Shown here: positions 1-38,676 of the stretch, one piece after another
Layout: every line of letters starts with the position of its first letter
How positions within the stretch are numbered: the stretch's first letter is position 1
Assembly: GCA_964487875.1 (NCBI GenBank)
Contig: CAZASL010000001.1
Span: 1 to 38,676 of the forward strand
Direction of reading: 5' to 3'
From: an uncultured Candidatus Saccharibacteria bacterium
GTDB taxonomy: Bacteria; Patescibacteriota; Saccharimonadia; Saccharimonadales; UBA4665
DNA: 38,676 bases
Notes under the pieces: model-generated
Told to the model about the DNA's origin: nothing
Seen by the model: the letters and a program-made list of their open reading frames with translations, nothing else
The model's database searches: none
Program-made: the position numbers and the translations under genes

Positions 1-785
1 TGCCGATTTATGACAAGCCGATGATTTATTACCCGCTCAGCACGCTGATGCAAGCCGGCATCCGCGACATATTGATCATAACCACACCGGAGGACCAAGC
101 GCAGTTCCAGCGCCTACTAGGCGATGGCAGCGAGCTGGGCATAAACCTGCAATACGCGGCCCAGCCAAAGGCAGAAGGCCTGGCCCAAGCCTTTGTCATC
201 GGCGAACAGTTCATTGGCGGCGATAAAGTCGCGCTAATCCTCGGCGACAACATCTTTTATGGCGAAGACTTCGGCTCCAGCCTCAAAAACTGCGTCGATC
301 CGGATGGCGGCATCGTCTTTGCCTACAAAGTTTCCGACCCGGAGCGCTACGGCGTGGTGGAGTTCGACGGCGACAACAAGGCCGTTTCCATAGAAGAGAA
401 GCCAACCCAACCAAAGTCCAACTACGCTGTCGTCGGCCTGTATTTTTATGATAACGATGTGGTCGAGATTGCCAAAAACATCCAGCCGTCGGGCCGCGGC
501 GAGCTGGAAATTACCTCTGTTAACGAAGAATATTTAAAGCGCGGCAAGCTCAAGGTCGAGACTATGGACCGCGGCTCGGCCTGGCTAGACACCGGCACCT
601 TCGACTCCATGAATGACGCCAGCGAGTATATCCGGGTAATGGAAAAGCGCACAGGCATTAAAATTGGCTGCATAGAGGAAGTCGCCTTCCGCCAAGGTTA
701 CATAAACGCCGAACAACTCCGCAAAATCGCCGAACCGCTCAAAAAATCCGGCTATGGAGACTACCTGCTGTCCGTAGCGGATTAA
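1..785 (+). CDS. rfbA: Glucose-1-phosphate thymidylyltransferase (RmlA/RfbA), 5' end cut by window edge
   Basis: Frame open from nt 3 ([29 protein letters not shown]...). GDNIFYG, YGVVEFD and [10 protein letters not shown] motifs are typical of RmlA. Stop at 783-785. Confidence 0.95.
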
Positions 786-788
786 CTC

Positions 789-1211
789 ATGTCCGAATTA
801 AGAAAATTGACTTTGTATCTGTACCGGCACCACTTTGTGCGCTATCTGTTGGTAGGTGGCACAACTTTCATCATCGACTTCGGCTTGCTGGTTATTTTGC
901 ATGGGCATTTCAAGCTGAATCTCGGTGCCTCCACGTCCGTAGCTTACTGGGTCTCAATAATTTACAATTTCACCCTGAATCGTTACTGGACGTTCGATTC
1001 CCGCGAAAAAGAGAGTCTGGCCCGCCACATTACAACCTACATGGTGCTGTTGATTTTCAACTACCTCTTCACTGTGACGTTTGTTAGCGTCCTTGGCGCC
1101 CACCACAACTACATTGTCGTTAAGGCTTTGGCTGTCGGCATCCAGATGATCTGGACCTATCCGGTCTACAAAAAATTTATTTTTATATCGTCGAACGAAA
1201 ATAGTCGATAG
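789..1211 (+). CDS. GtrA-family membrane protein (putative polyprenyl-phosphate-sugar flippase)
   Basis: 140 aa with four hydrophobic segments. GtrA-like motifs [18 protein letters not shown] and [11 protein letters not shown]. Starts 4 nt after the rfbA stop; 3' end overlaps the convergent decarboxylase gene by 29 nt. Confidence 0.8.
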
Positions 1212-2118
1212 TTTTGACCAAGCCTTGGTCGAGTTTAACTTTGGGCTGCCACTGCAGTTTCTGCTTGGCCAGCTTGATGTCCGGCCGGCGCTGACGCGGA
1301 TCATCCTGCGGTAGTTTTTTATAAACAATTTTGCTCTTGCTCTCCGGAATCATCTCCAGCACCTTTTCTGCTAACTGTTTAATCGTGAATTCATCGGGAT
1401 TACCGATGTTAACCGGCCCCACGAAACCTGTCTGATTCATCATGCGCACCATGCCCTCCACCAGGTCGTCAATGTACTGGAAGCTGCGGGTCTGCGAGCC
1501 GTCGCCGTAGATAGTGATGTTCTTGTTCTGGAGCGCCTGGACGATAAAATTGGAGACTACCCGGCCGTCCTGCGGATGCATGTTCGGCCCGTAAGTATTA
1601 AAGATGCGGATGACCCGGATATCGGTCTTGTCCTGGCGATGATAGTCGAAAAACAGTGTTTCGGCGCAGCGCTTGCCTTCGTCGTAACAGGAGCGCGGAC
1701 CAACCGGATTGACCCGGCCCCAATAACTTTCCGGCTGCGGGTGCACGTCCGGGTCGCCGTAAACTTCACTGGTCGAGGCCTGCAACACACGGGCTTTTAG
1801 GCGCTTAGCCAGTCCCAGCACGTTGATGGCACCGTGGACGCTGGTTTTAGTGGTCTGCACCGGATCAAATTGGTAGTGGACCGGCGAGGCCGGACAGGCT
1901 AGGTTATAAATCTGGTCCACTTCCACATACAGCGGAACAGTGACATCATGCCGCAGCAGTTCGAAATTCTTATTATCGAGCAGTCCGTGGATGTTTTGGC
2001 GACGACCTGTGAAAAAGTTGTCGACGCACAGCACTTCGTGCCCTTCGTCGAGCAGCCCTTTGCACAAATGCGAGCCGATAAAGCCAGCGCCGCCGGTTAC
2101 CATAATACGTTTAGTCAT
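1183..2118 (-). CDS. UDP-glucuronate decarboxylase (UDP-xylose synthase type extended SDR)
   Basis: 311 aa. [56 protein letters not shown] (YxxxK) are hallmarks of UXS-type decarboxylases. 4-nt overlap with ugd upstream. Confidence 0.9.
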
Positions 2119-3440
2119 TTTTCCTCCTTTATAGCGCGGCGGCCGATGCTTTCGTAGTGGAAGCCGTGCTTTTGCATATCTTTCGGCTCGTACAAGTTAC
2201 GGCCGTCAAAAATTACCGGTTGCTTGAGCTCCTTTTTGATCCGATTAAAGTCCGGCGCCCGAAAGGCCGACCACTCGGTAGCTATCAGCAACGCGTCGGC
2301 ACCAGTTAGGGCCGCGAGCTCGTGCTCAACCAGTGTCAGCCCAGCTTTACGTCCGTGTGTTTTCTGGACGTTGTCGTGAGCCTGCGGATCGAAAGCCGTC
2401 ACGTTAGCGCCAGCAGCCAGCAAGTCATCTATCAAGTACAGCGCTGGCGCCTCACGGATATCGTCAGTGTCCGGCTTAAAGGCCAGTCCCCACAACGCGA
2501 AATGTTTGCCTTTAAGTTTGCCGTCATAATGATTCTTAATTCGCTCAAATAACAGATGTTTTTGGCGCTCGTTAACATCGGTCACGGATTGTAAGATTTT
2601 AAAGTCATAATCGTGGTCGGCGGCGGTTCTTTGCAGAGCTCGGATGTCTTTAGGGAAGCAGCTGCCGCCATAACCGATGCCGGGGAACAAAAAGCGCTTG
2701 CCAATGCGCTCGTCGGCACCAATGCCCAGCCGCACGGCGTCGACGTCGGCGCCAGTCAAGTTACAAAGGTTGGCGATTTCATTCATGAAACTGATTTTGG
2801 TGGCTAGAAAGGCGTTGGCGGCGTATTTGGTCATTTCGGCCGAGCGTTCGTCCATGAGAAATATAGGATTGCCCTGTCGCACCAGCGGCGCGTACAACTC
2901 GCCCAGGGCCTTGCGGGCTTTGTCCGAGCTCGTGCCAATAACTACGCGGTCGGGCTTCATAAAGTCTTCCACGGCAAAGCCTTCGCGCAGAAATTCCGGA
3001 TTGGAGGCCACGTCAAACTCTGTTTTGGCGGTTTCGCCAATGGCTGCCCTAACTTTTTCGGCTGTACCGACTGGCACGGTACTTTTATCGATAACCACTG
3101 TGTAGCTATTCAACAGAGGTCCCAGGTCTTTGGCGACACCCAAAATATATGATAAATCGGCCGAGCCATCATCATTCGGCGGTGTTGGCAGGGCCAGGAA
3201 AATAACGTCAGCGTCTTTGACAGCCGCAGCCAGGTCGGTGGTAAACGACAACCGTTCTTCATCGACATTACGCCGAAAAATCTCTTCCAAGCCCGGTTCG
3301 TAAATCGGCACTTCGCCACGTTGCATACTAGCAATTTTGGCCTCGTCTATGTCAACGCAAACCACAGTATTGCCGGTTTCGGCAAAGCACGTGCCAGTCA
3401 CCAGCCCCACATAGCCCGTTCCTACTACAGCTATCTTCAT
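2115..3440 (-). CDS. ugd: UDP-glucose 6-dehydrogenase
   Basis: 441 aa. [16 protein letters not shown] Rossmann start, [16 protein letters not shown] catalytic-Cys motif, [14 protein letters not shown]. Confidence 0.94.
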
Positions 3441-3470
3441 TACCGCCTATTTTAACATCTGCGCTATATA

Positions 3471-3499
3471 TTGACCGCTTTTGAGCCTTGATTTACAAT
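3471..3499 (+). promoter_or_regulatory. Orphan sigma70-like promoter (TTGACC-17 nt-TACAAT) with no ORF downstream
   Basis: TTGACC at 3471-3476, 17-nt spacer, TACAAT at 3494-3499. It points into the hairpin terminator at 3526-3565. Its first 9 nt (TTGACCGCT) recur at 4944-4952. Confidence 0.35.
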
Positions 3500-3525
3500 A
3501 TAACTGGAAGTTATTTCGCAACTAT

Positions 3526-3565
3526 AAATAAACCCCAACCTTTCGGACGGGGTTTATTTATTTGG
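3526..3565. terminator. Rho-independent, bidirectional-looking terminator
   Basis: Perfect 11-bp stem AAATAAACCCC (3526-3536) / GGGGTTTATTT (3549-3559) with a 12-nt loop. T/A-rich runs on both sides. Lies 3' of the minus-strand protease gene. Confidence 0.8.
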
Positions 3566-3603
3566 TGTCGAGAAGCTGGCGGATATGAGAAGCTTTCGGC
3601 CAC

Positions 3604-4596
3604 TCAACGTAGAAAAACTTGCTGTTGGCCAGGAGGTACAACACCTGGTGGATTCTGGAATGGCAGCATAGGTTGTACGTTGAACTGCCTAATTAGTGCA
3701 CGGTCTTCCGAGCTTTCAAAGATCTTAATGGCCATGGTGCTGTCGAGCGTCATGCTAATAGACAAATGCACTTTTCGCAGTGCAGTCTGTAACCCGTTTG
3801 GCTGATCCTCAACTTTTTCAATCACTACGCCTAGCTTCGCAAGACGATCTGCATTAACTCTTCGTGCATGTGACAACGTGTTTTTTTCATCTGCCAAAAA
3901 CCGTGCAATTTTCTCAGCTTTCTTGTCTTTATCGGTATCTCCTTTAAGCATGTATCTTTTTAACCAATCACTAACCAAATCTCTCGCTAGCTGTGTAAAG
4001 TTATCGCACTGGGTAAGTAGTGCTGGTGTGTACTTTTCTAGTATTGGTAACCATACAGGTAATCGCTCGGGGTTCTCTGAGATCTCTTCAGCAGCTTTGT
4101 CAAACTCTTCCTTCAGCGAACCGGCAGGCACAAACATGTTGCCGAGCGCAATTTGTGGATCTATTGGACCAAGCTCACCGGCAACATCCATAAGCACAGA
4201 ATTCCCAGACATAACGAGCATTGTTGCGGCACTTTTTGCCGTTCCGGTAATAATAAAACGAACGTCAGTGAATTGAGCACGAAGCATCTCCACAATTGAT
4301 TCAGTTGCTTCAGCAGAACCGCCCGGGCTATGAATAATCACGTCTGCCTTCTTTGCGCTGAGATTGTTCAGAATTTCTCGGAAGCCATCCTTATCGCTAA
4401 GGTCTATGCTCATTAACTGTGCGGCCATGCCAGCTTTCAGTGGGTTCTGAAAAGCCGTAGCATACACCAATAATGGCCTCTTGGTTATCGTAACAAAATC
4501 TGCATATGCCTGGCGCCTTACTACGTCTAGCCCACGGTCTCCGTGTTCAGCCGTTGCTGCATTTACTTCTTCTTGCAGATCTTGCCATGTAATCAT
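3604..4596 (-). CDS. SDH-family (serine dehydrogenase proteinase type) Clp-fold serine protease
   Basis: 330 aa. IIHSPGG, GTAKSAATMLVMSG and LGPIDPQ match the HTPGG / A.S..T / LGPvDPQ pattern of this Clp/crotonase-fold family. No signal peptide or TM visible. ATGA overlap with the upstream 64-aa ORF. Confidence 0.7.
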   Translation of the reverse strand: MITWQDLQEEVNAATAEHGDRGLDVVRRQAYADFVTITKRPLLVYATAFQNPLKAGMAAQLMSIDLSDKDGFREILNNLSAKKADVIIHSPGGSAEATESIVEMLRAQFTDVRFIITGTAKSAATMLVMSGNSVLMDVAGELGPIDPQIALGNMFVPAGSLKEEFDKAAEEISENPERLPVWLPILEKYTPALLTQCDNFTQLARDLVSDWLKRYMLKGDTDKDKKAEKIARFLADEKNTLSHARRVNADRLAKLGVVIEKVEDQPNGLQTALRKVHLSISMTLDSTMAIKIFESSEDRALIRQFNVQPMLPFQNPPGVVPPGQQQVFLR

Positions 4597-4787
4597 CGCG
4601 TCGTAAAAAATCCGTTAGGTGAAGTTGAGGTTGTTGTCTTGTAATACCGTGTTGCTTGCGCACGATTTTTGGCTTCGGTGTTAGCGTTATATAGTTTTAT
4701 TGCATCGTCTACTTTAGGATGCTGCTTCTTGAATTGCTTAATTGATTGTTGGAGTTGTTGGAGTTCTGTGATGCGTTTGTTGGACAT
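4593..4787 (-). CDS. Small hypothetical protein (64 aa), translationally coupled to the protease
   Basis: ATG at 4787. Helical-looking K/Q-rich N-terminal half (ITELQQLQQSIKQFKKQ). Stop overlaps the protease start (ATGA). TATAAT 7 nt upstream of the ATG and no SD. No recognisable family. Confidence 0.5.
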   Translation of the reverse strand: MSNKRITELQQLQQSIKQFKKQHPKVDDAIKLYNANTEAKNRAQATRYYKTTTSTSPNGFFTTR

Positions 4788-4943
4788 ATTAATAATTATA
4801 GCCGTATTATTTAATCAAGAAGGCACCTTACTTTAATCAGCAGCGTTAATCTTGAGTAAAGACTTTAACATATTATGCTGAAAACTGGTACCTGACAAGC
4901 TTATTTAATGAAATTTTAATTACTTTATTGTGACTTGGCCAGA

Positions 4944-4972
4944 TTGACCGCTAGAGGAGTTGTCTTTATACT
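4944..4972 (+). promoter_or_regulatory. Sigma70-like promoter for the SDR-SDR-GT2 operon
   Basis: TTGACC (4944-4949), 17-nt spacer, TATACT (4967-4972). GGGAG SD at 4991-4995, ATG at 5000. Confidence 0.55.
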
Positions 4973-4999
4973 TGTCAGAGAATATCAATCGGGAGTTAG

Positions 5000-6049
5000 A
5001 TGAAAACAGCGCTCGTTACGGGATCGGGGGGCTTGATCGGTTCGGAAGCCGCCAAGTTTTTCGCGGAAAAAGGTTTTAAAATAGTCGGCGTTGACAATGA
5101 CATGCGCAGTTACTTCTTTGGCAAAGACGCCAGCACTGATTGGAACAGAGAAAAAGTCGAGAAACAGCTTAAAGACCAGTACGTACATTACAAAGCCGAC
5201 ATCCGCGACAACAACGCCATAGAAAAGATCTTCAAAAAGCACAAGTTCGACATTATTATCCATACTGCTGCCCAACCGTCACACGACTGGGCCGCCAAAG
5301 AACCCTTCACCGATTTCACGGTCAACGCCAACGGCACGCTGGTAATGCTGGAGAATATGCGCAAGCATTGTCCAAAAGCCGTGTTTATTTTTACCTCGAC
5401 TAACAAAGTTTACGGCGATACGCCCAACCGCCTGCCGCTGGTTGAGCTGGAAAAACGCTGGGAGCTGCCCAAAGACCACAAGTTCTACAAAGGCATCGAC
5501 GAGTCGATGAGCATTGACGACACCAAACACTCCATTTTTGGCGCTTCTAAGGTCGCGGCCGACGTTATGGTGCAGGAATACGGCAAATATTTTGGCTTTA
5601 AAACAGCCGTTTTCCGTGGTGGCTGCCTGACCGGCCCGTCGCACTCCGGCGCCGAGCTGCACGGCTTCTTGGCCTACCTGATAAAGTGTATTTACAGCGG
5701 TAAAAAGTACACGATTTTCGGCTATAAGGGCAAGCAAGTCCGCGACAACATCCACTCACACGACCTGGTCAACGCTTTTTACCACTTTTACCAAAAGCCA
5801 CGCTCCGGCGAAGTCTACAACATGGGCGGCGCCCGCAATTCCAACATTTCCATGCTGGAAGCCATCGACGCCATCGAAAAACTGCTCGGCAAAAAGGCCA
5901 ATTACGAACTGTCTAAAGAAAACCGGATTGGCGACCACATTTGGTACATTTCCGATGTTGGCAAGTTCAAAAAACACTATCCAAAGTGGGATTTCACCTA
6001 CGACATTGACGATATCCTGAAAGAAATGTGCGCGGCGGTCCAAAAATAG
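5000..6049 (+). CDS. NAD-dependent epimerase/dehydratase, CDP-paratose/tyvelose 2-epimerase-like extended SDR (Phe at catalytic-Tyr position)
   Basis: 349 aa. [43 protein letters not shown] resemble RfbE-type epimerases. The aligned YxxxK reads F180-G-A-S-K184 (TTT at 5537-5539). Confidence 0.8.
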
Positions 6050-6051
6050 CC

Positions 6052-7119
6052 ATGGATTACAAAAATATCCTTATTACTGGCGGCGCGGGCTTCGTAGGCT
6101 CCAACTTGGCGCTGAAACTGAAGAAAGATTATCCGAAAACCAGCATAACCGTGCTCGATAACCTCAAACGCCGCGGCTCGGAGCTATCGCTCAAAAGACT
6201 GAAGGCTGCCGACATTGAATTCGTACATGGCGACATTCGCAACCGCGAAGACCTGGTCTTCGAAACAGTTGACTTGCTGTTGGAATGCTCTGCCGAGCCG
6301 TCAGTATTAGCAGGCATTGGTTCTTCACCGGATTACTTGATGAATACCAACTTGGTCGGCACGCTGAATTGCCTGGAAGTAGCCCGCGAGCATAAGGCCG
6401 ACAGTCTATTCTTATCAACCAGCCGCGTCTATCCCATCAGCTACATCAACGACCTAAAATTCAAAGAAGCTGAGACGCGTTTCGACATTTTAGATAACCA
6501 AACCACGCCTGGGGCCTCCAGCAAAGGCATTGCTGAGAATTTTCCATTAGACAAAGCTCGCTCGCTATACGGCACCACTAAGCTGGCTTCAGAAATGGTT
6601 GTCGCCGAATACATAGACACTTACGGCATGAAAGCTATCGTCAATCGTTGCGGCGTCATTACGGGTCCGTGGCAGATGGGCAAAATCGACCAAGGCGTGT
6701 TTGTGCTGTGGGTGGCCAAGCACTACTTTAAGCAGCCGCTTAGCTACATTGGCTACGGCGGCGAAGGCAAGCAAGTTCGCGACTTCATTCACATCGACGA
6801 TCTTTATGGGGCTATAAGGATGCAGCTTAATAACTTTGATGCTTACAACGCCGGCACTTATAACATCGGTGGCGGACTGGCAAACAGTGTGTCGCTGCAG
6901 GAACTGACTGCCCTTTGCCAAAAAGTCACCGGCAATAAGGTCGATATAAAATCGGTCAAAGAAGACCGGCCAGCCGATCTGCGATTTTTCATTACTGACA
7001 GCACGAAATTCTTCGAGAAGTCCAATCTAAACTGGCAGAAAGATGCCGAAGTTACTGTGCGCGATATTTACGAGTGGATCCGCGACAACGAAGAAGACCT
7101 GAGGCCAATACTGGCATGA
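6052..7119 (+). CDS. NAD-dependent epimerase/dehydratase, second tyvelose-epimerase-like extended SDR
   Basis: ATG at 6052 (MDYKNILITGGAGFVGSNL) is preferred to the upstream start at 6028, which overlaps the previous gene. STSRVY, intact Y173-G-T-T-K177 (TAC at 6568-6570), GEGKQVRDFIHIDD. Confidence 0.82.
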   Translation: MDYKNILITGGAGFVGSNLALKLKKDYPKTSITVLDNLKRRGSELSLKRLKAADIEFVHGDIRNREDLVFETVDLLLECSAEPSVLAGIGSSPDYLMNTNLVGTLNCLEVAREHKADSLFLSTSRVYPISYINDLKFKEAETRFDILDNQTTPGASSKGIAENFPLDKARSLYGTTKLASEMVVAEYIDTYGMKAIVNRCGVITGPWQMGKIDQGVFVLWVAKHYFKQPLSYIGYGGEGKQVRDFIHIDDLYGAIRMQLNNFDAYNAGTYNIGGGLANSVSLQELTALCQKVTGNKVDIKSVKEDRPADLRFFITDSTKFFEKSNLNWQKDAEVTVRDIYEWIRDNEEDLRPILA

Positions 7120-7862
7120 AACTCTCCGTCGTCATCCCTGCCCATAACGAAGAAGGCTCGATTAGTGAAACCGTGCTAGCTTTTCACGAGCAGCTGAAGC
7201 TGGAGAAAATTAATCACGAAATCCTAGTGGTCAACGACAACAGTAGTGATGAAACGGAAAATATCCTCAAAGACCTTAACAAGAGAATTGACGAAGTCCG
7301 CTACATCAATAACAAGCCGCCCAACGGCTTCGGCTGGGCAGTCCGCGCCGGCCTGGAAAACTTTAAGGGCGACTGCGTGGCTGTAGTCATGGCTGACCTC
7401 TCTGACCGTCCAGTCGACCTAGTAGCCTACTTCCGCCAGTTCGAGACCGGCAAGTACGACGCGGTCTTTGGCTCGCGCTTTATAAAAGGCGGCAAGACCA
7501 TAGATTACCCGCGCACCAAGCTGATCCTGAACCGTTACACTAACGGCGTTATCCGCATACTCTTCGGCATTCGCTACAACGATGTCACTAACGCCTTCAA
7601 ATTGTACAAACGAGAGACCGTTGAGGGCGTTAAGCCCTTCCTCAGCCAGCACTTTAACCTGACGGTTGAGTTGCCGCTAAAAACGATTGTGCGAGGCTAC
7701 CACTACACGGTAGTGCCTAACCATTGGACCAACCGCACCACCGGCGAATCCAAACTCAAACTCAAAGAAATGGGTAGCCGCTACTTTTTCATCATTTTGT
7801 ATTGTTTGTTGGAGAAGTGGCTGTCGCGTGGGGATTATGCTAAAAAAGACACCTCTAATTAA
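7116..7862 (+). CDS. GT2 glycosyltransferase, DPM1/Ppm1-like polyprenyl-phosphate glycosyltransferase
   Basis: ATG at 7116 overlaps the previous stop (ATGA). LSVVIPAHNEE, VVNDNSSDET, VVMADLSDRP, FGSRF motifs. Hydrophobic/amphipathic C-terminal tail. Confidence 0.85.
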   Translation: MKLSVVIPAHNEEGSISETVLAFHEQLKLEKINHEILVVNDNSSDETENILKDLNKRIDEVRYINNKPPNGFGWAVRAGLENFKGDCVAVVMADLSDRPVDLVAYFRQFETGKYDAVFGSRFIKGGKTIDYPRTKLILNRYTNGVIRILFGIRYNDVTNAFKLYKRETVEGVKPFLSQHFNLTVELPLKTIVRGYHYTVVPNHWTNRTTGESKLKLKEMGSRYFFIILYCLLEKWLSRGDYAKKDTSN

Positions 7863-8316
7863 TTACATCTGAAGAATCTTTTGGTTTATGGTGAGTTCTG
7901 AAGACAAATCTTTTATATAAAGTATAGTTCCAGACCAATCCAGCCATTGACCCAATTACTAATGCCAGCCCATAGTAAAAGTGTGCATAATGTACCAGAA
8001 CTACGACAATAGTGCTGTTAATCGCAAGCCCGGCAAAAGCACTAGCATGGAACTTTACAATTTTATTACGGATTGGAATGTGATGATGGCCAATAAAAGC
8101 CCAGAAGTTGTTTCCGGCGAACGTAGCTAACAAAGCAGTTTCGGCTCCAATAATTTGCGATACAAGAATCGGTGCCCCTAGAAAGTCGTAGATTAAAGCT
8201 AACATCCCGTAGTTAACCAAAAACCCAATGCCTCCCACGACAAGAAAACGTATCTTATCGTAACCAATCAGTTTATAATAGCTGGTAACTAATGCTGGAT
8301 GAGGTTTAATGGACAT
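7855..8316 (-). CDS. GtrA-family membrane protein (second copy)
   Basis: 153 aa. RFLVVGGIGFLVNYGML and WNYTLYKRFVF GtrA-like motifs, four hydrophobic segments. 8-nt overlaps with the flanking GT2 genes at both ends. Confidence 0.8.
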   Translation of the reverse strand: MSIKPHPALVTSYYKLIGYDKIRFLVVGGIGFLVNYGMLALIYDFLGAPILVSQIIGAETALLATFAGNNFWAFIGHHHIPIRNKIVKFHASAFAGLAINSTIVVVLVHYAHFYYGLALVIGSMAGLVWNYTLYKRFVFRTHHKPKDSSDVIN

Positions 8317-9043
8317 AAGAAAAGTCGCGAAACTGTCGGTAATTATACCATGCTACAACGAAGCTAGAACCTTAAGGTTAATAGTTGATGAGGTTTTGGA
8401 AGCTGATATTGGCCAGACTAAAAAAGAGGTCATAGTAATCGATGACAAATCGACTGACAATAGTCGTGAAGTCATCAAGGAGCTCGAGAAAGAGCACCCT
8501 GAAATCATAGGGATTTTCCAAACCAAGAATCGCGGCAAAGGCGCCGCTCTTCAACAGGGCTTTTTAAAATCATCTGGTGATATTGTCATCGTGCAGGACG
8601 CGGACCGCGAGTATGACCCGCGCGATTATGACAAGATGCTGGAAATCTTTCGCGAGGACCGGGCAGACATAGTCTTTGGTTCACGTTTTTCCGGCGGTGC
8701 GCCGCGGCGGGTAGTCTATCTGGCAAATACTATCGCTAACAAGATGATGACACGCTTGTCTGCTCTGCTCAGCGGTCTATTCGTGAGCGATATTCATACC
8801 TGTTACATTATGTTCGATGGCGATTGGATTCGTGCCAAAGCTCCGCGGCTGAAGTCCAGACAATTTGGCTTTAATCCAGAAATTGTCGCTAAGATTGCCA
8901 AAGATAAAAACAATCTACGAATTTGCGAAACTAACATATCTTACTATGGCCGCACTAAAAGCGAGGGCAAGAAGATTGGCGCCAAAGACGGCGTTAAGGC
9001 CGTCTGCGAAATCTTTTACTACAATCTCTTCAGTCGTGGTTAG
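8309..9043 (+). CDS. GT2 glycosyltransferase, polyprenyl-phosphate glycosyltransferase-like (CsbB/GtrB/Alg5-like catalytic domain)
   Basis: 244 aa. LSVIIPCYNE, VIVIDDKSTDNS, IVQDADREYDP, FGSRF. Confidence 0.85.
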   Translation: MDIRKVAKLSVIIPCYNEARTLRLIVDEVLEADIGQTKKEVIVIDDKSTDNSREVIKELEKEHPEIIGIFQTKNRGKGAALQQGFLKSSGDIVIVQDADREYDPRDYDKMLEIFREDRADIVFGSRFSGGAPRRVVYLANTIANKMMTRLSALLSGLFVSDIHTCYIMFDGDWIRAKAPRLKSRQFGFNPEIVAKIAKDKNNLRICETNISYYGRTKSEGKKIGAKDGVKAVCEIFYYNLFSRG

Positions 9044-11276
9044 AAGTTTTGTGGTGCGATTTGCGCGCAAACATCACAAACTGCGCTGCTAATAGCGTAA
9101 GGCCTGCCGCCAGAGCAATATAGCCGGCTGCTATGAATGGCGGGTTGTAAGAGAACCGAACGCTTGACTCCCCTGCCGGTAGATCAACAGACTGGAAGAT
9201 TTCTTGGTTAGTACTTATGGGTTTTGATTGGCCATTAACGGAAGTCGCCCATCCGGGGAACGATAGTTCCTGCCTGGTTAGAGTAGATTTTTGCGGGCAG
9301 GAAACAGTTAACGAGTCGCGTCCATGGGCCGAGATGCTACAGGTATGCGACGTGGCAAAGTACGGTTGCGGTTTAGGTAATGCGAAGATCTCTATATTTG
9401 GGTCGCTGTAGACTTTGGCAAGGCCATACTGCATGCTATAGCTATTGTTAACCTGACCCGCATCCGTGACCAGGTATTTTACGCCAACCGCTTCGTAGTT
9501 GTTGATGTTCTTGCCAAATTCGTTGAGTGGCGTAGGGCCATTCGGATTAGTTCTCGTGTACCCAGTAAAAAGAATCGACGGGGTATTACTGTCCAAATTT
9601 TTAGTTATGTATTTGTCCCAAGCCTTAGGTATCGGTAGGTCATTGATATTAACAGATGCAATGTCGAAGTATGAACTGTAATTAGGTGCTATGGGGTGCA
9701 GTGTATAGAAGCGACTAAGTCCTAAGTTTTTCTGCAAATATGTTACCGGGGGCTGGTCTACACCAGTTGTTTTCGGCAATGCCAGAAAAGGAATAGTAAA
9801 CATTACGAGCGCATCAATGCTTAGAAGTGTAATCAGCCCGGCTAGTCTGATGCGTGGCTGGACAAATGCCAAAACAGCCACAACCACGACTGATAGACCC
9901 CAGACAATTGACACGACGGCCCAGTGTTTATGCTGCGGAAAAGCAGTCAGCTGGTGCAATAAATGGCGCGAGAGAAATGCCATTATCAGCACCCAAAGGC
10001 ATGCCACAGCACTTAGTATGACAATTCTTTTCTTCTCAATTTTGTTGCTAACCATGGCTTCAACACCAAACATTGCCAGTATGATGAGAGCCATGGCTAG
10101 AGCTGGCACAGAGTAACGGTAGAACGCTACCTGGTTCATGCCCGGTATAGTGTTAATGATCGTGTTAACTGGTTTGAAATTGTAGATTCTTAGGGCAACC
10201 GCCAATGCGAAGAGAGCCAAATATATTTTTTGGCTGCGTGGCCGTTTAGCAAAACAACCGAGTAGCGCGACCACAACTAGCGGCATGGTAATGTAGCCGC
10301 CAACGTTAGACCAGAATAAGTATAGATCCGTGGGGGTACCGTTTCTTATGAAATCAAAAATTGGCCCAAAGATGTATGGCATGAAAAGAGCTGGCAATGT
10401 ATCAAGCGACAAGCCGAGGTTCGCATAGCTTCCACTGCCGTGTCCGCCGGTTATAGCGTGTGGCAAGTAGTCAGCAAATGCGACCAATATCGGCGCGGCC
10501 AACAACAGGCCTACTGCCGTGCCAATGATAACTTTATAGATGTAGGGCTTTCTGTTCTTAGCTTTAATCTGGAGCAGACGTATTGCCGCCCATCCATACG
10601 CAAAGATAGCGTTGATGAAAGCACCCTCCGGGAAACCAGCATATAGAGATAAGCTGAGTGCTAGCGCTATCAATACCCAACCGCCCGTTCTTTTAGTTTC
10701 AGCACAATGAATTGCTTGTTCTACTCCAAGCAGCAGTAGGGGTAAGAACGCAATCGGATTAAAAGGCGCGTTGGTTAGCCATGCGAAGGCACCGCTCAGA
10801 GCAAACAACACGCCTCCCAGGACAGCTACGGCGAACCTCAATTTAAGTTTTCTGAAGAAGAAGTAAGTGGCTATACCGGCCATTAATTGCAGAACAAAAT
10901 GGAAGTACACCAAGCCATTACCAAAATGTAGCAACAATACCAGCGGGAATAACGCGGCTGACTGCATCTCACCCGCTAACGGTGCTCCGACGCCTTCATC
11001 GTGATTCCAGTAAGGAATATTGCCGTGTAGCCAATCTTCGGCTGCCCGATGCCCAAGAGCTTGGGAAGTAAAACCGTCATTCGGATCAATAGTACTCTGA
11101 CCATGTGTCACGCCCGAGGCTAACTCAGATGATAAGGCCGCCCTCTGGTATATAGGGTTTTGGCTGCGGTGGATAAATGGTGGGGTAACATATACAGCTA
11201 GCAATACCGCGAATATTATCAAAAAGGCTTTGGTGTTTTGACTGTCGCTAAGCCTCTTCAGCAGTTTGTGTGTCAT
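9030..11276 (-). CDS. Large polytopic membrane protein, YfhO-like GT-C glycosyltransferase candidate
   Basis: 748 aa with many hydrophobic helices. First external loop is DPNDGFTSQALGHRAAEDWLHGNIPYWNHDEGVGAPL. Has a ~200-aa non-membrane C-terminal domain plus a terminal TM. Adjacent to GtrA + GT2. TATACT lies 10 nt upstream of the ATG. Confidence 0.62.
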   Translation of the reverse strand: MTHKLLKRLSDSQNTKAFLIIFAVLLAVYVTPPFIHRSQNPIYQRAALSSELASGVTHGQSTIDPNDGFTSQALGHRAAEDWLHGNIPYWNHDEGVGAPLAGEMQSAALFPLVLLLHFGNGLVYFHFVLQLMAGIATYFFFRKLKLRFAVAVLGGVLFALSGAFAWLTNAPFNPIAFLPLLLLGVEQAIHCAETKRTGGWVLIALALSLSLYAGFPEGAFINAIFAYGWAAIRLLQIKAKNRKPYIYKVIIGTAVGLLLAAPILVAFADYLPHAITGGHGSGSYANLGLSLDTLPALFMPYIFGPIFDFIRNGTPTDLYLFWSNVGGYITMPLVVVALLGCFAKRPRSQKIYLALFALAVALRIYNFKPVNTIINTIPGMNQVAFYRYSVPALAMALIILAMFGVEAMVSNKIEKKRIVILSAVACLWVLIMAFLSRHLLHQLTAFPQHKHWAVVSIVWGLSVVVVAVLAFVQPRIRLAGLITLLSIDALVMFTIPFLALPKTTGVDQPPVTYLQKNLGLSRFYTLHPIAPNYSSYFDIASVNINDLPIPKAWDKYITKNLDSNTPSILFTGYTRTNPNGPTPLNEFGKNINNYEAVGVKYLVTDAGQVNNSYSMQYGLAKVYSDPNIEIFALPKPQPYFATSHTCSISAHGRDSLTVSCPQKSTLTRQELSFPGWATSVNGQSKPISTNQEIFQSVDLPAGESSVRFSYNPPFIAAGYIALAAGLTLLAAQFVMFARKSHHKTSNHD

Positions 11277-11341
11277 GTATTCGTTTAGTATAACGGACTC
11301 TTTTCTAGTCTTCCATGATGAACAGGCTATTATGCTTCTGT

Positions 11342-11370
11342 TTTAGCGTGCGCCGCTGAACTGATATACT
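11342..11370 (+). promoter_or_regulatory. Possible extended -10 promoter for the methyltransferase gene
   Basis: TGATATACT at 11362-11370 (TGn + TATACT). Weak -35 TTTAGC 17 nt upstream. Confidence 0.35.
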
Positions 11371-11414
11371 TTATTGGTATTTAATGGGTGGGCAGACAAG
11401 CACAAGGAGCATGC

Positions 11415-12071
11415 ATGAAGGATTACGTCCTTTCTATATACGCGGATCGTTTTGATAAAGATGCCCAGAAACGTGAAGTTATGTGGAAGGTTTTATGCAA
11501 TGACTATTTCCAAAAGTTCATAAAGCCAACCGACACCGTACTAGATTTGGCGGCAGGTTACTGTGAGTTTATCAATAATATCGAATGCAAAAAGAAGATT
11601 GCCGTCGACCTGAATGCCGCCACAAAGGAGAAGGCAGCAAAAGGCGTGAAGGTTTACCAGGCGCTTAGCACTAAACTCCCTAAAGCACTAACTGGGAAAG
11701 TAGACGTTGTTTTCACCAGCAACTTCTTTGAACATCTGGATAGTAAAAATGAACTCATCGATACGCTAAAAGAAATACATCGCGTACTCAAGCCGGGGGG
11801 CAAGCTTATGGTGCTGCAGCCGAATATCAGGCTGGTAGGTTCGCAATATTGGGACTATGTCGACCATACCTTGCCCTTGACTGAAAAAAGCTTACGAGAG
11901 GCGTTTTCATTGACGGATTTTAGCATAGATTATGAAAAGGTTCGGTTTTTGCCCTATACCGCCAATTCGAAAACTCCTGCCTGGCCATTATTAATCAAAA
12001 TGTATCTGCGCTTCCCGCCCATCCAGTTGCTTATGGGTAAACAAACGTTTGTTATCGCAAAAAGGGCTTAG
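11415..12071 (+). CDS. Class I SAM-dependent methyltransferase
   Basis: ATG at 11415 sits 5 nt after AAGGAG (11404-11409) and is preferred to the GTG at 11388. VLDLAAGYCEF (motif I), DVVFTSNFFEHL, LKPGGKLMV. Confidence 0.85.
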   Translation: MKDYVLSIYADRFDKDAQKREVMWKVLCNDYFQKFIKPTDTVLDLAAGYCEFINNIECKKKIAVDLNAATKEKAAKGVKVYQALSTKLPKALTGKVDVVFTSNFFEHLDSKNELIDTLKEIHRVLKPGGKLMVLQPNIRLVGSQYWDYVDHTLPLTEKSLREAFSLTDFSIDYEKVRFLPYTANSKTPAWPLLIKMYLRFPPIQLLMGKQTFVIAKRA

Positions 12072-13321
12072 TGTTTTATAAGACAGGTTCGCCAGTCCGG
12101 GCCTGGGTTAATATTCAGACACACGGTCTTGTCTTTAGAGGCATGCTGAAATTGTTTTGCCGAAATGACAAAATCAGCATTTTGTCTTGGCATATATGAA
12201 AAGTCTTTGATTACACCAGCACAAAAAATGAATACGATAGTAGCCATAGCAGTATATTTTACAAGCGCCGTTTTACTGCTGGCTAACCATACCAAACAGA
12301 GGAATAAACTTAGCATTGGCAAGAAGAAATAACGATTACCTGCTCCTTGTAAAATTGCCGGCCACTGATCAACTGTTGCGCTAGCTTGGGGTTTTATCAA
12401 GGCCACGAAAAATGTAAGCCAAGAAAAGGCAACAAAGGCTTTGAGCTGCAATGGGCCTTTCCATAAAACGTAAGCCAGAAATAGCAATGTCAGACTGCCT
12501 AGGACAACGAATATATGATGGTGTGTGGCGATGAGACCAGACGCTGTGTTCATACCCAGAAACATAGAGCTAACTATCCTTCCGCCAACTATGGATAGCA
12601 ATGTTTCAGGACTAGCACCCAAAGCACGCGATAGGCGGGAGCCTCCATGTGTTAATAAGTAAGCGACAGCCTGTGCGCCAGCGCAAGTAGCCAGTATATA
12701 CACATATGTGGTTACGGTCTTTTTGTTTCTCTGAAAATAGTATGCAATTGGCAGCAAGAAAACGACAAACGGGCCGGTCAGCCCGGAAACAACAAGAACT
12801 GGGTAATCAAAGTATCTCCACCGCTTTGATGTCCGGGGTACGATAATTACCATCAAGGCTAGCAAGGCTAGGTGCCAATTAACATTAGTTAAGTTAGCGT
12901 TGACCTCAAAGCTATTGGGAATTAGCAGGTAAAATAATGCAACCAGCGAGCTAACCTTCAGTGAGCCAAACGGTTTCTGGAAACGCTTGGTAAAAAGCAA
13001 CACTGCCGGTAGGATCTGCACAGTGGCGGCAGTAATTGTGAAGAGCAAGGGCGCAATCGCAAAAGGTAAAAATGTCGATATTGAGCCAACCAGACGCATC
13101 ATGAACTGTAAGCTACCGGCATATGGCCAAAACAGTGTCAGTAACGGGCCGTGGTTATAGGCCTGTCCGTACCAGTATTTGCCATCTTCTCCCCAGAATT
13201 GAGGATGTATGAATATACTCGGTTCACGAAGAAAGACTATAATACCACTGATAAAAGCGACGAGAATGATCGGCCAAAGCTTAGCCGGTTTGAAATGCCC
13301 CATTGCGCCATATTCTACCAT
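12068..13321 (-). CDS. Uncharacterised polytopic membrane protein, paralogue of 17366-18664 (GT-C-like candidate)
   Basis: 417 aa, multi-pass. Shares HPQFW.ED, EV..NLTN..W.LA, KRW..FD...GxTGPF, RYF..P and the C-terminal C..INP...W..CL motifs with the 432-aa protein. Confidence 0.75.
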   Translation of the reverse strand: MVEYGAMGHFKPAKLWPIILVAFISGIIVFLREPSIFIHPQFWGEDGKYWYGQAYNHGPLLTLFWPYAGSLQFMMRLVGSISTFLPFAIAPLLFTITAATVQILPAVLLFTKRFQKPFGSLKVSSLVALFYLLIPNSFEVNANLTNVNWHLALLALMVIIVPRTSKRWRYFDYPVLVVSGLTGPFVVFLLPIAYYFQRNKKTVTTYVYILATCAGAQAVAYLLTHGGSRLSRALGASPETLLSIVGGRIVSSMFLGMNTASGLIATHHHIFVVLGSLTLLFLAYVLWKGPLQLKAFVAFSWLTFFVALIKPQASATVDQWPAILQGAGNRYFFLPMLSLFLCLVWLASSKTALVKYTAMATIVFIFCAGVIKDFSYMPRQNADFVISAKQFQHASKDKTVCLNINPGPDWRTCLIKH

Positions 13322-13377
13322 AGTAACAGCGTGGCTATCTTAGTTGGTGGTGGTAGACAACCAATGCTTTATAATCA

Positions 13378-15015
13378 ATGCTAGCCTTCGTTTATGACAG
13401 GCACAGTGTTATGTTGATGCTTTTACTCTACTTTATATCTTTTCTGGGATTTGGTTTCTATTGCGCGCTCATAGCTCAGCAAAAAGGATTGTTCCCAAAA
13501 CAATTCTTATATATAGCCTCCGTAACCTTCAGCTTAGTTGTATCGTATCTACTCTTTTACATCTATGCCTACAGTTATCATTTAGGCCATTTTTTAGCGC
13601 TAACATTTTTGGTAGCGGGGTCGGCCGGCTGGCTCTTAAGTATTCGGGCGCTACAACACGACAAGCAAGCTTGGAAAATAACAAAGGTTTTCTTTGTTAC
13701 CCCACTACTGGCTGTCGTTGGATTGCTAATTATATATACTCACTTCTTTTACGGTTGCTATGGTCAGCCTTCGGTAATAGATGGGTGGGGAGAGATACAG
13801 AACCCTGCTTTTTGCCAAATTGCAGTCTTACCGATTGATAATGCACTCCCCTACATATACGGACAAAACGTTCTGACAAACCACGCACGGTCGCAGGTGA
13901 TTGACTGGGGCATTACCGATCGACCGCCACTTCAGATAGGTGCCGTTTTACCAATTTTAGACTTCGAGCAACACGCACAAGTCTATGTACGCTACGCTCA
14001 GTACAATCTATTCTCGACTTTTCTACAATTGAGCTGGGTTGGAGTGATGTGGGGTGCGTTGAACATATTGCTCAAGAATCGTCGGCATATATGGGGCTTG
14101 TTGGTGGGGTTTTCTACAGTCGGTTTCTTTTATCTTAATTCTATTTTTGTATGGCCAAAGCTGATGGCGGCCAGTCTGACCGTTTTCGGTGTAATGATGT
14201 TGATTAACGCAAACGACAAAACCAGACGGTTGTTCGACTACCGTTACGCAGTAATGTCAGCAATGGCTATAACACTTGGGTTGCTGGCCCACGGCGGGGT
14301 GATATTTACGTTATTAGCTCTTGTTCCCATTATGCTTTACGATTTCTGGCGCCATACACCCCGGCCAAAGGTAAGCTGGCAACATGCGGCTGCGGCCATA
14401 ATGGTTGCTTTAATACTGCTCTTGCCCTGGCAGCACATAAAAAGCCAGCTTACTAGCCACGATCGCCTTATAAAATGGCAGTTTGCAGGTGTGGTTTCGG
14501 CTGATGACCCACGCGGGACTTTGCAGACTATAGAACAGCAGTACCAGAAACTAACATTTCATGAATGGATACAAGATAAAAAGGTCAATGCCCAAACTCT
14601 ATATAATGGTGGCGTAAACTCCAATTGCGCATTGAGCTTTAGGACAGTTTTTGACAGGTGCAATATGGCTACATGGCGCGATCGCACTTTCTTTAGTACG
14701 TTTTTTGCTTTTGAGTTTTTCATTTTTGGGTTCTTGATAGTTCTATGGCAGTTACTCCACCGCTCACTCGACAAAGTCGACAAAACCCTACTCTGGATTG
14801 GGTTCATGACTATGGCTGTTTGGGTTCTGTTAATGTTCCTGCCAGGCAGTACGGTAGTTCACCAAGGCTCCTATGCCACTATGATACTTCTGTTTATTCT
14901 TTTCGGTAAAAAAATAGCAGCACTGCCCCGAACAGTTTTCGCTACTCTAATTAGTCTGCAACTATTGTTATTTTATCTAGCCTGGCTGCGACCTTTCGGT
15001 ATCCATATTGTGTAG
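13378..15015 (+). CDS. Uncharacterised polytopic membrane protein (545 aa)
   Basis: Long ORF, strongly hydrophobic throughout. One larger loop contains VIDWGITDRPPLQ. No family recognised. Divergent from 12068-13321 across 56 bp. Confidence 0.7.
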   Translation: MLAFVYDRHSVMLMLLLYFISFLGFGFYCALIAQQKGLFPKQFLYIASVTFSLVVSYLLFYIYAYSYHLGHFLALTFLVAGSAGWLLSIRALQHDKQAWKITKVFFVTPLLAVVGLLIIYTHFFYGCYGQPSVIDGWGEIQNPAFCQIAVLPIDNALPYIYGQNVLTNHARSQVIDWGITDRPPLQIGAVLPILDFEQHAQVYVRYAQYNLFSTFLQLSWVGVMWGALNILLKNRRHIWGLLVGFSTVGFFYLNSIFVWPKLMAASLTVFGVMMLINANDKTRRLFDYRYAVMSAMAITLGLLAHGGVIFTLLALVPIMLYDFWRHTPRPKVSWQHAAAAIMVALILLLPWQHIKSQLTSHDRLIKWQFAGVVSADDPRGTLQTIEQQYQKLTFHEWIQDKKVNAQTLYNGGVNSNCALSFRTVFDRCNMATWRDRTFFSTFFAFEFFIFGFLIVLWQLLHRSLDKVDKTLLWIGFMTMAVWVLLMFLPGSTVVHQGSYATMILLFILFGKKIAALPRTVFATLISLQLLLFYLAWLRPFGIHIV

Positions 15016-15034
15016 CGGATTGGCATAGCACCTC

Positions 15035-15063
15035 TGGACAACGGCCTGTTATCTTGTTATAAT
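15035..15063 (+). promoter_or_regulatory. Strong sigma70-like promoter with extended -10
   Basis: TGGACA (15035-15040), 17-nt spacer ending in TGT, TATAAT (15058-15063). Followed by AAGGG and the ATG at 15095. Confidence 0.6.
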
Positions 15064-15094
15064 TTTTACAAGAACACTTAAGGGTAAAAATAAA

Positions 15095-15658
15095 ATGAAG
15101 ATTCATCGCCTCGGTTCAAAAAAGACTATTATCGCTGCCGTAGTGCTGGTATTAGTTGTGGGTGCTGGCGTAATTTTGCATACGCATAGCGTGCATAAAG
15201 CCCAAAGCACCAGCGGCACCATACCTAACAGCAAGAAAGGGTCTTCTAGCTCTAATGCCAACGACAAAAAAACAGCAAGCGACCAAACTGATAGTTCATC
15301 AGCCCCCAACAAAACCCAGGAGGCTAGTTCGCCTGCAAGTAGTGATGCTTCTGGCACTTTGATAGCACCGTTTGGAACATTTGTCAGCAACCACAAGCCT
15401 GGTCAAAGTGGTTCACCAACTAGTGAGCAATCAGTTTGTAACACGACTCCTGGTGCGTCGTGCGATATTCAATTCACTAGTGGTGGCATCATGAAAAGCT
15501 TGGGCTCACAAACAGCTAACAGCAACGGCGCAACCTATTGGTCTTGGGACATAAAAGGTGGCACACTCGCACCAGGGACTTGGAAAGTGACAGCAGTGGT
15601 AAAATTAAATGGGCAGACTAAAACAACTGCTGACCCAATGTCACTCGAGGTACAATAA
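15095..15658 (+). CDS. Membrane-anchored/secreted protein with Ser-rich linker and small two-Cys beta-rich C-terminal domain
   Basis: 187 aa. N-terminal TM (IIAAVVLVLVVGAGVIL), a ~70-aa S/T/N/D-rich low-complexity linker, then a ~90-aa domain with two Cys. The stop TAA overlaps the next ATG (TAATG). Confidence 0.7.
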   Translation: MKIHRLGSKKTIIAAVVLVLVVGAGVILHTHSVHKAQSTSGTIPNSKKGSSSSNANDKKTASDQTDSSSAPNKTQEASSPASSDASGTLIAPFGTFVSNHKPGQSGSPTSEQSVCNTTPGASCDIQFTSGGIMKSLGSQTANSNGATYWSWDIKGGTLAPGTWKVTAVVKLNGQTKTTADPMSLEVQ

Positions 15659-17361
15659 TGATAAAAGGCACTTTTGGTAAAATAGTTTCTTTGGCTGCGA
15701 TAGGCGTTCTAGCTGCTTTGGTTGGGCTGTTACCACTGGCCTCTGCTGACTACAATCATAACTTAATAATAGCCGATTCTATATTCAATAATACTAACAC
15801 CTTGAATATAGGTCAGATAAATAGTTTTCTTAATCAATTCCCGAGTAGTTGTATAAGCCCTAATAACGGCTTCTCTTCTCCCGACCCAACTGGTTATTCT
15901 CCAGGTACCAGTTTCACATTTGGCGCTAACGTCACGGCGGGCCAGGTTATTTATGATGCAGCCCAGGCCTATGGGTTGAACCCCCAGGTTTTGCTTACTA
16001 CCTTACAAAAAGAACAGAGTCTGGTTACAGGATCAGCTGGTTGTTATCCCAATTCACCCGACCCCGGGAGCGCTACACCTATGACTAATGCTTGTGGGAA
16101 TGGGACACGTAATTGTACGAACGCTTGCGTACACTCTGGTGGCTGTATCCCCATTGCAGTAGGTTATGGCTGTCCTAATTATTGTGACGTGACTGATGAG
16201 GGTTTTAGTAAACAAGTTGTATTAGCCGCTTGGTTATTTAAATTTAGCCAACAGCGATCGCTCGGCAACACCGGTTGGAATGTCCAGGCCAACAATTTTC
16301 CGCAGAATGGGGATCATTGGGATAATTCTGACGATCCCCACACAGACTATAGTGGACCAATGACGCAGGGTAACCTGAGCCGTGGTAACGGTAGCCCAGT
16401 AACTTTCTACGATGGCTATACGACCATAGATGGACAGAGCGTTCATATGGACAGTGGCGCCACTGCGGCTTTGTACACATATACGCCTCATTTCTCTGGT
16501 AACCAAAGCTTCATTACCATTTTTACCAACTGGTTCGGTTCGACGACTTCCGACATAAATAATGATTATTTAACCTTCATACGGCTCAATCATAGTTCCG
16601 GCAACGTTGAAGACGTGGGCTATTCGTCCATAAGTAACTATGCTAATCTTTCGGGTTATTACTTGACCGGTTATCCGGCTGTGCCGGGTGATGGCTCAGT
16701 GGTGCCGCGATATTGGGTGAATGGCGATTTGGTTTTCTTGCGGCTCAATCACAGCTCGGGAAACACTGAGCTGGTTTCCTATAGCGCCACCAGCGGGTTC
16801 CACCAGATAGTAAATTACTCTCTTACGGGTTATCCGGCGGTTATACCTGATGGCTCAGTGGTGCCGCTGTTCTGGCCGCCGAATGGCGATTTGGTTTTCT
16901 TACGGCTCAATCACAGCTCGGGTAACGTCGAGTTGATTTCCTATAGCGTAGGCAGTAACTTCAAGAAAATTGTTAACTATCAATTGACCGGTTATCCGGC
17001 TGTGCCAGGTGATGGCTCAGTGGTGCCGCTGTTCTGGCCGAATGGAGACTTGGTGTTTGTCCGCCTAAACCACAACTCGGGTAACGTCGAGTTAGTATCG
17101 TACAGCGCTAGCAGCGGCTTTAAGAAAATCGATAATTATACATTGACTGGTTATCCGGCAGTGCCGGGCGATGGTGCTGTAGTGCCACGATTCAAGCCGA
17201 ATGGCGATCTTAGTTTTATCCGGCTTAATGACGGTTCGGGCAACGCACAGGTTGTAACGTACAGCGCTGCCAGTAATTACAAGCAGCTAGTTAGCATAAA
17301 GTACACTGGCTACCCGGCAGTTACACCTGATGGCTCAGTGGTGCCGCTCTTCACCCGTTAA
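15658..17361 (+). CDS. Secreted protein: Cys-rich N-terminal domain (possible lysozyme-like) + five ~53-aa repeats (beta-propeller-like)
   Basis: 567 aa. Signal peptide ending LPLASA/DY. YGLNPQVLLTTLQKEQSLVTG segment and 10 Cys in the N-terminal 300 aa. The C-terminal 267 aa are five tandem repeats. Confidence 0.75.
   Translation: MIKGTFGKIVSLAAIGVLAALVGLLPLASADYNHNLIIADSIFNNTNTLNIGQINSFLNQFPSSCISPNNGFSSPDPTGYSPGTSFTFGANVTAGQVIYDAAQAYGLNPQVLLTTLQKEQSLVTGSAGCYPNSPDPGSATPMTNACGNGTRNCTNACVHSGGCIPIAVGYGCPNYCDVTDEGFSKQVVLAAWLFKFSQQRSLGNTGWNVQANNFPQNGDHWDNSDDPHTDYSGPMTQGNLSRGNGSPVTFYDGYTTIDGQSVHMDSGATAALYTYTPHFSGNQSFITIFTNWFGSTTSDINNDYLTFIRLNHSSGNVEDVGYSSISNYANLSGYYLTGYPAVPGDGSVVPRYWVNGDLVFLRLNHSSGNTELVSYSATSGFHQIVNYSLTGYPAVIPDGSVVPLFWPPNGDLVFLRLNHSSGNVELISYSVGSNFKKIVNYQLTGYPAVPGDGSVVPLFWPNGDLVFVRLNHNSGNVELVSYSASSGFKKIDNYTLTGYPAVPGDGAVVPRFKPNGDLSFIRLNDGSGNAQVVTYSAASNYKQLVSIKYTGYPAVTPDGSVVPLFTR
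16558..17358 (+). repeat. Five in-frame tandem coding repeats (159-162 nt each)
   Basis: Consensus NGDLVFLRLNHSSGNVELVSYSA.S.FK.I.NY.LTGYPAVPGDGSVVPLFWP. GGTTATCCGGC recurs at 16669, 16828, 16990 and 17149, with a diverged copy (GGCTACCCGGC) at 17308. The 40-mers at 16669 and 16990 differ at 1 nt. Confidence 0.9.
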
Positions 17362-17365
17362 TATA

Positions 17366-18664
17366 CTATTTCTTTTTAAGACAGGTTGTCCAAGCAGCAT
17401 CGGGGTTGATGGCGAAACAGCCTGTTGACCCTGTGTTCAGGCTCTCGAATTTCTTAGCTTGTACGGCAAAGTTAGTATCTTTTAGTCGCGGGACGCTAAA
17501 AGCAAAAGGGAAAAATACTAGATACATAACCAATAAGCTGGCGGCCAGCTTGGCAGTGAAGTCTTTCCTGTAGTTCGTAAGGGCCAGCAAGGCCACCAAC
17601 CAGCCAAAGAACGGGACTAAGAAATATCGTTCGCCGAAAGCATTAAACTGTAGCATTTTCCAAAACTGAACTATCGGAACCGTTTGGGCTCTTAGAAATG
17701 AGGTTACGTATAAGACCGCGCAGAAAAAAATTATAGTTCTGATCTCTAGCCGCGTCTTAGCAAATGCTATTAACGCCAGGAGAATAAAGACTATGCCTAA
17801 AGCATACATCTGTGGCGAGCTTGCTACACTTTCATTTGTTACAATTCTTTCACCCAGTACTGGCAACACAAAAAACCTCATGCCGGTTATCTCGACAGGT
17901 CTATTATAGTTACTTACTATTGATCTTGATTGATGAATTACGCTGGAACTTTGATGAGAATGGTGTGTATACACAAAAATCTGCACGAGAGCACAGACCA
18001 AAAGAATCGTAAATTTTATGTAAGTTTCAGGTAGTCTGGCTCGTCTGTGGACTACTAAGAAGAAAGCGGTTAGTAACAAAACGCTGGAGAAAGGACCGGT
18101 CATGCCCATAAGAAGTAAAATGATCGAGTCAAATACAAGCCAGCGTTTTGCGCTGGACGGGTTTAGTCGTGTTAAAACAAGAATAGACGCAATAGCTAGA
18201 TACCATATGCTATTAGTCAAGTTGCCGAATACCTCTGTCACATTTGGCATTAAGAGTAGTAGCACGGTCAGGATAAGCTTTTTGAAATCTCCCTCTTTTT
18301 CTAAAAGTGTTTTGTCTGACCAGAGAACAAAGATAGGCAGGATCATTATAGACACAGAAACAAGATTAAATATAAGAGGCCCGATAGATATAGGGAACTT
18401 AACTGCTATCAGGGCCACTAGTCTTGGATATGTCTGTAAGAAGTCTGAGTATGAATGAGCAAGACTGCTTATCCCTTGTATATACGCATCTCGATAAAAG
18501 ACAGCGAAGTCTTCTGCCCAAAATTGAGGATGTAGTAATAGCTCAGGACGTCTTAGACAAATCACTATGATCGATAGGCCGCAAATTAGAAAAGCTTTTC
18601 TTAATAGCGAAAGTCCAGTGAACTTATGCCACGTGTCTTCTAAATACTCTCGTGCGTTTACCAT
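17366..18664 (-). CDS. Uncharacterised polytopic membrane protein, paralogue of 12068-13321 (GT-C-like candidate)
   Basis: 432 aa. Same motif set as the 417-aa protein (HPQFWAED, EVFGNLTNSIWYLA, AKRWLVFD...GMTGPF, GERYFLVP, CFAINPDAAWTTCL). Last gene of the wzm operon. Confidence 0.75.
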   Translation of the reverse strand: MVNAREYLEDTWHKFTGLSLLRKAFLICGLSIIVICLRRPELLLHPQFWAEDFAVFYRDAYIQGISSLAHSYSDFLQTYPRLVALIAVKFPISIGPLIFNLVSVSIMILPIFVLWSDKTLLEKEGDFKKLILTVLLLLMPNVTEVFGNLTNSIWYLAIASILVLTRLNPSSAKRWLVFDSIILLLMGMTGPFSSVLLLTAFFLVVHRRARLPETYIKFTILLVCALVQIFVYTHHSHQSSSVIHQSRSIVSNYNRPVEITGMRFFVLPVLGERIVTNESVASSPQMYALGIVFILLALIAFAKTRLEIRTIIFFCAVLYVTSFLRAQTVPIVQFWKMLQFNAFGERYFLVPFFGWLVALLALTNYRKDFTAKLAASLLVMYLVFFPFAFSVPRLKDTNFAVQAKKFESLNTGSTGCFAINPDAAWTTCLKKK

Positions 18665-18674
18665 TTAGCCGTGT

Positions 18675-20597
18675 CTAGCCTTCCCTCAACCTTGCACTGG
18701 CGATATCTCTCCTAAAAGCGGGGTGGTAACACGGGTCGTTTTCTATCAGTGCCCCCCACTTCTTGAGCATTAAGTTGATCTCTTTTTCGAAAACACCTAA
18801 GTCTCGTTGTTTGGAACCGGGTTTACCGACAGAGATTGATTCGTAGTGGTACAGCGTTACTTGCGGCAAGTAAACATTACGCCAACCTTTGTCGTAGAGC
18901 TTCAAACACATATCAACATCGTTAAAGGCTATCCGGAAGACAGGGTCAAAGCCCCTCACGTCGTCAAACTTCTTTTTAGACACCATTACACAGGCTGCGG
19001 TTACTGCAGTGAAGTTGCGGGCACCGCCTATGTATAGTGGCTGGGTTGGGTCTTGCGGCGGATGATCAATGAAAGCTGGGAAGTAGTGACCAGCTATGCC
19101 CGACGTACCGTTCTGGCCACCAACGCCCAGAATGATGCCAGCATGTTGAAGCTTGCGATCGGGATAGTACAGTTTGCAGCCAACGGCACCGATGTCTTTT
19201 TGCTGCGCATAGCCCAACATGTCTTCTATCCATGATTTAGTAATAACTTCTGTGTCGTTATTCAAAAACAACAGATACTCGCCTTTTGATTTGTCCGCGC
19301 CGAAGTCACAGGCCGAGGCGAAGTTAAACGGCTTTTTGTGCCATTTCACGACTCGTAAACCTTTGCCAAGATTCTTATAGGTTTCGTACAACTTCCAGAC
19401 CTGCTCGTCAGTTGAACCGGTGTCGACTATGACTACCTCGAAGTTTTCGTAAGTAGTTTTAGCCTCTATGGAAGCCAAGCAGCGTTTGATGAAACCGTAC
19501 TGGTCTTTAGTGGGTATTACGATGGAAACCAGCGGGGCGTCTTTAACTTCATAGTTTACCCGCCACATCAGCATCGGCACCTCCCAGCTAAGCTTCGCTT
19601 TCATGCCACGGCTCTTTATGTCGTCTTTTAAGGCTTTTTCCTGGTTAATATAGGCGTAGTCTTTGGCTGAAGGTGTCTTGGCCGTAGAGGTGTCGGACTT
19701 ACGCCAACTATAGAGCACTGTGGGTATGTGATGCACCTTGTCGAGCTCTCTGCTAACCCTTAAAAATAGATCCCAATCTTGGGCGCCTTCATAGCCAGGC
19801 CGGAAGCCGCCGACTTTATTAACAAGTTGTCTGTCGAGTACCGCGAAATGCGTAATGTAGTTGATCGAGCGTAAAAATTCGGGGCTCCAATCGGGCTTAA
19901 AGAACGGGTCTTCGTGCTTGCGGCCGGTTTCGTTTAGCTTATCCTCGTCGCTGTATATGAACTTAGCGTCTGAATGCTCGTTGATTAGTTTGACGTTTTC
20001 ATACAGAGCATTCGGCCATAGATAATCGTCATGGTCTAGGAGTGCAACGTACTCTCCTTTTGCCAGCTCTAGGGCTGAATTCGAAGCTTTGCATATATGA
20101 CCGTTCTTTTCTCGTAAAATATATTTAATACGATTGTCTTTGATCGCGTATTTCTTAATAACTTCACGAACCTTAGGGTTAGTGGAATGATCGTCTGCGA
20201 TACAAAGCTGCCAATTATCATATGTTTGGGCCAGAACAGAGTCTATGCATTCTTTCAGATGTTTTATATTTGTGTTGTACGTTGGGATGATGATGCTGAC
20301 AAGGGGCCGCTGTTTTAGCTTTTTCTGCTTGGCTTTTTGTTTATCAATAACTGATTGGGATGGAAAATGCCGCTTAAACCATTTACGGTATTCTTTCTCT
20401 CTTTGTTTTCGTATATATGAAGAGGCCGTGTGAGAATCAATCCGTCTAACAACTTTCCCGATCCCAGGCACTTTTTTCGTGTAACGATTTAGGAAAATCT
20501 GCTTCCCCGCGACCTTTGTATGGAGAAGTTTCACGCCCTGGACAGCCACTCTTTTGGACTGCGCTTTAATAACTCGTTTTGGTTTACTTTCTGTCAT
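18675..20597 (-). CDS. Two-domain GT2 glycosyltransferase (candidate chain-extending enzyme)
   Basis: 640 aa. Basic N-terminal ~95 aa, then two GT2 modules (PLVSIIIPTYNT...CIADDHST...LDHDD and PLVSIVIPTKDQ...VIVDTGSTD...LNNDTE). Confidence 0.88.
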   Translation of the reverse strand: MTESKPKRVIKAQSKRVAVQGVKLLHTKVAGKQIFLNRYTKKVPGIGKVVRRIDSHTASSYIRKQREKEYRKWFKRHFPSQSVIDKQKAKQKKLKQRPLVSIIIPTYNTNIKHLKECIDSVLAQTYDNWQLCIADDHSTNPKVREVIKKYAIKDNRIKYILREKNGHICKASNSALELAKGEYVALLDHDDYLWPNALYENVKLINEHSDAKFIYSDEDKLNETGRKHEDPFFKPDWSPEFLRSINYITHFAVLDRQLVNKVGGFRPGYEGAQDWDLFLRVSRELDKVHHIPTVLYSWRKSDTSTAKTPSAKDYAYINQEKALKDDIKSRGMKAKLSWEVPMLMWRVNYEVKDAPLVSIVIPTKDQYGFIKRCLASIEAKTTYENFEVVIVDTGSTDEQVWKLYETYKNLGKGLRVVKWHKKPFNFASACDFGADKSKGEYLLFLNNDTEVITKSWIEDMLGYAQQKDIGAVGCKLYYPDRKLQHAGIILGVGGQNGTSGIAGHYFPAFIDHPPQDPTQPLYIGGARNFTAVTAACVMVSKKKFDDVRGFDPVFRIAFNDVDMCLKLYDKGWRNVYLPQVTLYHYESISVGKPGSKQRDLGVFEKEINLMLKKWGALIENDPCYHPAFRRDIASARLREG

Positions 20598-20600
20598 GAG

Positions 20601-21578
20601 TTAATGTCTGCTTATTTTTGTATTTATGTGACGCAGGGGCTTGGTAATTCTCCACGAATGTGAGTTTTGCATTGCAGTAATGTCATTTTGGAGTTTGTTT
20701 ATAGTCATGTCTTTATGATCTGCTATTTGTTGAAGAGCTTGTGTCTTTTTGTTTAGTATTTCTGTAAAAGCTATGGGCACCTTTTCTGCTAGAGATAATG
20801 GTATACCATCATTAGTAGCCGGTAATTTATTGGAGCAATTTTTCACCTTATCCATTGTGTCTTTGTCTTTTGCTATAAAGTAAATGACACGATAAGCCTG
20901 CTGTCTATTGACACTGTCTTCAAATCCATACAGATTATCGTTGTAGTATCTGTTAAGCTTGCCAGCTTCTATCGAAATTACATCCAATGCGTCTGCATAG
21001 AAGAAAATCATTTGCAGGTACACCCAATTTTGTAAGGTGTTGCTGTATCGCTTGGTAAAATACAAGCCGTTTTCTTTCAAAATCTCTTCAATTTCTTCGT
21101 CAGTAGGCAGTCCATTATCAATGTGCTCTTTGAGCCATGAGTGATCTTCTTTTTTTAGCTGTTTATAGATAGCGTTAAGGTTTTTTTCGGAGTTTGCTGT
21201 GGCCCCTTTCCCATTTTCAAACGGACAGCACAGAAAGAACCCTTCTTTCGCGACACGACTACATTCTTTAACAAATTTTTCTCGATCTTTACGTCCAATA
21301 TGTTCAAGCACGTCAAAGCTAACAACGAAGTCAAATGACTGGTCTTTGAGTAAAAGGTTCGTGCCATCGCCTTTTACATAGTTTTTTTCTTTGACATCAA
21401 AGACATCCAGTATGGTCGTGGTGTCTTTAGGTAAAAATTCTCCGGTCTTGCCCTTGTAGCCGCCAACATCAAGTACCGTGAATCTTTCTTCCCCTTCTCG
21501 AAAACAATTTATCAAGTCTGCGACTATTTTTTGCCTACTATATTGGTCGAATGGTAGGTCTTTGAGGGATAGAGCCAT
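20601..21578 (-). CDS. Class I SAM-dependent methyltransferase with helical C-terminal extension (WbdD-like terminator candidate)
   Basis: ATG at 21578 (5 nt after the wzt stop, GGAGAGGA upstream) is preferred to the TTG at 21605. VLDVGGYKGKTG, FDFVVSFDVLEHI. C-terminal Q/L-rich helix then SHSWRITKPLR. Confidence 0.8.
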   Translation of the reverse strand: MALSLKDLPFDQYSRQKIVADLINCFREGEERFTVLDVGGYKGKTGEFLPKDTTTILDVFDVKEKNYVKGDGTNLLLKDQSFDFVVSFDVLEHIGRKDREKFVKECSRVAKEGFFLCCPFENGKGATANSEKNLNAIYKQLKKEDHSWLKEHIDNGLPTDEEIEEILKENGLYFTKRYSNTLQNWVYLQMIFFYADALDVISIEAGKLNRYYNDNLYGFEDSVNRQQAYRVIYFIAKDKDTMDKVKNCSNKLPATNDGIPLSLAEKVPIAFTEILNKKTQALQQIADHKDMTINKLQNDITAMQNSHSWRITKPLRHINTKISRH

Positions 21579-21583
21579 GTCGT

Positions 21584-22795
21584 TTATTCCTCTCCTTTCG
21601 ACCAATCACCAAATAGATTTATTTTGCCAACAGAATTATCAGGGTTATCGTTTGGCATAACATTAAGCTTAAAGCCATTGTATATATGGTCGTGCTCTTC
21701 TGTTAGATCATTGTTAAATACAGCTGCCGTAATCTTATATTCGCCGTCACTGAAGGGAAGTTTCTTAATCTTGTACGATATCTGATCATTTGAAGTGAAT
21801 GCCTGACCCATACTGTTAGGCCCCGATATATTTATTCCGTCGACATCTTCAAACATTAGTCCTGTTGTTATAGGCAGCTTCTTTTTTGATTCAAGTATAA
21901 ATCGTATTTCGATATCATCACCTTGTTTCACTCGATTGCCAGACGTTTCCTTGCCATTCGACAATATCTCAATTTTCTTAATTTTTACCTTACCGTCGCC
22001 CCATCTACGAAGGGTATGGCTATCGGCCTTTTCTCCTGAGGCTTGTTGGTTCGCGTTTATCTCTTGGTAGACAGCGGCCGCCTCGCTTGGCGTATAAATA
22101 CCTTTTAGCTCGCCCATGTCGATAACGGCGGCTCTGTCGCAGAATTTTCTGATTGACTGCATGTCGTGGGTAACTAGCACTATGGTGCGTTTATTCTCTT
22201 TCATCTCGGCAAATACTTTGTTGCATTTCTTCTGGAAAGCCGCGTCCCCCACGGCTAGTACTTCGTCCAGTACTAATATGCTAGTCTTGGCCCTAATCGC
22301 GATCGAAAACGCCAACCTCACCTGCATGCCAGACGAGTAATTCTTCAGTTTTTGGTCCATGAATTTGCGCAGTTCGGCGAACTCCACGATGTCGCGGTAC
22401 ATTGCCTTCATCTCTTTGCGATTAAAGCCCAGCAAAGCGCCATTGAGGTAGACGTTTTCGCGGCCGGTCAGCTCCGGGTTAAAGCCCACGCCGAGCTCGA
22501 TGAACGGTGTCAGCTTGCCGTTGACCTGGATGCTACCCTTGCTCGGCGAATATATGCCGGCCAGCATTTTCAGTAACGTGCTTTTGCCGCTGCCGTTGCG
22601 GCCGACGATGCCGAAGAACTCGCCCTTTTTGACTTCAAATGAGACGTCTTTTAGGGCTTCTTGCTTCTCAAAAGTGCGCTTGCTGCGATAGAAGTTAATG
22701 ACCATGCTCTTGATGGAGTTATTTTTTTCGTGCGGCAAGCGGAAGGTCTTGCTGACGTTGTCGACTTTGATGGCAATGTCATTTTGGTCGCTCAT
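21584..22795 (-). CDS. wzt: Polysaccharide ABC exporter ATP-binding protein (Wzt/TagH type) with C-terminal beta-rich extension
   Basis: 403 aa. Walker A GRNGSGKST, signature YSSGMQVRLAFS, Walker B ILVLDEVLAVGD. A ~140-aa C-terminal extension from RRWGDGKVKIKKIEIL is consistent with a Wzt_C-type carbohydrate-binding domain. Confidence 0.9.
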   Translation of the reverse strand: MSDQNDIAIKVDNVSKTFRLPHEKNNSIKSMVINFYRSKRTFEKQEALKDVSFEVKKGEFFGIVGRNGSGKSTLLKMLAGIYSPSKGSIQVNGKLTPFIELGVGFNPELTGRENVYLNGALLGFNRKEMKAMYRDIVEFAELRKFMDQKLKNYSSGMQVRLAFSIAIRAKTSILVLDEVLAVGDAAFQKKCNKVFAEMKENKRTIVLVTHDMQSIRKFCDRAAVIDMGELKGIYTPSEAAAVYQEINANQQASGEKADSHTLRRWGDGKVKIKKIEILSNGKETSGNRVKQGDDIEIRFILESKKKLPITTGLMFEDVDGINISGPNSMGQAFTSNDQISYKIKKLPFSDGEYKITAAVFNNDLTEEHDHIYNGFKLNVMPNDNPDNSVGKINLFGDWSKGEE

Positions 22796-23595
22796 TAGAT
22801 ATTCTCCGCGAAGTATTTAGATTCCCGCCGGAAGTACGCCAGCCCGCCAATCAGCACCACAACCACGATGACAAACGGAATTAGCTTGTACCAGCCGCCT
22901 TCGAACAATGTGTAAGCCGTGGTGGTTTCTTTGGTTATGGCCACATAGCGGGCATCCTGAATGGTCTGGGCCATGGGGCTGAGCAGAATGACCTTCTGCA
23001 GGGTCAGGCTCGGAATCAGCGACAGCGGGTACAGAATGGGTGTCATGTAAAAGCCGGCCTGCAATATGACCTCCCAGATGTAGTTGATGTCGCGGAACTT
23101 GACAAACATGGCCGACAGGAACAGCGAACAACCCAACGCGAACAGGTAAACTTCCAGGAAAATCAACGGCAGTATTAGCACGGACGCCGAAAAGGTTACG
23201 TGGTTGAGAGCGATGAAGACGCCGACCACTAGTAAGTTAAGAATGAAGTTAATCAGCGCTGAGATGCTGCTGGAAAAGACGATCATCCAGCGCGGAATGC
23301 GGATTTTTCTGATAAGATCGCCGCGGCCGACTATGGAGCTCAGGCTCTGGCTGGTCATCTCCAAAAAGAAGTTCCAAATGACGATGCCCAGCAGCAGGTA
23401 GACCGGATAATGCGGAATGCTAGCGCCCAGGCGTAGGAATTTGACGAAAACGACATACAAAATCAGAAACATTAGCAACGGCCGTAGCAGTGACCAGGCG
23501 TAGCCCAGGACTGACCCCTGATAGCGCAGCTTGAAGTCGGTGCGAACCAACTCGCTGAGCAGAGCTCGATTTTGCTTCGAGAAAAATCGTTTCAT
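22795..23595 (-). CDS. wzm: Polysaccharide ABC exporter permease (ABC-2 / Wzm type)
   Basis: ATG at 23595 (MKRFFSKQNRALLSELVRTDFKLRYQGSVLGYAWSLLRPL) gives ~266 aa. The TTG at 23652 would overlap the divergent GT2. TAATG overlap with the wzt start. Confidence 0.88.
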   Translation of the reverse strand: MKRFFSKQNRALLSELVRTDFKLRYQGSVLGYAWSLLRPLLMFLILYVVFVKFLRLGASIPHYPVYLLLGIVIWNFFLEMTSQSLSSIVGRGDLIRKIRIPRWMIVFSSSISALINFILNLLVVGVFIALNHVTFSASVLILPLIFLEVYLFALGCSLFLSAMFVKFRDINYIWEVILQAGFYMTPILYPLSLIPSLTLQKVILLSPMAQTIQDARYVAITKETTTAYTLFEGGWYKLIPFVIVVVVLIGGLAYFRRESKYFAENI

Positions 23596-23605
23596 GTTTT
23601 GGGTT

Positions 23606-23634
23606 ATTATAGAGGAAATGAATAGTTTCGTCGA
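23606..23634 (-). promoter_or_regulatory. Possible promoter of the wzm operon (near-leaderless)
   Basis: On the minus strand: TCGACG (23634-23629), 17-nt spacer, TATAAT (23611-23606), then 10 nt to the ATG at 23595 with no SD. Confidence 0.4.
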
Positions 23635-24656
23635 TGGCTGAGCAGTCCGCAAATATCGCCGTGGTGGTGCCGAATTGGAATGGTGCCGACCATTTGGCGG
23701 CCTGCCTGGATTCCCTGTTGGCGCAATCGCTGGCCTGCCGCGTGATCGTCGTTGATAACGGCTCTGTGGATGGTTCGCTGAAATTGCTGGAAAAATACTC
23801 GGGTATTGAGGTGATTTTGCACGAGCGGAACAAGGGCTTTGCGGGTGGTGTTAATGCCGGTTTTCGGCGGGCGATAGATGACGGGCTGAAATACGTGGCC
23901 TCATTCAATAATGACGCCGTGGCCGATAAAGATTGGCTAAAGGAGCTGGTGGCCGAGCTGGACGCTAACCCGAAAGTTGGCATCGCCACCTCCAAAATCC
24001 TTAATGGCAGTGGCAAAAAGCTCGATAGCACTGGTGATTACTTAACAAATTGGGGTCTGCCCTATCCGCGTGGTCGCGGTGAGTCCGATCTGGACAAATA
24101 CGACGGTTCGACCGAAGTGTTCGCGGCCAGTGGCGGCGCCAGCTTGTACCGCGTGAAAATGTTGCAGGAAGTTGGCCTGTTCGACGAAGACTTTTTTGCT
24201 TATTACGAAGATGTTGACCTCAGTTTCCGGGCCCAGCTGGCCGGCTGGAAGGTCCGATTTGTGCCAAGCGCCGTGGTCCGCCACCAAATTGGCGCTACTT
24301 CCGGCAAACTCAAGGGCTTCACGGCCTACCAAACCATGAAGAACCAGCCGCTGGTGCTATACAAAAACCTGCCGACTAAGCTGTGGTGGACGGTCGGCTG
24401 GCGCTTCACGCTGGCCCACACCGCGTTTTTTCTGCGGGCGATTGGCCGCGGTCATGGCTGGGCAGCTTTAAAGGGCGACCTGCGCGGCACATATTTAATA
24501 TTTAAGAAACATTTTGTGCGCAAGCGGTTGCAGGATAGCCGCAAAGTTAAAGATAGTTACATCTGGGGCATGATGGTACACGACCTGCCGCCTAACGCCC
24601 GCGGTTTGCGCCGGCTACGCGCTGTGTGGTGGAAACTGCGAGGCAAGCATGGCTAG
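23634..24656 (+). CDS. GT2 glycosyltransferase, WbbL/rhamnosyltransferase-like
   Basis: 340 aa. IAVVVPNWNGADHL, VIVVDNGSVDGS, NKGFAGGVN, FNNDAV, FFAYYEDVDLSFR. Confidence 0.85.
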   Translation: MAEQSANIAVVVPNWNGADHLAACLDSLLAQSLACRVIVVDNGSVDGSLKLLEKYSGIEVILHERNKGFAGGVNAGFRRAIDDGLKYVASFNNDAVADKDWLKELVAELDANPKVGIATSKILNGSGKKLDSTGDYLTNWGLPYPRGRGESDLDKYDGSTEVFAASGGASLYRVKMLQEVGLFDEDFFAYYEDVDLSFRAQLAGWKVRFVPSAVVRHQIGATSGKLKGFTAYQTMKNQPLVLYKNLPTKLWWTVGWRFTLAHTAFFLRAIGRGHGWAALKGDLRGTYLIFKKHFVRKRLQDSRKVKDSYIWGMMVHDLPPNARGLRRLRAVWWKLRGKHG

Positions 24657-25743
24657 GATTGTCATCGACGCCCGCGAATCGGGCACCAGCACCGGCCGCT
24701 ACATCGACAAGCTGGTCGAAAACCTGGCCAAACTTAACCCGCCGTTCGAGGTGGTGGTTATGACCAAGTCGCCCCGTGTTGAATATATAAAAGGCGTGGC
24801 GCCCAACTTTGAAGTTGAACGGGCTGATTTTAAAGAGTTCACTTTTGCCGAGCAGCTCGGTTTTAAGCGGTTTATTAAAATGCTGCGGCCCGACCTGGTG
24901 CATTTTTCTATGCCTCAGCAACCGGTTCGGTATCACGGCAAGGTTGTCACAACCGTCCATGACCTGACGACTTTACGTTTTACCAACCCAGCCAAAAATA
25001 TATTGGTTTTTAAGTTTAAACAGATGGTTTTTAAGCATGTTGTTAAGCGGGCCGCCCGGAAGTCGGCGGCGGTTTTAACCGGTTCGGAATTCGTTAAAGA
25101 TGACTTGATCAAATTCGCCAACGTTAGCCCAGACAAAGTTACCGTCACTCATGAGGCAGCCGATGCCATAAAAGATACGCCAGAAGAAGTTAGCAGCCTC
25201 GGGGGTAAGCAATTCCTGATGTATGTTGGTCGGCCTACACCCCACAAGAACCTAGAACGATTAATAGAGGCTTTTGTGAAGCTAAAGTCCCAACACCCTG
25301 ATTTACTACTGGTGCTAGCTGGTAAAAAAGACGCCAACTACCGCCGGATTGAGGCGGTAGTGCAAAAAAGAGGACTGGAGGGCGTTGTTTTCACTGATTT
25401 CGTTAGCGAGGGGCAGCTACGTTGGCTGTATGAACACTGCGCGGTCTACGTCTTCCCTTCTTTAAGCGAAGGTTTCGGTTTGCCTGGCCTGGAAGCTATG
25501 GCGCACGGCGCACCGGTGGTAGCCAGCAACGCCACCTGTTTGCCGGAGATCTATGGTGACGCCGCCCAGTATTTTGACCCACTAGACGTCGAGGCTATGG
25601 CTAAGGCCATAAATGAAGTTTTAACAGATAATGATTTACGCGGCGAGCTTATCAAAAAAGGTGAAGCCCAGGTCAAAAAATACTCCTGGCAACGTATGGC
25701 CGAGCAGACCCTTGCCGCCTACGAAAAAGTGCTTGGGGCTTAG
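24649..25743 (+). CDS. GT4 (GT-B fold) glycosyltransferase
   Basis: 364 aa. C-terminal EGFGLPGLEAMAHGAPVVAS motif. 8-nt overlap with the preceding GT2. Confidence 0.88.
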   Translation: MARIVIDARESGTSTGRYIDKLVENLAKLNPPFEVVVMTKSPRVEYIKGVAPNFEVERADFKEFTFAEQLGFKRFIKMLRPDLVHFSMPQQPVRYHGKVVTTVHDLTTLRFTNPAKNILVFKFKQMVFKHVVKRAARKSAAVLTGSEFVKDDLIKFANVSPDKVTVTHEAADAIKDTPEEVSSLGGKQFLMYVGRPTPHKNLERLIEAFVKLKSQHPDLLLVLAGKKDANYRRIEAVVQKRGLEGVVFTDFVSEGQLRWLYEHCAVYVFPSLSEGFGLPGLEAMAHGAPVVASNATCLPEIYGDAAQYFDPLDVEAMAKAINEVLTDNDLRGELIKKGEAQVKKYSWQRMAEQTLAAYEKVLGA

Positions 25744-26216
25744 TCTTCTTTGTTCTCGTCCGGCTTTAGGACAATGTGCCGGTCGCGGCCTTCGCCATCT
25801 GAATCGCTGCCTAGGCCATACTCAGCGGCTAGTTTGTGTACCACGCGGCGGTCGGCGGCATTCATCGGCTCCAGATCCATCGGTTTGCCGCTATCGCGCA
25901 CCTGCTTGACCCATTCCTCGGCGCGGTCGCGTAGCCGGTCGGCGCGCTGCTTTTTATAATCGGCGATGTCGACATTAACTCTGGTGTGTTCGTGGTTGTT
26001 GTTCTTGAGTGCCGTGCTGGTTAGGTATTGCAGGGAGCGCATGTTTTCGCCGCGTTGGCCGATCAAAAAGCCGTTGAGGTGGGTGCTGGGTACGTTCAGC
26101 TGGATAACCTCGTCGTCGCTGGTGGCGTGAACCTCGGTGTTCAGGCCGAAGAATGATAACAGGTCTTCCAGGTACTTCTTGGCGAAGACAATGGCAGCTT
26201 CCAGGTCATCGCTCAT
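25740..26216 (-). CDS. jag: Jag/KhpB-type RNA-binding protein (KH + R3H), short form
   Basis: 158 aa. R3H segment ADRRVVHKLAAEYGLGSDSDGEGRDRHIVL. 4-nt overlap with yidC upstream, the canonical yidC-jag pairing. Confidence 0.85.
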   Translation of the reverse strand: MSDDLEAAIVFAKKYLEDLLSFFGLNTEVHATSDDEVIQLNVPSTHLNGFLIGQRGENMRSLQYLTSTALKNNNHEHTRVNVDIADYKKQRADRLRDRAEEWVKQVRDSGKPMDLEPMNAADRRVVHKLAAEYGLGSDSDGEGRDRHIVLKPDENKED

Positions 26217-27151
26217 TTTTTGCTCCGTCGTCGTTTGGCTTTCTTGGATTTTGATTTAGTAGTTTTGCTGGTCTTGGTTTCTACGATCTCGGCTTCGGGT
26301 ATGGCTTTGACGTTTTTGCTGGGCTTATCGGCAATTTCTTCCATTTCTTCTTCGTCCTGGCGCAGGATGTAGGCTTGCTGGATGTAGGCCACGATGCCGC
26401 CGGTCAGCCAGTAGAGGCTAAGCGCCGACGGGATGTTGACCGTGAACAGGAAGATCATGCCGGGCAGCAGGAAGCGCGTACTGCGGCCAACTGCGGCGTT
26501 AACCTCCGACTGGTCGGCTTGCTTGCCGGAACTTGCGGACTTGAGGATGTCGCGCAGGCCGCGTGAGTCTTCAGTGGTCGGCATCAGCTGCTTGGCCTGG
26601 AAATATTGGGCCACGGCGCTACCGAGGACGATGACCATGGCCGGCCAGTAGACGCCACCACCGGGGTTTAGAGCCGCCCGGCTAAGGTTAACGAAGCCGA
26701 ACAGCGTGTCATCAAACAGATGGATGTTGTGCGCCAGCTGCTGCATCCAGGCCATGTGTTGCAGAGCCGGGTAAGCAAAGCTGACCAACTGGTGCGGGTC
26801 GCTGATGACTTTCCTTAGGCCGCTGTACAGGCCGATCAGGATAATGAATTGGATTATCAGGATCGGGAAAGTGCCGATGGGGTTAATGCCGCGCTCTTTG
26901 TAGAGCTCCATGAGCATTTGCGACTCTTTTGTACGGTCGCCTTTGGTGGCTTGCTTGATCTTCTTAATTTCCGGTTGCAGGGAGCGCATGGCTCTGGCTT
27001 GGTGCAGCTGCTTTTTCACCAGCGGCCACAGTAGCAGACGGATAATAATGGTGAAGATGATCAGCGCCATGCCGAAGTTGTGGCCCGGCAACAGCGCGTA
27101 GACCAGCACTAACAGGTTAAAAATAGGTTGCACGATCAAGGTCGTAAACAT
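26213..27151 (-). CDS. yidC: Membrane protein insertase YidC (short, monoderm type) with polybasic C-terminal tail
   Basis: 312 aa. IIFTIIIRLLLWPL, QPEIKKIK, LYKERGINP. The tail is KTSKTTKSKSKKAKRRRSKK. Confidence 0.93.
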   Translation of the reverse strand: MFTTLIVQPIFNLLVLVYALLPGHNFGMALIIFTIIIRLLLWPLVKKQLHQARAMRSLQPEIKKIKQATKGDRTKESQMLMELYKERGINPIGTFPILIIQFIILIGLYSGLRKVISDPHQLVSFAYPALQHMAWMQQLAHNIHLFDDTLFGFVNLSRAALNPGGGVYWPAMVIVLGSAVAQYFQAKQLMPTTEDSRGLRDILKSASSGKQADQSEVNAAVGRSTRFLLPGMIFLFTVNIPSALSLYWLTGGIVAYIQQAYILRQDEEEMEEIADKPSKNVKAIPEAEIVETKTSKTTKSKSKKAKRRRSKK

Positions 27152-27232
27152 AGCTTTGGACTGTCCCCGGTTAATTACTGTTATCTATCATAACGTGATA
27201 GCGCCTGGTACGCTAGTGAGCCGCGACTACCG

Positions 27233-27571
27233 TTAGCTGGCTTTGGCCAGCAGCGCTTCTACCATCGTCCGCAGCTTGGCGGCGTCCATATCGGCCGTTT
27301 GCTCGCTGAAAACCGTTAATACCAGGTCTTTATGGTCTGTTAACCGGTCGTCGGCCTGGCGGATTACTTCGTAGATTCGCCGGCGGATACGGTTGCGGGT
27401 AACAGCGGATTTGTGGACTTTTTTGCTAACCACCACGGCGGCCCGGTAACCTGGTTTCTGGCCGCGGCTAGTATATTTCAGGCTCATCAATTGCCCGCGC
27501 ACCGTCCGGCCGTCTTTATAAACCCTTTTCAGGCTGCCGTAGCCATGGAAACGATGCCGGACCGGGATCAT
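27233..27571 (-). CDS. rnpA: Ribonuclease P protein component
   Basis: 112 aa. VVVSKKVHKSAVTRNRIRRRIYE (RNR motif). Located between rpmH and yidC. Confidence 0.92.
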   Translation of the reverse strand: MIPVRHRFHGYGSLKRVYKDGRTVRGQLMSLKYTSRGQKPGYRAAVVVSKKVHKSAVTRNRIRRRIYEVIRQADDRLTDHKDLVLTVFSEQTADMDAAKLRTMVEALLAKAS

Positions 27572-27579
27572 AGTTTATC

Positions 27580-27717
27580 CTATGCGGAGATTTTGGCGCG
27601 GCCCTTGATGCGGCGGCGTTTTAGCACGTTGCGGCCAGCCTTGCTGCTCATCCGCTTAAAGAAACCGTGTTCGCGGGCTCGCGAACGTTTTTTTGGCTGG
27701 TAGGTACGTTTTGGCAC
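27580..27717 (-). CDS. rpmH: 50S ribosomal protein L34 (not in the ORF track, <60 aa)
   Basis: Hand translation of the minus strand: (GTG)[44 protein letters not shown], 45 aa. AAGGAG (27728-27723) sits 5 nt upstream of the GTG at 27717. Confidence 0.93.
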
Positions 27718-27964
27718 AAAAACTCCTTAATTTGCTGTAGATATCTGGCTCATTCTATATCTTTGGCGTGCTTTTGACAATATTTTCCCGCCGTTTCCAG
27801 GTCTTTTTCCACCAAGTTAAGATATGTTTCCACAGTTTTACAGGGGGAATTTGTGGTTGTGTATAAAGATACCTCGGTTAGTCAAATTTTTGGTTGCCTG
27901 CCGCCAATAAAAAAGTTAGGTGTGGAAAACTAACGGCTGGTCAGGTATATTAGGTAGCACGCAT
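27718..27964. other. rpmH-dnaA spacer with DnaA-box-like motifs (candidate upstream half of oriC / dnaA autoregulatory region)
   Basis: TGTGGAAAA (27921-27929; reverse complement TTTTCCACA fits TTWTNCACA). GTTTCCACA (27826-27834), TTTTCCACC (27805-27813), further TTTCC(A/C) copies at 27783-27799. Confidence 0.5.
27752..27780 (-). promoter_or_regulatory. Possible rpmH-rnpA-yidC-jag promoter
   Basis: Minus strand: TTGTCA (27780-27775), 17-nt spacer, TAGAAT (27757-27752), about 28 nt upstream of the rpmH GTG. Confidence 0.45.
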
Positions 27965-29371
27965 ATGGGGACTTCAACACAACAAGACAATTTGTGGCAA
28001 GCTGTACTAGGTGAAATAGAACTATCACTTTCCAGGGGTAATTACGTCACTTGGTTCAAAAATACCTGCTTACTCAAACAAGCTGACGACACGGCTGTGG
28101 TTGGTGTGCCTAATATTTTTATCAAACAGCAGCTGGAGCTTAAATACGGCGACCTGGTCGCCAAGACCCTGCAAAAAAATGGCATAACCGTCCGGCAGGT
28201 GAAGTTCAAGATCTCGCCGCAGGCCAGCTCGCCGCGCGCTACCGACGACGTCGTAGTAATGCACCCCTCATCAACCACTCAACCCCTGGTCAGCGACTCC
28301 AAACAGCCGCCTCAGCTAACCAAGCAAACCGGCAATAGCCTGTCCCACTCTTACCGGCAAGGTTTGAACGAACGCTACACTTTCGACAATTTTGTGGTCG
28401 GCGGCAGTAACGAACTGGCTTTTGCCGCTTGCCAGGCCGTGGTTCAGCAGCCCGGCACCAAATACAACCCGCTCTATATATATGGCGGTGTCGGCATCGG
28501 CAAAACCCACCTGCTGCAGGCCGCCGGCAACACTTTGGCGGCCCGCGACCCCAAGGCCAAGGTTCTTTATATCTCGACTGAGCAGTTCGTGCAGGAATTC
28601 GTGGATGCACTACGGCTGCGCAAAACGGCGGAGTTCGCCAGTTATTACCGGACAGCCGACGTGTTGGTGGTCGACGACGTGCAGTTCATCGCCGGCAAAG
28701 ATAAGATGCAGGAAGAGTTCTTCCATACCTTCAATGCCCTGCACCAAGCCAATAAACAGATTATTATGAGTTCCGACCGGCCGCCGCGGGACATCCCTAC
28801 CCTGGAAGATCGTCTGCGGTCGCGGTTCGCTGGTGGTATGAGCATTGATATGCAGGCCCCGGATTTTGAGACCCGTTGCGCCATTATTCAAACCAAGGCG
28901 CAGGACCATGAAGTGGTCCTGGAACAAGCTATTGTGGAGTACCTGGCGAATAATTTCCAAACTAACATTCGGGAATTAGAGGGTGCGCTTAACCAGTTGC
29001 TGGCTTTTTGTGAGATGCGCGGCTTGGATCCTACCATAGCGGTTACTTCCAGCTTATTAAGTGGCAACAAAATTCGGCCTAAACATCTTAGTGCCAAGCA
29101 AATTATAGAACGCACTGCCAAGCATTTCCAGATACCACTCGACGACATCGTCGGGCCCAAGCGTGATAAAGACATCGTGGTGCCACGCCAAATTGCCATG
29201 TACATCCTCAGAAATGAATTAAATTTAAGTTTTCCTAAAATTGCTAAAGAATTGGGCCGTAAAGATCATACTACCGCTATTCACTCTGTCGATAAGATAG
29301 AGAAAGAGTCGAAGATCGATCCTAGTATGAGAATGGCGATTGCTGATATTAAGGAGCATTTGTATGCGTAA
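27965..29371 (+). CDS. dnaA: Chromosomal replication initiator DnaA
   Basis: ATG at 27965 (MGTSTQQDNLWQAVLGEIE) is preferred to the upstream start at 27920. Walker A GGVGIGKTHLLQA, VDDVQFI, domain IV DHTTAIHSV. Confidence 0.95.
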   Translation: MGTSTQQDNLWQAVLGEIELSLSRGNYVTWFKNTCLLKQADDTAVVGVPNIFIKQQLELKYGDLVAKTLQKNGITVRQVKFKISPQASSPRATDDVVVMHPSSTTQPLVSDSKQPPQLTKQTGNSLSHSYRQGLNERYTFDNFVVGGSNELAFAACQAVVQQPGTKYNPLYIYGGVGIGKTHLLQAAGNTLAARDPKAKVLYISTEQFVQEFVDALRLRKTAEFASYYRTADVLVVDDVQFIAGKDKMQEEFFHTFNALHQANKQIIMSSDRPPRDIPTLEDRLRSRFAGGMSIDMQAPDFETRCAIIQTKAQDHEVVLEQAIVEYLANNFQTNIRELEGALNQLLAFCEMRGLDPTIAVTSSLLSGNKIRPKHLSAKQIIERTAKHFQIPLDDIVGPKRDKDIVVPRQIAMYILRNELNLSFPKIAKELGRKDHTTAIHSVDKIEKESKIDPSMRMAIADIKEHLYA

Positions 29372-29635
29372 TGGTTGTGTAAGACTTGTGGATCTAGTGA
29401 GTGTAAGTAGTGTGAAAGCCAGGTATTTATACACGGTTTTATTAAACAAATTTAAGGTTGTTGAAAAACTACCTAGTTTTACCACTCCTTCTGCACGTTT
29501 TTTCCTTAGCTTTTTCCACTGTGAATTACCTGTTTTCCAACCTGTTAAGATCGGGGTTTTACCCACTATCAACATAGTCTATAAAAACAATAATGATATT
29601 AAATTAAACTTTATTAATAATTGGAGGATATCAGA
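29372..29635. other. Long dnaA-dnaN spacer: degenerate DnaA boxes + AT-rich candidate DNA-unwinding element
   Basis: 264 bp. TGTGGATCT (29387-29395), TTTTCCACT/TGTGAATTA facing pair (29512-29528), TTTTCCAAC (29533-29541). 29581-29622 has only 3 G/C in 42 nt (hand count). Confidence 0.5.
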
Positions 29636-30727
29636 ATGAAGCTGCAAGTCACTCAAGAAAACCTTAACCGGGCATTAAATTCTGTTTCAAGGGTGGCAAA
29701 CAGTCGAGGTACACTACCAATTTTGGCAAACGTACTGGTTAAAACTACCAATAACCGGCTGAGTTTAGCGGCCACTAACCTGGATATAGCGATCACACAT
29801 TACATCGGTGCCAAAGTGAGCGAAGAAGGTTCGATCACGGTGCCGGCCAGGTTAATGCAGGATTTTGTCAGCAGCCTACCCGAAGGGGTTATCGAGCTTG
29901 ATCTGAAAGATTCCAAACTGCACGTCACCACCGACAAATACCAATCGGTAGTTAACGGCATTGTCGCTGATGACTTCCCGGTTATGCCGGCTATCGCTGA
30001 TGGCAAACAGTGGACGGTCTATGGTACGGCCCTCAAAAAAGGCTTGCAACAGGTGGTTTTTGCGGCCTCCAACGACGAAACGCGCCCCATTTTAACTGGT
30101 GTGTTGCTGCAAACAATCAATGGGAAATTACACTTGGCAGCCACCGATAGCTACCGCTTGGCCGAAAAGCAATTGGCTGGCAACAAAGAAGATGTCCAGA
30201 TCTTGGTGCCAGCGTCGGCCATGCAGGACCTGCTGCGGATACTTGGCGAAAGCGAAGACAAGGTACAAGTTACCCACGACGAACAACAAGTTTTGTTCCA
30301 GGTAGGTGATGTGGAACTGGTGACCCGCTTGGTTGATGGTAAATACCCCGACTACAAAAAACTGATTCCTGAAAAGTTTGCCACCGAAGCCCGCTTGAAG
30401 CGCGAAGACCTGATGAATGTTACTAAGGTTTCCAGCCTGTTTGCCCGCGAGAGCGCCGGCAGTGTGACCATAGAGGTCGATAGCAAGGCCGGCCAGCTGA
30501 GCATCCGTTCGGTGGCCTCCCAGCTGGGCGAAAATACCGCCACGGCCGATGCCAAAGTAACCGGCAGCGGCAACATCACGCTCAACTCGCGCTATCTGTT
30601 AGATGCCCTCAACGCGCTGAGCGGCGAAGAGGTGGTGTTTGGTTTCAACGGCAAACTTGAACCGACTTTGTTGAGCGACCCGGCTGCCGATGACTACAAA
30701 CACGTCATCATGCCACTGAAAAGCTGA
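29636..30727 (+). CDS. dnaN: DNA polymerase III beta sliding clamp
   Basis: ATG at 29636, 8 nt after GGAGG (29623-29627). MKLQVTQENLNRAL..., TDSYRLA, LVDGKYPDY. Confidence 0.95.
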   Translation: MKLQVTQENLNRALNSVSRVANSRGTLPILANVLVKTTNNRLSLAATNLDIAITHYIGAKVSEEGSITVPARLMQDFVSSLPEGVIELDLKDSKLHVTTDKYQSVVNGIVADDFPVMPAIADGKQWTVYGTALKKGLQQVVFAASNDETRPILTGVLLQTINGKLHLAATDSYRLAEKQLAGNKEDVQILVPASAMQDLLRILGESEDKVQVTHDEQQVLFQVGDVELVTRLVDGKYPDYKKLIPEKFATEARLKREDLMNVTKVSSLFARESAGSVTIEVDSKAGQLSIRSVASQLGENTATADAKVTGSGNITLNSRYLLDALNALSGEEVVFGFNGKLEPTLLSDPAADDYKHVIMPLKS

Positions 30728-30744
30728 GCCTATACAATAGAGAC

Positions 30745-31794
30745 ATGATTACCGACCTGCGCCTGCAGCATTTTAGGTCGTACCGCGACAGTTCGTTTGA
30801 GTTGTCGCCGGGGGTTAACATCGTGGTTGGACCCAACGCCAGCGGTAAAACCAATCTATTGGAAGCCTTGCTGGTGCTGGCTCGTGGTTCATCATATCGG
30901 GCTAAAGACGCCGAGCTGGTGCGGTTTGGCCGCCCCTGGTCACGCCTGGACATCAACTTGGATGACGGCAGCCAACGGACCGTTAAAATCGCCCTGGAAC
31001 CCAGCCAGACTAAAACTTATGAACTCAACAAAAAGGTTTTTAAGCGCCTCAGCCTGCCACACAGCTTGCCGGTTGTATTGTTTGAGCCGGAAGACCTGCG
31101 CCTGCTGTCCGGTAGCCCGGAACGTCGCCGCGACTACCTGGATGACCTACTGGAGCAAACCACGCCCGGCTATGGCGCTGTGCGCCGCCAGTACCGCCGG
31201 GCCCTGGCCCAGCGCAATGCCCTGCTGAAACAAGGCGGCTCGCCGGACCAGGTGTTTGCCTGGGATGTTCGGCTGAGTGAGCTGGCCGGCCAGATAGTGC
31301 AGGCCCGCACTGGGTTGGTGGAGCGGCTGAATAAAGACATCGGCAAGCTGTATCGTAAGCTGTCCGGCACCAAAATGAAGGTTACTTTGGAGTATCAAAG
31401 CCGGTGGCCGGCCGCTGGCTACGAAACCAAGCTGTTGAAGGAGCTGGAAAGTTCGCTACAGCTGGACCGGGCCCGTGGCTTCACCAGCGCCGGGCCGCAC
31501 CGCGAAGATCTGTTGGTGTTGTTTGGTGAGCACGCGGCGCAGGAAACAGCCTCGCGCGGCGAAGTCCGCACCGCCGTGCTGGCCCTGAAGATTATTGAGC
31601 TGAAAATAATCGAGGAGCTGCGGGAAATGGCTCCCCTGCTACTACTGGACGACGTCTTCAGCGAGCTGGACGGCAAGCGCCGCCATGCCCTGACCGACTA
31701 CCTGGCGCCCTACCAGACCTTCATCACCACCACTGACGCCGACGCCGTCATCGGCCACTTCACCGAAACCGCCAACATTATTCCCCTAGGTTAA
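30745..31794 (+). CDS. recF: DNA replication/repair protein RecF
   Basis: 349 aa. FRSY, Walker A GPNASGKTNLLEA, LLLDDVFSELD. Confidence 0.93.
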   Translation: MITDLRLQHFRSYRDSSFELSPGVNIVVGPNASGKTNLLEALLVLARGSSYRAKDAELVRFGRPWSRLDINLDDGSQRTVKIALEPSQTKTYELNKKVFKRLSLPHSLPVVLFEPEDLRLLSGSPERRRDYLDDLLEQTTPGYGAVRRQYRRALAQRNALLKQGGSPDQVFAWDVRLSELAGQIVQARTGLVERLNKDIGKLYRKLSGTKMKVTLEYQSRWPAAGYETKLLKELESSLQLDRARGFTSAGPHREDLLVLFGEHAAQETASRGEVRTAVLALKIIELKIIEELREMAPLLLLDDVFSELDGKRRHALTDYLAPYQTFITTTDADAVIGHFTETANIIPLG

Positions 31795-31799
31795 GGTGG

Positions 31800-32582
31800 C
31801 TATTCACCACTTGGTGCAACTGTATTAGAATCAAACACCTGGGCCCCGCTGGAGTCAGTCAAATAAAGGCGAGAGTAGTCAGTTAAGCCCGAATACTCTA
31901 GCCTGGCTTGGTACGTTTTGCCGTTCAATTGCGCAGTGAAGTTAACTGTGTTTGAGGTGCTAGAGCTGTTACGATTGTGCGGGACGGGAGCCACATTAGT
32001 GATAGAAATAGTATTGGCTTGGGGTGCGAAGTCGAAAAAGAACTGCTGGAGATTATTAACTTGAGTAGCAGACACACCAATATTCAGAATTGAACTTAAG
32101 CCGGTAAAAACAATGCTATTTTTTGATCGGGGCCGCTGCGACTGGGTTTTTAACAATGCTTGCTTTTGGTCTTCCGGTAGGTTTTTTGAAAGGATTTTTT
32201 TAGGTGTGAAGACAAACACCCTACCAACTAATTTCTCACCGTTATTATCAGATATGCTATTCACCTTAACGTAATATTGATAGCTAGCGGTCATCGGTGT
32301 TTTCAGATTGACCACCAGCGTCTTCCCTTGCACCTCGTAGGACTTAACAACGGAATAGCTAGATGTAACTGACAAACCTTTGCTAGAAAGCTGTCGATTA
32401 TAGTTGATTTTCAAAAAAGGCGAGATGGTCGCAACGTTTTTCGTGCTCGGGTTTGTACTAACTACGCGAAAATGCCTGGACAAATAAAACTGGTAGCCCA
32501 AAAATACCAATAAAGCGACACCGGCGACAATGAGTACTAGTCGAATCCCGGTCCTATATTTATCGTAAAACCCTAAGTCCAT
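31800..32582 (-). CDS. Bitopic membrane protein with Ig-like (Big_5/SbsA-like) ectodomain
   Basis: 260 aa. N-terminal TM (IRLVLIVAGVALLVFLGY), then VVSTNPS...ATISPFLKINYN...GKTLVVNLKTPM...YYVKVNSISDNNGEKL, the pattern of SbsA-type Ig-like domains. AGGA SD. Last gene of the VirB4 operon. Confidence 0.6.
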   Translation of the reverse strand: MDLGFYDKYRTGIRLVLIVAGVALLVFLGYQFYLSRHFRVVSTNPSTKNVATISPFLKINYNRQLSSKGLSVTSSYSVVKSYEVQGKTLVVNLKTPMTASYQYYVKVNSISDNNGEKLVGRVFVFTPKKILSKNLPEDQKQALLKTQSQRPRSKNSIVFTGLSSILNIGVSATQVNNLQQFFFDFAPQANTISITNVAPVPHNRNSSSTSNTVNFTAQLNGKTYQARLEYSGLTDYSRLYLTDSSGAQVFDSNTVAPSGE

Positions 32583-32590
32583 AGCTATTC

Positions 32591-34399
32591 CTAATCCGGT
32601 GAAACGTAACCGGTTATCCCACCATCATAATACCCGTTTCCGGTCTCGGTGGATACAATGGAGCCGCCTGGGTATGGGCCGTCACCCTGGTCGCCGCCAA
32701 TGTATGTTGCTGTATTGCCGGACGAAGACACAAATATATTAACGTGGCTAGACCCATGTATCGCTAAATCGCCGGGCTTCGGAGTATAACCGCTACTGGC
32801 GGGGTGCCAGTGGAAGTTTTTGTTTTGTTCACCGATCGACTGCATATCAGGGACATATGCCACGTTCCAGTCAGAGCTGTCTAGGGGATAATTTGCTTGA
32901 TTGTAAACCCAACTGGCAAAATCAGCACACCATTCCTCGGTTCGATTCTGGCTATATTTAAGGTACCCATCCTGCGCGAAACTCGGATGCGGGTAGCCCG
33001 GTTTTGACTGCCACAGCTTTAATTCCGCTTGGGCGGTGCAGACGATGCTCTGCCGTGTGGGGCTTAGCCCCGTTGTAGCTGCGTCAGTACCGTTGCAATT
33101 AACAACGCCGCCACATGGAGAATTAACGCCGCCACCGGCGGCAGAGGAGCCATAGTCCTGCAAGATACTATTGGCATAATCTATACGGTTTTGGAGCTGA
33201 GGATCACCCGGACGCTCGAACTCGTTGCTAAAAATAGTAGCTGCGTCGGCCGCGGTATTGGCATTCTTGATATGTGCGAGTACAGAACTGTCATCTTCTC
33301 CCGCACCTGGGCCGCCCGTTAATTCAAGCCAAACGTAATCAAGCTGCACGCCCAGATCGGTTACCGGCTTATTTTCTTTTTGGGCAAATGCCTCCAGAGC
33401 TGTTAACCGACCACCACCCCACTGCGCCAAGTAGCCACCGGGCGAACTGGGGTCCCAGCCTGATTCCTGACCAAAGTTTCCGTCTATGCCAGCTGATTGT
33501 GCCGGGGTCAAACCTTTACTTACAAAGTAATTGAAGATCTTCTGTTTGTTATCATTACCGACCAAAGCAGTCTCTGTGGGTGAACCACCACTGGTGCATG
33601 AACAGCTTGCGGGTGGTTGGCTGGCCGCAGGAGGCGGCGTAGCAGATGCCGAGCCAGCGTCTTTGACCATCTCATCAATCGATGGTTTCAAGCTGGCTGC
33701 GTATTGCGCGGCTTGAGAGGGCGTGTCGTATGCGCCGGAAAAGGTCTCTAATTTGCCGTCATTAAGTGACTCTCCATACTGGTTCCGTAAATATGAAAAT
33801 ATATCACCGCCACCGGCGGCATTCAGGTTTTCCGGTGCGGTGTAGTCGACACTAGCCTTCACCGACGTCCACTTGTACCACAAGCTGGGCTGGCTCGAAA
33901 CCACAGGCGATATATATATATGAGGTTGGTTCGATAAAGCTGCTCTGTCAAAAATATTATTGGCGTCGGTAACCTGGCGGGTTGTAGCTGTTCCGAGTGA
34001 AGTCTCATTTTGAGCGATTGCCACAACCAGAAAAGGATTGATATTGGAGTTTTTTGCGCTTGCCACCATTGTTGCGCCCAGACCGTTGAGCGGGCTCTTA
34101 GGCTGCTCTTTCTTCACAAATGTATCTATTGCGTTAGCCATGACCGTTGGGCTAAGGTTGGGGAAAGTAGTCCCATCTGGGGAGCCCGACCCCGCAACCA
34201 ACTTACCTATACCAGCACTGGGATCACTATCACAGGATCCTGCTACCCAATTGGGCCAGTAGTTGAGCGCTTTGATCTCGCTCGGCTGCAAGGGATCAGC
34301 AAAAACTGGTCTAAGCTGGGCAAAAGCTATAAAAAACGCCAGCAGGACAAAAGTAATGATTAAGAGTTTCCTGGCAAGGAATATGTGTAGGTTTTTCAT
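32591..34399 (-). CDS. Secreted three-domain peptidoglycan hydrolase (GH73-like glucosaminidase + phage-tail-lysozyme-like + CHAP)
   Basis: 602 aa with a signal peptide. INPFLVVAIAQNETSLGT (GH73-like E-S/T). SAGIDGNFGQESGWDP (tail-lysozyme-type). EEWCADFASWVY ... GDLAIHGSSHVNIFV (CHAP Cys/His). ATGA overlap with the upstream gene, AAGAGGAA SD. Confidence 0.75.
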   Translation of the reverse strand: MKNLHIFLARKLLIITFVLLAFFIAFAQLRPVFADPLQPSEIKALNYWPNWVAGSCDSDPSAGIGKLVAGSGSPDGTTFPNLSPTVMANAIDTFVKKEQPKSPLNGLGATMVASAKNSNINPFLVVAIAQNETSLGTATTRQVTDANNIFDRAALSNQPHIYISPVVSSQPSLWYKWTSVKASVDYTAPENLNAAGGGDIFSYLRNQYGESLNDGKLETFSGAYDTPSQAAQYAASLKPSIDEMVKDAGSASATPPPAASQPPASCSCTSGGSPTETALVGNDNKQKIFNYFVSKGLTPAQSAGIDGNFGQESGWDPSSPGGYLAQWGGGRLTALEAFAQKENKPVTDLGVQLDYVWLELTGGPGAGEDDSSVLAHIKNANTAADAATIFSNEFERPGDPQLQNRIDYANSILQDYGSSAAGGGVNSPCGGVVNCNGTDAATTGLSPTRQSIVCTAQAELKLWQSKPGYPHPSFAQDGYLKYSQNRTEEWCADFASWVYNQANYPLDSSDWNVAYVPDMQSIGEQNKNFHWHPASSGYTPKPGDLAIHGSSHVNIFVSSSGNTATYIGGDQGDGPYPGGSIVSTETGNGYYDGGITGYVSPD

Positions 34400-37300
34400 T
34401 TTGTTCCTCTTGGTACCTGAACGTGCAAGTGGTTACAGGTATCGTCAAAAGTTGTCCAGCCGCTTGGCAGAGAGGGTGTTGAACCACACTGTGATTGTCC
34501 AAGTGCAGAGCCACTAGGTAAGATCTGTTCGGCGATCTTTATTATTGTTTGGGCCGGAGCATTTCTGCCAGTTATTATTACCCCGTCTAACGACCCGAAG
34601 TCAACCGCATCGCCCGTATAGTGGTAGGATCCAGTAGCATGTCCCTGCCCGTCACTTTCTATGGCTGTCACGCAAACTTGATGATCTTGGCCGACAGTTG
34701 CTATGAGTTGCAAAATGGCAGAACTAACAGGTGCGCCGGCCGTGCCGGGCTTGCCAGCCGCAGCGTCTTGAACATCCTGTTTCACGGACGAGCTTAAACA
34801 GGAAAGGTCAATGTCGCCGTTGCTTAGAATTTGTTGAGCGAGTTGTTGGGCGTTACCAGACACAGGTGCAGTTGCCGAAACCGTGCCGCCAGCGCTTTGT
34901 TGCTGATCTGCCAGATCATAAGATGTCAGGTTGCTGGTGTCGAATAAGCCGCCGGCGCTGCCAACAGTTGCCTTAATTAACAAGCACGGGTTAGTGGTGT
35001 GGTTGACTGGCATGCCGGTGGTCGGGTCATTAGCCGCTGTGCCGACCCAGCCCTTGCCGCCCGGGGAGTTCTGAAAGTCGTGATCATTTTGGTAGGATTG
35101 GGCTGAATTGTCCGAACAATGAGCATTCCAGTAAGCTTCGGGGTCTGTCGGTATAGTACCGTCAGGATAACCGTACTGTGTCACGCCAAACGGGTCCGGT
35201 TGGGCGGCCACCGCAGCGTTGGCCTGGCCGGATAACATAGACCCAAAACCATGACTTATAGCGCTAAGCGGGTTGAGTAAGCTGGCAAGACTACTTTGAG
35301 CGGCCGCCTGGGTACCGAACGGTACGTCCATCGCAACTTTTGAAACCAGGGAATACTGACTATCGGTGCTGAACATGCGCGCAAAAAGCGATTGGTGGGA
35401 AAAAGTCTGCTCTGCTTCATTTTGTTGCCCGTTGATGATCTTGGCGGCCTGCGTGGGCGTTAGTTGCTGCCCGCCCAGACCGGTATTGGCGTAGTCATTG
35501 CCGGACACATCAGAACCGGCTGCCATCATATCGAACTTTCGACCGCCGCTCATATTGCTGCCGAAGGGACTGGGTATCAGCACGGTGATTACTTTTTCGA
35601 AGAATGGCTGCAGGACACTGCCCACCAGAGACGAAATACTGTTAATCGCGCTGCCTACACCTGGGATAGCTTGGATCACACCACCAAATAGGCTGCCGAT
35701 AGTACCGGTAAAGCCAGCTACGCCGTGCGCCAGCGAAGTGACAACGTTGACACCCGGCAAAGCCAAAAACTGATGGGCTGCGTCGAGAGAAGAATTACTC
35801 TGCCCCAACACCTCTTCGCTGCAGACAAGCTGTCCGGCCGGGACGGGTTTACCGTTTGCGCAAATATAATCGTTGGAGTTGTGCGCGGGACCATTTGAGG
35901 CGGCATAGGCCTTACCGGGCAGGATAGAGTTGAGCAGAGAACTCTGGGCAGCCGGGGGACTATTGCCGTCTATAATGTTTTGGTATAGCGGTGTTTGTTC
36001 GGCTGAAGCGGTGCCGCCTTTTTCGGGGTCGGAGGCTGATCCGGGGTTGCCCGGTCCAAGTGAATTGTTCATTGAACCGAGTTCAGTGGCATCGGTGTGA
36101 CCAGTGTGAATCTCATCGGAGTAGCTACGGTACAACATGTAAGTGCTGACGGCAGCTGAGGCGTTTGTAATATAACCAAGTTTGGTGATGGCTGGCCCGG
36201 CGTTACTAGCCAGACTGATAGCATTAGAAGCCGAGGTGATTATATTAACGATGGGGATAGCATCAGCCGCTTGCGAGGCAATACTGCTCAAGCCAATTTT
36301 TTCAAACACTTTCTCAGCAATATATTTCTGAAAACCCTTGTCGCTTATCTCGGTATATTGGGCAACGAGTTTATCGGCATCATCAAGCCCATAAGTGCTG
36401 GCGAGTTGCACTAATGCAGTCCGTACGGCCGTGTCCGTGGCTGGGTTCTCCCGCTCGGTGTAACCGCCTTCCTGATCACTGATCTGTGTGGGCTGGGTAT
36501 CTTCTGGCACGCAGTTTGAGTCAAGCAGGCATTGTATAACGATGCCTAGACTTTGGTTACGTGGTCCGACCACCCGTTGGACCAGGTACAGCTGAGCAGC
36601 CAGCTTTTTTTTATCTTTCTGGTCCGCCAAGGCATCTTTGGTGCCACAGAAAATGATGCAGCGTTTAATGCCATACTTCCCCTCCAATAGCCGGCCGACC
36701 TTGTAGCGGTACATGACCTGTTTCCATCTGGTTTCGTTCTGCATGGCATCGTTGATGGCATTACGCATAGTGGCCCGGTCAGCACGTTGGAAATCACTAT
36801 CCAGTCCCTGTCCGTTAGGACCGATGTTATCGCCGCCCGGATTGCTGCCTGGCGCCTTTAGATACCAGTTCTTGTTGTACTTGTTGTACTTAAATTCGAC
36901 CCCATAATTGGTAGCCAGTTTATTTTCGAGCCGGGCGTTAGCCCATGTCCTATAAAGGTTATTGACCGGTCCGGTACCTTTTATGTCGGCCGTACAGTTT
37001 TTGCTAAGGGTACTGCCACAGTCTTGGTAGCTGGGCAGTGCTTTTGTGATGTAGCCCTTTAGCAAGTTGTTGGTTTCTTTACCCACGGCGTCCTGCGAGC
37101 TGCTGAAGAACCTATTTTGAAGATTGCTGACAATGTGCTCAATCTTCAAGGGTACCAACAGGAAGAAAACCGTCAGGGCTATGCCCACCAAGCCACCACC
37201 GACACCAACACCTACGCCAATGCCTTTCTTGTGCTTAGCGGCTACTTTAATCATATTATTAACACCGCCACTACCAGTGCTGTCTTTAGGATTGAAGTTG

Positions 37301-37548
37301 AAGCCGCCGGCTGTACCGGTGGCACTGCCGCCTTCCGCTGCTGCCAAGCCGCCAGTGGTTGCAGAGCTGCCGGTGCTGCTGCCATCGCCCTGAGGGTTAT
37401 AAAAGCCGTCGCCGGAGCTTTCGGCATTGCGCAGATCTTCTTGCGATCCGGAATCTTTTGGTGGCTGTGCCGGATTTTTGTGTAGCGTTCCAGAACCAGG
37501 CGAATTATCGTCCGTTGGTTGCTCGGGATCGTATACCGAATTTGCCAT
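34396..37548 (-). CDS. 1050-aa bitopic envelope protein with C-terminal LAS/M15-type zinc peptidase motif
   Basis: ~110-aa Gly/Ser/Asp-rich N-terminal tail, single TM (GLVGIALTVFFLLVPL), ~900-aa ectodomain. The C-terminus carries GSYHYTGDAVDF (SxHxxGxAxD) and CNHLHVQV (HxH). Confidence 0.7.
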   Translation of the reverse strand: MANSVYDPEQPTDDNSPGSGTLHKNPAQPPKDSGSQEDLRNAESSGDGFYNPQGDGSSTGSSATTGGLAAAEGGSATGTAGGFNFNPKDSTGSGGVNNMIKVAAKHKKGIGVGVGVGGGLVGIALTVFFLLVPLKIEHIVSNLQNRFFSSSQDAVGKETNNLLKGYITKALPSYQDCGSTLSKNCTADIKGTGPVNNLYRTWANARLENKLATNYGVEFKYNKYNKNWYLKAPGSNPGGDNIGPNGQGLDSDFQRADRATMRNAINDAMQNETRWKQVMYRYKVGRLLEGKYGIKRCIIFCGTKDALADQKDKKKLAAQLYLVQRVVGPRNQSLGIVIQCLLDSNCVPEDTQPTQISDQEGGYTERENPATDTAVRTALVQLASTYGLDDADKLVAQYTEISDKGFQKYIAEKVFEKIGLSSIASQAADAIPIVNIITSASNAISLASNAGPAITKLGYITNASAAVSTYMLYRSYSDEIHTGHTDATELGSMNNSLGPGNPGSASDPEKGGTASAEQTPLYQNIIDGNSPPAAQSSLLNSILPGKAYAASNGPAHNSNDYICANGKPVPAGQLVCSEEVLGQSNSSLDAAHQFLALPGVNVVTSLAHGVAGFTGTIGSLFGGVIQAIPGVGSAINSISSLVGSVLQPFFEKVITVLIPSPFGSNMSGGRKFDMMAAGSDVSGNDYANTGLGGQQLTPTQAAKIINGQQNEAEQTFSHQSLFARMFSTDSQYSLVSKVAMDVPFGTQAAAQSSLASLLNPLSAISHGFGSMLSGQANAAVAAQPDPFGVTQYGYPDGTIPTDPEAYWNAHCSDNSAQSYQNDHDFQNSPGGKGWVGTAANDPTTGMPVNHTTNPCLLIKATVGSAGGLFDTSNLTSYDLADQQQSAGGTVSATAPVSGNAQQLAQQILSNGDIDLSCLSSSVKQDVQDAAAGKPGTAGAPVSSAILQLIATVGQDHQVCVTAIESDGQGHATGSYHYTGDAVDFGSLDGVIITGRNAPAQTIIKIAEQILPSGSALGQSQCGSTPSLPSGWTTFDDTCNHLHVQVPRGTK

Positions 37549-37612
37549 GTTTATTTCATCCAGGCCTCTTAGTCCTTATGGTTGTATTATACCCGACAGG
37601 GGGCCATTGGCC

Positions 37613-38676
37613 TTACCGTGTTGAGCCAGTGCTGCCGGGAGATAGCCGTTCACCTAGGTCAATGGTGCCCTGCATCTGGTCCAGATTGCTACCTTCTGCC
37701 GGTGCCGGTGGCCCTGGCTGGCCAGTCTGAATACCAGCTTGCTCGGCGGCATTGATCTGGGCGACCTGTTCAGGATTGGTGGTAATCAGGCTGGTTTCGG
37801 TTGGGCTGGCTACTACTTGGATGTGAACGTGGTTTTGGCCGGCAAAGAACAGGCCCTGCCCGACCGGGAACTGGCTGAGTCGTTTCTTTTCTTCGCTGGT
37901 AAGTTTGAAGACGTCGGTCAAGACATCGACGGCGCTCGGCGACTGCTTGAGCAGGAACTGCATAGAGGCATTGGCCACAATCGCCCGTCCCATCCGCGAA
38001 CCCATAAAGTCTTCCACGTCCTGCGTCACCGTCGTCACGCCCAGGTTGTATTTGCGGGCCCGTTTGGCGAGAGAGAACAGGAAGTTTGCCGAATCCTCAT
38101 ACTTCATCAACTGCCAGGCCTCGTCGACGATCAAAATGCGGCGTTTCTGGTCGGTTTTGGTCTTATTCCAGATGTAATTCAGCACGATGTACATCGCTAC
38201 CGGCCGCAGTTCATCCTCCAGGTCGCGCAGGTTGAAGACCACCATCGGGTTGTTAATATCAATGTTGCTCTGCTGGCTGAAGATACCGGCGAAGGTGCCG
38301 GTGGTGTATTTGCGCAAGCGCTGGGCCAGCTGCGGGCCGGTGCCGCCCATGTGCAGCAGCGTGTCGTACAAGTCGGCAATGGTCGGCGGTGTGCCAGTGT
38401 GCGTGAGCGGGTCGTTAGTGATGCCGGCTTTAGCGTAGGTTTCTATGAGTGCGGCATCCAGGTCGGCCTCTTCACTTGGAGCTAGGGCGGGCATAAGTGT
38501 GGCATTGCCGCCGAGCATTTGGGCCTGGGCGCCGCCCATCATAAGGCGCAACAGGCCGTGCAGCGTTATAAGGTTGGAGCGCAGGGCGTTATCGGCCTCT
38601 TCGGTATCGACGACTTTTGGCAAGTCGAAGGGGTTTATACGCGTTTGGCTGTTCAGGCTGAGCCGCACGTAAGCGC
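37613..38676 (-). CDS. virB4: VirB4/TrbE/TraE-family type IV secretion ATPase, C-terminal part (5' end beyond window)
   Basis: Frame open to the window edge (..AYVRLSLNSQTRINPFDL). Walker B RRILIVDEAWQLM, NLGVTTVTQDVEDF. Pro/Gly/Gln-rich ~55-aa C-terminal tail. Confidence 0.85.
   Translation of the reverse strand, partial: AYVRLSLNSQTRINPFDLPKVVDTEEADNALRSNLITLHGLLRLMMGGAQAQMLGGNATLMPALAPSEEADLDAALIETYAKAGITNDPLTHTGTPPTIADLYDTLLHMGGTGPQLAQRLRKYTTGTFAGIFSQQSNIDINNPMVVFNLRDLEDELRPVAMYIVLNYIWNKTKTDQKRRILIVDEAWQLMKYEDSANFLFSLAKRARKYNLGVTTVTQDVEDFMGSRMGRAIVANASMQFLLKQSPSAVDVLTDVFKLTSEEKKRLSQFPVGQGLFFAGQNHVHIQVVASPTETSLITTNPEQVAQINAAEQAGIQTGQPGPPAPAEGSNLDQMQGTIDLGERLSPGSTGSTR

Follow-up and report, generated by a model that had tools for sequence, protein, structure and literature searches.

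A Membrane-Anchored Protein with a Conserved Helical Body and an Exchangeable LAS-Type Tail beside virB4 in Saccharimonadia

Organization of the Locus

The window analyzed in this work is a stretch of 38,676 nucleotides from an uncultured Candidatus Saccharibacteria bacterium. On its minus strand, positions 34396–37548 hold one whole gene of 1050 codons plus the stop codon, exactly as the original prediction had delimited it. The ATG start is backed by M1, which all of the full-length homologues (75/75) retain, and by the motif MAxxVYD. At the other end, the stop codon and the ATG of the following gene share the letters ATGA (34396–34399). This neighbour (32591–34399, minus strand) encodes 602 amino acids, in which a signal/TM segment and the Pfam domains Glucosaminidase, Phage_lysozyme2, and CHAP were recognized; judging from these domains and from the overlap, it is a putative PrgK/CwlT-like multidomain wall hydrolase, predicted to be translationally coupled to the 34396–37548 gene. 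The operon ends, ahead of recF, with a gene (31800–32582, minus strand) that encodes a 260-residue protein with a TM segment and an Ig-like domain (Big_5 in Pfam); the position of this gene equals that of SEML1_0004/0005 of Southlakia epibionticum.

On the upstream side, the C-terminal part of VirB4 (TraG P-loop/AAA_10, Pfam E 3.9e-17) is encoded at 37613–38668, also on the minus strand, and runs off the end of the window. The link with a VirB4 machine that had been proposed from the window was found again in related loci, since virB4 ends just upstream of the corresponding gene in 33 of the 35 that have upstream DNA. In two loci (L012 and L045) there was no virB4 upstream, and the pair formed with the downstream hydrolase was still conserved. 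The full order of the cluster in related loci is pilin array, TrbL_3, PrgI, TraC-like, VirB4, the gene studied here, and hydrolase; VirB6 (TrbL_3) is a separate gene, as was seen in L002 and L003.

For the analysis of the family, which is specific to Saccharibacteria, 203 members were retrieved, and all of them (203/203) matched the HMM of the body described below.

Membrane Topology and the Extracellular Body

Residues 1–108 (37225–37548, minus strand) form a predicted disordered cytoplasmic tail, identified by pLDDT, composition, and motif conservation. It is rich in G (17%), S (13%), A (10%), N (8%), D (7%), and P (7%), and the AF2 pLDDT is below 50 over most of residues 1–116, which bears out the earlier description of a Gly/Ser/Asp/Pro-rich tail devoid of a hydrophobic core. 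The short motifs MAxxVYD, DLRxAE, NPxGD, LxxAE, and FNP are conserved in this tail at 55–84% among the homologues.

The tail is followed by the sole TM-grade segment of the protein, residues 109–134 (37147–37224, minus strand), a predicted signal-anchor with the N-terminus inside. Within residues 107–144 the Kyte-Doolittle value was 2.39 and the Hessa dG −0.66 kcal/mol, while all the remaining hydrophobic stretches gave a Hessa dG of +4.5 to +8.8; the single TM originally proposed was also the result of both scales. This segment is TM-grade in 95% of 80 homologues. In these proteins the part preceding the TM has a net charge of +5.0 on average, and the part following it +0.6. Such asymmetry of charge supports the N-in/C-out orientation.

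Residues 135–880 (34909–37146, minus strand) form a conserved, all-alpha body, predicted to be extracellular and delimited by the AF2 model and by cysteine conservation. The pLDDT of the model was mostly 80–97 and its pTM was 0.77. The region is conserved at residues ~125–880 across 200 members of the family and contains 10 conserved Cys, which are invariant and arranged in sequence-local pairs. No match to residues 135–880 was found in Pfam, NCBIfam, PHROG, or the PDB sequences, and Foldseek of the all-alpha model against the PDB and BFVD gave no credible structural relative; the ectodomain, which had been said to fit no recognized family, proved to be an orphan in all of these searches. Nor did profile comparison reveal any similarity of the body to T4SS proteins encoded by two actinobacterial plasmids.

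Two stretches of moderate hydrophobicity were located inside the body by hydropathy and AF2. Residues 406–449 (36202–36333, minus strand) are modelled as a helix-turn-helix, with helices at 406–426 and 433–449 and a turn of pLDDT <50; the maximum Kyte-Doolittle value was 1.33 and the Hessa dG +6.8. Residues 593–663 (35560–35772, minus strand) form a Gly/Ser/Ala-rich helical stretch, and the mid-protein Gly/Ser-rich segment noticed in the original prediction is found inside it at 610–646. Here, the Kyte-Doolittle maximum was 1.47, the Hessa dG +4.5 at best, and the pLDDT <50 over most of 614–635. Across the family the hydrophobicity of this stretch is kept (median maximum Kyte-Doolittle 1.41) but not its sequence (column identity ~0.36), and its length varies from 65 to 107 residues among homologues.

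The LAS-Type Cassette

The C-terminal cassette, residues 900–1050 (34399–34851, minus strand), was assigned to the LAS type (Hedgehog/DD-peptidase fold) by alignment, profile search, and AF2/Foldseek. The first zinc-ligand motif lies at 34600–34629 (minus strand), where the stretch GSYHYTGDAVDF at residues 973–984 supplies S974, H976, G979, A981, and D983, that is, S974-Y-H976-Y-T-G979-D-A981-V-D983, an exact SxHxxGxAxD. The second, H1040-L-H1042 at 34423–34431 (minus strand; codons read directly), is contained in CNHLHVQV (1038–1045) and would provide the third zinc ligand and the catalytic His. Both parts of the signature had been predicted from the window. H976, G979, D983, H1040, and H1042 are invariant in an alignment of 21 sequences, so the metal-site residues, whose loss among homologues would have spoken against the assignment, are kept. 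Both motifs occur in 53 of 53 tails of this type, and their conservation is far beyond chance. In the AF2 model the HxH sits on a predicted strand (1041–1044), it aligns with AHIHCSVK of Shh, and D1036, four residues before H1040, resembles Glu177 of Shh.

When the PDB was searched with a profile, 29 weak matches were obtained, and all of them (29/29) were LAS enzymes. The model of the domain alone had a pLDDT of 89 and a pTM of 0.86, and in Foldseek against the PDB its top 43 matches were all LAS folds with probabilities up to 1.00, marginal E values (2e-3), and modest TM-scores (0.31–0.49). They include Hedgehog-N, the Zn DD-peptidase 1lbu, ChiX, MepA, and phage L-Ala-D-Glu peptidase; the best ones were Hedgehog signalling domains. 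The pattern H-x6-D plus H-x-H and the fold are common to the solved LAS enzymes (1lbu, MepA (M74), ChiX, phage L-Ala-D-Glu peptidases, VanX/VanY/LdcB, and Hedgehog-N). The LAS-type C-terminus of the original prediction is thus sustained by the ligands, the profile, and the model, and the last ~150 residues are best described as a LAS-fold putative zinc peptidase with its ligand and catalytic residues intact.

Curated models did not recognize this domain. Pfam M15, M74, and VanY were not matched, nor was any Pfam family at E≤1 with the whole protein or the 170-residue tail, and the NCBIfam scan gave only MepK (E 0.074). When the cassette was compared by HHalign with the VanY-type tails of sister proteins, only 16 columns corresponding to the motif were aligned (probability 29%). 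Taking into account that the curated models are unmatched and that only the 16-residue motif aligns with VanY, the cassette belongs to a separate, uncurated LAS subfamily.

Exchange of the Tail across the Family

Body and cassette are joined by a Ser/Gly/Thr/Gln linker, residues 881–899 (34852–34908, minus strand), which was identified as the point of exchange by the collapse of identity and by pLDDT. It starts directly after the conserved junction ...LTxxDLAD and has a pLDDT <50 at 884–892. A census of 200 members gave 56 LAS tails of the type described here, 40 VanY tails, 33 M23 tails, and 37 proteins with no tail (about 19%); these counts, uncorrected for phylogeny, are of metagenomic proteins that each represent a cluster. 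The rarer classes were NlpC/CHAP-like (labels that come from sub-threshold Pfam matches), GDSL, phospholipase-C-type, GH5, beta-lactamase-like, and EEP. The sharpness of the junction is evident in P0006 and P0011, whose bodies are 92% identical and whose tails are unrelated, with identity <25% past ...LLTQDDVAD. The downstream hydrolase gene also bears cassettes, including M23 modules in three loci with tailless proteins. According to these domain assignments, the tail appears to vary between no fewer than ten types of enzyme, some of them directed at lipids or polysaccharides. The peptidase tip, which had been regarded as the defining element, is instead optional and exchangeable, and most other members have unrelated enzymes in its place.

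Relationship with Hydrolases of Conjugative Plasmids

By tblastn the LAS cassette was found in 45 plasmids (E 3e-9), mostly of Microbacteriaceae. The TM + SLT_3 + LAS proteins of Microbacteriaceae conjugative plasmids are homologous to it along the entire cassette; these proteins are 360–387 residues long, have a lysozyme-like domain where the body stands, and bear no resemblance to residues 135–880. The helix GNxQQLA and the motifs HxxGxAVDF and DTCNHLH are shared with our cassette. WP_094131573.1 of the Clavibacter plasmid pCT2 has this architecture (35% identity to the cassette, BLASTP E 1e-20), and its gene lies within a TcpC/TcpD/AAA_10 conjugation cluster. In the Curtobacterium plasmid D35, the gene of WP_258372325.1 comes directly after an annotated ATP/GTP-binding protein, by annotation probably a VirB4-type ATPase, and precedes a gene annotated as encoding a TraM-recognition-domain protein (T4CP-like); MobF is encoded nearby. 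In P0208 the LAS domain (57% identity) follows PG_binding_1/PG_binding_3, an arrangement in favour of peptidoglycan as the target. The cassette is also fused to VirB2-like pilins, and pilin + SLT fusions exist too; from these sequences, the enzyme would be mounted on other extracellular parts of the T4SS as well.

Comparison with Known Systems

Taking into account its position, length, and domain annotation, the 34396–37548 gene would be the positional counterpart of SEML1_0007 of S. epibionticum, which has virB4 (SEML1_0008) on one side and a lysozyme-lysozyme-cysteine-protease gene (SEML1_0006) on the other, lies beside recF-dnaN-dnaA, and encodes a protein of similar length, 1113 residues (Wang et al. 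2023, PMC10633639). SEML1_0007 is catalogued only as "hypothetical" and as essential in Tn-seq, with scores GD/ES/ES; the supplementary tables give it an ECOD "Hedgehog/DD-peptidase" domain at 951–1105, and its best structural neighbours carry the annotations "Peptidase M15B" and "Peptidase M23" (PMC10633639), as would be expected if tails differ within the family. A "peptidase homologue ... immediately downstream of virB4" is also cited in PMC12102498. Since SEML1_0007 was already listed as essential and with this domain, the basic finding is not new. The gene as such is already recorded in both sources; in the literature searched, neither a description of the body, nor the exchange of tails, nor a plasmid-hydrolase link was found for the SEML1_0007 family. 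Three points appear to be new, namely, the exchange of tail cassettes, the homology to plasmid hydrolases together with the pilin fusions, and the linkage with virB4 and the lysozyme-CHAP gene.

PrgK (pCF10), TraG (pIP501), CwlT (ICEBs1), and TcpG (pCW3) are also encoded beside virB4 and combine an N-terminal anchor with extracellular peptidoglycan-cutting domains (partly PMC12102498). The protein studied here shares with these VirB1-like hydrolases the place in a T4SS cluster beside virB4 and an extracytoplasmic hydrolase domain homologous to those of conjugative systems, and the 602-residue neighbour has exactly their lysozyme + CHAP make-up. However, they are essentially hydrolase domains, whereas ours has a 750-residue orphan alpha-helical body (~745 of 1050 residues are nonhydrolase) and an optional hydrolase, missing in 37 of 200 members; besides, its peptidase is of LAS type and theirs are CHAP, NlpC/P60, or LytM.

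Proposed Role and Alternatives

The resemblance to conjugation hydrolases makes it conceivable, although on balance unlikely, that the protein is a purely self-directed hole puncher of the VirB1 type, as proposed for CwlT, TcpG, PrgK, and TraG(pIP501), which would cut the cell's own wall for T4SS assembly and use the body as a spacer or anchor. The homology of the cassette to hydrolases of actinobacterial conjugation clusters, the adjoining virB4, and the co-translated PrgK/CwlT-like hydrolase agree with this. Against it, a 750-residue body would be superfluous, since the plasmid TM+SLT+LAS proteins do with 360–387 residues; the phospholipase-C-type, GDSL, GH5, and EEP tails have no obvious role on the own murein; and the finding of unrelated tails behind bodies with 92% identity suggests a variable external target as the source of selection. 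That the LAS domain is a noncatalytic module tethering the body to peptidoglycan, comparable to Hedgehog-N in its role as a ligand or to the LytM domain of PrgK, which is inactive, seems improbable. Its best structural matches are Hedgehog signalling domains and no curated peptidase model matched it, but the three metal ligands, the extra His of the HxH, and D1036 are conserved, and the equivalent position in relatives holds VanY, M23, NlpC/P60-like, and other enzymes, which argues that enzymatic function is selected.

We consider it equally doubtful that the protein is a polymorphic antibacterial effector, whose N-terminal part would deliver a C-terminal toxin to the surface or the interior of host or competitor cells. 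The family does combine a conserved N-terminal part and a sharp junction with unrelated C-terminal domains in close relatives, as CdiA-CT, Rhs, LXG, evolved VgrG/PAAR, and phage tail lysins/tape-measure proteins combine theirs with envelope-targeting enzymes, and its repertoire of wall peptidase, lipase/esterase-like, phospholipase-type, and glycosidase tails resembles the T6SS effector classes. Nevertheless, it has no sequence or fold similarity to these systems, is anchored in the membrane by its N-terminus, keeps a fixed place in the core of the T4SS operon, and is frequently tailless. The next gene of the window is a conserved hydrolase overlapping by ATGA, and a variable, immunity-like cognate gene directly downstream was not found in the window or in the few other loci inspected; moreover, the essentiality of the counterpart gene concerns growth and not competition. 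Least probable of all, and hardly to be entertained, is that the protein is a polytopic channel subunit of the VirB6 kind or is homologous to VirB8 or VirB10. A bitopic topology with a disordered cytoplasmic N-tail does recall VirB10 and VirB8, and the two moderately hydrophobic helix-turn-helix stretches could be counted as TM hairpins. However, their Hessa values are far from TM grade, no extra TM was found in support of the polytopic channel that had been contemplated as the contrary outcome, and TrbL_3 is a gene apart. A VirB6/TrbL identity is largely refuted by one TM-grade segment, as opposed to five or more spans, and by the lack of a Pfam match; VirB8 (NTF2-like) and VirB10 (C-terminal beta-barrel) disagree with an all-alpha body that has no Foldseek similarity to solved T4SS components and no profile similarity to those of the two plasmids.

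Like other Patescibacteria, Saccharibacteria spend their lives attached to host bacteria, and the cultivated ones have their hosts in the phylum Actinobacteria. Their T4SS, which has two cell walls to cross, is reportedly the first one found to be essential for growth. The interpretation that we favour, with fair but not full confidence, makes the protein an accessory subunit, bitopic and with N-in/C-out orientation, of the origin-proximal T4SS of Saccharimonadia, in which it would be a scaffold that presents an exchangeable envelope hydrolase. From the wall scaffold with a peptidase tip originally envisaged, the LAS domain, the single-pass topology, and the virB4 linkage are retained, and the peptidase as its defining feature is not. 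The N-tail, in which only conserved short motifs are seen, might dock the ATPase, and the body might span the wall, as was also envisaged. The body, considering synteny and the essentiality of the counterpart gene, would be a structural extracellular part of the T4SS/pilus apparatus and may hold the enzyme where the machine must cross peptidoglycan. There, the LAS domain would cut peptide stems or cross-links, the co-translated lysozyme-lysozyme-CHAP protein would cut glycan strands and stems, and the two could jointly make a local gap in the wall through which the pilus or channel would pass. Since the tail is optional, exchanged, and shuffled with the neighbouring hydrolase gene, the enzyme set would be tuned to the breached envelope, which we infer may include that of the host. 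A bolder version, which we regard as rather unlikely, makes the protein an envelope-breaching head of the T4SS, with a tail (murein peptidase, esterase/lipase-like, phospholipase-C-type, or GH5) that is matched to the envelope of the actinobacterial host and helps to set host range, and with residues 406–449 and 593–663 inserting, once the wall is open, into the host membrane as a feeding conduit, in the way of pore-forming toxin hairpins or T3SS translocators.

The core of the T4SS cluster contains an orphan body with a swapped enzyme tip, apparently borrowed from wall hydrolases of actinobacterial conjugative plasmids, and this may bear on how parasitic Saccharibacteria get through cell walls. 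S. epibionticum ML1 is transformable, and there the gene offers a genetically testable handle on host-directed cutting, host range, and the role of the body. For annotation, the analysis delimits a subfamily of LAS peptidases that is still uncurated, and an orphan family of large size, 663 clusters at E≤1e-30.

Gene Neighbourhood and Family

The gene studied is located at 34396..37548 on the minus strand of the window and encodes a protein of 1050 amino acids, in which a conserved ectodomain (residues 135-880, here called the body) is followed, past residue ~881, by an enzyme module (the tail or cassette, here residues 900-1050). The ATG start is backed by the family, as M1 was kept in 75/75 full-length homologues, whose N-terminus reads MAxxVYD. 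Upstream, 64 bases away, is the end of a gene for a VirB4-type ATPase (TraG P-loop, E 3.9e-17), which extends past the edge of the window. Within the sequence ATGA the stop codon of the body protein overlaps the start codon of the following gene, whose 602-residue product carries Glucosaminidase, Phage_lysozyme2, and CHAP domains (Pfam). On the other side of this region are recF, dnaN, dnaA, and yidC. The G+C content of the region was unremarkable, and no tRNA genes were found within the window.

A word-indexed search retrieved 88 relatives of the body protein, and when 1.84 billion cluster representatives were searched with a profile, 2267 matched at E<=1e-3, of which 663 also passed E<=1e-30. 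The scan of GTDB species genomes yielded 42 loci, nearly all labelled Saccharibacteria, Saccharimonadales, or Patescibacteria; three had another phylum label and a few a generic one. The gene was tightly linked to virB4 and to a multidomain wall hydrolase gene: 35 loci included DNA upstream of it, and in 33 of these virB4 ended directly ahead. In long contigs the order was a VirB2-like pilin array, TrbL_3 (VirB6), one gene, PrgI (VirB3), TraC-like, VirB4, the body protein gene, the hydrolase gene(s), and recF-dnaN-dnaA. In the two exceptions, loci L012 and L045, the body gene was still followed directly by a lysozyme/CHAP or lysozyme/NlpC-P60 gene.

The region upstream of these two exceptions lacks virB4. 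At L012 (4839-7874) there is instead a CDP-alcohol phosphatidyltransferase ~1 kb upstream, and at L045 (4704-7394) a 923-residue protein without Pfam match. It was also possible to see that one MAG (SRP200132_co1_537; loci L018 and L043) carries, in addition to the virB4-linked copy, a second and very divergent body copy (23% identity) on a short contig.

Membrane Topology and Fold of the Body

The original prediction described a cytoplasmic tail without structure, a single transmembrane (TM) segment, and a large ectodomain, and this architecture was confirmed. Residues 1-108, encoded at 37225-37548 of the window, were rich in Gly, Ser, Ala, Asn, Asp, and Pro and were predicted to be disordered (pLDDT <50). 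They diverge far faster than the body, with 22-45% versus ~90% identity between the family proteins P0006 and P0011, and despite this divergence five short motifs were kept (MAxxVYD, DLRxAE, NPxGD, LxxAE, and FNP). These motifs look like docking motifs for a cytoplasmic partner, and they are the sole basis of the idea that the N-terminal tail might dock the ATPase.

The only TM-grade segment was found at residues 107-144 (Kyte-Doolittle 2.39, Hessa dG -0.66 kcal/mol), while the remaining hydrophobic stretches gave values from +4.5 to +8.8 kcal/mol. Among 80 homologues the anchor was TM-grade in 95%, the stretch 415-450 in 7%, and the stretch 590-665 in 19%. In these homologues the mean net charge dropped from +5.0 on the stretch immediately preceding the anchor to +0.6 on the far side, and past the anchor there were ten conserved cysteines in sequence-local pairs. 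Taking into account the single TM-grade segment, the charge asymmetry, and the cysteine pairs after the anchor, the protein is single-pass with N-in/C-out topology. The alternative of a VirB6-type polytopic channel was rejected in view of hydropathy, the Hessa dG values, and the separate TrbL_3 gene.

The AF2 model of the full-length protein had a mean pLDDT of 78.4 and a pTM of 0.77. The ectodomain, from ~117 to ~880, was all-alpha, most blocks being above 85 pLDDT. The model also showed two helix-turn-helix stretches of moderate hydrophobicity, 406-449 and 600-657, with lower confidence at the turns. The Gly-rich hydrophobic segment noticed earlier is real; its hydrophobic character is conserved and its sequence and length vary.

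The body is an orphan. No matches to it were found in Pfam, NCBIfam, and PHROGs in full-protein queries, and PDB sequences gave no match either by phmmer or by hmmsearch with a profile. Searched by Foldseek in PDB and BFVD, the full model gave nothing credible for the body; the credible matches were only those of Hedgehog-N to the tail, and the rest had a probability <=0.15, nearly all <=0.04. By tblastn no match was obtained in phage genomes, and in plasmids the tail was matched and the body was not. The body profile was also compared (hmmsearch and hhalign) with all the proteins of two actinobacterial conjugation clusters, with no result.

The C-Terminal LAS Domain

The C-terminal domain has a LAS fold (the Hedgehog/DD-peptidase type of zinc peptidase) with intact ligands, and its assignment as a peptidase is supported. 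The two motifs were found exactly as claimed, S974-x-H976-x-x-G979-x-A981-x-D983 and H1040-x-H1042. In the alignment of 21 query-type tails H976, G979, D983, H1040, and H1042 were invariant, and both motifs were present in 53/53 query-type tails of a larger sample. The acidic residue D1036, four positions ahead of HxH, was mostly conserved in the 21 tails, an offset that matches that of Glu177 in Shh numbering.

Modelled alone, the domain reached a pLDDT of 89.2 and a pTM of 0.86. All of the 43 best Foldseek PDB matches were LAS folds, including Hedgehog-N (probability up to 1.00), the zinc DD-peptidase of Streptomyces albus (1lbu), ChiX, MepA, and phage L-alanoyl-D-glutamate peptidase, with modest scores (best E 2e-3, TM-scores 0.31-0.49). 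The domain profile gave 29 weak matches against PDB sequences (E 0.04-2), all of them LAS proteins: T5 L-Ala-D-Glu peptidase, Hedgehog-N, LdcB, and VanXY-type carboxypeptidases.

It was considered whether the query tail could be a diverged VanY. This was rejected, as comparison by HHalign with the tails of VanY type in sister proteins aligned nothing but the 16-residue motif. Considering this together with the lack of a match to any curated model in Pfam and NCBIfam, the domain forms a distinct, uncurated LAS subfamily.

Exchange of the Tail

In most relatives the homology to the query ends at residue ~881. We classified the sequence past the body in 200 members, all with an intact body end. 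The query-type LAS was found in 56, VanY in 40, and M23 in 33, whereas 37 had no tail (<20 aa) and 5 a short one (20-99 aa). The remaining tails were NlpC/CHAP-like (9), GDSL (8, plus one GDSL+NlpC), phospholipase-C-type phosphoesterase (PF04185; 3), class-A beta-lactamase-like (2), GH5 (2), EEP+M23 (2), and other LAS types (2).

Cassettes are exchanged on a conserved body. At 60-70% body identity, 58% of the pairs already differed in the tail, and P0006 and P0011 bear LAS and M23 tails on bodies that are 92% identical. In this pair the windowed identity fell from ~90% to <25% right past the conserved ...LLTQDDVAD junction, directly after which a Ser/Gly/Thr linker starts. The tailless forms are genuine. 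Truncated gene calls were ruled out, since all of them (<20 aa in the 200-member census) stop 0-18 residues from the same junction, and in the tailless locus L002 the body gene is followed after 2 nt by the start of its neighbour.

In three tailless loci an M23 module was located in the downstream gene (L002, 12609-13979; L015, 7337-9403; L039, 7712-10054), and in the M23-tailed L025 the downstream gene contained a query-type LAS module (5860-7146). With M23 and LAS cassettes in both adjacent genes, domains seem to shuffle between the body gene and its downstream neighbour. Tail-type cassettes (M23 and query-type LAS) were also seen inside the downstream genes of loci L004, L006, L014, and L016.

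Relation to Conjugative Wall Hydrolases

The query cassette is homologous to wall hydrolases of conjugative systems. When the body protein was compared by tblastn with 72,556 plasmids, matches were obtained in 45, covering residues 886-1050 only; most were from Microbacteriaceae (Clavibacter 20, Rathayibacter 6, Curtobacterium 4, and others). In the Clavibacter plasmid pCT2 the match was the C-terminus of a 387-residue protein whose N-terminus is a TM helix and which also has an SLT_3 lysozyme-like domain. Its gene shares a cluster with those for TcpC, TcpD, and an AAA_10 VirB4-like ATPase, and by BLASTP the identity was 35% (E 1e-20) across 174 aa. In the Curtobacterium plasmid D35 the matching gene lies directly after an annotated ATP/GTP-binding protein, probably a VirB4-type ATPase, and is followed by one annotated as a TraM-recognition-domain protein (T4CP-like); a MobF relaxase is encoded close by.

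The products of pCT2 8368-9531 and D35 7479-8561, in actinobacterial conjugation clusters, are annotated as "hypothetical". That of pCT2, with its TM, SLT_3-like, and LAS parts, is a VirB1/TcpG-type bifunctional wall hydrolase that had escaped annotation. In PLSDB both plasmids are classed as non-mobilizable despite their T4SS-type genes (TcpC, TcpD, and the AAA_10 ATPase in pCT2; the TraM-recognition-domain protein and the MobF relaxase in D35).

The cassette profile search also found the LAS domain behind PG_binding_1/PG_binding_3 in P0208 (57% identity), whose cluster members are named "zinc D-Ala-D-Ala carboxypeptidase" in one source, behind an SLT-like domain in P0219, and fused to VirB2-like T4SS pilin domains in P0214 and P0215. 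The latter belong to an origin-proximal array which also holds a pilin-SLT fusion.

This array, in loci L048 (1513-4741) and L049 (238-3466) on the metagenome contigs ERZ17987696/ERZ17987007, comprises three proteins of ~345 residues, all of which begin with a VirB2-like T4SS_pilin domain. Of their C-terminal parts, one had no recorded domain, one was a query-type LAS (37% identity to the query tail in P0214), and one an SLT lytic transglycosylase.

Proposed Role and Previous Records

The observation behind the original prediction was correct. We infer a structural role for the body, as an extracellular component of the T4SS or of the pilus apparatus. It would hold an enzyme, drawn from a common pool, at the point where an envelope has to be crossed by the machine; in the query this enzyme would cut peptidoglycan peptides beside the lysozyme and CHAP domains of the neighbouring protein. 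As to the target, which may be the epibiont's own wall, that of the host, or both, the diversity of the tails and their recent exchange lean toward the host, as do the variants directed at lipids or polysaccharides, whereas the ancestry in conjugative "hole punchers" leans toward the epibiont itself.

The gene is already on record as an essential, uncharacterised gene of the T4SS cluster. In S. epibionticum the T4SS was defined as SEML1_0006-0019, and the positional counterpart, SEML1_0007 (3342 nt), was tabled as hypothetical, with Tn-seq calls GD/ES/ES and an ECOD Hedgehog/DD-peptidase domain at 951-1105; its neighbours are VirB4 (0008) on one side and, on the other, a lysozyme-lysozyme-cysteine-protease protein (0006) (Wang et al. 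2023, PMC10633639). Quinonero-Coronel et al. mention a peptidase homologue encoded immediately downstream of virB4 and found no structural homologue of VirB8 (PMC12102498), and the system was summarised in a 2025 FEMS review (PMC12857230). The literature searched yielded two tables and one sentence on SEML1_0007 or the body protein, and no description of the body, the tail exchange, the plasmid homologues, or the pilin-hydrolase fusions. What the present analysis adds is the modular view of an orphan scaffold whose enzyme can be exchanged and derives from the wall hydrolases of conjugative systems.

Other Features of the Window

Positions 21-25743 of the window are occupied by a large surface-polysaccharide cluster. 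It includes a nucleotidyl transferase, a UDP-glucose dehydrogenase, three epimerase/dehydratases, GT2 and GT4 glycosyltransferases, a methyltransferase, a YfhO-like membrane protein (9030-11276), and a Wzm/Wzt-type ABC exporter (21584-23652). Three large ORFs inside it, at 12068-17361 (417, 545, and 567 aa), had no Pfam match at E<=1e-4, and a 432-residue ORF at 17366-18664 had only a sub-threshold match to DUF2933. The G+C content fell to 0.39 at 20-22 kb of the window, compared with ~0.45-0.53 elsewhere.
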